DNA from: Ascidiella aspersa
Lineage: Eukaryota
Reading direction: 5' to 3'
DNA: 64,000 bases
Assembly (NCBI GenBank): GCA_963924565.1
Contig: OZ004615.1
Span: 7,316,001-7,380,000, forward strand
Position numbers and translations under genes: made by a program. Position 1 is the stretch's first letter. The number at the start of each line of letters is the position of its first letter. Of the stretch, positions 1 through 64,000 are shown piece after piece. The notes beneath the pieces are model-generated. The model saw only the letters and a list, made by a program, of their open reading frames with translations, ran no database searches and was not told where the DNA came from.

Positions 1-549
1 TGTTAAAAGCGTAATAGCTGCGGTGACATGTAAGACTACAAACATGAAAAAATACGGAAAATGTTTTAAAACGCGGGACAACTAGCATTAAATGGCGAAA
101 CGCTGTAGAAATTTGATGTAAAAATCTATGCGCCTGCACCTGTTACAAAAATAGACAATATGTTCACTTTTATCGTTTGTCTATAATTTGAGTAATACGA
201 AAGGCCACAATTTTTGGGCACTCAAATGCCACCGAACGGCGAATAAAATGCAGCGAAAGTGGGACATTTTTATCATTACCGTATGCTTTTAGAGTTTAGT
301 TTAGAACACTACATTTAAAACAGGTGCTATACAAAAACGCCATGTTTTTTTTATAATAACAGAAAATAAATTTTCTTTTGATATAGACAAACTAGTTTTT
401 GTTATGTTGTATAAAACCTTAGCGAGCTGGTATTTGGATAAAAAAATACTTCGATGTCAAAATACAAACATGGCTTGATCCTTGGCAAGCGACAGCGCCA
501 CCTTGCGACCAGCAGTTGTCACTCTTAGAAGGACATAAAGAATTACGGA

Positions 550-680
550 TTACAAATGTTTCTCTTGCTTTTCTGATTTGAAGGCCACGTTCGTGACGCC
601 AACGTCGTCATCCGAAGCCACGAAGTTCCCGTTGACGTAATGCTCCTTGTCCGCAATTTCAAGGTGTTCCGTGCTTTCGA
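550..680 (-). CDS. SLC10A paralog A terminal coding exon
   Basis: TGTTGCAG| phase-1 acceptor; ESTEHLEIADKEHYVNGNF...VTNVAFKSEKQEKHL, TAA at 550-552. Confidence 0.82.
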
Positions 681-3600
681 CTGCAACACATTGAGAAACA
701 CAATCGTATAAAGCTCCGGTAGATCGCACCCTTAAAGCACCCGGTTTGAAGATGACGCAAACGCACTGTATAGTCACTAGTGGGCATTCGTGTTTTACAA
801 TGAATTTAGGCACAGGTTTATAGATAAGGGGCGAAATCCTAATTTTGTATTTCATTAACGACTTATTAACCTTGATTTGCAATTATCGTGTTTAGGTCAA
901 TACAAGTAGTAATTTTCCTGTAATTGTTTCTCTTCCCTTAATGATGTTTTGCATCTCTTTAAAATCAAACAAATTGAAAAAACATTTACGCTAAACACTT
1001 ACCCCGTGTCCCGGCGCCCCAGAATCGCTTGTACACTTGAAACAAAACGGCGAACAACACAACCCAAAATATCTGTGGAAACAATAAGAATGGTTTCCTA
1101 TAGTTTACTATAAGATTATAAAATCTTAACTATTGCTAATAAATTCAACCCATTCGCATGCAGTTCGTGCGAATTGCTTCCAAAAAGTAAAATAGTCCGC
1201 AGAACCTATTCCTGGTCGACGTTCTGAGCGTAGACCTAATTTAAACTGTACCAAATTATACATTAACCTTCAAAAACGGTTAAGTAAGCGAACCGGTTGT
1301 TAACAATAGGTTCAATCAAGGCAGTCGTTCTCAACCGGGGTGCCGCGGCGCTGCTCCATGACACATATCACATTATACGACACTTACCTGGCAGACCAAG
1401 TATATAATTGGGAACAAGATCATCCTTCCTATTTGCCGAAGAGTGAAGACCGCTTGTGACAGCTGGATGATGCCGGTTGCCAGCTGAGCGTTCTGGATTC
1501 CTGTCTCCAGACACACGGTCCTCCTCTGGGTGTGTCCCAGCCGCAGAGGCCTTATGAGGGACACAATCGATGAAATACCTTCGCACAAATACACACGGAT
1601 GTTGAGAAATGAGTGAAGAATTGTTCCAAGCTTTCATTAAGTGCTACCTATCTCTCAGTGGGTTTTAATATTCATTCTAACTAAAAATACCAGCCATTAT
1701 GCTTTAAAACCACACTGAGTTTTAAGTAGGATAATAGTAATTACATAAAAAGAAGGTTGGTAAAGTCATTTTAAAGGTTAATGATTCCTCTAAATAACAT
1801 AAAAAATCCTTTTGAATGGCGTTTCCCAAAGTCCGTTAGGATTCACTATTGTTGGGATGTGATAATTTTGATTTTCAGTTTTATCTGTTACACATCCATT
1901 AGTTAATTCAAGTAAAATTTTAAATCTAAACTTGAAATTGGCAAGTGGACTTTTTTGCGGTAGGCATACTTTTATCAAGTTTTGGTTACGGCACTGCACA
2001 AAATGAAGTTTTTATAAAACCCTTTTAATGTTTTAAATATACATTAAATAGTTTGAGACGTTATTGCGTAGAAACTTTTATCAACCATTCTGAGTCGAAT
2101 ATAAAATAATATTAGTTAATATGCTCGATATGTCTTGCTTTATTTTTTTTCAGCTAAAATAACCGAAAGGGCCATAGCTACGGTTATATTCTTCTCACCG
2201 TAACCCATAATCTTATTATTCTCACCGTAACCCATAATCATTCCGCATAGCGGGAAAATGGTGGCGCATGCAATTTGTGCAGGAATAATCGAGAAGTTGG
2301 AGCCGTATGTCACAATAGATATAACTGCAACTACCAGAAGTGCAATAACTCCGAAGATGGAGAAAACCTGCGACAAATAATGCAGAGTTAGCGCTAACGG
2401 TGGTTTACAGATTCTGTGCGTTAACTTGCGAATACAAAACTTCAGGGCGATTCACTATAAGGGATGGCAAACCTCTTTATTGCCTTGGACACAGGCGATA
2501 TATACTTAAATCAGTGTTTATCGATTTGTTTTAGCCAGCAACACAATAAAAATAAAACAACATTGTTTTAAAATAATTTAAAGCTTTCGCTGCAATTTCT
2601 GGCGATCTATAAAAAAAATCAGTTTCAACTCGGTCCACATTGCCAACAAGTTTACCACGAAGTCCACACCTAAGTTCATCACTAACTCCCCTATAATTTG
2701 CTTGAAAACAAAATAATAAAAATTGTTTAAAACAAGCGCCTCGTTGAATGAAGCTGTATTGCAAATATTGCAGAAAGGTTGTTGTTATTTCTCTTGTCTT
2801 AAAGCAATAACGCCGGGCGAAATTATAGTGCGCCGTAGCACACAGTTTGAGAACCACTGGTTTAGATATCCAATTGCTAGGGATTTGCCAAACACTACAT
2901 GTTACTTAATTGTACAGTTTTTCGAATTCTCACCCTTAAAACTTTGTCGGCATGTTGAGGCCACTTGTATCTGATTGCGACTCCAATTGCAATTGGGATC
3001 ACAAGTGCAGCGAGTGCGATCCCTGAATAGCAAAATATTGGCATCACCTATATATATATATATACCTTAAAAGTTTTGGCTTGATTTATTTCCTTACCAC
3101 AGGGTACAAGACAATATATGGCCTTGGTGCGATACTACTCAGATGTTTTTACTTATTTTCGTTACAATATTTGAACATAATTAAAAAGCTCCTTTTTTAA
3201 TTCGGTAAACATCTCTTCAATACCAAAAAAAATTGAGTGTTACATTCTGTTTAACACTATTTTTAGGTGTAGTGTCTACCTTTAAGGTTCTAGAAACTTA
3301 AAGGATAATTTTTATATTCTTGGACATCCGTGCGGTTTGTTTCTACTACCATATCTTGATGATTTCTTGTTTTTTTAATCCTTAACTTGACTGAAGTGAA
3401 CTGAAGTCATTGTAATTTCAAAACTTGACTCGACTTAAGTATTTTAGGTAAAATGACTTGATTTGACTTGACTTAAGTATTTTGTACAGCTTTGAGTTAT
3501 TACTTAGAGTCTTAGATGAATGATATTGAAAATAAGCACTTTAATTCAATACACAATTTAGGTAAAATTGGATTATGTATTTATTTTTGTGTAAAACAGT

Positions 3601-6083
3601 TCGCTTGATTTATTGTTGTGTTTTTGTAGTTGTTAGATAAAATAAAGCATAAGATGGAATGAGTTTATCCGTTTTTCAATTTGAAACTCTTAAATATGCT
3701 AATGGAGTGACTTGACATTTGTTGAGAATACAGAACGTGTAAAATCACCATTTCCTTTCGCTTACCTATTGTATCGAACGGAACGCGAAGTTGGAATCCA
3801 AATGTTTCTGTGTAGATAAAGAGTAGCAACGGCATCATGCCAAGACCAAGTGTGCTTGAAATGGTGGTCATTGTAACGCTATAAACAAAACATAGATCAA
3901 GTTTCGTGTTGAATGCTTTAAAGAGGCACGAATTTTACAAGCCCAAAAATCAAAATCAGAGGCAATTTGATACAACTACGACTAGCTATAAGTTTGGCCT
4001 AAAATAGGTTTCCCAATATTTAGTAAAAAAATAAATCGTGGCATTAAAGAATAGGATTTTTAACAGTGGATGCCACAGCTTTGTTACGCTTTAGGTTGTG
4101 TAGTAGACTATTACATCAGGTAATAGACAGAAACATTGCCTGTTTTGCTATGCGCGTAAGCTATATGTTAAAGTATTGTAGCGTACATACCTTATTGCTC
4201 TGCGCGTAAGCTATGTGCAATAATACATGTACAATCCTTTATTTTAACGAGGATAAAAGCTAAAACCTTTGGTATAGTTGCGTAATGGTTAAGCGTTAAG
4301 TTTCTTACTTAAGCCAAATTTGGTGCGACTGCAAGCTATAGGCTTATACTGTTAAAACAATTTTATTAGTTTATTTGTGTCCCAACTGGGGCATTAAACA
4401 GCGCCGCAGCGACATAAACTTTTAAAACTGAAATTATAGCGCTCCTGAATTGGCACTTACTGAAAATTATTTTTATCACCTTGTTGACAGTTCTAGTAAC
4501 TTCCTTATAAAACATATAAAAATGCCACTAAAACGGTTTAAACAGCTGACATAAATTTTGCAGAAGGCGGAAATAAAATTATAGTAGATTTAGCTTTTAA
4601 CTCTTTATAAGAGTTTCTAAGATTTATTACTCGTTAGCTTTCAACTATATTTAGTACAGCACTTTCATAACATAATGAAAGCGTTTATTTCAAAAGTTGA
4701 AATTTGGCAGGATAATTTTTTCAGTGAATTTTCATGATAGTAATTGATTTACCAGTGTACAATAAGTACTTTTAACAAGTACCGATTTAAACAACGAAGT
4801 CATTATTGTTGATGCATGTTTTATTCTATTATTATTTTTGTTTTAAAAAACAATTGATGAAGTTTAAAAGCCACTGATTTATTAAACTTAACCTAATGAA
4901 AGTCATTGTCCGGTTTCTTAACATGAAAAAAATATTAAAAGTGAAGCCAAAACTCAATTATATGATTTTTTCTAATAAAGTCGCTCGCAAATTCCAACAA
5001 ACACAAAACCCACCTGAGACTCATGTCTCCGTCCACCCAATAAGCTGCCACGTTGGACGCTGATCCTCCGGGACACGATCCCACTATTAGCAGTGATAAG
5101 GTCTCCACTTCGGGCATTTGGAAAATCTTGGCCAGGAGCACGGCGATTGCCGGCATGACCCCTGAAAAAAGGGTCAACGTAGCGAAATGGTCGTATTGGA
5201 AGAATTTCAATTTAGATATAAGTGCTAATAATGGAAACTGCTTATTTCATAATTGCCGACAAAAGTATAATCCCTTGTCAACTGTAGAATTCATTGAAAT
5301 GCGTCTGTGCAATTTAGCTTCTAAAAATCCAGAAAAGCGATGTACGAAAAAGTGGACTAGGGCCACTATCCGTAACCAGGTGGTGGTATTAATGTACAAC
5401 AACAAATTATATAGGCCCAACGGCCTATATAGGAGTTGCAGCCAACTTATTTTTTCCCTGAAAGGAATATTTATCTGAACACCACAGATGTTTATCCGAA
5501 AGTATCTCCACTGCCGTGGTTACAAAATCGTAATTTTTGACCAAGCAATATTTCGTTTCTAAACGGACAGCCGTTGATTTTACCAAAATATATATCGAAA
5601 AAATTCAAAAAGTTCCATACTTCCCCTATTACATAAAACGCTTATAATGTAATACAATTAATCGTTTATAACAGAAAAACGAAAATTTTATTCGCCACCA
5701 TACCGAACAACCTATATATAATAACCTCGTTGGCTTTATAGGATAAGCATATTCTCTTCAACACTATGTACCCTACACAATAAAAATACAAATCTGGTGA
5801 GAAAACTGAAAAAAATCTTTAATATCTCACCGAACTGGCAGACGAATCCTACAATTACGGCGGTTGGGCGGCGCAGGTTCTTCTTTACTTCCTTTAAGTC
5901 GACGGCGCAGCCCATGCCCACCATGATAAGGGCAAGCGTGCCTGTTATTAGCCAGCTGAGGATTGCACGGAGTGGGCTAGGTGCTGGCAGCATGGGTATC
6001 TGAGCGGTGCTGTTTGACGTGCTATTCATCATAGCTGTGCTCATCGCCGTGGAAACTGCGGCGGTCCAATCAGCGGTTGTCAT
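550..6083 (-). CDS. SLC10A2: SLC10A-family sodium/bile acid cotransporter (ASBT/SOAT-like), paralog A; 8 coding exons, 378 aa
   Basis: Exons 5831-6083, 5014-5161, 3766-3878, 2934-3022, 2226-2367, 1388-1578, 1003-1072, 550-680. All introns are GT-AG with consistent phases (1,2,1,0,1,0,1) and the sum is 1137 nt. Family motifs: MGMGC, GFVCQFGVMP, CPGGSASN..YWVDGDMSLSVTMT, LGLGMMPLLLFIY, RTVCLETGIQNAQL, FPIIY. N-terminal NST sequons are present. The symbol denotes the closest family member, not proven orthology. Confidence 0.93.
1003..1072 (-). CDS. SLC10A paralog A coding exon 7
   Basis: IFWVVLFAVLFQVYKRFWGAGTR (last TM plus basic stop-transfer); CAG|...G|GTAAG. Confidence 0.88.
1388..1578 (-). 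CDS. SLC10A paralog A coding exon 6
   Basis: RRTVCLETGIQNAQLATGII...FPIIYLVCQ; donor CAG|GTAAG. Confidence 0.92.
2192..2239 (-). repeat. 27-bp-period duplication of the exon-5 splice donor of SLC10A paralog A
   Basis: TTCTCACCGTAACCCATAATC exact at 2192 and 2219. Confidence 0.92.
2226..2367 (-). CDS. SLC10A paralog A coding exon 5
   Basis: VFSIFGVIALLVVAV...FPLCGMIMGY; CAG|...G|GTGAG; same length (142) as paralog B exon 5. Confidence 0.88.
2512..2859. mobile_element. Decayed hAT MITE
   Basis: CAGTGTTT...AGTTTGAGAACCACTG; GGCACAC-type subterminal motifs also seen at ~6210-6485, ~15054-15195 and ~24240-24304. Confidence 0.6.
2934..3022 (-). CDS. SLC10A paralog A coding exon 4
   Basis: Not in ORF track; IALAALVIPIAIGVAIRYKWPQHADKVLR; CAG|...|GTGAG. 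Confidence 0.9.
3766..3878 (-). CDS. SLC10A paralog A coding exon 3
   Basis: TTTATAG| acceptor; VTMTTISSTLGLGMMPLLLFIY...PFDTI; donor G|GTAAG. Confidence 0.92.
5014..5161 (-). CDS. SLC10A paralog A coding exon 2
   Basis: TTTTTTCAG| acceptor; GVMPAIA...CPGGSASN...DGDMSL; donor AG|GTGGG. Confidence 0.92.
5831..6083 (-). CDS. SLC10A paralog A coding exon 1
   Basis: ATG at 6083; MTTADW...GFVCQF; donor G|GTGAG. Confidence 0.9.
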
Positions 6084-6591
6084 TTTTCTTTCGGCAAATT
6101 GTTTTGAAATTTTACAAGTTTTGCTAGACAGTCGGCTATCTTAAAACAAACAAACAGTTAGTAATACCAATAACTGAGACACCAGAAACTTTATTAAATT
6201 GATTAGGGCAGTAGTTAAACTTCTTAAGCTTGCGGCACACCAAGTAAATAAAAAAGTAAATTCGCGAGTACTTTCTGCAAAACCATATAGCTTACCAATT
6301 ATCCTAATTACACAGCAAGGGAATGGAAATATTAAATACCGGAAACCTTATAGATAGTGTGCATTCAAGGCTAGCATGCTTACCTACATGCATTTTTCTA
6401 ATACGAATAATTTGTTTGTCCGAATTGCCGAAAATTTCGCGACACACTTAAGAATATGTCGGGGCACACAGTTAGAAAATCACAGGATTAGAGGTTATTC
6501 TATCGAACAGCTTTACAAACTCCCACGCTATCAGAAATATGTTCGCAGCTGAATTGGGTAATTCCCTCTCACACCAGGGACATTTTATAAC

Positions 6592-6839
6592 TGTGAATTA
6601 AACCGCAATAGTCAGTACGAAAAAGTTTATGAATGTTTCTATAGGACATTTAAACTATACTATAACTTAACCGTAAAAATATACAACAGTACGACAAAAG
6701 TCAATTTAACAATCAAGGCGATTTATACATGTGAATTAAACCTAAATAGTCAATACGAAAAAAGTTTATGAATGTTTCTAAAAGACATTTAAACTATATT
6801 ATAATTTAACCGTAAAAAATATCACAGTACGATAAAAGT
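6592..6839. repeat. Tandem duplication, ~110-bp unit, period 138
   Basis: TGTGAATTAAACC...GAAAAAGTTTATGAATGTTTCTA...ACAGTACGA.AAAAGT at 6592 and 6730. Confidence 0.9.
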
Positions 6840-6899
6840 GTTTTACACGGAGTTTTAACACGATTATAACGAATACTGCCGAAACTTTAATGTCAAAAC

Positions 6900-7260
6900 G
6901 CTTACAGTCGTTCACAAAGGCCGCTTAAACTGCCGCGAAAATTCCACTCCCGTCGCAATTTATGAAGCGTTCGCAACCAGTAAAAATGTTCGCACTTCAA
7001 TAGGAGCCACCGTTTGCTGCTGCTCGTTTAAAAGAATCGCTCGGTTGGGGTCTATTTGCGCAAAGCACGTCCAACAATGCCGCCCTGTTACTGTTTTATT
7101 GGGACTTTCATAACCGCTTTCACTGCGCCGCTAATTTTGCAGCTCAATTGCCCCAGTTTTTAAGGGTTTTAAACCGGCGGGACCGACGAGCCAATCGCTT
7201 TGCGAACAGAGAGGCCGCGCAATTAAACGACCCACGTCCGACATTTCGTTTCGGGAAATT
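6900..7260 (-). promoter_or_regulatory. Candidate promoter and 5'UTR exon of SLC10A paralog A
   Basis: GC/CpG-enriched block; minus-strand donor |GTAAGC at ~6900-6905; branch point CTAAC plus TTTTAAG| acceptor at 6140-6141, upstream of the ATG. Confidence 0.4.
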
Positions 7261-9426
7261 TTAAGGGTTCCGCTTTGGTTTATCGAAAAATATTTAGAGT
7301 TTACCACAACTGTTTTTCACTACCGTTCGTAAAGCTGTTTACGGTGCTGCGATGGCAATCGTGATTTTTTTATACTTTTTTCTCGTTCTATTGCGATTTT
7401 GAGAATGCAACTGACCGTTGCGTCATACCGTATTATATTTTCCGAAAAATGTTTTTTTCATCTGAACTTTTACCAGAAAAATGACTCTTTACGTTCCTGT
7501 TCAGGAAACCATTCTAGTTTTTTATTATAACTCAAAGTCTTTATAGTTGTCAATAATCCTCATAAATTTATTTCTAACATACGAGATACACCAAAAATTT
7601 CTCTGTGACTTTCCATTTTTAAGTTGTTAATATTTGCTTTCTGTTTTGTGTGCTGGTGTGCCAAAAGCTGCGCTTATATAAATAGTATGAAATGAACTAA
7701 AATAAGCCCAACAAATTAAAGTCGATTGACGTCAATACCACCGATAAGTACCGCTAGTACACTTAACTAACTTTGATGTAAATGTATTATATCAGTTTCT
7801 GTTTTTTTGTCAGCACATCAACAAAAACGATTGGAATCTAACAGTAGTATTTTATTGCGAGCATTACTTTCTATTTTGATAGCAGTAAGCAATCATATCA
7901 CAATTACATCCAACTTAAAAATAAGCCAATTCAAAATAAAATGGTTGAAAATGACGTTATAACCTCAAGGTATGGCTCCCATATAATTTATATCCATCGT
8001 TTATTTTTGCGATTCCGATAGATGTAGTACGTGGGTTATCCGAAGCAGGTAATAACGTGGACTGTTTGATTTTTATACGTTTTACAGTATGGCGCAACTC
8101 TGTTATATCGTTATCTGTGTTTAGTTTGGGAGTCAAAATAAATTCCAGGAAAGGCCGTGAAAGTTTATAAGCGGGACGTGCTGTCGGCATCGTTTCTATT
8201 GATTACCAAACACAAAGATAAGCTAACTGATGCAAAACTCCAAAACCTGTAAGAATTTAATTAAATATAACAACGATAATCCTCACGTTTTTTGAGTTAT
8301 TCCCCACGTTTGGAAGCGAAGTATGGTAAATGGAAATGGCCAGTTTTTGTCAACTGTCATAAATCCTTATCCTTAGCTGATTTCATCAGTACTAAACACA
8401 GCTTGACTTAATTGCGACCAAATGGTTGCAACACTCTGTACGCCTCACTCGAGCCGCACTGTATAATATTCCTAAAAACACTTTTCTGACTGTAGTCGGC
8501 AAGCAACTCATAAAATCACTAGTACTGCTATATGCGTAAATGATTTCTTCTGGCGCTTGAAAATGTATAGCTTAATCTTGACGCAATGTACTCCCTTTGC
8601 TTTTCACAAGCAATCGTCAATGTTTGTTCAACAGCAACCTCCAAATGCATTAGGACATCGGCGCATTGAAGTACCATGGTCAAGACAAACATGCTTAGCC
8701 GGCCACGTTTTGAGCTGGTATTTCATTTTGCACAAGAAAAGATTCATTACACAGGGCGAATCAATGGCTATTAGCAACGTCGCTATAATTTGTACGTGAC
8801 AACAGGTCGTGATGAAATATTAAAGACGTAAAGTGCATTATAGGAATTTTGTATTGCATTTGCGGGGATAAAAGTTCGACAAACCACAAAATTGTTGTGA
8901 CACTAAATCAGCATATTTAGGGAAAACTGATGGGAATATATGATTTGAGCACAATGCAAATGTGTATGGCTACAGAAACTGTTCAAACTATACGGAAGAA
9001 TAAGCGCTCATTCACTTTTTACGTGGGTCAGTCAGTGTAGTCCTACCAAAACGTATTTGTCTAGTGGCATTCGCGAACTTTAATAGTTTTCATAGATTTG
9101 GAAAAAAAACTATGGTTAGTTCAGCATAAGTTGGTTAGTTTTATGCGCTCTCAATGTTTCTGTTGATTAACTGAAGTTAAAATAGCATATTTATCTATAC
9201 GGACTTACAAACTGGGAAAAATACACACACGTATGTGTTCAGCAAATGTGATAAAGCCCTTCTAAAGCTGCTTTTTGACCAACGATTACGGATTACGTAT
9301 CATAAGTACACTGAAAGCCATATGAGACCCTCCGGCACTGTCTCTTCAATGCTAATAGTTACTTAAGCACTAACAGAATGTATCAAGCGTTGGCGTATGG
9401 TTGTTTCTCGACGCGCTCTTCTTTGA

Positions 9427-9491
9427 GCCTGTGTAGCTCAGTTGGCAAAGCGACGGTCCCAGTATGGCCGAGATCAAACCTCACTGCAGGC
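9427..9491 (+). mobile_element. tRNA-derived SINE head or tRNA pseudogene
   Basis: A-box TAGCTCAGTTGG, B-box-like GAGATCAAACC in a GAG/CTC stem, complementary ends GCCTG...CAGGC; only 65 nt with no proper anticodon arm. Confidence 0.65.
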
Positions 9492-10526
9492 TAGTTGTTT
9501 CTCTAGCTTGCCTTGCTTGCATCACTGATCGACAGATTCGGTGAGTCTGGAATCCCTTTTTCGGTGGACTTGCAAACTGTTGTTTAAACGTGATCGGGGC
9601 GGATCCAAGAAGGGGTGTCCCTATACTAAACTGCAGTTTTGCCTTTTTGAACTACAGGAAAACAAAACTCCGCGCAGATCTTAATTGTGTTTCGAGTAAA
9701 TGCCGTTAACCATATTAATAAAATCTTATTGGCCCAAAGGCGTATTGCGTCTTATGACATATGCCCAAACTTAAACGATATAAAGGCGCTTTTTTCTCTT
9801 TGTGCGAACTGATATCATCTTTGCATTGCTGATTTTTGTATTAAAAACAACTCCTCCCCAAGCTAGATAAACAAACTGTGTGATGCAGGGGCAGATCCAG
9901 AATTTTTGTTTGGGTGAAGGGCATGAACATTTTGTTCAGACGTGACGCCAAGAAGTACGTCATAACGACGTCACCAAGTTACATGTTAACGTGACGTCAT
10001 AAAGAAGTAGCCTTAATAACACCACACAATTAGTTTATTTTGTTAAAGTTTAGGCTTGCGGAGGCGTTACTTCCAATACAAAAGCTACACAACGGGATTC
10101 GCACAAAACTATAAAACGTCTTACGACTAATTTCATTTTACAAAGTAGGCTTATGCATGCTACTAACATATTCAGATTAATTTGCATTTACGTAGTTAAA
10201 ATATAAAAATAATTCTGTTTGGAGGAGCCATGGCCACTAAGATTATTTCTTAACACGTAACTTTGTCACATACACGAAAAAAATTCCCAATTACGCTCCC
10301 AAAATCTTAGATAAGTCCCTGTATACTTTTACTAAACGGGAAACATGATTTATAGAGATTTTCAGAAATGCAAACAAAAGCAAGGATTTATATGAGATTT
10401 ATGGGTCCTATTCTTTTTTGCTGTATGAAGAGCCAGCTGTGTTTATAGTGATTAAATAAAGTTGTAGGATTGGTAGTATTGCCATCTCACCCCTTCATGT
10501 TTTATATCCTATCCTACTGGTTACTG

Positions 10527-10886
10527 TAGGAACGTCCGATGCTTAGTATTTTATTTGATTACCCAAATTTTACACTAAAGTTATCGTAATCCGATTTGAT
10601 ACCAAATAACATAATTTCTTTTCTCAACAAGCCAAAAAGTGAACTTAAAATATTCGAAGGTAATTTAGTTCAGGTTATAAGACAAAATGTTGCTTTAGCG
10701 TTATTAAGACCAGCTATCGTCAGTTTTAACCAACTAATTTTTTAATAAATATACCTAAATGTAAACTCTCCATCGTTGGATCGCAACCCATTGCTAAAAT
10801 CCTATATTAATTTATTGTATCGTTATACTATCCAAATATCGAACGAGTGCTGATTCTACAGCTTGGCATCGGTAATCTGCAACGAA
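10527..10886. mobile_element. Decayed MITE with TAGGGATGT-type termini
   Basis: TAGGAACGTCC...GGACATCCTTA with CCGAT/ATCGG repeats; related segment at ~52130-52372. Confidence 0.55.
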
Positions 10887-11710
10887 CCGATATTATGGAC
10901 ATCCTTACTGGTTTCTGGCTATAGCTGCATTTATATTACTGTTTGCTATAAGAGATTGACATTAGCCTGGAATGACAAAATAATAATTCTAAATCAGAGG
11001 CAAGACATCTAGTCATATAAATATTTAATGATAAGGAACGTATATGTAGTCATATTATTATACACGGAACTAGTTCCTTGGGAAAAGACCAGAGAACTTT
11101 AGAACGACATACTTGGTAATTATGTACAGAGCTTTCAGCATTTATATTAAACTTAAAATGATATGTCGCTTCACTTCAGATTATCGTATGATTTGCTACT
11201 TTCCAAATCTACATCTACAAATCATTTGAGGATGTTAACTCGACCCGATAGCTAAGAAAAGTGTAAAGAAAAACATAAGCAACACTTATGAAAAGGTGAA
11301 TTACAAACGCAACCATTGCACAGCGATTTTGAAAAAATATGACACCAAACTAAAGCTAAATACGTAATTGTTTGCTGTAAATTTAATGGTTGGAGAACTT
11401 CTTCCCAAGTAGCCCGTTAAATTAAAAATAAACAACCTATTACAATTTTTAAACTCCCTGCAGTGTTTAATAAGTAAACCGGTTTACCCTGAAAACGTAA
11501 ATCTATTATATTTTTTTTATTTTGTGTTTAATATTTTAATCATTGTATAAATGTTTGGCGTTTTTACTCCAAATTGGAGCAACCGATTGTTTTTTAATTA
11601 GCGAATTGTATTGCAACGTGTTTCCACATTGTGTAGCAACAATAGAAGTGCTGTAAGTGTAACATGCTCAATTCTCATTTGTAACTTCAGCACGTAGGCA
11701 TTTCATCCAA

Positions 11711-11868
11711 TTAGAACTTTTCCTCTTGGAGGTAGCTTTCATTCTTGTAGGATGAGTAGGCCGGAGGAAAAGCAGCATCACTGTCATTATTTTTTTCTCC
11801 GCTTGCATCTTTCATTTCCTCGCCTTTAGACTTTTCTAGGTCAGTGTCGTCTCCTTTTTTGCTTTCTG
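11711..11868 (-). CDS. SLC10A paralog B terminal coding exon
   Basis: TAG|CAG (NAGNAG) acceptor; ESKKGDDTDLEK...AAFPPAYSSYKNESYLQEEKF, TAA at 11711-11713; AATAAA (minus strand) near 11516-11521. Confidence 0.85.
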
Positions 11869-14800
11869 CTAACAAAGTAAAAATTGCCGCAATGTTTTTT
11901 ATTCATATTATCTATGTTTTATTTATATATAGGTATTTGTTTTATTACATACACTTGTATTTTAAACAACAAAAGGCGCATTTGTTGCCTGTTGAGGAAT
12001 AAAATATGTCCCTGTGAAAGAATTCTTACGTTGAAAGCAGAAGAACAAAATTGGTATCGTTAAACAAATAAGTGGTAAAGATCATGGCCAACATCTTAAG
12101 TAAGATTGATCTTTTAAAACGAGTGATTCGGTTGCTGATTTACTAGCTACTGCGAAGCAAACGTAACAGTAAAAACGTGAAAGTTGGCTTCACTCCTTTT
12201 ACCTTCCAAATCTTCCTCCAGTGGCTGCCTTGGGTACTTGCGCCGATACAAGCGGTAACCAACAACCATCACAACGCACCAGAAGACCTGAAGAATAAAT
12301 TTGAAGCTTACTTTTGAAATAACAAAGCAAGTTCAGTAAAAATAGAATATTGATTAGAATTGAGGCAAACCAACAAACAAGTTCGTTTAGTTTCAACACA
12401 ATTTGCATTTTGCTACAAAATTTGAGCTAGACGGGTAAACTATAAACTGCAAAATGAAAATAGGGACATAGCTTTTTGGAAATAAGAAACAAAAGATTTT
12501 GTTTTATATACAGTACGTCAGCAATCATTGTAGCAGTCCTGCAAAAAAGAGTCAAATAAATCTTAAAACCACGCAGCCCAAAATATTGACCAAGAAGCAC
12601 AGGTTCACCTCTTTTTTAGAGTTTTTTCTCTCTCTATAGCAGACGTTCTTGCACTTTTTTTACCGCGGACCCCCCAATATTTTTTGTTTCGCGTGGAACA
12701 CGGTAGGCATGAAATATTCAGAGGTGACGATTTCGGTCCGAAAAATGTGTCAGTGAAATGGACTCTAATTACATTCAGTGCAAAACCGTTTTATTTTTTA
12801 TTAAACTCTTTTCTTTGAAAAATTGATTACTTCTTTAGCATATACACTAAGGTTTTAATTAGGGACCCCCTAAAACTAGTTGACGTACCCCAAGAGGTCC
12901 ATCGACGCAGTTTAAGAATCCCTGTTGTATAGCCTAACCCAGCTTATTTATATGGACTTCAAACCAACCTGGGCCATGGCGTACAGCAGCGGAACCAGCA
13001 CCATTTCGCCAATCTGCTGGAATGTGAATCCCGACAGTAGAATGATGGAGCCGCAAAGCTGGGTGTTCTGGATGCCAGTCTCCGCCGATACTGTCCGACG
13101 CTGATGGTGCTTCAGGTAGAGGCGAGGATGTAAGGATACAAGTGATGAAAGACCTGCAGGCATCAGAATATGAATGTTGTTACCGTGCCACACTTAAAGC
13201 ACAGTGGGCTAGACTTTGGCTGAAACTGTAGATGCATTTTAAGAGCTTAGTAGCCTTAAATAATGACAAAATATGAAAACCAGTTGGGATTCTTGGCAAC
13301 TATTCTCTAAAATCATGTTGGAAAGCGTATTTTTAATCGACGCCTTTGTTTGTGAACTTCGAATCGAAAAATATTTGGAATATATGACTTTATATATGAA
13401 CCCCAGGTAAAAAAATGTAAAACATATACTTGTCGATTTGTGAACCTGACTTACCGTAGCCACAAAGCATGCCCACCAAAGGTAGAATGATAGCCGTGAT
13501 GATTTGAAAGGCAGTTATCAGCCACACTCCGCTGTAAGTGGCAATTGATATTATTGCTACACCAATGATGATAATGATACCTCCGATAGAACAAACCTTA
13601 AAATCCAAAACAAGAATCTTAATTTTTTGTTCTCCGCTAAGGGGTTTTCCTTAATTACTTGATTGGATAATTTGCGTTACGCTAAAAAGAAAGGATTTAC
13701 TATCGAAAACTGTGACAAAAAACTTAGTCGAACAGTATGTCAATAATAAAAACGTCATTTAATTTATGTAAAATAACAAATTAGTTTTTGAAACAAGCAA
13801 TTTTGTCCTAGTGTAGCCTAATTACCAGTTATGAAATATCGTATTACTTACTCGTAACACGATCAGAGCCTTGGAAGGAAACTTATGTCTGAGAAAAACT
13901 CCAATGGCAATAGGAACAACCAACGTCGCAAGAATAATCGCTGCAAAAAAATAGTAATTGTAAAAGATGAATTAGTTCGTTCCGAAATGGAAAGCTTTCA
14001 GATCGTCGAATTTTCAAAATTGGTTTGGATATTTCATTTTGCTAATTAGCAATTGATAAACCCAAACTTATCTATTGACAAATGTAAACCCCAAATAGGT
14101 ATAATTGGCCAAAATGAAGTTATGTCGCACAAGAGGTTACTGATGACATTTTAAACAATTCATACGAATTCTTATCATAAAAGAAACACAAACTCATTCT
14201 TAATTATTCGCACCAAAATCATTTTGTGTATAATGTATAGTATTGTATACATTTATAGAGAACACACCTAATATAGATATATAAAATGTGAAGTTGCTAA
14301 CGTTCTGCCATTCGACCTAACCCGAGTCGACGTGCAAATTTAAGTTTGTTCATTGACAATTACAAAGCTTAACACTTTGTCTACAAACATATGAGCAACT
14401 GAGGGCCGTCAATAATTAACCTATACTGTATATTAATGAAATGCGACTAGTTTCGATCTTAATGTGGTTTAATTCACACCGAACAAAAAACAAACTAGTT
14501 ACTGCAATCCAACTCACCAATGGAATCGTACGGGACGACCAAGCTTTGGTCAAACGTCAGTCCGTAGAGAAACAGAAGTAGTGGCATCATTCCCAAAGCC
14601 AATAAGGTGGAGAAACTGGTCATAGTGATACTGCGCATAAATTAACGAGTTATATTTCGTTAACATTCTTTAATATTCATCGATTAATAAAGGTTTGAAA
14701 CAATATACAAGTGCCCCTTGGTCCTACATTATCAAGTAACTATATGCAAGAGCTAACAATTGTCACAAGCTTGGTGTAATTAAATTACATGTCATAATTC

Positions 14801-16813
14801 GTAATTTTACATGTATTCTCTGTGATTATGAATATAGCTACGAAAACATTTCGTTACCAAACAACACTGTTCAAATAGTGCATGACCGAAACATTACGGT
14901 TTTACTTGGTAACAGCTTTGTATAGCCTTAAACATTTAATGCGTGGCTGCAGTACGAGCTGCATTATCTTGAAATCGGAGGCAATTACACTTGGCAGCAA
15001 ATCTTGTTAAAAATCCAAGGTAAAATGGCTAAATTACGGTCGTTGATTTAAAGCAGTGTTTCTCAACCCTTTATGGCTAGCGGCACCTCTCATAAATAAC
15101 CAATATATTGCAGCACCCCTACAAGTTTTTTCGATTCTCACATATCTCTCGGCACCCTTGAGCATTACAAAAAATGGCACCCCAGGGAACCGTTGTTTCA
15201 AAGGCTTTAGGACTCGTATCTTAACCATCACCTGAGGTCCATGTCACCGTCCATCCAGTAGGTTGCGAGGTTAGAGCTTGATCCTCCGGGACACGAGGCC
15301 TGGATAAGGAGGGCAAGAGCCTGATAGTCGGAGAGCGAGAAAATCAACGTCAGGATGAACGCGGTAAGCGGCATTATCCCTGGAAAGTCAATACAGTTTT
15401 TCTAATGTCGATGGTTTCTTAATGTATGATTCTTTGTATCTCTTGGCTATAGGGTAAAATAGACAAAATAGGTTGAACAGTGACAGGCCTTTCAACAAGA
15501 CTGGCCTGTCAGATGCTTTTTACCGTTAAATAATAGAGTTACACTTGAAGATTCTTCGTATCTCTTGGCTAGCCGCTATAGGGTAGAATCGGCAAAACAG
15601 GTTAAATAGTGACATGCGTTTGAACGATCCTGGTCTGTAACACGCTTTGTAGCGTTTAATAATATAATTATAATTCAAGTTAAGCCTCAGTTGCGCACAC
15701 AAACTATTTTATACTGGAAAACACTGCTTTTTTAAACGCTTATTCTGCTCGGAGTTCCGTTTATACACAATGATAAAAAAGAAAAAAAAACTAAAACATC
15801 AGTGCGGTTGCCTGAAGCCCTAAATAATTCTGAATGCCAACCAAAAAAACATCAAGCAGCGGTGTAACAGAAAACAAAGTGCATGATTAAACTGGTCTTT
15901 TTGCGATTTTTAGGATTCAAACCTCATGTCGATGCTATGTACAAGTTTAATATAAAACATGTTTAAACGCTATGTGCGTATGAGTTGCATTTAAATAAAT
16001 TTAAACAGATTCCCCCAAGAAGCTTTTTTGGCTTTGAATTAGTTGCCTCGTTTTTAAATAAACTAAAACAAAAAACCAAAGACATAAATCCCTCTAATTT
16101 GTGCTTCCGATTGTTATAACAAAAGCAGTGTTGTGCCATGCTTGACACCACAAGTAAAAGCTTCTCCAGAGGAAATATTTAATACACAATTGGTGTTTGG
16201 AACACTATATACGGATCTGTTCATAAGTTTAATGGTGAAAATAACGGCCCAAATAAACGTTAAAATTGGCGTTTGTTTTTATAATGTTGATTGGTTTTTA
16301 AAGCATTTCGACCTATTCGGTAGTGGTTACAGTAGAAAACTTTCTTTTTGTCCGGGTTATACAATTTATACAACAGGTGTTTATATAAAATGTTGGCTTC
16401 CTGAGCAAAAAAAAAAACAAGCAACTGTTACTGTTAAGTATCCGATTTATGAAAGGTGAAGAAATTATATTGCTATTATATTTTTATTGTTTATATTCGG
16501 ATCTAGACCTTTTCTAAAAACAAACAATTTTAATTTGTTTAGATCATTTTTAACCTTTGTGTTTTTTTTATCGATACTTTGTGAAATTTAACTTACCGAA
16601 CTGGCAAACAAAGCCCGTGATGATTCCTGTCGGGCGCTTTAGGTGGAACCACATTTTAGGCAGTTCGACCGAGCATCCCATCCCCACCATGATGACAGCC
16701 AGCAGGATGGCTATCAGGGCATTTAGGGCCACGGCCAGGGGGTCATCTAGGTTTGTTGGGTCCGTCGCGTTGGCCGTCGTCGAATCGTTGTACATTTCCG
16801 TCGTTGTATCCAT
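11711..16813 (-). CDS. SLC10A2: SLC10A-family sodium/bile acid cotransporter (ASBT/SOAT-like), paralog B; 8 coding exons, 378 aa
   Basis: Exons 16597-16813, 15232-15379, 14518-14630, 13852-13940, 13455-13596, 12969-13153, 12203-12287, 11711-11868; sum 1137 nt; same intron phases as paralog A. Motifs: MGMGC, [50 protein letters not shown]. The symbol denotes the closest family member only. Confidence 0.93.
12203..12287 (-). CDS. SLC10A paralog B coding exon 7
   Basis: VFWCVVMVVGYRLYRRKYPRQPLEEDLE; TTCTTCAG|...G|GTAAA. Confidence 0.88.
12640..12924. mobile_element. Decayed hAT MITE
   Basis: CAGACGTTCTT...TTAAGAATCCCTG; GGACCCC subterminal motifs shared with 62476-63036; TSD 6/8. Confidence 0.6.
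12969..13153 (-). CDS. SLC10A paralog B coding exon 6
   Basis: [16 protein letters not shown]...VPLLYAMAQ; CTGCAG|...CAG|GTTGG. Confidence 0.9.
13455..13596 (-). CDS. SLC10A paralog B coding exon 5
   Basis: VCSIGGIIIIIGVAII...LPLVGMLCGY; 142 nt; donor GTAAG. Confidence 0.9.
13852..13940 (-). CDS. SLC10A paralog B coding exon 4
   Basis: IILATLVVPIAIGVFLRHKFPSKALIVLR; 89 nt; TTTTTTGCAG|...|GTAAG. Confidence 0.92.
14518..14630 (-). CDS. SLC10A paralog B coding exon 3
   Basis: ITMTSFSTLLALGMMPLLLFLYGLTFDQSLVVPYDSI; 113 nt; donor GTGAG. Confidence 0.92.
15232..15379 (-). CDS. SLC10A paralog B coding exon 2
   Basis: Not in ORF track; [48 protein letters not shown]; 148 nt like paralog A. Confidence 0.92.
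15428..15664. repeat. Diverged tandem duplication, period ~122
   Basis: GATTCTT.GTATCTCTTGGCTA...TAGGGTA.AAT..AGGTT.AA.AGTGACA at 15428 and 15550. Confidence 0.85.
16597..16813 (-). CDS. SLC10A paralog B coding exon 1
   Basis: ATG 16813; NDS/NAT sequons; ...GFVCQF; donor G|GTAAG. Confidence 0.9.
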
Positions 16814-17340
16814 TTTTGCGTGAGGTTTCCGATTTCCGTCGGCAGCCGAAGGTGTTAAATAACTATGTGCTATACGTGTTTGGCAAACGTGAAATCACAT
16901 AAATAACACAGCCTGTTCTTAAGCCCTACGAGATGCCGTTCTAAATACCACTAAACAAAGAGGAGGTTAAAAAAACAAGATACAAGTAGTCGGGATAAAA
17001 TACATTTACTGTTGTTTGTAGGGAATAGTACAAACATATACGAATTATCGTGGCCAATTTTTGCGCATGGTCGTGGCTATTTTACAATGATTCCGATCCT
17101 GTTGCCCATATGATGCCAATTTGAATTGTGCCATAATACCCAACTTTTTCTTCCTTGAAAATTAAATTAATATTGTGAATTTAAAAAATGTAAATCAACT
17201 TTCGAAGGTGAAAAGATAAACAAAGTTTTGGCTTGAAAGATATTATACCTTTGAACGATTTAAGGTAGGAAGTTTTGATAATAATTAATTTGACCTTATT
17301 ATTGGCGTAAGATATTCATTCAAATACTGTTTGTCTACAA

Positions 17341-18107
17341 CAGGAGTGCCAAACCTTTTAGCTGTTGACGGCCGCATTAACCGTCTTTATTGATCTCACG
17401 GCAGCCGGTAAATTTTTTAAGAGATGACGTCAGAAAGCTAAGTCATAAAGTGACGTCAGGGAACAATTAATGTTAAACATATACTTGTTTTTCTCTAATA
17501 ATCTCCTGCAAAAACACAGAACTGAATAATAGTCTTATCGCGCGAAGCGCAAAAAAACGCGTTTACTAGGTTCAATTATTGGGTTTTTCAATATGACACG
17601 TGACGCAGCTGAGCGGCTGATCGTAGAAACGGCGCGCATGCAGTTCCAGGGTGCTACCAAGTTCGTTGACCAGGGACCCCGGGCCTACAGTCTGTGGTTT
17701 ATGATTTAAACTCATTTGGTTTTTGGCCTATTAACTAATTACAGATTTTTTGTGTCTGGACATTTAATCATCAATGTATTTTCTCCCAATTTTCTCTATA
17801 ACAGTTTAAACTCTTATACGTTTAAACAAGGCTTCCTATAACTTTCGTTAAACCTGTCCCACAGTTTTGCCATAATTCAACTCACAACTCGCATAACACT
17901 TTTCAGCCGTTTATTGTTTATCATCAATTTTTATGTTATCTTTATGTGAAACTGATTTCTTTTTGCATCAGTCGTAAATATTCCAAGCGGTGTTTAGCAT
18001 CTCAAACATAAACGCAGGACAGCACGGGCACGGCCGCCAACACTTATTAAAATACCTGTTAACGGCCGCATAATTATCCATCGACGGCCGCAGGTTGGAC
18101 ACCGTTG
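17341..18107. mobile_element. Non-autonomous hAT element upstream of SLC10A paralog B
   Basis: CAGGAGTGCCAAACCT...AGGTTGGACACCGTTG; TSD GTCTACAA/GTCTATAA (7/8); CGGCCG subterminal repeats. Confidence 0.8.
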
Positions 18108-21100
18108 GTCTATAACATATTGAAGAGCAATACTGTAATGATATAATTTGGTTAAGGTACATTATTCTGTTCAGTCACCTACGGCAGGAAAATTCAATAA
18201 AGGTGTATAAAAAAATGGCAAAAACTGCTTCACACCTGTTCTAAAAGTCATCGGATCAACGGAAAAACGCAATTGTCGACATATTACAAAAAACTGATTA
18301 CTTGCGAAACGGCCTTAAAACGATATACGGCATTGACTAAACCACTGTTTATAGCCTTTTTGTACTAACTAACTTGCGCTTCAAACCCATTGTGTTGTTC
18401 ATCGCAATTACCTCTCAAGCAATGATTACAGAGCGCCGGTATATTGCCTTTTAAATACGTTTAATAGCCTTTTTGGTGGGGTATTCGTGTAACGTCTTTC
18501 TGATGTGCACTGGCCTGCGCACGCGATTTCTGTCGTTAAAAACTTAACGGTTTTTACGACTTCTAAATTGCGAATTAACTGCCTTATACGACCTACACAT
18601 AGTTGCAGAGAGCTTGCAGGTTGTGCGTTTGTCATGAACTCCACAGCGTCACCAACAAAAAATGTGCTGATATCATTCTACGGTCCTATCAAATTTTCTT
18701 TTTTTCAATTACAACGTTGGTCACGCAAAATAAGCTAAAACAACAGAGGTTAAATTTGCGCAGTATTCAAACAGTACACTTAATTAGGTTTCAAACTACT
18801 CGAAGAGGTATAGCCAGAAGTAAAAATATTACTTAAGTAGCATGATTAGGATTCAAATATTCAAAATTATTTGCTTTTAACAACTTTTGAAAATGTTATT
18901 CACCGATTTTGGCCTTGATCAGTTGTTTTAAATAACTAATATTTTAAAATATCGATTCCATGTCGCTGTGATAAAAGTATACTATAACAATACGAAATTA
19001 AATTAAAACAGTATTTTTTTCTCGAAAAGAGTCCGCCATTTTTTGTCAATCAATAGCGTTTTTCGTTTCAAGTCGTTAAGTCGGTTACGGCTTAACTGCT
19101 GTTGTCCTATAATATAATTATCACTGATTGAAAAATTTACCGACTTTTTAAATAAGGTTTCTGGCTTGATTGCCGCAGACTGTACAACTTGTTCAGCCGA
19201 AAAGACATTTTATTCTTTTAGTTTACGCCACTAAAATGCAATGAGATTTTGCGAATAAAAAGTAAATAGTTTATTTTTTTAGCAGTTATATTTGTTAAAC
19301 AGTTGTTTTTCAATGTCATATATGTATTGTTCCTAAAAGAGGTTCAGTTTTAAAAGTTGCAATAGACACACGCATGAGTAGAACAGATTTGTATTCCAGT
19401 AAAAATCGAAGTTATGTTTCTTTGTTTTGCACCATCTATAAGCCTAAAACTTAGCTGTCAAGAAAAACTGCTTTTATTAGGTGTAGAAAAAATGCCTTAT
19501 TTTAAACTTTTAAGTCGATGACCTAACGTAAGTGCACTTTATTTAATGTTTTTAAAAGGCTTGACTTGGCTTAAGTAAGTGACTTGAAAATTGTGTATTA
19601 AGCACATTGGAATAAGGTATTTTAATTTCGCTCCACTAAATTGTTTATCAATTTGTAATTATCTTACCGTTTAAACATAAAACAAATGTATTCATATATG
19701 CTGCGTATTTGTTATTTTTTAGTTGAGTTATTAATTTGGAGCTTTAAGTTTTTTTAATTGCTTAACGTTAACGTTTTAGTTTTTTGACAAGGCTTAGAGT
19801 TGACTTGCTCTATTGAGGACTTGACTTAGACAAATGACAACTTAGACTGGGATTCGACTTCTTTTTATTTAAAACACTAGAATTTTGCAATTAACTTAAC
19901 TGGCACTTGTTTACAACACTGTAGCCTATTATACATATATATTTACATGTGGTACTTAGTTACCTAAACTTGGCAACTCAAAATTTTTCCAACCAGGGGT
20001 TCACAACCCTTTTTTGCACAATTATCGATACGGTTCACTATCACAAAAATTTAGAGGACTGTAACTTTATTAATAATTAAAAGGTGTCATTCCACTAAAA
20101 AGTGTTGGAATTCTCTGTCTAATCGAAATGCTTATGAATACCATATAATATACGATAACTGTTATGAAATATTATCGATGCGATTCTGTGATGGTTAAAT
20201 CACATTAATTCCTATAAAGTTAGGTTCCAATTTAGCGTGGTTTGTCCCCTACTTCTGAAGGTATTTTGTAAATAGTTATCGTCTACAGCCCGCTGTGATG
20301 ACTTCGTGCATACGAAATGAATGGTATTAAAGTTTTTTTCAGGAATCCCTCTCCGTGTTGCATTGGCCATCAACGAAACTTCAACGACCGCTTTATTATC
20401 GTTTAGTGCGTCATTTCACAGTTATAAAGTTCCTTTGTCGTTTTTTGACCGACTGCACTTTGATCAAGTTACGCTAAATGTAACGGGCTTTACCGCCTTT
20501 GGATATTGTGGGAAAAGCCTATACAACCGTCCAAGGTTTAAATACACAACGCTGTCGAAAACAATGCTTTAGTGGTTCTGCTTTTCAACACTTTTTTATG
20601 TTTTAACCTAACATTCCTAAAATCAGGCAAAATATAGGCGACTATTGGTCGTGAATATCTGTCAACAATTACCATCCATCGACGTACTTTTTAAGGGGAT
20701 TTGTCATTGCTTTGTGTGTGGTAAAATTTTCATTCGCTTACGGTAAAATATCCCCTTGAATATTTTACTAATTCTTAACATTATGGTATACCTTGCCTAA
20801 CAAAAAGCCGCCAAATTTTATTTTAAGCCATGATCAAAAGTTAGTTCGGCTTCGTGTGGCTGAAGGTTTTTCAAATTTGTTTAACCAATGTGCAATAAAA
20901 ATGGAGGAACCTTATGCGTGTTTGTTAGTAACAAAGTGAACTCTACAACTTGCTCAATACAGAAAAGGCAATATTGGCTATCCTGATAGAGATTTTCGTG
21001 TTGGCAAAATTTGCGTCGCCATACCTAAATTCCGCCTCCTAAACATTTCGTAAGTCGTCATGATAACAGCATAGCTGAATGTCTTTGTTTGACAACCAAT

Positions 21101-22363
21101 TGCCATAAAGATAGTTATTTAATCATAAAAGAGAAATGCCGAGCATGTTTGCGTATATCTGTGGATTCTTTGTTGGTGAATTCCAACAAATTTTCCTGGA
21201 ATATGAAGCTGAAAAAGATATATTTTGGAACTTTCCCTGTTCGCCTATACGTAATCCAAAAACGGACAAAACTAAAAAAACGCTGTGCCGAACCTTGAAC
21301 CTTTTTGATAAGGCCGTTAGTTAGAGACATTAAAACACAGACGGGCGACTGTAATCAGCGCAGAGAAATATCCACTTACTGGCACTGTCGTTACTCGAAT
21401 GCGATCTGCCTCGATGAAGGCCGCCAACATCAAACGAACGAGGCACATAAAAAGTGCCATAAAATCGGAAACTGCGCAGTAAAACGAACAGCTGATATCA
21501 AAAAGCGATCGGCCTGCGTCAGTGGATCCAAGGTGACGAGTATGAATGCAATTTCAACAATGTTTGTTTTCGTAAGGCCTGGTGATCCACAGGACGTTGA
21601 TCCGCTCTTACTGGAAAGCCATAACTCGGTTGTTATAGCCCAGTTTTGCGACGCGGAATGGTTTTGTGATTTTTCTGCCTTGGCAACGGCTTTTCGTTGG
21701 ACACTTTTGGAGGCGTTTAAGGTGTGTGGCATTTAATTTTGAAAAAACAACCGTAAGTCGAAAAAACGGTCAGAACAGGCTGAAAACTTTTTAAATAGGT
21801 TTTTATTGTGTACACTGGGCTGGTGACTGACGTTTTTAGAATTTTGACATTTTTGAACGCAAATTAAATTAATCCTCGCCTTAGGTAAGCACTCCTAAAT
21901 AAATCTAAAAGATGTGGAAGTTTATACATAGATACTAACCGGCAAGGTTAGGCTCCATGTGTTTTACCAGACTCACTTTTTGTAACACCATTATCGATGC
22001 ACATTTCACTTCGTTAGTGAATGATTTCTATAATTCGGTAACAAAAAGTGCAGTAAACACAAATTACGAACGCAAAAAAAACGCAACTATAAAATCCATT
22101 GCACAAGAACTGTGAAAATTAAACAGACTGACAAAAAGCCAGCACGTTACATTTTTAAGCAGGTGGTCATACCTTAATGATTACTTCAAAAGTCCCAATT
22201 TGCAGTGACAATATTTTCCCTTAACTACACGTTGATCAATAATTAAAGCGTATGTACAACACAAATAATATCACACCAATCGGACATTTGATTAAAGTGA
22301 ACGAAACAGATAGTTTAACGCCTACGAAACAGATAGTAAGTCTTTCAAAAACCGACCACGCGT

Positions 22364-22692
22364 TTATGTGGGAGTGGGGGGAGTGGTTTCTCTCTGTTTT
22401 CGCGACCCGCGCTCTTTGCTCAAATCCCGAGCGGTAGAGACGGGCACCGTCCTTCCTCTGTTTGCTCTCTCGTCGACCAGCGCTGCTTCGCTGCGGCGTT
22501 TGTCTTCTTGCATTCTTTCGACGTCTTCCGGTTTGATTTCCATATTGGAACTTTCGTTTACGGGATTAACAACCCTTGTACTGATAGGCTCATCTGCCAC
22601 CCGAAACCGACTCATAACCCCACTCTCAATCAACTTGGGGGCCGCGGGAAAGGCTTCCTCCATTACCCAGCGAAAACTCGCCGGTTCTGGAC
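22364..22692 (-). CDS. LU-SMB protein terminal exon (charged low-complexity tail)
   Basis: AATCTAG| acceptor in phase 1 opens PEPASFRWVMEE...ETTPPTPT*; AATAAA (minus strand) near 21802-21807. Confidence 0.65.
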
Positions 22693-25600
22693 CTAGATTA
22701 ATTATGTAAATATGTGTTCGCTTATCGAATGAACTTTGCACCTGTTAAATTCTGAGAAATTAACTGAAATTGCTATTTAGGTTTAAACATGGAATTCATT
22801 TCTATTAAAAAACCTTTACTTAGATTTAAACTTAATAGTATTATAGAAAATTGAACAGCTTGTTTTACAGTGTAATTATATTACTTTTGTCTGAAATACG
22901 ACAGATAAGACTCGCTAAATGCAGTCTTGTAATGACTTATGTGAATGTTTTTACATTAAGTCTTTCGGGCAAAATTTTTTGAATTGACTTAAATCGTTTG
23001 TATACCCAATGACTTGACCGTGACAAGGTGATTTCTTGCAAAAACGTCTTTAAAAATTGGGTTATTTACCTAAATTGTCCATCTAAAACAGTTTGCCTTC
23101 TGCATGCTGCGTTTTTGTTTTTTATTGATCTATTTATTGCCAGTGATCGGACGTGTTAGTTTAAACTTCACTTTAATGCCAATGCCTCGACTTGCTATGA
23201 CTACGACTTGGTCTACGGCGGTCTTTCTTATCCTCTAGGTCGCGAACCACAAATGCGACGCCCTTTTTTGTTTGGGTCGCTACTGCAGTAGTTTAATACA
23301 TTAGTTTATTGGGATTTCTTCTAAGGAAGATTTCCAAAACATTTAGGAAAATTGCGGAAGTAATACAAAAACATGGCTCATGTTAATTAAATTGGTTATT
23401 TGTGTTTTGCTCGCGTAAAGTCTTAACGCTTAGAAAAACATTCAGTGAAGAGAATAGAGTCGCCAAGTCGCCAAGTCTTCGCGAGGTCTAATATTTGTGT
23501 CGCTGCGAAAAAGGTTGAGAAACGCTGGTCTACGGACTTGAAATTGTTGGCTGTTGGGGTATTTTGCAACATACTTGACTATGACTTAGTAATTTCTAAA
23601 TGACTTGTTTACCTACTGACAAAGCGGAAAAATCTCCCTGTCTTACCTTTGCATAGCTGAATGTGATCGTCGCAGCAATCTTTTTGCTTGACGCAATCGC
23701 TGTCGCAACGGCAAGCTTTGGACGACTCGCAGTGTTGGTTTTTAATGCAAGACGATGTCGTCTGACGTCTGCATTGGGGGAATCCCGGATACGTGGTGAG
23801 GCACGAGGCACCTGAACAGGCACCGAAAGGTGAAATGCACAGCACACAAAGGTGAAATCTTAAAACTCTAGGTGTTGGGTTGCGCAGAGGGTGAAGTACC
23901 TTCAGGGTCTTCGCGTATGTTTTTCCTAAAAAACTTAACCCAATATAGTTTGATTGATTAAAGCCGTGTTTCTCCTCCTCGTGTGGCTTGCTGCACCCCT
24001 CAGACACTCACAAATGAATTTAGGCTCCCCTACTATTGTCATAAAGTAATCCACTATAAAGTCACAATAAACGGAACTGAAAAGAAAATGACTCTTGACT
24101 TTACACAATGTAGGGCACATCAGCTGTGCAAAATGTAGGAAAATTCAATTTAAATGATTGTACTCTAATCATCGTACACACAGAGTTGTGAGACGCTTAC
24201 CAATTGAAGAAAAACAGATTCTGAAAGATTTCCAAATATTTCGCGGCACCCTTCAGCATTGGTAATGGCACCAGTGTGCCGCGGCAATTGGTTAGGAAGC
24301 ACTGGATTGAAGCAACACAATGCTCCGTTCCAACTTGAATGAGTTTTATTATAGTTTTAGGATTTTGTACCATTTTACAAATGCTACCTTCTTTAGTAAT
24401 CTTTTAACGTTTTAATTAGGGACGGTGGAATGATAAATAAAAAAAGTCCGTTCTGCCGAGTTATGTTCCTAGCACATGTTTTTAGTCATTATGTCAGCTT
24501 AATCGGCATCTAATTACCGGTTAATTCTAATCCCGAAGCAAATAACCAATTACAGTTGCCAATAATCGCATATTTAATACCCAGTCACGAGATACGGCTA
24601 TTTTTTCGGGGTCGTGGCCCTTCAAATATTCTGCCGAGCAAGTGTCGTGACCTCATTAAGTTCGTGTTGTCCTAACGTTGCTCCAGCCGCGGGTTACGAC
24701 ACAAATGCAGTCGGGCGCAATCACGTCGTTTTGCCGCATCGATGACAGAACAAATTGCATTATCTGGTGATTCAGCACTAACCATCAGAGAACATGCAAC
24801 TCCACGGCTTAAACTAAAGAAAAGAGCTCAGAGCTAAGAATTCGAAGGATTTAGATTAGAAAGCGGGATTAAAAAAGGTGAAAAACGGCGGCCGAAAAAA
24901 ACGAATATACCAAATGATGGCATGCATAGCTTGCCTTTTTTCTGTATGGACGTTAAACTTGGAAGCAAAATATACCACTGGTTAACATGTTGGCAAAATA
25001 ATCGTAGTTTGAAAAGTTTGGTCAAAAACGCGAAACAAGAATCTCGCAATTGGACCTATATGATTTGAAAACCGCTAAACTCCCTCTCTGGTAATTACGT
25101 TTAAATGTACATTTTCATATAACCAGAATACCACGTTACCAATAATTAATGTTCCATTAAAAAACGGACCTCTAAAAAATCATCACTATTCCTAAAAAGC
25201 GAGGTAAACACCCAAGCCACTACTAAAAAAAAAAAAAAAAAAATTTTTCTTTTCTTTCATAACGTTTTGTCATACGGTCCTTCTATTATATTAAAAGACA
25301 TCCTTATAAGGAAGAACAAACAAATAGCCAATACATCCTCACTGAAATTCTTTTTTCGCGTGTCCTCGAAAAAGTTGCAGTAGTCAACGTCGCAGCAAGA
25401 GTAGCATACGCCTCCGGTTAAGCGGCAAGATTTCCGGCCCCTTTGGAGCACCTCACACGATGGCTTGTGGGAACATCGCTTCGTAATCAGTCGAGCCTCG
25501 CCCTTTTGCACCACCCTGGTGAGGCACGACCGCTGCAAGAAACAAGTAAAGGGTTAAGCTTTGCTGTTATCGGTCGAAAATGGACGAAAATCGGTAAGGG

Positions 25601-28600
25601 GTGTTAGCTTGGTTGGCAGGGCGCCTAAACCTTGCAAAATATTCACACTCGTCATTCAGTGAAAAAGGGGTTTCATTTAGGGTATAGCATGAATCATAGC
25701 TTTAAGCAGACATTTTTGAACAGTTTGTGATTTGTTATCAAACCTTAACAGAAGATATCAAACCTTAACAAAAGAATCGTCGCTAGAGAATTGTGAAAAG
25801 TGGAGAACCGTGGCAAACATCTTTGCTGTAAGATTTTGGACAAACAAATTTGCTGAGATTATAGAGTAAAACGCTTTATCTTGTCGTTTTTTACTTTTAT
25901 TTATTTATTTGGCAATACGAAAGTACCTATATAAAAAATCGTAATTTCAAAGGATTATCTAATTCTTTTTCTAAAAATACTCTGTGGACTTCCCAGTTTA
26001 CAGACTGTAAACATACTTTCGTGGAGTTGAAATGATTTTATTATTTCACACAGATTACCACATAATAACTTTGCGTAACAAATCGTTCAAAAAATGTTTC
26101 AACAATTTTTTCTGTTAGTGTCTTAAGAATTTCCAAACTTATAGAAACCATTTACGTTCCACGAATCGTACATTCACCTGATTTGGATGACATTCGACAA
26201 TCCTCCCGACCTCGTTACATTGTTCGTTGCTGGAAGCATTCTCGCAGGTGAAGCATCGAAGGAGGGGCATGTCTCCACCCTTGCGAGTCTTTTTGTGGCG
26301 CTCACCCCCGGTTGTACCACCGTATTTATCCGGCATGCCTCTCGGTAACACGCCTTTAAAGAAGTCATATGGGTGTAATAGGATGCTCACAGTAACCCGA
26401 AAATCACATTTTGGAAAAGTGCCGTGCTTATGGTTTATTTTTTGTGGTAATTTTAATTAGGACTGCGGAATCGCAGTCGGACTCTGAACTCAGGACTTGA
26501 CAATGTCGGTTTGTTTTGATGGAGTTAGACTCGGGACGCGAGTAAGACTATACGTGTCCCTAATAACGCGCGCATGCGCAGTACCAAATTCAAAACATAC
26601 AAAACAACAAACTGCAATCTCTTAAGGGTAGAATAGCTTTGGAGGAGTGTTTTCCAACCACGTATTTGTATTACGCATAAATGTGTGGATTTCTGAATAA
26701 TACTCGTTGCAGAGGCGGAACCGGAAACGCAAATTTTAGATGTAAGTCCCGTGGCTTAACCTCAAACCTTGTAATGCTCGCGACGGAATCGATAAAAACG
26801 AAATGGAAAGTCTAAATTTGCCGGACTCTGGTGGTTTGTTTTAACGTTTCACACAACTAAGAAAATACCCAGACAAAACAAACGTTAACCAATTGTAGTC
26901 CCATTTTCCGAGCGACAAAAGAAATGGAAATATAGTTAAACGTTAGTAAAGAAGATGTTTGAAAGTTGATATGCAAACCCTGATGTCACAATTTTCGTAT
27001 GCAGTTTATACCACTTTAGCAAGCAGTTTAGCGCCGTTTCCTGTTGTCCTGCAACCCAAGTGTAAAGAAATGCAACAAAGCCCAAATCTTACACTGTTTC
27101 AAAACCGTAAGACGTAGTGTTACCATTGAAAATATTCGTAAGCGTGGGAAGCGATTCGGGCCGGTAAAATACAGTAACGGGAAGCTAATAACCCGGTTCT
27201 GCCGCAACATAATTGCAAGTGTTGGCGATAAGCGACTCCGGTGGAGAGTGGTACTTGGCCTTTTGGGGTTGTCGCGGGAAGCTCGATGCGCTGTACAAAA
27301 GGCCCTTCGCGTTTGGCAAACAAACAAAGATAAATCTGCGCGACTGTTTCACGGCAAAACACGCCTACGTGCAGCCCTGCCCATGCGTCTATATATAAAC
27401 GTTGGAATTTCAGCGGCCTTTATGGACTAAAACTTTTCAAATGCTAGTTTGCCTTTGTAAATATAGTTAAAGGAGAACAAAAATCACGAATATGTAACAC
27501 GCATGTCGCATATCCTATGAAGACTGAATGCTAAGATTTTTTCTCAATTAAAACTAAAAATTCAGTTTCTTTAACGCGGTGCTATACATAAAACTGTGCT
27601 GCCCATTTTACAAAACCGTTGTGAGACTGTTGTTCTTACCAGTATTTGACAAATAAGCAACAACTAAAGAACGTCAGTCATCACCTAAGGTGGAAGTTTG
27701 TGCCCATTTGCTCGCCAATCCTACACATAAGGTTAATTTCAATCAACCAGAAATATTGGGTTCACGGCAGGACAAATATCGTCTATATTTGCTGGAGTCT
27801 CGATGATCCAACATCACAAACCATAACTAAACATCGATATAACCATGGCACCTTTATATCTTTTTAATACCCAGCGGGACGCAATGAATCTTACATCGCG
27901 TTCGTTTTCTGCTATTTTTGGCAATTTTCTGTCTTTCTTTTTATGTTTTTTATCGCTTTTATCTTCACTTGTTTTCTTACGCTGATGATTGCATGAGGTA
28001 TTGCTAAAACGTCTGTAAAATGCGAAATGTCTATTTTATCGAATATTATGGCTTTAATATTTTCATTGAAATTACTAAAAAAACGTGTATTGTGTTCCAA
28101 AGGCAATAAATGTCTTCAATAATTGCTGGTAAACGGCGTTCAATAGGCTAGCTAAAACTTTTTATAATTTCCTTTTTCGGGGTTAAAATAACAGCGCTAT
28201 TCAACAATACGTACCTACGCAGACGTCGTGGAAGTCAAAGCAGCAATCTTCCTTTTCCACGCAATCCTTGTCACAGTGACATCCCAGGAACACGCCGGAG
28301 TCTGTTAAAAATCCACCTCTCTCCTTCCACTTTGGGTCGCGGCACCCAGGAAAGAAATGCGTACAGGATCCGCCTGTTGCAAGTATTCCTGTTGTTAAGG
28401 CTATATACACAGCGACCAACGTATTCGGGAACGCGACAGTTATTACCTAAAATCAGGTTGCTTTAAAGTTTACTAGGGGACTACAACAATATCTACACAT
28501 GGTCGGTAAATTACAAACTTTATTACGGTACTTTTATCAAATTCAAACTATAAATGCCTAACCCAAAATATTATCTTGGCAATCCAAAAATCGCTCAAAC

Positions 28601-31600
28601 TATGTGCCTGGTAATAACTCATTGTTTTACATGTACAGTTAAGTGTTTAGAAGTAACGGTCAGACATTTTTAGACAAAAGGCGTTAAAATCTACAAATAA
28701 AATTACGCTTCGACCTGTGAATATTATTGGTTGGCCTGACAAAGTCGATTTTAGTTTTTGTAATAAATTTTGTAAGCAATTTTTTTTGTTTTAACTTAAG
28801 CATTTTTTTGTTTTTGTTTAGAAACTTCGCGTATTTTCTAATTGAAAACGAATTTAATGTATTTTGAAGTGCATTTGTAATACCTTTAGTCATACCAATC
28901 AAATTAGAAAAATAAAGTGTGACTCTTCCACTAATATTGTTAAATATATTGACCGCAAACCAATCTGACCGCAAAATCTCACATATATGTAAAACCTTGC
29001 TCAAAAAAATCCAGCCAAAAAATTGTAACCCTGCTTTCAAACAAGAAGCACACACACACACACATTTATCAAACACTCACCCTTAGCGCTAAAGCTGGGC
29101 GCCGCTACCAGGTTGCAGTGATCGTATGAGCAGCAGTGATTGCACACCGAGTTGTCGTAGCCGTCGTTGCATCTTCGCTGCACCCTACCGCGCCAATCTC
29201 GCCCCGGAGCCTGGTTCTGGCGTCTTTGCACCGCGCAGGAGAGCGACTGCGAGCAGCCCTTGCGGATCTTGTAGACGCCGCCGTGCACGCGAACCTCCGT
29301 GAAGCAGACGTCCTGGGGGAAGGGTTCGCAAGAAATAGGAAATTTTTTCAGGGGTTGCATGATAATTTTGGATCGGTGCCGATGTGTTGAGTTTTATCGG
29401 TCGCGCTTAGGCATATGAACGATAGTTTTGGGCCTTATTTTGATAACGATAGCCTTATGGCCGCATAGCACTAAAGAACAACAGTTAAGGTATTTTGAAA
29501 TTGTTGGCGACGCAGCTGTAAACTACAATGCAGCTGTAACCTGCCTTAGCGTAAATCAAAAAAGTTAACTTAAATAAAAATTTTGTTTTTAGCTCAAAAT
29601 TTTTCATTAGATATCTTTACGTTTAGCAAAAGCTTGGTTGGATCGTTTACTATAGCTAAAATACTTTTTTTTTATTTGATGCTGGTTCGGCACCAATACC
29701 AATGTATTAGACTAGTATGTATATAAACTTGTATCGCATATCGGTTGCGATAGTATAATATAAGTGTTTCTATTTTTCATATTGCCATTCATCCTATTAT
29801 ATGAAAAATCGTGGTCAGTATAGTCCAACAAAAATAGTCAATATCTGAACATTTTGCCTTGTTATAAATATGTAACATATTAAGGTCCAATAACAATTGG
29901 TTATATTTATGTTGTCAGATTGGACTAGATTCAAATCTCAATTTTTCTTATTTAATGAAACATTCACACATATGTGTGTTAATAACTGAGATCTAGCCCT
30001 TCATTTTTTCTTATTTTGTAATTTCATCTTCGTAATAAAAAATAGTTGTTATCAGATTGGACGGCCCTACTTTTCCGAATTGGGAAGGTATCGATTATCC
30101 CTAAATAAAAGTATTCCTGAGCTTGACACGACAGGTAATAACCTTACGCCGTGCAGGGTGGGGACAAATTTCCTGAATGGTGGTAGAACGACGGTTCACG
30201 TAATGAACATTGAAGAAAATACCAATCGAAATAACATTTAGAAAAAACAGCTCAGGCTCACAGACATCACAAGGTAAACAGAAACATATGTACTATTGTT
30301 AAGGCCTAATCATTTGTTCAACTATACTTATCATACAAAGATTTTTACAATACGTTGGTGTTTCTGCTTTACAAGTGTCTTATTCAATTAGAGTAAACAT
30401 AAAAAAGACACATAATAATATTAATAAAAACGGTGTTATGATGCGCCATTCTGTTCCGTTGGGAAATAAGGAGCGAACAACCTGTTGACCTTTCAATATA
30501 AACAAAAAAACTTTTCAAAGAGATATTTTTGCAGGCGACTCATATGGCAAAATTTTACACGCATAGACCTCGACACATTTTTTTTGTGTGTTAAAATTTG
30601 CACAAGAACGTTGGTATTTGAATTGAATTGTGCGAAAAAAGCTGAGCTGCTGACAGCCAAACATGACAGACACCAAATTGGCATTAGCTGGAACCTAATC
30701 TATGTAATTTTAAAATGATATCGAGCTTTGGCCTTTGTCTAGCGATAACTATCGGCGGTCTCCAAGCCAGCAAGTGCTTTTTGTTCCATCAGTATCGCTT
30801 ATAAATAGCTTTCACCTTTGAAACAATACACAGAGCAGGGCCACTTAGCGGTTTCAAAAGAAAGGCATTTTGCCTTAAGGTTATTTTGCTGCAAAATAGC
30901 GTGAAGCCGAAGAGCGTGTAGTTAAAACAGTTTCCGCGTCTTCGTTCTTTGCTAACTTAATTTAAAACGTTTTTTTTCTCGGCGTTATTCTACAACTAAA
31001 AGCTTAACATTTTACGTCTCTACCAGGAGCCCAATTGGTCCTGTTTTCTAATCTCTAATTTGCTTTACTGCTACGTAAGCAACAATTAAAGATTTTGGTT
31101 CCTGGTTGAAACTTGATCATAAAACAACAGTTTACCTCTGTTAACACACTAACTAGTAATGAAAGCTCGCGACCCTTTGCAAACGAGAGCGTTTTATACC
31201 CAGGTTCTCACTTATAGACTCACCCCTATAATCTCGTAATTTCGAAAATGAATAAAATGTTCACAAACAAAATAACAGGACCGAAATAAAATTCCCCGCT
31301 CAGATATGAAATGAGAAACACTAAGGTGTAAAACCGCAAAACCAACTAACACGTTAATATTTCAGTTGGGTGCCATCACTTTCTGTAAAACGTATTTAAA
31401 CATTTTATACTACAAAATACTAACAAATACCCTCGATACAGTTACTTTACAATTAGCAAGGTAGTGTGGTAGTAATGTGCGCGATAGGGATTCGGGATTT
31501 TTCGTGTGTTATCGATATTAGATTTCTATCAGTTTTGGCAATTTCAACGAACGGGCGCGCCAACAGATTGCAATTTGGCAGCGGACCAAGGTTTAAACAA

Positions 31601-34600
31601 GCATGGGAGATCAGTCGATCACAATCTTGGAACGAAAAAGCAAGACTTCATGACTTTTAACGTCCCTGAATTTGTGAATCACGCCCGAGACCAAAACCGG
31701 TTTTGTCGCCATGCGAAACGTGTAGCGATGCTAATGGAGATTACGTCTTGTCCTTTGTTTTCGCCACATTTTGTTAATCAACTGCAATATAGCAAATATT
31801 ACACTTTCGGTAACATTTAGTATTGATTAGCGCATGGAAAATACAATTGCCTTCGTTTGCCAAGTTTGAACGCGGTTAAAGAGTTTAAGCACAGTTTTGG
31901 ACGTTATAGTATATCGTCATGCTTTCGTGTGTATCTAAACGTCACGCCGTATAAAACGTCACGCCACAAAACAAATATGCTGCATTAGCACAGGGCTGGC
32001 TACAGTTATACTGTTTGACTCGGAAGTCGAAACCTGTATCGATTTGTACGATTATATTCATACAACGAATCTCCTTAGTTAAAAGTACTTTTTTTGTCGT
32101 TCGTTACGGTATATCCTACTAATTATAATAGAAAACTAGACATATAATTCGTTTGAAATAACTGACAATGCAGTTCAGGCGGTGGAAGTACAATACGTTT
32201 TATACCGGAAACATGAAAATATTTATACCGGTATCAAATTTTTCAGAGATGGCGTCACAACGTTACGTCATAACTATAGAAGTCTTAAACAAGTAACTTT
32301 AGGTAACCTGAGGTCGTTCGATGTTGTGCACATATGTCTAACAGAAATCTTAGTTATAATACATTGAAGGAAATAGCGGGATTTCCTGGTCAAAAATGCC
32401 AAAAATATTTTTACGTGTAAAAAATATTTTACCGAAAAGCCATTCCGGCTTACTTTCACTACTGGTACATTTTCTCACAACTTACTGGACCGTGATGCGA
32501 TAAAAGTAGGAGTGGCAAATAAGCCACACTAAATTGTCGTTGCCGTATGTTTAGATAAGAATTATTCACAGTAAAACTAATTAATACCTATATTATTTAC
32601 TTAAATTCTTGTTGTGCCTGTTTCTGTAATTCGGTTATTATTATTTGTACAACTGGTCATGCGTTTATTTCTTCTGATACTCGAAATTTGGGTCTACAAA
32701 CAGGCATTGTTATAGCTTAATATTCTTTGCAGATTAGGTTGTTTGCCAACTTGAATGAGCTACCATTGCATGTGTGACATTTATATAGTTTAACGTGCTT
32801 TGACATCCTGAATATGACATATATACTACGTCCGACACGACGTAAGATTACACAGCGGATCAGTAGGCTTACATATAGCAGCAAGTTATTTGCATTATAT
32901 ACATGACCGGTGAATTAAGGCATTATCGTTTCGAGGACACAAAGCCTCCCTTTGTACCTATACTTTCGCAATAATAAGCAGAACAGAATCCGTGTAAAAA
33001 TCGTGCCGCGATTAACCAAACTTTAAATGGAAAATTTACGTTAGTTTGTTTCTGAGTTCCCCACTGGCAATATATATATAAGGTCCACATGGCCATAGGA
33101 TACATTTAACTTTTTTTTGGAAATGAACAATATTCTAAAGTCGTCTTTTTATGTTGTGTCGAAAATAATATTTTTTCTAAGCAATTAAACGACCTTACGC
33201 GCATTGCAGCCTATATTCGTTTTTTTAAACGATAAAGTTGCAAAATATTTTTAAAGGATAGTCTTCAAATTACAAATCTTAACAGAATTTTTACGTCAGA
33301 CTTGCATTAATGCAATTTTAAAACAAAGTACCTCTATCTGACACAGCTCTATAAGAAACGTGAGTGGTATATTGGCTAGTTTTGTTAAATGAAAAAAACT
33401 TTTTCAAAATACGCATAATTTTTGTATTATGCTAAACCAAACCTATGCGAAGCAGCTCAAAAGTTCACCGCAAAATATTTCCGCGAGTAAAAAATATTTC
33501 GATCAAAAAATTCCACACATTACCCGAAGCAACGTAACCTATCGAGCAATCCGATAATAAATTTCATGTTTATTATTAGTAATGTTCAATATTTTATTTG
33601 TTGGGCATGTGTGTCAGTCCCTGACGAAGGCTTGCCGTCTCGTAAGCCGAAAAGTTGTTTAAGAAGTATATGCCAGCAGGACCTATTTTAAATATGCTAT
33701 GCCTGGTAGCCACAGCATATTTATTAATGTTCACTGTTCCGTAATACTCTGATGTGCAGAAAGTGGCCCAAACAGGGTAAGACCTATACTTCATATGAAA
33801 GCAATGGCCCCATAACTACCCGAGTTAACACAAAGATTTTTATTCAAGATTTTTACATACAAAAACTTATTGCGTCAAACTTTAGTATAGTGGTTCTCAA
33901 GCGGGTTACCGCGGCACCCTTGGGTGCCATTCCTAATCCTCAAGGCTGCCGCAAAATAATTGAGAATCTTTAGGAATCTGATTTTAGCTTAACTCTTACA
34001 ACTTTTTGAGTAAGATTAGAGTTAAATAAATCCAATTATAACTTCCTGCGTTGTATCGATCTGATGTGTGTTGTTACAGTTTAGTTTATTGTGACATTCT
34101 AGTAAATTACCTACGGAAAAATCTGATAGGGGTGCCGCAACTTATTTATTATTTCTTAAGGGTGCCGCTATCCATAAAAGTTTAAGAAACACTGTTTAGT
34201 ACATCGTAAGTTTATAAAATCACAGCTTAAGTTAAAACTTTATCAAAAGTTGCAGTTTAGATTTACATCCGACAATCATTTCCAGTAATAAAACACTATT
34301 ACAATACGTATTTTAGCTTCACAAAGTCAATATGCGGCGCGCCGGCAGATTTTAACCCCACAAGCCGTGGTTAGGGGAAAACTCTGCTCAACGTGTTCAA
34401 TATCCCAAACGCACCCCCCAATCGTTCGCACACAGATCCGACGGAATTACGTCAAACGCCAGTTGCACTTTCTCCCTGTCATCGTTCGCTTAAGCCTCAA
34501 ACGCGATCTGCGTGGCGCGCGGCGAAACCCATTGTGTCTAATCCGATAATTGTATCGTCCACTTAGCGCCAACAGGTGACACCGGCACGTTCAATCCTAA

Positions 34601-37600
34601 CCTATTCGAAGCGTTGAAATGCTAACGACGGATCGACGGCCTTTAATCGTCGGCCACATGAAACCAGCGTCCGCTTCCGAGCTCTCGATGACGCGTCGAA
34701 ATCGTGTGACGTCATAGCTCGGTGACGACCGGTGTCGCGACCGTGCCCCGGTAATGCCTGTGACCTACATCGGGCCAAAATGCCGGACAACCTTGTTTAC
34801 GCGTAAAGGCTGAATTGTTTGAGGTCTCGTCTCAGTGATGTTTTAGTTCGGCAACAGGTGCGCTATTTCTCCTGTTTTTAATGCTGGGGTTTGGTGCGGT
34901 GGAAAAAAATGCGTGGAAGTTTTCGATGACGTGAAAAAAAAACAGACACGACCTTTTGAAACCCTGCTGAGCTTTACATCGGTTGCGACATTTAAAACAA
35001 CTAAACAAGCTCACCAAAATCATTAAATTTGACTGTAAAAACATTATACAATCCTTTTAGGGGTCCGCGGTAAGAAAAGCTTAAGAACCCATGGTCTAAA
35101 TCAGGGGTGGGCAACGTTCGGCCCGCTTTTCCATTTTTTGTGCGGCCTTTCACCTTCTTCCAGCTATTTTCCCTAAATAAGGCTATAAGTGTGCACCATG
35201 TTGGGACTTTTGCTCTATCAGTTTCCCGTTTGACGTGCGATGTAACCCATAGGCTACACCGCAATGCTAATGTAGTTGAACTCGAATGGGAGCATCTATT
35301 ACAAAACAATCTTCATTCATAAAGTTTAACTGGTGTCGCGTTGTTACGATAAAGAATTGTTTTGCAACAATTACACTTGTCTAGTACGGTCAAGGTATAT
35401 CTGACTTTTGCCACGCATATTAACTGAGATGGTATGTTTAACAGCTGGTTTTGAATTAGGGCTGTTAATTAAATTGTACTCAGCCGACCCGTACGAGAAA
35501 GGTGTCGAAAAAAAGTTATTTCCGAATCCACAAGTAGGTTCTAGACAGCACTGACAAAACTGCCGTAGTTGCAGCCTATTAGCTCATTAGTTTTGCTAGT
35601 AAAAGCTGAAAATATGAATTGATGTTTATTTGATGTGCGGCCCTCCTGTAAGCATTACATTTTCATGTGTTGAAAAAGGTTGCCCACCCCTGGTCTAAAT
35701 AGTGTACAAACTTGCTGTGTGATACAAGAAGGTATCTGGAAAACAATTCGTGTCTTAAATATTGAAAAATGTATACTGTATAACTCTTCTACGCATAGTT
35801 GTTAAGAGGATGACATCACATTCTTGTTTACGCCAAGTAGGTCACGACTTTTGTCGTACTGTCGAAACCGACAGTCTACCACGGGGTTCGTTAAGACCAT
35901 GACGTAATTTGTATTCAATATGGTGTTAAATGGTCGTTAGGTCGTATAGGTTTAGAAAATGTTTGAAAAATTAATTTAGGTGATTTATTACCATAATCGG
36001 TCCGAAAATGCATAGCTTGAACGCTTCGTATGTAATAGATCTCCGACAGGCAATACAGTACAAAAGCGTAAATTTTAGTTCAATTGTTATGCCAGATACG
36101 TGTCACATTTCGAAAACTTTCAATATACTTAAATAATACCGCAAAGTTTTTATTTTACTTTTTTCTAATAGTCATTGCAGCTTTTGCCATTTTTGCTTTT
36201 TAAAAACAAATAGTGTAACAGTTTAACTCTATAAAGAATCGTATACAAACAGTGCTTAAATCAGCCATAAAAATTGGTGCTACATTGACCTGAATATAAA
36301 TTTTAAATGATTATTATTATAGATAAGCTGTTCTCAACCAGTGGGCCATGGAAACTTTTTAGATGGGCCACAGACCAATTTTAAAAAGCTAGATTTATTG
36401 AAGAATTTAGTTTCATTTGTGTCACTATACCTAATTTTACAGGAAAAATGGCTTGGGGAGGAATTGAGTAGGAATGTAAATGAAATGTAAATTTATTGTT
36501 ATAAGCTTCGCTACATTTTGTTCTAAACCTTTTTATAGTTTGTCCATTCGAAAAAATGTTTTGGGCCACAGAATTTATACAACGAAAATGGCCCACGAAA
36601 GAAAAAAGGTTGAGAACCACTGTTATAGATAATGATTATTATTATAGATACAAAAGTTATTAAACTTAACATAGTAGAACACAACGGTGCCCTGACGCTT
36701 ACCTGGTCAGAAGCGCACTTTCGCGTGGTTCCTCGCATATTGCATTCGTGGTTGCTTTCTGAAGATGGACAGGACACGCATTGGATCGCTGAAAACGCAA
36801 CGAACAAAAATTCTACTTTTGGCAAAATTAGAAAAAAAAATGATCCAATTGACTATTAAGTGTTTACCGAAGTGCAGTTGCACTTGGCCAACTTAAGTAA
36901 CTTTTTATATTTTCGGGTTTTAAAAGAACAGGTCTGCTAGTATTTATTCGCATTGATGCAACCCCAAATTGACTTGATTTCTTTAAACCAACACAAGATT
37001 GAAATATCGACAATACGAACAACTTTATTTTCTTACAATAGAACAAGAACCCATGAGGGTAAAATCGCCTTCGGTTGTCCCAAGACTAAAAAATTGATAT
37101 TTTTTTATCCAAACGCTAGATAAACTCACTTAACAAGTGAGGAGCAATTCGAATTGTGCCAGCATTTTTCGCTGTGTGAATCAAACCTGCCTTAAATCGC
37201 CAAGTGTCATATTTTCATATTCAGACAAATAGGGATAAATGTTTAAGCACAATAGATCCCCCTTGACCTCCAAATCGACATTTAAGAGTTAACCATTACA
37301 GTTAAGCGGCGTATTCCCTGATCCACGCATTTAGTTACATCCATAGCTAAAGCGGTGTACTAGATTCCTATAACAGGTTAAATCCATATTGGCCAACGTC
37401 TCGCTCAGAGGCGCTTCGCAACTATATATCATGAGGTAATAATACCCTTAATCGGATCAGAAGACAGCAGTTCAATCCTTGGATTTAGTGTCTCGAAAAT
37501 CGTGGCCGACACGGCCCGAAAACCACATTTGTGTGCAAGGAAAGATACGAATTTGAAAGTTCGCTTGTGAGTAAGCGGGCTCGCCTGCGACCATGTGTAC

Positions 37601-39144
37601 ACACCAAGCTGTGATGGGTGAAAAGGTTCATTCTTTATCGATTGCTTAATGTAAACGCCTTGAGATGCCGACCCGGCAATTTTCCGGCTCGCACCGATAT
37701 AATTGTTTGGCTGACACTTCTATACGAAACGGAACTGTTCTATACACGATTTACCAAAACTATGTAGTTTGTTGTTGCATCGGTCAAAAGCTTCCTGCAC
37801 GGCTATATTGACTATTTAAATCAGCCAAACGTGGATTGTTTTACGGACTCAAGAAACTGTTGTGGTTTTGACGATGTGGATGAAAACCATTTAAATTACA
37901 CAGCCTGAACTTCCCAAATAAACTGGTTTCCGTTTATTATTAACCATATAAATTTTTCCTTTATCATTAGTTCAAAACTTTGAAAGTTCTTTATCGCCAG
38001 AGTGAATGTACTGCAAAACAGGTATAATTCGCGCTTAAAAAGCGTCAGAATGCTGCAGTGACGTGCTGTGTTTTTTGTCAGGCTGCAACCGTCGGCAGAG
38101 CTTATCGGCAACGAAATCCCGCGCCACGTGTTAAGAAACCGAACTGACAACTGCTGTGCCCTTCAAACAAACACACGTTGGCTAGGTGCCCTTCACTGTG
38201 ACTCACAACTTGACCTTAAAGCAGCAACCCGCTTCCTAAACTTCGGCTTATATAGACAAAAGCGTCCGACAGAGAGCCCTTACCAAGGGGAATTACCGTC
38301 GTATCTGATTCCGCGACGAATTCCGCGCGCTTTTTGTTTTTTTTTAGTTGCAAGAGATGCCCGCGCTGTTCTTTCTCAATGAAGTGGATCCGACTAGTTT
38401 GCGGTTGCAGCGATTGTTTCGTGGAAACCAATTGGATCGCAAACGTGCTTTTTTACCTGACATGTTTGTTTTTGTATGCCGAGTAAGCTTATCTCGACCT
38501 AGAAAAACCGCTATTTCCAGTATGTTGAAAACAAAAATTAATGAGCTGCTACCTAATCAAAACACGTGTTCAACAATTATAAGAAAACGATGTACTCGAC
38601 TAACACTCTTTACTGGACATAAAACAACAAATCCATTTTGATTTTGAATGCGTATTAATCCACTGGTCTGCAGCAATTTGACCTACGGCTTAATTGGTGG
38701 CAAAAAAGATCATAAACCTGGCTGAAACCTACAAATAACATCAGCGATTAAATACATAAGGTAAAGTTTTAAATAAGCTCTAAAATTTAAAGCCTACACT
38801 ACCGTCTAATTGATTATTCAACATGATTACAATTTGTAGTCCCATTGAAGCCTAATTAATATATTTCTGTACATCGCAAGAGTTCACTAACACAAATATA
38901 CAGCATCGCCAGATCTCTGTACAATAAATCTGAACAAAGTACAAAAACTTTGGAAAAATGCCACAACAAGAAAAAAAACTATATGTATTCGAAATGTGAT
39001 AAAAGGCATTTTTGACATTGTAAAATACCAACCGTTTGTGCTGGTGAAGAAAAGCAAAATCGCAAATCCGCCGCAGACTAAGCGCCTTTGAAGAAATTCC
39101 CGCGCAGCAGTTGGCTTGAAGTGTCGAAATTTTCCCAAATCCAT
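22364..39144 (-). CDS. Secreted protein with two Ly6/uPAR (three-finger, LYPD6-like) domains alternating with two somatomedin-B domains; about 487 aa
   Basis: Exons 39033-39144 (signal peptide), 36703-36788 + 29081-29312 (LU1), 28215-28388 (SMB1), 26178-26353 + 25343-25532 (linker + LU2), 23647-23811 (SMB2), 22364-22692 (tail). Phases 1,0,1,1,0,1,1 are all compatible. LU domains start C-x2-C and end CC-x4-CN. SMB domains show C-x-C-D-x2-C-x4-D-CC-x-D-x4-C. Confidence 0.8.
23219..23527. mobile_element. Non-autonomous hAT MITE inserted in a GACTT-rich element
   Basis: Right TIR AGGTTGAGAAACGCTG, decayed left TIR; perfect TSD GTCTACGG. Confidence 0.8.
23647..23811 (-). CDS. LU-SMB protein exon 7 (SMB2)
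   Basis: ASCLTTYPGFPQC...ACRCDSDCVKQKDCCDDHIQLCK; TGTTCAG|...G|GTAAG. Confidence 0.87.
25343..25532 (-). CDS. LU-SMB protein exon 6 (LU2 C-half)
   Basis: RSCLTRVV...LITKRC...CYSCCDVDYCN; TTCTTGCAG|...A|GTGAG. Confidence 0.87.
26178..26353 (-). CDS. LU-SMB protein exon 5 (basic linker + LU2 N-half)
   Basis: ...RHKKTRKGGDMPLLRCFTCENASSNEQCNEVGRIVECHPNQ; donor CAG|GTGAA. Confidence 0.87.
28215..28388 (-). CDS. LU-SMB protein exon 4 (SMB1)
   Basis: GSCTHFFPGC...GCHCDKDCVEKEDCCFDFHDVCV; acceptor either 28388 or in-frame 28373; donor G|GTACG. Confidence 0.87.
29081..29312 (-). CDS. LU-SMB protein exon 3 (LU1 C-half)
   Basis: DVCFTEVR...IRKGC...CNHCCSYDHCN; CCCCCAG|...G|GTGAG; GC-rich coding composition. 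Confidence 0.9.
33888..34194. mobile_element. Non-autonomous hAT MITE
   Basis: TAGTGGTTCTCAA...TTAAGAAACACTG; flanking TTTAGTA direct repeat; GGGTGCCGC subterminal repeats. Confidence 0.8.
35102..35692. mobile_element. Non-autonomous hAT MITE
   Basis: TIR CAGGGGTGGGCAAC...GTTGCCCACCCCTG; perfect TSD GTCTAAAT. Confidence 0.92.
36325..36622. mobile_element. Non-autonomous hAT MITE
   Basis: AAGCTGTTCTCAACC...GGTTGAGAACCACTG; perfect TSD TTATAGAT. Confidence 0.85.
36703..36788 (-). CDS. LU-SMB protein exon 2 (LU1 N-half)
   Basis: IQCVSCPSSESNHECNMRGTTRKCASDQ; TTTTCAG|...CAG|GTAAG. Confidence 0.85.
39033..39144 (-). CDS. LU-SMB protein exon 1 (signal peptide)
   Basis: MDLGKF...RRLVCGGFAILLFFTSTN; donor G|GTTGG joins in phase 1 to give TNA/IQC, a plausible cleavage site. 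Confidence 0.65.
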
Positions 39145-40110
39145 TGATAAATAGGCTTTGTGGCTATTACGCGAACAGGGCTACAAAATTTTACTAAGGA
39201 TTCTAAAGAAACACACAACAACCGTCTAAATTAGTAATCTTGACCTTATGGAAATCGTAGTAAAAGCATGCAATTAAAAGCTTATTACTCATGAAAATAT
39301 CTCCCTAATTAATTAAATTGAATTTGCATAACAAAACCATAAACACGTATTGATGTGTTGGATAAAGAACACTGCATACATAAAGACAATTCCCTTATCT
39401 CAATTCCTAAACGAGAATAAGTTTCACATGTTAATTTTTGAAATCTCGAAACTGCATAAACGTGATTCGCTAATGTTACAAAAAAAAATCTTTTCAACTC
39501 ATTTGAAGTTTACCTAACAGCAAGGTACTCTAACGTGATTCTTGAGCCTAATTTCACAATCCATTTTGCGGCACACAGAGATACCTACATAAACAGTTCT
39601 TGTGACGTAACAGTCTCGTTTGTTTACGCCAACAGACGACGATGCGGCGCTCTTGCTTTTTGCTAAATGCCACTGCTCCTTGACTGCCTACCTACGGTGT
39701 AGGACCAGGTGTTTGGTGTGGAGTGTAAACATAAGAAGAATCGAGAGCAGATAGACCTGACGAATAACGCGAAACCTTTTAACGTGACCAAAAATCGCAA
39801 ACTTTGTTCCACCCTTTAGTAAATCCAAATCTTCATCTTCAGCGGTTAAACAATACATTTTGAGTTCAATTTTGATCCGGTGACCGTTGAAAGAACTTTA
39901 GCCTAGATACCGCTCTTTTGGATTAACACTGCTACAATATACCCGTTCAAATATATTCGCCTTGTATTGCACCTAATTATTAAGTGGTACCGAACAGAGA
40001 TTCAACAAATATATAAAAATGGACGAATGTTCCTAAAGCGACCACAGCCGTTCACCAGGACTTATCACTTCTGCTAATCAAGCCGGAAGATTTTAACAAT
40101 TAGAAAAAAC

Positions 40111-40303
40111 GGGCGCTGGCTGCCACAGCGTTGAAACAATTAGCAAAGCAACGCACCATATTTGGGTTAGGGTGTCGGTTAAAGTTGTAGGGTGGGTCAG
40201 GAATTAATATTTAACAATAGTGCGTAACTTACCCAAACCCAAACGCTAACCCGCACCCTAACCCAAATAATGTGCGTTGTGGTAGGATTTTAGACCAGCG
40301 CCG
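40111..40303. repeat. Fold-back (long imperfect inverted repeat) element with GGGTTAGGG motif
   Basis: GGCGCTGG...CCAGCGCC outer arms; CAACGCAC..TATTTGGGTTAGGGTG / CACCCTAACCCAAATA..GTGCGTTG inner arms. Confidence 0.8.
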
Positions 40304-40474
40304 AAAAACTAAATTATGTTTAGTACAAACATTTCTTGGAATGAGTACTGGTTAACACCACACCATACGGAATCGACTGCTTTAAAGCTTCCAAGATCAG
40401 TCGACAAACGTTGAAATCCTTTAAACGCACGTTCATACACATGAAATCTGCGGCAACTGCTGCCTCCTGCTCAC

Positions 40475-40715
40475 CGATGTGCTAACTGCTTGCTCCACTC
40501 AGGAGGACAACATCTCGCCGTCTGCCAGCCTTTACGGGGAAAGCCGCCTACTTCGCCGCAGCCGGTCTAGAAAGCCGCCTCCGCTTACTGGAAAGAGCGA
40601 TTTTTTTTCTCGCTGTCGCCGGCCAAAACCGGTCGCGCCACTTTTTTCTGCTTCTTTCGCTCCCGGTCGCGAAATTGCGCTTTTCTGGCCCAAAACCTCG
40701 GCCCGGTGTTGTTAA
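40475..40715 (-). promoter_or_regulatory. Candidate GC-rich promoter and non-coding first exon of the LU-SMB gene
   Basis: CpG-dense island 1.3 kb upstream of the ATG exon; minus-strand donor CG|GTGAGC at ~40475; AG acceptor just upstream of the ATG (~39156). Confidence 0.4.
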
Positions 40716-43700
40716 ATGGTCGGGTTGCTTTGTGGAGCAGTGGTTCTCAAACTTTTTCAGATTGCGGTTGATTGAAATTATATACAATAGATTGAGGCAC
40801 ACTTTATACAAAACGAAGCCACTTTCTTGACAATCACCTTTAGTGCACGATAGGGCCGCAGATAAGTTGGATGATACTATTTTTTTATATTATGTATATT
40901 GTGAATTACAGACTCGCACGCTTACATATTAGCCTGATTGTAATACCAACTAGTTTTCCGTATTTCCTAAATTTTCAGCGAAATACTTAAATATCTTCAG
41001 AGGCACGCTGTTTAAAAAGGAAAGCTGTACATTACATGTGCGCTTATTGTTATCTTTGCCGAATAGGTGACCGAGTTTTTCGTACCTCCCAAGTCCGAAG
41101 TTTAAAAGGGCGTTTCTCAAACGCTTTGCATCCCTCGACCAGTTTTTACCAGACCGAATCGCAGAAAAGCGGTCGCGCAAAGATGTAATCCGTATGTAGG
41201 ACCTCGAGAACTTTATACAAACCAATCTCCGCTTACAACTTTGACATATATCCACCGCTTGTGACTTTGAATCCTCTAACTGAAAAAATCAACCCCTTTG
41301 ATCGGTAACAACTCTGCTACTTATTATAACCCCTATATACCTTTTCGTGCAATTCTAACATTTTCCTTCGGTCATGGATACAACCCAAGTGCGGTACTAG
41401 AAAAACGTGTGACTGATAAGAAAACCATGAGAATCAACAGAACCGCTCAGATTTTTATCACGCGACCACCGCGCCATTCAAAATGATGAAATCAACACCA
41501 CACTTATCACGCCTAAGCCACCATAAGTACAGCCCTTCGACGAGTGAGCATAATTAGTTTCCTCGCGTACAAAGTGATTATCTGGCGCGATGGTGGCATT
41601 TCGCAACCTCTTATCCAACTTGTAATAACCAAGCAAAGCCAATTCATTTCCCATTAAAATTGTCAATACACATCCAGCAATTTGCCGGCAATAAGCGCCT
41701 TCGGCCCATCAATCAGATGCGGAGTACTGAATTTCATTACACATTGGTAGTACATTACGGCGCACACAATTTCTGCCAGCAAGGCTGGGATGTTCTTGAA
41801 TTACTTTTTTTGTTAGAAACACACCAAGTTATGATCTATAGGCCTACATTTGGAGCCCTTCGAATATTTACATGCACTTATATGGCAAACAAAATAATCC
41901 GGGATGCAAGTACTGTTGTTAAATTTTCTATTTTTCTGCATTTGTTTTTTGACACAATCACTGTTAAAAATAACTGACCAACTCAGCTTTTGCGAAACGG
42001 TTACTTCTGCTATGGATTTAAAAGTCTATGTCGGTACGCACATAGTTACACTTTTTAAAAAGTTCTTTACTCTGCAACTATAGGTTTTGATTAAAATCTA
42101 ATCTGGTTAACAACCTATTTCTATACGTGTGGCAGTCAGTCAACGTGTGTAGGCTTCATCATGACATTTCTGAATGCCACGATCGCGCATCGAAATGCCA
42201 ATCAAAAGCGTCCGGTTCCTTAACGACTTGCACAAGCAAAAAAACGTTAAGCTATTTTTGGTGCGCTTATATAAAGGCGTGCGTCTGGACGTCGGAGTTT
42301 AAAACCGCTGCGACTTAAAATTACGCGAAAATGGAATTTCCCAATACTCATTGGCAAGTCTCTACAACAGACCACAAAACAGGCGATTCTAACAATTCTA
42401 ATAGGATTATTTTTGTTCATGAACACCAAAAATAATTACCATGAAAGCCGATGTTGTAAACAAGTCATTTTGAAATGAATTAAGTCCCAGACAAACCATT
42501 TACATAGCAACTTAAGTTAAATTCAAGTGATTTGCGATGGCAAGTCAAGTTCCAGCCCAAACCAGGTCATTTGCATCACAACATAATGTTAATAATGAAA
42601 ATGGGTAAAGTTATCCAAACCTTAGCAGTATTTAAATCGGCAAACAACAAAAACGTTCATAAATCGTGTATACTGTTTTACTAGCAGAAACTGGAGTAAA
42701 TATATGCGAATTCTACCATAAAATATTTGATTAAAATAATTCCATGCAAAGTCCTTTACAAACCGCGTGACTTAAGATTTAATTGATTTACGACTTTTAA
42801 GAGATTACAATACTGACGAACACTTTGTACAGCTTGGTTTGCTTTTAAATGGATATTTGGGCTTCGGTTATGTTAACTGGCTGAGATAGCAAAAACCCAC
42901 TTTAATAGAAAGCTATAGGTTTTGGAACATCTAAACTAGCTCTGCTGTACACTACACATTAAAGTCTACAGGCCTGACTTTTTGTACTAGCAAAATTTCA
43001 GTTCGAGGTACTATCGCAATTTTAACGTCGCCGATATTAGGACTATATGCATTGAGTAAACAAAATTTGCCATGTCACTATTTTTCGTGCAGCCGGTTTA
43101 TGTCATCAGTCTAATTCGGAAATCAATGCGTAATGGCTGTAACCCCTAAAGGACCTGGTCATATTTGGTGGTGTTATCACATGCGTTATTCAATTACATA
43201 AACAGATTCGTCGAACCGTCTGTCTTTCACTCATCCGAAATTACCGCAAATTTATAGCGAAATGACCCAATGAAAAAATACTGCGAGGGCTGTGCTGAAA
43301 ACACTAAGTAGATACAATGCAGAGCACTTACACACTAAAGCAGTAGTTCTCAAACTTTTTCACCTATACGTACCCCTTATGGTTCCTTAAAATAAAAGCG
43401 GGCCTTTTTCATGTTTAAAACCTCCAATTCGAAATATTGTACAACAATTACTCTAACACTCAGTTCGGGACTCATACTAACTCCGCTTACGGTAAGTGTA
43501 CACAAACAAACCGCCAAACATTATTATATTTCGATTCAGAAAATATTCTCCCAAAAAATATAGACCTGTAAAATAATTATGTTATGTGGACCCCTTCAAA
43601 CTTCCTCACGCAATGTTGGCGACTCGTTTGGAATAACTGTTAGGCCTACTATTTACCAATTATAACTGCAAACTTCATTAAAAAAGATGTATTTAAATTA

Positions 43701-44350
43701 CGCTCATAAACCCAATAAACATAAAACAAGATGCGTTATGAGTAAAGTCTCACGTTTGCTTCGCACGTTTTTTTGCCGCCTCTCTGCTTTATTATTTGGT
43801 GGTTCGCGCGAATTTTACAATTTCGTTAAAACGCGAAGAAATTATTTTGCATGATTGTTCGAACGGCGCTTCAAAATGTCAATCGTCGGATGTGCGTTTA
43901 AACTTCTTGAAACATCCGTCAAAGTTCTGCGAAGGACGTTCAAAAAATGTATATCATGGCAGTTACCCTTTGCTTTATTACGTGAGATATTGTTATAGGG
44001 CCTACACTACGCGTATAGTTGTCATTTTTTTGTACATCTGCTATATATGCAAAAAAATCTGATCCAAGCTATCCTTCACTGCAATTAAACAATCATTTTT
44101 GTATTTTACACGACTAAAAAAATCCCGGCTCTTTCGTTTTTTAGCCAAGTTGTGTGACAAGTTTATAAGCTATCGTCAATCGTTGTTTCTAAGCAGCAGA
44201 TCTAGCGATAAGAGTCACAAACCTGTGCGTGACACGCCTTAACCAAGATTACAAAAGCAGCGAAGGCACGTAAAAAAGAGAAATTTAGCTTATTTCGACG
44301 CGGTAATGCAAACTGGCCGATTGTATTCCGCGCTGATAGACATTAACTTG

Positions 44351-44743
44351 CAGTGTTGTAATGAATTAAGCCACTGTTTCAAAATGACTTTTGGGCAAAA
44401 TTACTTGACTTTATTTTGTTAAGCTTTTTTTTAATGTTTTTTGTCTTAATCTTTGCACACAAAAAATTTATTTGTTATACGTTTCGTTTATGTTATCTTT
44501 TTCTTGAGTTATTGCTTATAATCGGACGAGTTTACCAGCTAACGTGTTATTTTTATGACGACGACTTGACTTGAATTTTACTTCCTCTATTTATGACTTG
44601 ACTGGGATATTTTGAGCAACCGATAAATTTTGTCATTTATTCGACCAGAATTGACTTGGACTTTTGACAAAGAATTTGACTTAGGTATTTTTACAAATGA
44701 CTTGACTGAGACTTTATTTTAAAATGACTTGTTTACAACACTG
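44351..44743. mobile_element. GACTT-repeat MITE family with CAGTGTTGTAA termini
   Basis: CAGTGTTGTAA...TTACAACACTG with many GACTTGACT units. Related copies at ~3385-3510, ~19555-19921, ~22920-23618 and ~42450-42815 (inverted). Confidence 0.7.
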
Positions 44744-44953
44744 TTTCCCCTTTACTTAGCGTGCATTTTCGAAAAACTGCAACATTTGCGATGTGCTTTG
44801 TTTTGCGTGGGCGCTTAACCTTCGCCTGCGCGCGCGCGCCGTCAAAATTCCCAAGTTCTGCGAACAGGTCGAAGCGCGTAGGCCGTGGATACGTGTCATG
44901 CTGACTTGGGCGTAATATACACGGCTGCATGGCCGGCCGCTTAGCCTTTAAGC

Positions 44954-45407
44954 CAGGGGTTCCAAACCTGTGGTACGCGTACCACTAGTGGTACGCGAAG
45001 GATTTTCAGGTGGTACGCGAGTAGCTTCCTTTTTTAACAAAAAACAGCATGCACAACTTTATATTTCGTTTATCTGATTTTGTTTACAAAAAAATCTCCC
45101 GGAGCCTATTCATTGTTACGTAACTATCCCTGTTGATTCGTATTATTACTATCTTCAAAATACAGGTCATGTCAATTATCGACAAGAAACACATTTGCTT
45201 TGATAAATCGTACAACGCTGTGGGACAGTGGGCCTTAGTTACGTCAAATGATTGCTCTTGATAGATATCATCTACTTATTTCTACATAATGCTAGTTGTA
45301 ACATAAAAATATGCTTCGATCAAATTAGTTGTTCTGCAAGAAGTGGTACGCGTGGCAGTACAGAGCGTCCAAGTGGTACGAGATCGTAAAAAGGTTGGGA
45401 ACCCCTG
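44954..45407. mobile_element. Non-autonomous hAT (Charlie/Buster-type) MITE
   Basis: TIR CAGGGGTTCCAAACCT...AGGTTGGGAACCCCTG; perfect 8-bp TSD CTTTAAGC; subterminal GTGGTACG repeats. Confidence 0.92.
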
Positions 45408-48283
45408 CTTTAAGCGAAACGCAGCCAATTATTTCCTCGTCTGCAAATCTTCAAAACTAGTTAGTAATGCATATTGCATAACACAGAGGTTCTCAACCGG
45501 GGTGTAATTCCACCCTTGGAGTTTCAAGGCGTAATTTGGAAAATGACTAAAAAAAACACATTGAGCTGGTGGTGAAATATATTTATGAAAGTATGAACAG
45601 AGCCCATGGACAGTGCAGGTATTTTCTTCGCAACCAAGACAAAACTTTCCCTGAAGTGTACAGTTTCTTATTATTACCTCACATGCGCTATGTGTGCTCT
45701 CAGTTATTTATTACAACTGCATATAGCGTGTTTTGATCAAACAGCAAACATATTACTAAACCATGGCCTAACCTTCTGTATTTTTACCAAGTGGCTTTCT
45801 TAGTGTACATGTCGTAGCTGATTTTTCTGATAAAGCCATAATGTATTTTTGGAAAACTTTTTAACTCAGCGTCTTCGATTTATAAAAGTAAAGCATTGTT
45901 GAAAACCGAAAGAAAGTGATGAAGGGCTTTAGGTTTAGTAAAACATGGGAAGATCGATATGTTAAGAAAAGTATAATTGTAACACATCAAAATCGTCTAT
46001 GATCAAGGTGTTTACGATTTGGTAAAAGCAGACCATTGTATTTAGGACCATCTACCTATTTAACTGATAATAATATTATTTATAGCAAATCTGTCATCAT
46101 ACGTAAAACCTTAGCATAAGAACGATTGACAATTTTTACTAAATTTTATTGCAACAATCACTGAAAAAATACATAAGTGTTTTCTACAAGGTTGTTAGGT
46201 ACAGTTCTCACCCTATACTGCCACTGTGGTATTTGTCAGCATTTCTTAAATTTTCTTGTGCCCCAGAATAGATACTGTGCTTAGACTAACAATTTTTTTT
46301 TCTACGCTCCCTCAAAGTTAACTATAGTGGTCCAATTGTTTCATTTATTTACGCTAGCGCTATAGAATACAGAAAATGCACATATCTTCCAAAGAATTTT
46401 TGTGTTTTTTAATATGCTATTCTCTTATTCATCACGACTCCAAAGGGGAATATGTTGACAGCGTTCCTTTCTTAAACGAATAAAACCACGGTTCACACGT
46501 TTGACCGTGAAGCATTATTGCAAGGCGAATTTCCCTCCCACACAAAATTACTATAGTATGTCAAGCGCTTTGTTGAAGCCCAATTAATAAGTATTTACAA
46601 TTTTACATCATACACCCCCGCAGCAATTTTATCGAAGTTCAGAGGTCGCAAAAACACTTAAGATCTCATGTTCGGTCCTTAATTGTGAGAAACAAATCAA
46701 ATATTGGACTCTGGTTTAGTTGTCGTTCGGCGACGGTATTAAGCCAAGTGTATTTTGATTAAAATATGAGAAAGTGTTGCGCGACAAGTAGACCTTAAAA
46801 TTGCGCTGACGGGAATGAAAGGGTTGACTCATAGTGAAATTCCCTTTTTCGAATCTGCGATAATTTGCCCGCAATTCCGCGTTAGGTCAAAAGGTGCTGG
46901 CAATCAAATCATTGTGGCCGGCTTTTAAAGGTATAAGTCTGGCGAAGAGCAAGACGAGTGTCCACGCGCTACAAGCTTTAATTGGCGAGTCTTTTAGGCC
47001 CAAGCTTGTAGCAAAATTGCCAAGCGTTTGTTTACATTTCGTGCGCTGCAAAAGGACCGCTTTTTTCGAAACAATTAAATCCTCTTTGAGTTGTGCCGCA
47101 TACAAGCTTTCGTAGCTTAATAACGTTAGCTCAAAGAGAGAATTGCAAATTCCCGGCACCATTGTGCGTGTCAGCATAAATTGATTCTGATTTTTTCTGT
47201 TTTTACCTAATGCAAATTCATAGAAATATCAATAACCAAATGTTAACTTTTTGTGTTATGTCAAAAAACCGGATAGTTTTAACCTTAAAACACTATTAAA
47301 GCCACAATAAACCATATTGACGGACTAAAAAATTACGTAAGAAATTTTAAACCCATATACGCTTGTTCCAAAATTCATCGCCGTCAATTTGCCGTATTGC
47401 TGTGGATGAGCATACAAAGATCGTTACAACGCTTTTCAAGACAAGGCTTGAATATCCATTTGCATTGACGTGGCGCAAAAGTCGTGACTTTATTTTTAAC
47501 AAAACTTTTGGGCAGATTTTGCTTGAGGCAGTGATAACGCTTATTGTGAGTACTCGAAGCCGCAGTTGGCGAAAATGCTCTGAGTGATACGAGGAAATAT
47601 TGTACGTTCGGCGTTTTCCAAGAACTCACGTAAGCACGGTTGCAAAGCGACGCAATGCATGCGAACCCAGCCCCGGCACTCCCTATACTAGAATATGCAG
47701 GACTTGGCGTTGCTTACATAACGTGACCTTTCTGTCGACATCGAGGCATTTGAATCGGGGCGTGGTCGCCAATATGTTTGGGTTAGTCGCCCACGAACTT
47801 TCAGCAATTTGCCGATTTACTGTGTTTGTTTGTTGGTCTGGTTACGTTATTGGCAGAAGAACTGCGTACGCCGGTCAACGCTATAACGTAATTGAATGCA
47901 AAATGCAAACGACCAATCCGTCAAATTTCAACTTTTTTTAATTGTTTGCTTGCAAATGCGCACAGCGAATGATAATTTACTCGCAATCATGTTTGAAGTA
48001 AAATCACACTCTTTTTGAGGCATTACGTCACCATATTACAGCATTCAAATCTTACCGGACTTTTTGGGGGCTATTTCGGGTAAAAAAATGCCAATGAAAA
48101 CACTTTAAATGAATGGGCAGACAATTTCGCGGGTCGAGAAATTATATACCAAAAATACTACGAAGGCCAGTTAAAAGACGTTTAAAGGAGTCTTCAAGTT
48201 TTAATGTCCAGGTTGAAGTCCGATTGTTACCTAACGTTTTATGTAAGTAAGTTGTATTAATTAAATTATTTCTTTATGGTAAC

Positions 48284-48424
48284 TAAAACGTCGTTGCTTT
48301 TTTCTGTTAAAGACGATTTGTTACCGGCATTTGACGTTTTCTGTGAGTGATCTGTATTATTAAAAACTAATCATTTAGGAAAATTAAAACGTCGCGCTAT
48401 TTTCGGTTAAAGACGATTTGTTAT
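48284..48424. repeat. ~40-bp direct repeat, period ~101, downstream of the GAL3ST-like stop codon
   Basis: TAAAACGTCG..GCT.TTT.C.GTTAAAGACGATTTGTTA twice. Confidence 0.8.
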
Positions 48425-48686
48425 TTGGCGTATAGCACGATAAATATACGTATCGAAATGTCTTTTTCAAGGTGGTGTCATTTACATACCATGTTTGGCT
48501 TTGGCATTTGAGCTACATAACATATCCGTACATAGCGTGCCTAAGTACATTTAAAAAAATACCTGAACGTCCCAAATTCACAAATTTTGTTCAAAGTTTA
48601 ATTTAAAAGCACGCACAATATAAATAGACTCTGGATAACAAACATACGCTTTAGAACGATTAAGAAAACACAAAGAAAGTGAGACT

Positions 48687-48836
48687 TTACGCCGATTTTC
48701 GGACGCCTTCTTCCCCGATCACTTTCAGTTGGGCGTCCTTTAAAAGCTGAGTCAGGGCGCTGTGACTCAGCTGTTTTCGGTTTGCCACGCCCGAGTAAGA
48801 TTTCTGCAGGTGACGGATGTAATCTCCAAACTTGAC
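48687..48836 (-). CDS. GAL3ST-like terminal coding exon
   Basis: ATAACAG| phase 0; VKFGDYIRHLQKSY...EEGVRKSA, TAA at 48687-48689. Confidence 0.78.
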   Translation of the reverse strand, partial: VKFGDYIRHLQKSYSGVANRKQLSHSALTQLLKDAQLKVIGEEGVRKSA

Positions 48837-51800
48837 CTGTTATTAAGCGAACAATTTAGGAAAAATACTTGAATTATAGAGGACATCTAGTGGTGGGTTA
48901 CTCCAGTACTCATAATGACCTTAAGGTAATTGTCAAAGGATTATTTTGTGTGTGCTATTGCCCTTTAAAACTATAGGTGGGTGGGATTATACGACAAATG
49001 CTTCTGATTTTAGCGATTGGTGTGCGGGTATGTAAGGCGCTAACCCTTACCTTAAGGCAGTGTTTCTCAACCTTTTTACTTGGGGGCGCACGTAGAGACA
49101 TATGAAAACCTGGTGGCGCACCTTACGAGCGAAGCGAGGGCGAACTTTTCGAGGTGTACCGGTATTTGTTTTAAATTGGTGTCAATTTTCATTATGGGCT
49201 TTATAATTGCAAACTTTAAAGGATCTTCAGCCTTGAGACCAAAATTGGAGCAACATGAACTTTGGAACAAAATACAGTTAGGAATAAGGCATAAATAGGA
49301 CTAATACCTTATAGTCGTAATAATGACGAAATCGGAACCAGACCTAAATGGCAAAAATAAGGACTATACCACCCCAAACCCCACCCATAACTATCACTAA
49401 TTTCCCTGATATTTTCAACCCTAACCCAATTTTTAAAATCCGGGGCCAAAATAGCGGCGCCCAAATGGCGACAACAAACGGCCAATGCCTGACAAGTGGC
49501 CCCCAAACATCCCATACCCTTTCCCTACAGTCCTAGCATTATTTTGTCTATGTAAGTCTTATTCAGAATAATTTTGGTCTTATTTTGACAGTTTAGGCCT
49601 TATCTAGACTATTTTAGATCTTATTCTCTCGTGATTACTGCGAATTTGGCGTTATGATGTCGGTGGTTTTAATACTATGGTGTAATAGATTATCTAATTA
49701 AGATATTGCTACTTTGTAGGTCTTGTTACGTTTTCTACCTGGAAGTACTGTGAAATCAACGAGCTAAGCTTAATGGGAAAGTAAAATATATATATATGTG
49801 TGTATATATATATATATGTTAGACATATTAATTTTCTTCTTTTTGCTCGCGGCGCACCGGTTGAGAAGCGCTGCCTTAAAGCGAGGACTGACGGCCGCCT
49901 AACATTTTTTTGGACATTCCTTTAATTATCCGACTCCAGAGGAGCAGGCCACTAAAATACCTGTCCTTAACTCATTGAACTCTAGGCAAAGTCCCTTCAC
50001 TTAGTTGATAAGTGAGTATAATAACATTTAAATCCCAATACAAACGACAATTAACTGGGCAAGGTAGTAGGGTAATAGGCAATTTTAGGTAAGTCTACGC
50101 ACAATCATGGCCCCTGCGCAAGGATAACACATAAAACGTGAAAAAAATTGATTGTTTAAAACTCGCACGTTCTAAATAAGATATTGCAAAAATGTGTAAG
50201 GAAGTAAAGCTTTTAATGTTTTCATCAGGGTTAAAATGTTTTCGATATACATGTATATTTTGGGGTGACACCCCAACGACGTGTGTCAACTTAAAAAGGA
50301 ACATTTGTTTAATCCTTTTGGTATCCTGCGACAGGTAAAATAATCTAATGGTTTATCACCAATAAAAATTGCACCATATGACAAATCCTATGTCTAAAAT
50401 CCAGAAGACATGACTGATTTTCTACAATATTCAGACAAGGCACCGAGCAGTCGCGTCGAAACAATTACGGTTTACCAACATAAGGCCTTTATGAAAACGA
50501 ACGTCGTTGACCTTGAACAAATCTGGCCGCCCACACATATACATGAATGTCGCGGTTGTGTATACGCATTTGCCAAGGCTTTTTGTGGCAATTTAGGCAC
50601 AGTGGAGGCTCGAAATTGGTCGTTTTGGGGCGAAAAAACTTGTGTGTTGGGAAACAGCGGTATGTTTAAACTGATTTTAGATGCCTTTAGTTTTTCAGAG
50701 ACAACAGTTGTGATGATCGCATCGCAGTCATTTTGCAGTTGCCGCAAAATGTCACTAAAATTCGGTTCAAAAGAGTTAGGCAGATTTTTTAGATGCTCTA
50801 CGGATTTGAATAACAAAAGTAATCAAGTTTATACAATGTGTTCTTCAGTGATCCTGTTAACTACATCCTAGATTTTCTGCTTCCTAAGTTGATCACCTCT
50901 CCCCATGAAAGCTTATCGCAGATTTCGCCGGAACTTTCTCGAAGCCTTATTCGGCTCACCCAGGGTCGCATGTCGTCCATGTCGTATTCGTCGACGCACC
51001 TTAAAATATATGTCTGTGTCTCGATCAAGCTTGCTTCTGTTATTACCATATTTGACACAAAATTAAATCACTATTAATGTCTGAACAATACCACGAAAAC
51101 ACATTTATGTTCTACAGTAAGAAATTTAAGCTATCTTTTTTTGTCAGAAAACTTAAGGATGTATTTAAATTATTACACGTGTGGTGTCCTTGATTTACAT
51201 TTAATGTTGTGCTGTAGATTTTTTCCAAAGATTAAAGTGTTTGTATTGTACAAATATATTTTCCTTTAAACAGGATTGACTTACTTTTGATTGGTAGCCT
51301 CCACTAACGCCCGAAACTCGAGCAACTCGTTTTGCATTCGACTCCGGCCGTACTCGTCAATCTATAAAGAGTTAAATTAGCTAACTTATATTTCATTTTA
51401 ACTTATATTTTAATTCAGCGCAGTGACAGATTCTATCAAATGAATAAGGTTTTCTAAAGGAGAATTGGTGGCCAGTTTGTTTTAAAATTGTGATATAATT
51501 AGATGGTGCACAAAAACTGTTCTTCAAGCACACTTTACTCCCGTGCAGGGAGGGGCGGATCCGGAATCGCTTTTTTCTTCAACTTTTAAGTACAAAAATG
51601 CAACATTTTTTTTTCAAATTTTGTTAGAATAGTTATTCTTAGCTTTTTTTTTGTTAGAAGAGTTATTCTTATTTTTGTTAAAATCGTTTGTGGTCAAAGG
51701 GGCCCTGCGCCTTATGATTGTACCATCTAAAGTTGAAGTTGGGGTAGCTAAAACCATCTAAAATTAAAGTTATGAGCAGCTAAACAAATAAAGACATTTC

Positions 51801-54800
51801 ACGCTGCGCGTAAGTGTTTTTCGTCTTTCTAATATAAGAATACGTCATGTTTTGGCGTAACTTTTTGACGTTGTTCCTTAACGTTACTTGTGGCGTCACG
51901 ATTTGCTTTAACTTTGTGACTACATCGCTGAAATTCTTGTTAGTCACGCTTAATACTAAATTCCTGGATCAGCCCCTGCTTCCGTGGTCAACATATATTC
52001 TAAAGCTGTAGGTTGAGAAACGTCAAAGGTTTTCTATCGAGTTCGTATTGACATAGCTTTAGAAAATGGATTTTGCTTCCGTTTAGTTTTCTTTTCCCAA
52101 AATATAAAGGCATTTTTTATGTATAGTATCAGGGATGTCCAAAACTTGTTTTTTTTATTCCGAATGCGATCCCCAATAGTTTGGACTAAAATTACAGCGA
52201 TCCGATACTAAATGACGTCATTACCATCGCCAAAGTAAATTTCATGTGTATAGCAATTTAGGGATGTCTGATACTTGGTTTAAGTTTACCTTGAATAGGT
52301 AGCACTCGCTGCTTTGTATCGCAAATCGTACCCATATCAATTTAGTATCGGATCTGCACCTTGGTATCGGGTATGGCCTACGCTCTGCTATTTTTGGATA
52401 TCCTTATATAGTATAGGTTTGTAGTTTTTTGTCTCGTGTTTTACCTGTTTCTCAAGCCTCTTGTCGAAGTAGGAGTACAAATGCGTGTCGAGCGAATTCC
52501 ACGACCGAATCTGTTCTCTCATTCTTTTAGTCAAGGTTTGTTTTACCGCTTGCTGGCGCACTTTTAGGCGGATGTACAAAATGTCGTCGTACGAGTCCAT
52601 GCACAACATGTCTATAAGAGAAATATTAGATTTTTTAATCGTTTTTTTGGTAGTGGTACTTAATCACGTCAAAAGAAGGAAAATTTCTCTACGCTGCACA
52701 TATTAAAACGAATAAGTTATTTCCAAACATGACAAAATTGGTTTTAATAAAATACTCTTTTGCTTCAAGAATAAAAGGTCTATTTTTACAGGTTATCTTT
52801 AAAATAAAGGTAGCCTATCACATATGCGTTTTAACCTATATGTTTACTTCACTGAAATTTTACTTATATATTTAGGTTCTAACCTAAGTAAACCAGATGT
52901 TTCGACAAAATCAGATGTTTTCGATTATACCGCTTTAAGCTGTGTTTTAATCTTCTATTTTCCGTCTTAGCTTATAGATTGCTGCAGTTCTACTTACTTA
53001 AACACGTTCATAGAACTATGGGATACGGACATAAATCATAAATAAAATAATAATCTGTAGTAAATTTAAATAACAGTAATATTGACCCTAACTCTAACAT
53101 ACGCCCCGCCCCACAAAACTATGGCAAAACAAAAAAAATCGTGGAGACCAAAAACACGCTTGAAGGCCAAAGAAGGAAGTTTTAACACGATATAAGCCAT
53201 CCGCAGGTATAGCGTGTTCTAGTTATTAAACCGACCTTTAAGTAGTATGAGCGATTCGTCCAGCTTTTCCGTAATCATAACGAGGTCGAACCACTCGTCC
53301 ACTTTCAGAATGGCGTTTTTCGTGTAGTAAGCGTCGCTACGGTCGTTGTCGAAACCTGGAGATCGGGAGAGTGATTATATCGCCAGTTGAAAGTTTAACG
53401 CTAAAAACTGGTCGACTTGAAAATTTATTTTACTAAGGCGTTGATTTGACCTAAACCAAGGCTTCCCAAACTTTTCAGTCAGCGACTTATTTTAATTTAT
53501 TGAAATTTTCCGCGAGGCCTATAGGTTTAAGAGTTTAAATCAGGACATTTTTCGTTTGTTTGCTTTGGCACGCATTTCTTGAAGTAATTTGCATTAAAGC
53601 GATTTGTTTTGCATTAGGTTTGCCATGAGCATCTTAAACAGGAAGAACTAACATTTTTATAGATGTGTAACACTTTGTATAAAAATCATACGCACTTACT
53701 CGCGACCCCTTAAACTCGTTGCACGACCCCCAGTAGGGTCCGAAAATTTCCCAGTTTCACAAGCTCTGACCTATACCACCGAAAACTCGCTATATACCCA
53801 AAATGTAGTGTTTCTTTCCACATTTCTTTTAAATGCATAAATATTATTACACCTGAGTACCTATAGCTGTTAACATGGGCAATTTTAGGTAAATATCGGT
53901 TTACTATAAATAGCGTGAATTTAATTATCACCGGCTTTTTTTTTTATGCGAATAGGTTTCATTTTAAAGTTACAAAAAGGTTTCGCGGCACTCTTGAGCA
54001 GTGGTCGGCAACCGCCGGTCCGCGAGGAGTTCGTTACCGGTCCGTGGCAGGGTTGCCAGATTAAAATTTCGTTTTAAACCCAAACCGTACGTAAAATTTG
54101 GAAAAAGGCTAGGAACAGTCAACAACGATTGAAAGTATTTTTATATCCAAATCACATTAACTTTCGTTTGAATATAGTCCATGGTTAATTGGTATATCAA
54201 AAATCTCAATTAGTTTCAAGCACTCGTGAGGTGCAAAACAAACCAGTGAGCTGTGGCCATATCGAGCACTTTCACAACATCCTAAAATGCAATTTTGATT
54301 GTAAAATCTAACTCCTGTACAATATATCGAAAAAGGGCCAAAATATCATATATTTTTTAAGCTTAACCGTGTTCACCCTAAAGTGCAATAGAATCAAATC
54401 ATGCAAACAATGTCCCACAATAAAATTAATTATTATTTTTATGTTCAGGCAGAAAAGTTTTTAAAAACAACGTATGCATTTGAATTCTTTTATTGAAAAA
54501 AGTTGTAATAAATTTCCTTTACTATGCATTTGTTGTTTTTTTAAGGCCGGTCCGCGAAAAAATTTCAGCTTTAAACCGGTCCGCAGTGTAAAAAAGGTTG
54601 CCGACCCCTGCTCTTGAGAGTCTCTCGAAGCTAGCCCGTGTCCCGTGTCACATAGTTTAAAATCCACTGCCTCAAACGTTATACAAAATATCTAAAATCG
54701 CTGTTGATTTCTTGTGGGGTTAAATAAAACCTCACCAATCGAGCATTTGCCGACCCACCCAAATCGAACGCCTGGTAGTTCTTGGCGCGGAAGTACCACG

Positions 54801-57800
54801 GGGTGGACGTGTTATAGTAGATATGGGGCCGGTCCAGGAATTCCTCGAGGGCCTGGTACGACGGGGCGTCCTCAAGCCAGTCAGTGAAGGGCCAGTCCCG
54901 GAAAAAGGAGAATCCCGATTCGAAGCATTCGCCCGGCTCTCGCAAGATTGTGATGTAAAGCGAGTTGTCGGGAACTACTCTTCGAACCTTGTTGCGATTG
55001 AATCTAAGGATTAGAAATATGCAAGGTTTGAGTTTACGCGTAACATTATGGAAGCACTTGATGATTACCAAGGGCGACAAATTGAGCTCCAGGACAGAGA
55101 AGAATGCAGGGGAGGACACAAAACCATTTATCCCATACTATTTAGTCTTTTAAATTTATATTGTAACTCTACCCCCAAAACTCTACAAAGTGTATTCTTC
55201 TCTATCTCTGTACTAAAGTGTAATTTTAATTAATTTAAGACTATATAAATACCGTTATCTCAAGCGATGTGCGAATCTCCACGATTTGTCTAATGCGCCA
55301 AGTATTATTTTAAATTGTGTCAAATTTAAACCAAGTAGGAGCTATTTTTTTGTCCCTTCGCGCGATCAAAATGGTGTTTTGATGCATATTAGTACACAAG
55401 TTTGCACAATAACAACAACTGTTTGTAAGATTATTTGTGTTATGACTAAACCTCTGTCCTTTTCATATGCTCCTTTAAAAAACATCAATGACGGCCAATG
55501 TAAATTAGTCTATGAACATCTTTGCACTTTCGCAATATAAAAATTCCTTTATCAAAATTAGCCTGAGTTGTTTGCTTATCGTTTAACAAAGGTAAACAGT
55601 AAGCTAAATAACATAAAACAAAAAGGCAAAATTTCAATAAACAAATTCAGGCATATTTTTATTCGTGATCCGGAGGCCACTAGAGTAAGTCGGCACTCTC
55701 AAACGCCACCAAGCGGAACTTAAATCCTTTTTCAGTACAACATGTTTTGAGTCATAAGACTTTGTAGGCCGTGTTTGAGTGCTCTGAATTGCTACTTTTT
55801 TGTTACTTTTTGCGGAAATACGACCGTGCTGATTGCAAAAGAATAATTAATTGACGAAAAGCTAGATATAACGTTAACAGGCCCACAGTTAGCAAATCGA
55901 GTTTAACCCTGAAAGAAACTCTTTCCTTCATGAAAAATAAAGAAAATCTCTATTGAAAAAAAATAGTTTATCTATATAATGAACTGTATATTTTATATAT
56001 CTTAATATGTATTTATACAGTACAATCCAAGCACCAATAAGAGCGAAAGGGCATAAACATAATGATAAATACAATAAAACTAGAAATATATAAGAATAAA
56101 AACTGGACACCGTGCTCCAAGATTTTATTCCTAAAATAGTATTTCAGCAATCATCCAAAAATGATGTAGAAAAGAATTAAGAAAGGGTATTTGTTAGATG
56201 GATAATATACTGCTTGAAGTTTTATGGCACCATGACATGACATATGCCATGCAGACATTTAAATCTATCATTTCTTATTACTTCTTATCGCCATTGCTTA
56301 CCTTATGTGGTGACACAGAACGTCGTATTTTCGCAGTTGAGGATCTATAATGGCGGGGTCAAAGGGTGCCGGGTAACCACCGAGTTCCCAACGACGCTCA
56401 GGGGGCAGGCCAACGATTAGTTGGCGCTTTTCAGCGTGACGTAGCAAAATGTTGTTGACGGTCGTACTTCCTAAAATCAGTAACCGAAGTTAGTGAATAA
56501 TTAAGATATGGCCATTTTACAATCTTTTATTTTACCATTTGACAATATTTTTCCGAAAGTCGAGCCACAAGGAATTAAACTGTATCTAAACTGAATAAAC
56601 GTTTTTGGCGTTGGATACCTATAGTAATTAATGCTGCCGAGTTATACGTTATGTTGAAGGTTTTTAAGAAATCGCAACGAAACTTTTATAAACTGAGTTC
56701 CTTTAAACACCCTTATATGTGCAGTTTAAGATCGAGGATATAAGTTCTGTATTGCGAACATTTCATCGACCAAGATGTTATAAAACACGTTTTTTAGAAA
56801 ACGTGAATACCATTTTGATTGCATTTTGTTAGCGCCATGTTGATAAACGTTGGTCATCTTATATACAACTGCACAGGTCACTAACGCGCAGCTTCATGGC
56901 TGAAAGCCTATAGCTAAAAGCCAACTTACCGGTTTTGTGAGTTTTGACGAAAACCAAGCCTTCCCTGGCTACGCACTTATCGCTCTCAGCACCGGCCTTT
57001 AATTCACTTTGTATCGAAGCTATCTCTTGATCGTCAGCTGGAAGTAAAAAGCTGTTAATGCCTGTTTCCTAGACTTTTGGTGTCATTTAAGGGCAATTGA
57101 CGATACGCCTACGAAATGCGTCAAAGAGGTTTAATCCCTCTCCAGTTAGGTGTGGTGCTTTTTTTAAACGCAAACGTTTGAAAGATACATAATTTTACAT
57201 CTCTTGTTGATTAAATTACGAGTATACCTATGTTTATAGAATATGGTACAATTAATATAATTCAGAATTTCGCGATTAGTGTTTTCTTGCTGCGAGTGTC
57301 CACACACACTTTACGGGAGATCATCAACTATACTCATCTTTTTCAAAATTTTAATGAAGTATTTTTTTCGAAATAAAAATTAGACTAGATTAATAGTTTT
57401 CCATTGATTTTCCTTCGTTTGATATATTCTGACTGAAAACCTCTGTATTATTTAGACTGTTCGTCAGAAAATCCAATAAACCAAGGGTATATGCAACCGG
57501 CTGCCCGCGGGCCAAATCAGGTCCGCACACTGCTAATATGTGGCCCGCGGCAGGCTTTTTACGAATTTCTTCGAATATGTTTCTACTCTCTTAAAATGGC
57601 TTTAGTATAGTACCTGGCAAATCCCGTGGCTGTAAAATGGTCATTTGTTCAACATAAGCGGGTAAGTTTCAGTACTGAATAATAAACGCAGTTAGAACTG
57701 AGTTTTCCTGAACTTAAGGCCGATTTGGTCGGTGAGAAATACGTTTGGACCGTAATCTAATCCACATGAGGCCAGTTAGGGTGGTCTGGATTAATATATT

Positions 57801-60800
57801 TGGCTGTCGGTTTGTCAGCACAGCAAAATATATAGGAAGAAACAAATGCTAACGCGATTTCTCTATACAAGTGGTTCCTAACGTTTTTATTTTGGTGACC
57901 CAATTTTGTGTTTTCGGAAACGTATCCCCCTAATTTTAGGCTTGGCCAAAAAACAAAAAAAAATAATTTTAATCATTCACATTTCTAGATTGATTGATTT
58001 AAAATTTGGCAAGATATCCTGATTTATCCAAAGCTAACCACAATTAAATGAATTTCCAGGGTTTCCGTTCTAGTAAATACAAGTTCGTAATCCCATTGAA
58101 GAGAACCATACTGAAACAAAAGCAAAGTTGAGTTCTTGCAGCGTATTAGTGTTACTTTTTGTAATTGAAATTTTAAAACTAAAGTGATCTTAATTTAGTT
58201 ATATTTTATAGCAATTATATTTGTAATTATGTTTTTACTTTAATTTCTTTATTTTCTAATGTTACAAAGATGAGCAACAAATAGTAATTTACAGAAGCGT
58301 ACGGCTCATTAAGCGACTTGCTTTTTGGTGATATAACCACCTAAATAAAACTTTCCAATTACCCCTTGCTAAACTTGAGCGGATGTCAACCTTAGGTTGG
58401 CAACTATATTTGTGTTGTAAGATAAAATACAAAATGTCGTATAAAACATTGCAAATTACGACATCAGAACTAGGCTAAGTTAGTTGCCTAAACCTAAACT
58501 ATGCTTACCTTTTTGTTGCATTTGCTGTTTTTCTTTCCATAGAAACAAAGACTGCTGCTTGAGCTTAATCGCCGTTAGCTTGCGCTGACTTTCCGTATAA
58601 CCCTAAAAACAGATTGCAGCATTATGACAATATACGCAATTTTATCGGACTTTGTCTTACTAAAAGTATATCTGATGTTAAACTCATGGAATGGTTATGT
58701 TATTTTATATGTTAGTTTAGTATGCACTTCCATAGTAGACGACTTATCATATTGTCTACATATTTACCGTTATTTCTATTGACTTGGTATGAATTATATC
58801 AACGTATTGTGTGACAACAAGCACACAAATCGTAATCGATTTACGTAATGAATATTGGTTTATCAATTACTGTTGAGTCTTTCTGTAGTTATATTACCAC
58901 ATGCTCAGCTTAGATCTGTTGTTTTCTATTTATTTAGTTCAAATGGGTTTCAATACTCCGTTTAACCAGAGTCAATTATCTGCTAAACTAAACGTTGTTT
59001 TTTTGTATCAAGCTTTCCCATGCTAACACTCCAACAGCTAGGACACACAACACAGGTTACATAGGTTGTCTGTTAGACTTGTACATACCATATAAATGTG
59101 AAACAAGCAGAGCGTCGATAAACCGATAGTCAATATCCGGACACATCTGCTAAATCCAATATACCTACGCCTCCATCGCCTTGCCATTGCAGAAATAGGA
59201 ACTCACATAGTTTTGAAACAGTGCCACCCTGTTGCGATTGCTTAACTTTCTTTGTGTTCACAGTGTTCTACAGAGGTGAATGACATCAGCTGGAGATCAT
59301 AATCGCGCGAGTGGCGCCCCAGGCTACACTTAAATCTGTAGTTTCATACCTGACGGAATGCAATTTTTAAAAGGTGTATACTGGCACTTTGCTGCACGTG
59401 GTAAAGTTGTTAAGTTCTAGTTGAGGGATTCCCCGCCATTCTTGAATTAACAGCCAGTTAACCTGAAAGGTGTTTCGAAAGGTTGCGAGGTCTGACAACA
59501 CTTGATAGTGCTGTTCTCCATTTATTTGCAAGACTTTTTTACTGAAAGAGTAACCCTGTTCGTCGTCATAAAAATGAGTCAATTACACATCTTAGTATTT
59601 TAATATGCCAAACATTGTTCATTTTGATTCAATTGATTTTAATCAGCGAATAATCTGCATGCATGGACTACAAGGCGCTATTGGCGTTTAAAAAACAGTA
59701 AACACAAACAAAAGTAAAACATTTAAAGAAAATATATGTTCTTTATAACTCTGTGATTTAACGTGAACCAACTCCATCACGACTAATTGAAACATTTTAT
59801 CGAGTAACACGCAAACAAATCTATTTCCCCAGGTACAGTGTTTATTTAAACTCAGATACGCAACACCAATGAGGCCATGAGGGTTTGTAAAATAATTTTC
59901 TAGGTGTCTGTTTAACATCCTATAAATCTATTAACTGACGAATTTCATTATTTGGAAATTGTTTTAAAACGTACATATTATTTCGTTGTGTAGAGGTCCC
60001 ACCGTCTGTATTTGTTATTTACTGTGTTTGTTGTGCGTGTGCTAAATGCCTGTTTAAGTCGTTCTGGTATATTTCCTTTCCCTGCATCCTGCTCGTTAAC
60101 TGGCCAGTTTTAATCCTCGACGCATTCGCTTTTACTGCAACGTTAGTCGTGTCCTTTGTACTGCAAAACAGTCAACAATGCACGCCTTACTGGCAACACG
60201 TGTTTTTACTGCGCTGTAAGCTCTTTTATTGAAAGCGAGCTATGTTAAATTATGTGAATGTACAATAAATCTATAAGCGACCTGACAGTATGCTCCTTAA
60301 ATTACAATGGCAATTTGTTTTAGTTTCGAGTCAGATAGCACGGTGGTCATGTCTCACCTGTTGAAATATACAGTTGCAAACCATCTCAATTTTGCGTGAT
60401 ATTTGACAAACGCTATAATTCATCAGAGGTAGCGTTTTACTTTCAGGGTTCCTGTTTTATAACCTTGAAGGTGGATCATTATGTACCCAACATGTTTCCA
60501 CCAACGCATAGCCTACGAGTAAGAAACAGGGCAGACGACACAATAATTTTTAGGAATTTTGGAATTAAGTTCTTAATATTTTGTCGAACAAATGTAATAT
60601 GCAATGTGTGGTCTACTTGTTTGAAAGCCCGTAAGGCAATATAAACGGAGCTGTGTTGTTCAGCTTAATTTTTGACTTTCAGCTTGATTAAACATGATAT
60701 TCATAAAAAAATATTGTGATACCTTGTCTTTGAGTTTACAATTGCTACAGTTAGGACTGGCCTGGGAATTATCAATAGCTATATTGAAAATAACCCAACT

Positions 60801-63263
60801 TGTATTTTAATGAAAAATATTTTGCGTACTCACACCGTGTAATAACAACTTATTCAAAATTAAAGCATGTGTATTTATTGTTTTCAATTGTAGACAATTT
60901 TGTTTACGGAGCTCTACACATTAAAAAGGTTAGCATGTCAATGAGGTTTGTACCTTACACACTTGCTCCTTTTGTTGGTCCTGGAACACCAAAGTTTATA
61001 CAATATCACTTTCACAGCATTCTATCAGGTCTAAGGCAAAATTCGCTGTAAAAAGTATTGGCAAATTACAAACAATGTCGAAGTATATTTAAACCTAATG
61101 TGTTTGCCGGGGCTTCAACTCCAAAAGCAAGGCTTCTATACCCAGCGCAATTTTCAAAATCTTCGAACCGCATACCAGTGAACAAATGCGTGTTCGTCAC
61201 AAAAGATGAATGGAACGCAAATGGCAAATTGGAAAAGCTTCCTTTCATCGACAATCAGTACACGGAGACTTAATAAAGCACGAAAAACTTATTTTGCCAA
61301 ATCCGCCATTAAGAGTTTTCGTACCCCTTTGCGGCAAAACTGTTTATATGAAATATTTGGCGGATAAGGGTCATGATGTAGTCGGCTTGGAGTTTTTAGA
61401 AACAGCAGTAAATATGTTTTTTAAAGATCAATCATTATCGTATAAAAGAGATTCTAAACCCCACTCTCGTTTACAATGTTTCAAAGCAGCCACCGCAAAA
61501 TTTCAATATTTTGTGGTGGTATATTTAAGCGAATTCTGAGTTAATCGGGAAATTTGATGCTGTGTGGGATTGATGCAGCGTTGTTGCAGTAAACACTGCA
61601 GATCGTCAAACCCACATTTATTTTATTACCCAGATTTTAAAGAACGGCGCTAGTATTGTGTTGAACAGCTACGAATATGATCAAACATAGTTTGGGGGTC
61701 CGAAACTTTAGTGATATTAAGCAATGTTTTGGCACAACCTTTCAGGTTAGGTGTCTCAACGACAGCTATGACGGCCTGCAACCCCGATTCCGTAGATATG
61801 GACTTGACAAAATGTTTATAATCATATATCTGTAGACTCACAACCCCGTGGTTTGAAAGTAATTAATGCTATGGTAATATAAACCTTATTTTAGTCCAAT
61901 ACTTATATTGGTTTTGCTGAGGGATCTTTTCTGCTTTAACCTGAATTGTCTCCAATGATTTGAATATTTGGCAGAATCAATTTTTGCCTATTTAGCCCAC
62001 AGTACAAATTCAAAAAATATTCGCGCTTAGCGCCAACCTTTCTCTTATTTCAGTACTTTTTTTACCGTTGGCAATGAATTTAAACCCAGCAATATACAAC
62101 TCGTCTTCATACAATTCATATTTGTGACATAACAAACAACTTAAATATGCTAGAATTAGATGCTGATACAATTAGCCTACTCGCGTTTACTAAATAAAAC
62201 CACAGATGTTGAAGGAGTGGGTTGATTATGAGTCTCATTAATGTCTTTGTCTAGAGGAATTAACCTATCTTCTCCAAGGAAGGGACAGATTGTAGAAAAT
62301 TGTTCATTTTATTGTCTGATTCAGACAAAATATCCACTCGATTTTCGTTGGCTTAAAGTGAGCCAGCAAGCGGTCTGAAACCGTTCTGTTTATTGACTGA
62401 CCACTCAAGTTTGCGAAATCCGTAGGAATAATTCTGCCTAAAAGAAAGGTAAATACGTAATTGATCCTTATCGTACAGTGGTTCTCAACCTTTTTTTTTA
62501 CCCGTGGCCCCTTTGTGATGCTGTCAAATAGTCGCGGACCCCTTACATTTTTCTGGTGTAATATCTGCGTTTAGTTATTTTTAATTATTTAGTATATCTG
62601 CCTAGTGCACCTTATGTAAGGTAAAGTAGCAGACAACGCCAAACTACTTTATGACACGCTTATTTTAATGTGATTTCTGCTGCTGTATCTCCGAAGTACG
62701 GCAAGTCTTAAAATGCGTGGTTGTGTTTTTGACAATGCTAGACGTTGTCATCTTTGGGAACGATAGAAAAAGACAAAATCAAGTACATGTGAACTGTTGT
62801 AATGATGCCTTCCATTTTACAAAATATTTGTGTTACATCACAATGGAAGTGGTAAGTCACACTCAATGCGATTTACAACATGTTACAATGTGATTTTATC
62901 ACTTACCAAGAATGTGATTAAGAATGTTACCCAGCGTTAATTAATATAATAAAGGTAAATTTAGAAGTTTTTGCGAACCCCCTTAAAATGTTTTGCGGAC
63001 CCCCAGGGGTCCGTGGACCCCTGGGGGGGAACCACCTAATATAATATTTCATTACATATAACACGTTACACGGGCGTTGCTATAAGTCGTTTTTCTCGAC
63101 TTTGTCTTATACGCGGAAATATAATTTCTGTCCAAATACGGTTTCAACAAAAGCCCTGACTTCATATAAACAATAAACAATACAACGGAACTGGCCAACA
63201 AATATCTGATAATAAAAATATCGATGTGTTTACTGAATGGCGCTTTAAACCATGTGGTTAACA
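48687..63263 (-). CDS. Galactose-3-O-sulfotransferase (GAL3ST / cerebroside sulfotransferase family), type II Golgi protein, >=475 aa; start codon not located
   Basis: Exons 63070-63263 (TM), 58509-58602, 56930-57037, 56302-56470, 54759-55003, 53236-53355, 52445-52611, 51285-51361, 50897-50999, 48687-48836; phases are consistent. Motifs: 5'-PSB FVKTHKTGSTTVNNILLR, CHHIRF, 3'-PB YITILREP..CFESGF, N.QAFDLG, FDLVMITE.LDESLILL, WNSLD..LY.YF. Confidence 0.9.
49058..49873. mobile_element. Non-autonomous hAT MITE with internal insertion
   Basis: CAGTGTTTCTCAACC...GGTTGAGAAGCGCTG; TSD CCTTAAGG/CCTTAAAG; contains an ACCCTAACCC/CGGCGCC-rich segment (~49340-49520) and a (TA)n tract. Confidence 0.82.
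50897..50999 (-). CDS. GAL3ST-like exon
   Basis: CVDEYDMDDMRPWVSRIRLRESSGEICDKLSWGE; donor GAG|GTGAT. Confidence 0.82.
51285..51361 (-). CDS. GAL3ST-like exon
   Basis: IDEYGRSRMQNELLEFRALVEATNQ; TTTATAG|...AA|GTAAG. Confidence 0.88.
51546..51978. mobile_element. MITE with CAGGGGCGGATCC-type termini
   Basis: AGGGGCGGATCC...GGATCAGCCCCTG; TSD CTCCCGTG/CTTCCGTG. Related ends at ~9595 and ~9896, and a shared TGACGTCA-rich interior. Confidence 0.75.
52445..52611 (-). CDS. GAL3ST-like exon
   Basis: MLCMDSYDDILY...QIRSWNSLDTHLYSYFDKRLEKQ; donor CAG|GTAAA. Confidence 0.92.
53236..53355 (-). CDS. GAL3ST-like exon
   Basis: FDNDRSDAYYTKNAILKVDEWFDLVMITEKLDESLILLK. Confidence 0.92.
53457..53768. mobile_element. 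Decayed hAT MITE
   Basis: CAAGGCTTCCCAAACT...AGTTTCACAAGCTCTG; TSD ACCTAAAC/ACCTATAC; CGCGACCC repeats. Confidence 0.7.
53999..54610. mobile_element. Non-autonomous hAT MITE nested in an older MITE remnant
   Basis: TIR CAGTGGTCGGCAACC...GGTTGCCGACCCCTG; perfect TSD CTCTTGAG; CCGGTCCG subterminal repeats. Confidence 0.92.
54759..55003 (-). CDS. GAL3ST-like exon (3'-PB)
   Basis: FNRNKVRRVVPDNSLYITILREPGECFESGFSFF...KNYQAFDL. Confidence 0.92.
56302..56470 (-). CDS. GAL3ST-like exon
   Basis: STTVNNILLRHAEKRQLIVGLP...GYPAPF...YDVLCHHI; donor AG|GTAAG. Confidence 0.92.
56930..57037 (-). CDS. GAL3ST-like exon (5'-PSB start)
   Basis: ...KCVAREGLVFVKTHKT; donor G|GTAAG. Confidence 0.9.
58509..58602 (-). 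CDS. GAL3ST-like stem exon
   Basis: GYTESQRKLTAIKLKQQSLFLWKEKQQMQQK; TTTTTAG|...G|GTAAG. Confidence 0.7.
61180..61866 (+). pseudogene. TPMT: Thiopurine S-methyltransferase (TPMT) intronless pseudogene, antisense within a GAL3ST intron
   Basis: W..KWQIGKASFH, RVFVPLCGK..MKYLADKGHDVVGLE, ISIFCG, GKFDAVWD*, YEYD, YGLD. Frameshifts near 61219 and 61500; in-frame stops TGA 61571-61573 and TAG 61688-61690; no introns. Confidence 0.88.
62476..63036. mobile_element. hAT MITE
   Basis: Left TIR CAGTGGTTCTCAACCTTTTT; right end GGACCCC/GGGGTCC repeats and GAACCAC. Confidence 0.72.
63070..63263 (-). CDS. GAL3ST-like putative transmembrane exon
   Basis: CGTTTAG| acceptor; hydrophobic IDIFIIRYLLASSVVLFIVYM; donor |GTAACG is phase 0, matching the next exon. 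Confidence 0.55.
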
Positions 63264-64000
63264 CTAAACGGATATGCGTAAGAACTCGCAGACCTTCTCG
63301 CTAGGCGGAAATTTGTGTCAGAAAAGTTATTTTGCAAATTTTTGCAAGGTTGTCTGCCATGGGCTTTTTTTCAGAAATTTTCCATTGCGACATTTTAACA
63401 GCGAATAAAAACGAATTATTTGTGAAAATAACAATGTTATACGCTACAATGTCAAACAACTTTCGCATAATCTGCAGGTTTACATTTAATCGCTTCTTAA
63501 AACTTTGTGTGCGATGTTTCTATCTAAACAATGATACTATAATATCTTATAGTATCTTTGATCTAAAAAACAATACCTTAATGCTGATCATTGTGGCTAT
63601 GAAATATATTATTCGGAAATGGAACAAGTTGCGATATTAACTTGTTTCAAAAGTTTTAAGAAAGCCCAGCTGATTTAGAAGCAAATTTAGAATATTTTGG
63701 CCGACAAAGATTTCTATCATTGTGTATATTTCAACAGGGGAGACATGACCACCGTGCTATCTGATTCCACTAAATCGAAACTAAAACCAACTGCCATTGT
63801 AATTTAAAGAACATACTGTCAGGTCGCTTATAGATTTATTGTACTTTCACATAATTTAGCATATTTCGCTTTCAATAAAAGAGCTTACAGCGCAGCAAAA
63901 CGCGTATCGCCAGTAAGGCGTGCATTGTTGACTGTTGTGTTTTATCCAGCAGTAGCGTGACACTATATAGCACAAGAGCGACTGCGATGGGGAGTGGGAG

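Follow-up and report, generated by a model that had tools for sequence, protein, structure and literature searches.

The locus analysed here, in a 64-kb stretch of the genome of the ascidian Ascidiella aspersa (the window), raises the question of whether a single gene encodes Ly6/uPAR (LU) and somatomedin-B (SMB) domains in alternation and, if so, what its product would do. In vertebrate uPAR and vitronectin the two domain types are found on separate proteins, and the original prediction read their union in one chain as a Rosetta-stone fusion. The explanation judged best overall, with a probability of about 0.7, is a single-copy LU-SMB-LU-SMB gene whose product would be a soluble bivalent binder. 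Confidence is high for the gene together with its architecture and orthology, while the specific mode of action is proposed only tentatively and by analogy.

Gene model and transcription

All eight open reading frame pieces named in the original prediction are in place on the minus strand (Table 1) and join into a reading frame of 1,464 nt, which gives a protein of ~480 aa. Every intron (7/7) is of the GT..AG type and the phases (1, 0, 1, 1, 0, 1, 1) are mutually compatible. The predicted exon limits were improved upon at e4, where the spacing in the orthologs speaks for the second of two candidate acceptors (28373), 15 nt downstream of the first. An alternative phase-compatible acceptor of e2 would place the start of this exon at 36812. 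The first AATAAA past e8 is located 556 nt downstream (at 21807). The gene is single-copy in the genome, e7 having no second copy there, and no other LU-SMB cassette was found in the whole 64-kb window by tblastn with the orthologs.

Table 1. Exons of the predicted LU-SMB gene in window positions (a slash marks the exon-intron boundary)
Exon	Position	Strand	Encoded part	Splice sites and phase
e1	39033..39144	(-)	ATG at 39144; 37 codons + 1 base; predicted signal peptide with basic n-region and h-region LVCGGFAILLFF	donor G/GTTGGT, phase 1
e2	36703..36788	(-)	LU1 N-terminal half; 4 Cys, CxxC motif first	acceptor TTTTCAG/, donor CAG/GTAAGC, phase 0
e3	29081..29312	(-)	LU1 C-terminal half and short spacer; 8 Cys, end CCxxxHCN	donor G/GTGAGT, phase 1
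e4	28215..28388, or 28215..28373	(-)	SMB1; 8 Cys	phase 1 to 1
e5	26178..26353	(-)	Gly- and Lys/Arg-rich linker of ~30 aa, then LU2 N-terminal half with 4 Cys and one NAS sequon	donor phase 0, position identical to e2 donor
e6	25343..25532	(-)	LU2 C-terminal half and spacer; 8 Cys, end CCDVDYCN	donor A/GTGAGG, phase 1
e7	23647..23811	(-)	SMB2; 10 Cys	phase 1 to 1
e8	22364..22692	(-)	charged tail, 108 aa; stop TAA 22364-22366	

Transcription was followed with 14 reads of a single RNA-seq library, below the threshold for listing junctions, and no splice junction was seen among them. Outside an intronic repeat, nearly all of the few reads fall in bins that hold e3, e4, e6 or e7 (4/5 exons covered), with the highest depth of the gene at e6 and no read of the 14 in the bins of e5. 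Their orientation is uniform, and with stranded libraries of the usual kind this points to RNA from the minus strand.

Ascidian orthologs and cassette duplication

A phmmer search with e3 among 1.84e9 proteins recovered one protein of Clavelina lepadiformis (LOC143468150, XP_076821276.1 / CAK8672920.1, 472 aa, with an isoform X2 of 448 aa; E 7e-18) and one of Ciona intestinalis (LOC108950825, XP_018672495.2 / XP_078488958.1, 411 aa; E 1e-12). The 472-aa Clavelina model has an XP_ as well as a CAK accession. Both proteins have the module order signal peptide-LU-SMB-linker-LU-SMB-tail, as here, and map collinearly to e2-e7 in tblastn; an observation kept in this way by two public proteins is far beyond chance. 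Identity to Clavelina is 44-60% over e3-e7 (e3 59%, e4 52%, e5 59-60%, e7 49%) and to Ciona ~43-47% over e3-e6 (e3 ~47%), and e2 matches residues 26-55 of the Clavelina and 28-62 of the Ciona protein. Codons spanning the junctions give the residues of the orthologs (PQ/DVC, VCV-G-VLPR, PNQ/RSC, NF-S-ASC). By these alignments the gene is orthologous to LOC108950825 and LOC143468150, and the module order is confirmed: a predicted signal peptide, LU1 (two exons), SMB1, linker, LU2 (two exons), SMB2 and the charged tail, in one gene as had been predicted.

The three ascidian proteins share the cysteine framework, the SC-x-FP-x-C motif ahead of each SMB core, an N-x-S sequon before SMB and W-I/V-F/M-x-E after SMB2. 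In Ascidiella the motif of SMB2 takes the form SCLxxYPGFPQC, common to SMB2, SMB1 and both orthologs; in SMB2 a near-canonical 8-Cys SMB comes after it. The e6 spacer ends in the conserved N-F-S sequon, completed across the e6-e7 junction. The Ascidiella protein differs from those of Clavelina and Ciona in having no sequon ahead of SMB1, Ciona SMB2 has 8 Cys in contrast to the 10 of the other two, and the signal peptide, linker and tail diverge among the three. All three are annotated merely as "uncharacterized" or "SMB domain-containing" predictions. As had been foreseen, no named or characterised protein of this architecture was found in the protein databases: among 1.84 and 5.8 billion proteins the two ascidian orthologs were the only others with LU-SMB-LU-SMB order, and no paper naming them was found.

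It might be argued that the model joins two neighbouring LU+SMB genes, or that the hand-picked e1 or e8 is wrong. The bridge between the cassettes, e5, has no read, and junctions are missing from the 14 reads; nevertheless both cassettes are connected through a homologous linker in the models of Ciona and Clavelina, e5 has 59-60% identity with the protein of Clavelina, and the e4-e5 junction codon restores the Clavelina motif VCVGVLPR. Between e4 and e5 there is neither a start codon nor a signal-like exon, and e5 starts in phase 1. The terminal exons lack significant similarity to the orthologs. For e1, with a weak donor (GTTGGT) and an h-region of Kyte-Doolittle 2.67, no similarity to the Clavelina and Ciona proteins was found, and it is one of two candidates with an ATG, a phase-1 donor and a hydrophobic stretch within 9 kb upstream of e2. 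Exon 1 and its junction are therefore given as candidates, chosen by sequence logic. For e8, whose tail is not significantly similar to that of Clavelina in BLASTP (E 0.87), the support consists of phase, spacing and the short motif W-V-M-E-E, which lies nine residues past the last SMB2 cysteine, the same spot as in both orthologs; the W-I/V-F/M-x-E pattern thus stands at equal distance past SMB2 in three species. An artefact of this kind is considered highly improbable.

Exon pairs within the gene are homologous (e2 and e5, E 2e-5; e3 and e6, E 5e-6; e4 and e7, E 1e-6), LU1 and LU2 have an equal cysteine count (4+8), and e2-e4 and e5-e7 are identical in intron positions and phases. The gene thus arose when a cassette of three exons, coding for the N-half of LU, the C-half of LU and SMB and with both outer phases 1, was duplicated in tandem.

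Character of the LU and SMB domains

The domains were recovered by Pfam in part. SMB1 (e4) is above the cut-off for Somatomedin_B (PF01033; 26.6-28 against 23.1 bits), while SMB2 (e7) is slightly below it with 22.8 bits over profile positions 2-38. LU2 gives complementary half-domain matches in e5 and e6 (UPAR_LY6_2 17.7 and 20.4 bits, Toxin_TOLIP 16.1 and 17.5, UPAR_LY6 15.3 and 15.7), the LU family matches of e5 covering profile positions 1-29 and the UPAR_LY6_2 match of e6 positions 43-90; LU1 (e2, e3) gives no Pfam match, likewise in Clavelina and Ciona. In the orthologs SMB was matched in two stretches with 34-39 bits, and Toxin_TOLIP with 25 and 23 bits, above its cut-off of 21.2.

The LU domains are probably of the 12-cysteine LYPD6/LYPD6B type, though UPAR_LY6_2 stays under its Pfam cut-off; in the orthologs it reaches 28.3 against 31.5 bits, so that the domains are placed in the LYPD6 subfamily only provisionally. 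The ortholog profile matched LYPD6 (6gbi, E 3e-6), LYPD6B (6zso, E 8e-6) and LYPD1 (E 3e-4). With LYPD6 and LYPD6B (PDB 6gbi, 6ib6, 6zso) 12/12 cysteines align, the three-finger fold is common and the domain start is strongly similar (F/L-K/R-C-F-T-C-E-x-A-x-x-N-x-x-C-N). These vertebrate proteins, however, are GPI-anchored, with one LU domain and without SMB, whereas the Ascidiella protein has two LU domains, each followed by SMB, and no anchor. Structural look-alikes in the ESM Atlas are in the majority LU families, and for the AF2 model built for the Clavelina protein single-domain Foldseek matches comprise Lynx2 (TM 0.69, rmsd 3.1), Lypd6b, PSCA and snake toxins.

In both SMB modules an ENPP/EndoU-like core is preceded by an N-terminal loop (SC-x6-9-C) that is enlarged and specific to the family. 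The best PDB sequence matches of e4 are the SMB domains of venom phosphodiesterase and ENPP3 (E 1.4e-4), the ortholog profile matched the ENPP, venom phosphodiesterase and EndoU group (E 2.3e-4), and vitronectin reached only E 0.2. The core of SMB1, which has a long Cys2-Cys3 loop, reads CxCDxxCx5CCxDFxxxC, and the most similar core is that of ENPP1-3, snake-venom phosphodiesterase and EndoU (CxCDxxCx5CCxD[FY]xxxC). In those enzymes two SMBs stand directly in tandem before a catalytic domain; here each SMB comes after an LU domain, the N-terminal loop is enlarged and there is no catalytic domain.

These relationships weaken the Rosetta-stone reading, by which LU would bind SMB in the manner of uPAR and vitronectin, whether within one chain (in cis, a closed and auto-inhibited form) or between chains (in trans, as a matrix network or head-to-tail polymers). 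Both domain superfamilies also meet in the complex of uPAR (three LU domains) and vitronectin SMB (3bt1), uPAR likewise has several LU domains per chain, the adjacency of LU and SMB is kept in three ascidian lineages, the unit was duplicated whole, and the LU-to-SMB spacer is short with a conserved N-glycan sequon. The best Foldseek match of the Clavelina model is also uPAR (E 9e-4, spanning both LU domains), its fold matches including the vitronectin complexes 3bt1 and 3bt2; these alignments, however, have an rmsd of 17-18 A, and uPAR, which is GPI-anchored and binds through a DI-DII composite site, is absent from the sequence search matches. In uPAR this site packs DI, DII and linker Arg91 on Asp22, Phe13 and Tyr28 of SMB, and binding is weak with a KD of 2 uM (PMC8417595). 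In both Ascidiella SMBs the N-terminal part, where Phe13 would sit, is re-modelled. By vitronectin numbering, the position taken as equivalent to Tyr28 holds a Lys in SMB1 and a Gln in SMB2, so that this uPAR/PAI-1 contact position is not kept. Conservation of the linker between SMB1 and LU2 does not extend to Ciona. In the AF2 model for the Clavelina protein LU1 and LU2 have a pLDDT of 63-81 and the SMB modules are below 35, and no confident interdomain packing was obtained (pTM 0.28). Self-binding is on these grounds quite unlikely.

Secretion and possible mode of action

The tail is charged (19 K+R, 19 D+E), largely disordered and has a predicted helix. No hydrophobic stretch was found in it: on the Kyte-Doolittle scale the highest mean over 15 residues is 0.67, and the last 20 residues give -2.06. 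The protein is accordingly predicted, as before, to be secreted with neither a TM segment nor a GPI signal. Secreted LU proteins are thought to be diffusible modulators, while those with a GPI anchor work on the surface of the cell.

A structural secretion, with the protein built into the tunic, the egg (vitelline) coat or the larval adhesive instead of acting as a receptor ligand, could also be considered, in which disulfide-rich modules and the charged tail would serve as cross-linking or matrix-binding elements. The family was found only in ascidians, the cysteine-rich protein is predicted to be secreted and glycosylated, with a predicted helix in its charged tail, and low RNA in the single library fits a restricted tissue or stage. 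On the other hand repeats or several gene copies are frequent among secreted proteins with a structural role, while this gene is single-copy and no low-complexity repeats were found in it; nor was any homology seen to known proteins of the tunic, vitelline coat or adhesive. Such a role is regarded as unlikely.

The preferred reading is a soluble, non-enzymatic, bivalent extracellular binder or adaptor, a putative function drawn by analogy only. Two LYPD6-like three-finger domains would contact receptor ectodomains; LYPD6 itself binds LRP6 and nicotinic receptors with micromolar affinity (PMC8494132). The SMB knots and the tail may act as rigid spacers or as second docking sites, e.g. for partners in the matrix or of the integrin type, as with ENPP2. 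Whatever its mode of action, the LU-SMB-LU-SMB architecture of these ascidian proteins is real, rare and hitherto undescribed.

Gene model, orthologs and transcription

The gene combining Ly6/uPAR three-finger (LU) and somatomedin-B (SMB) domains lies on the minus strand, where ORF listing together with direct reading gives eight coding pieces (e1 to e8) between 39144 and 22364. All introns are GT..AG, the exon start phases from e1 to e8 are 0, 1, 0, 1, 1, 0, 1, 1, and the summed exons form a reading frame of 1,464 nt. The window protein was analysed exon by exon, and whole-chain analyses were carried out on database orthologs. These were found by a HMMER search with e3 against 1.84 billion representative proteins, which returned five matches in all, headed by Clavelina lepadiformis LOC143468150 (E 7e-18, 60% identity) and Ciona intestinalis LOC108950825 (E 1e-12, 50% identity). 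Each carries the label "uncharacterized" and has its modules in the same order as the window gene. A word-index search among 5.8 billion proteins with Clavelina isoform X2 (P0001) and a two-sequence profile yielded no further relatives; the window thus derives from an ascidian with no proteins in these databases.

Predicted exons of the LU-SMB gene and neighbouring coding sequences in the window
Feature	Position	Strand	Predicted content	Profile match
e1	39033-39144	-	signal peptide	
e2	36703-36788	-	N-terminal half of LU1	
e3	29081-29312	-	C-terminal half of LU1	
e4	28215-28388	-	SMB1	
e5	26178-26353	-	linker and N-terminal half of LU2	
e6	25343-25532	-	C-terminal half of LU2	
e7	23647-23811	-	SMB2	
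e8	22364-22692	-	charged tail and stop	
two ORFs	4935-6083	-	sodium/bile-acid symporter family	PF01758, 42.9 and 27.9 bits
ORF	54679-55119	-	galactose-3-O-sulfotransferase	PF06990, 68.9 bits, profile positions 132-222
ORF	61210-61539	+	thiopurine S-methyltransferase	PF05724, 71.6 bits, profile positions 8-82

In tblastn the orthologs are collinear on e2-e7 and align nowhere else within the window, with identity to Clavelina of 59% in e3, 52% in e4, 59-60% in e5, 44% in e6 and 49% in e7; the alignment A3 covers e3-e7 only, the fragments e1, e2 and e8 having been misplaced by MAFFT. The chain spliced by hand in the original prediction is upheld by its GT..AG introns, by consistent phases and by residues at and across the junctions which match the orthologs without indels: PQ/DVC at e2-e3 (a slash marks the junction) agrees with Ciona, VCV-G-VLPR at e4-e5 and NF-S-ASC at e6-e7 agree with Clavelina, and PNQ/RSC at e5-e6 matches ortholog residues. 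For e4, the ortholog spacing AK-xx-SC favours an acceptor at 28373 over that at 28388. In all three species the last SMB2 cysteine is followed by nine residues and then by W-[IV]-[FM]-x-E, a motif and spacing that support the predicted e8, the tails being otherwise without significant similarity to those of the orthologs.

The first exon has the classic signal-peptide layout of a basic n-region followed by an h-region. An in-frame hydrophobic, F/L-rich stretch before e2 (36789-36860, minus strand) was weighed as a possible signal peptide in place of that in e1 and rejected, as it has no ATG and stop codons stand immediately upstream. The e2 frame is open for 23 codons 5' of the acceptor and tblastn aligns that peptide to ortholog signal peptides; the hydrophobic stretch is probably a translated polypyrimidine tract. 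A phase-compatible alternative acceptor would put the start of e2 at 36812.

It may be objected that the gene model is mis-joined. One same-species RNA-seq run, of which about 6% was sampled and mapped on 23450-29400 (e1, e2 and e8 lie outside), gave 14 reads, some of them within a high-copy repeat (about 27.8-28.2 kb); no splice joints appear in this interval at the three-read listing threshold, and none of the 14 reads falls on e5. Outside the repeat and one intronic bin (depth 0.16), RNA depth is confined to the bins of e7, e6, e4 and e3, and 9 of the 14 reads show a partial fit, as spliced reads would. The first mate of every exon-bin read lies on the plus strand; with stranded libraries of the usual type this corresponds to minus-strand RNA. 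The gene is probably transcribed at a low level in the sampled RNA, and the support for its junctions is comparative and not drawn from reads.

The high-copy repeat occupies 27800-28110 in the e5-e4 intron. DNA word depth there climbs from about 59 to 340, 1,956 and 9,909, and loose ends and variant joints abound. Both strands of the repeat attract RNA reads, one joint, at 28032/28077, being on the opposite strand. The element, some 100 bp away from the donor of e4, is probably of the short interspersed or foldback kind and expressed.

The window is free of N. As to neighbouring genes, the two symporter-family ORFs resemble exons of a transporter gene of SLC10-like type, situated past the 3' end of the LU-SMB gene, and the methyltransferase ORF probably supplies the initial coding exon of a TPMT-like gene.

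A duplicated cassette and its relatives in the genome

Exon e2 is homologous to e5 (E 2e-5), e3 to e6 (E 5e-6) and e4 to e7 (E 1e-6), and intron positions and phases repeat between e2-e4 and e5-e7; the gene is therefore a tandem duplication of a three-exon cassette with both outer phases 1. Within LU1 as well as LU2 a phase-0 intron stands between Cys4 and Cys5, giving two exons per LU domain, an arrangement typical of vertebrate LU genes. The gene has a single copy in the 308.6-Mb genome, which also contains many LU half-exons (at least 25 candidates) and SMB exons at about eight loci. A genome scan with PF16975 gave no match and missed even the LU2 of the window, split domains escaping such a scan.

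The closest LU paralog, at C3:12645444-12645808 (C3, C5, C8 and C9 belong to the same genome), has half-exons separated by only about 80 bp and lacks a nearby SMB. Clusters of weak LU half-exon matches at C5:29.32-29.50 Mb and C8:21.35-21.54 Mb suggest tandem arrays of LU genes. Six SMB-domain exon matches inside 2.3 kb at C3:18670978-18673273 (plus strand) point to a gene for a multi-SMB protein, and a two-SMB locus is present at C9:18037239-18037972.

Character of the LU and SMB modules

Both e2+e3 and e5+e6 carry 4+8 cysteines and end in CC-x4-CN, and the LU cysteine framework (N-terminal CxxC, 8-12 Cys in total, C-terminal CCxxxxCN) is present in each. The LU2 halves in the window match complementary profile ranges, each under the Pfam cut-off: UPAR_LY6_2 gives 17.7 bits at positions 8-29 for e5 and 20.4 bits at positions 43-90 for e6, and Toxin_TOLIP and UPAR_LY6 show the same half pattern. 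The UPAR_LY6_2 gathering score of 31.5 bits is reached neither by these halves nor by Ciona (28.3) or Clavelina X2 (16.6), and the whole LU2 of both orthologs is above the Toxin_TOLIP cut-off (25.0 and 23.3 bits vs 21.2). LU1 has no Pfam match in any of the three species, and its membership in the LU superfamily is suggested by homology to LU2 and by the fold.

The fold was tested on an AF2 model of the Clavelina ortholog (7-row alignment), which is poor overall (mean pLDDT 46.5, pTM 0.28), with both LU regions at pLDDT 63-81, a predicted tail helix and unreliable SMB parts. Foldseek placed uPAR at the top (E 9e-4), in a loose match spanning the two LU domains (rmsd about 18 A), and returned as single-domain matches Lynx2 (TM 0.69, rmsd 3.1 A), Lypd6b, PSCA and snake toxins including erabutoxin. 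Structural neighbours in the ESM Atlas are mostly LU families, and its feature search gave no usable match. The model and its matches support a three-finger beta fold in the Clavelina ortholog. The LU domains proposed in the original prediction stand as to their cysteine framework and the fold of the ortholog model; profile matches in the window are sub-cut-off and limited to LU2.

When the two-ortholog profile was compared with PDB sequences, the best match of LU2 was LYPD6 (6gbi, E 3e-6), then LYPD6B (E 8e-6) and LYPD1 (E 3e-4), and uPAR was absent from the matches. All 12 cysteines of ortholog LU2 align with those of LYPD6, and the two are strikingly alike where the domain begins. The LU domains appear to be of LYPD6 type and not of uPAR type, to which the window LU is related at the level of fold (Foldseek on the ortholog model) and not of sequence. 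In contrast to LYPD6 and LYPD6B, which have a single LU and a C-terminal GPI signal, the present protein has two LU domains, an SMB after each and a hydrophilic C-terminus. The e8 tail of 108 residues (19 K+R, 19 D+E) contains no hydrophobic stretch and its last 20 aa have a Kyte-Doolittle mean of -2.06, in agreement with the earlier view that a transmembrane or GPI-type end is lacking.

Clavelina isoform X2, compared with X1 (P0006), is without 24 residues carrying the last four LU2 cysteines (C-x2-CC-x4-C-N). An alternative donor within the exon corresponding to e6 seems to account for the difference; the isoform, if real, would break the second three-finger domain.

The SMB modules match Pfam Somatomedin_B (PF01033, gathering score 23.1), with 26.6-28 bits for e4, 22.8 bits for e7, marginally under the threshold, 34.5 bits at SMB1 in the genome scan, and 34-39 bits for the two SMB stretches of the orthologs. 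Canonical SMB spacing is C-x3-C-x9-C-x-C-x3-C-x5-CC-x6-C, with eight cysteines. SMB1 has 8 and SMB2 has 10; both keep the canonical core from Cys3 to Cys8, and in both the first loop is enlarged (SC-x6-9-C). The Cys2-Cys3 gap of SMB1 comprises about 20 residues, so that its profile alignment is confined to positions 16-39. In a sequence comparison the e4 core aligns with the N-terminal SMB, the first, in snake-venom PDE and in ENPP3 (E 1e-4 to 1e-3), and SMB2, searched with the two-ortholog profile against PDB sequences, is closer to EndoU (E 2e-4) and ENPP1 (E 0.036) than to vitronectin, where the match is weak (E 0.2).

Comparison with uPAR-vitronectin and possible function

LU and SMB are well-known extracellular modules which, to our knowledge, meet in vertebrates only in trans, by binding of uPAR to vitronectin. 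This binding of the vitronectin SMB is weak (KD 2 uM), and the uPAR site is a composite of DI, DII and linker, where Arg91 packs on SMB Asp22, flanked by Phe13 and Tyr28 (PMC8417595). The CxCD aspartate is kept in the window SMBs, as in SMB cores generally. With positions mapped by vitronectin numbering, SMB1 has Lys and SMB2 has Gln at the Tyr28 equivalent, and the enlarged family-specific loop stands where the Phe13-bearing N-terminal region would be. In Ciona the linker that follows SMB1 is not conserved. Since the LU domains are of LYPD6 type, the SMB contacts are altered and the linker is not kept, the fused LU and SMB do not correspond to the vertebrate modules that bind each other, and the proposal of a "Rosetta-stone" fusion of uPAR-type and vitronectin-type modules is weak.

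The cassette could still be a functional pair, with each LYPD6-like LU docked on the neighbouring SMB in cis or between chains. Preservation and duplication of LU and SMB as one unit would fit such self-binding; the interdomain geometry of the Clavelina model is not usable at its pTM, and we regard the docking as very improbable. If true, it would be an invertebrate-chordate case outside the uPAR-vitronectin system and a handle on the origin of such recognition in the sister group of vertebrates.

On the best reading, the gene product is a secreted, glycosylated and bivalent LU-SMB protein, so far known from ascidians only. By analogy with LYPD6 and with secreted as against GPI-anchored LU proteins, it may act on receptor ectodomains as a soluble binder or adaptor, to which we would give a probability of roughly 0.3; the SMB knots and the tail would then serve as spacers or second docking sites. 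LYPD6 itself binds LRP6 and nicotinic receptors (PMC8494132). A structural secretion is a further rival to the soluble binder.

A literature search on the ortholog LOC and accession numbers and on LU and SMB co-occurrence found nothing relevant. As originally supposed, the alternating architecture is unnamed: among the proteins searched, only two "uncharacterized" ascidian orthologs, public as predictions, share this combination of two familiar modules. Such an alternating LU-SMB chain, whose unit has been retained across three ascidian lineages and duplicated whole, is an architecture that has gone undescribed. If the protein is an ordinary secreted binder, the value would lie mainly in annotation, naming a family now labelled 'uncharacterized'. 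Ascidians are among the closest invertebrate relatives of vertebrates, and LOC108950825 is a concrete gene, tractable in Ciona, with which it may be asked whether LYPD6-type three-finger domains serve tunicates as soluble modulators and whether an intrinsic affinity exists between LU and SMB.
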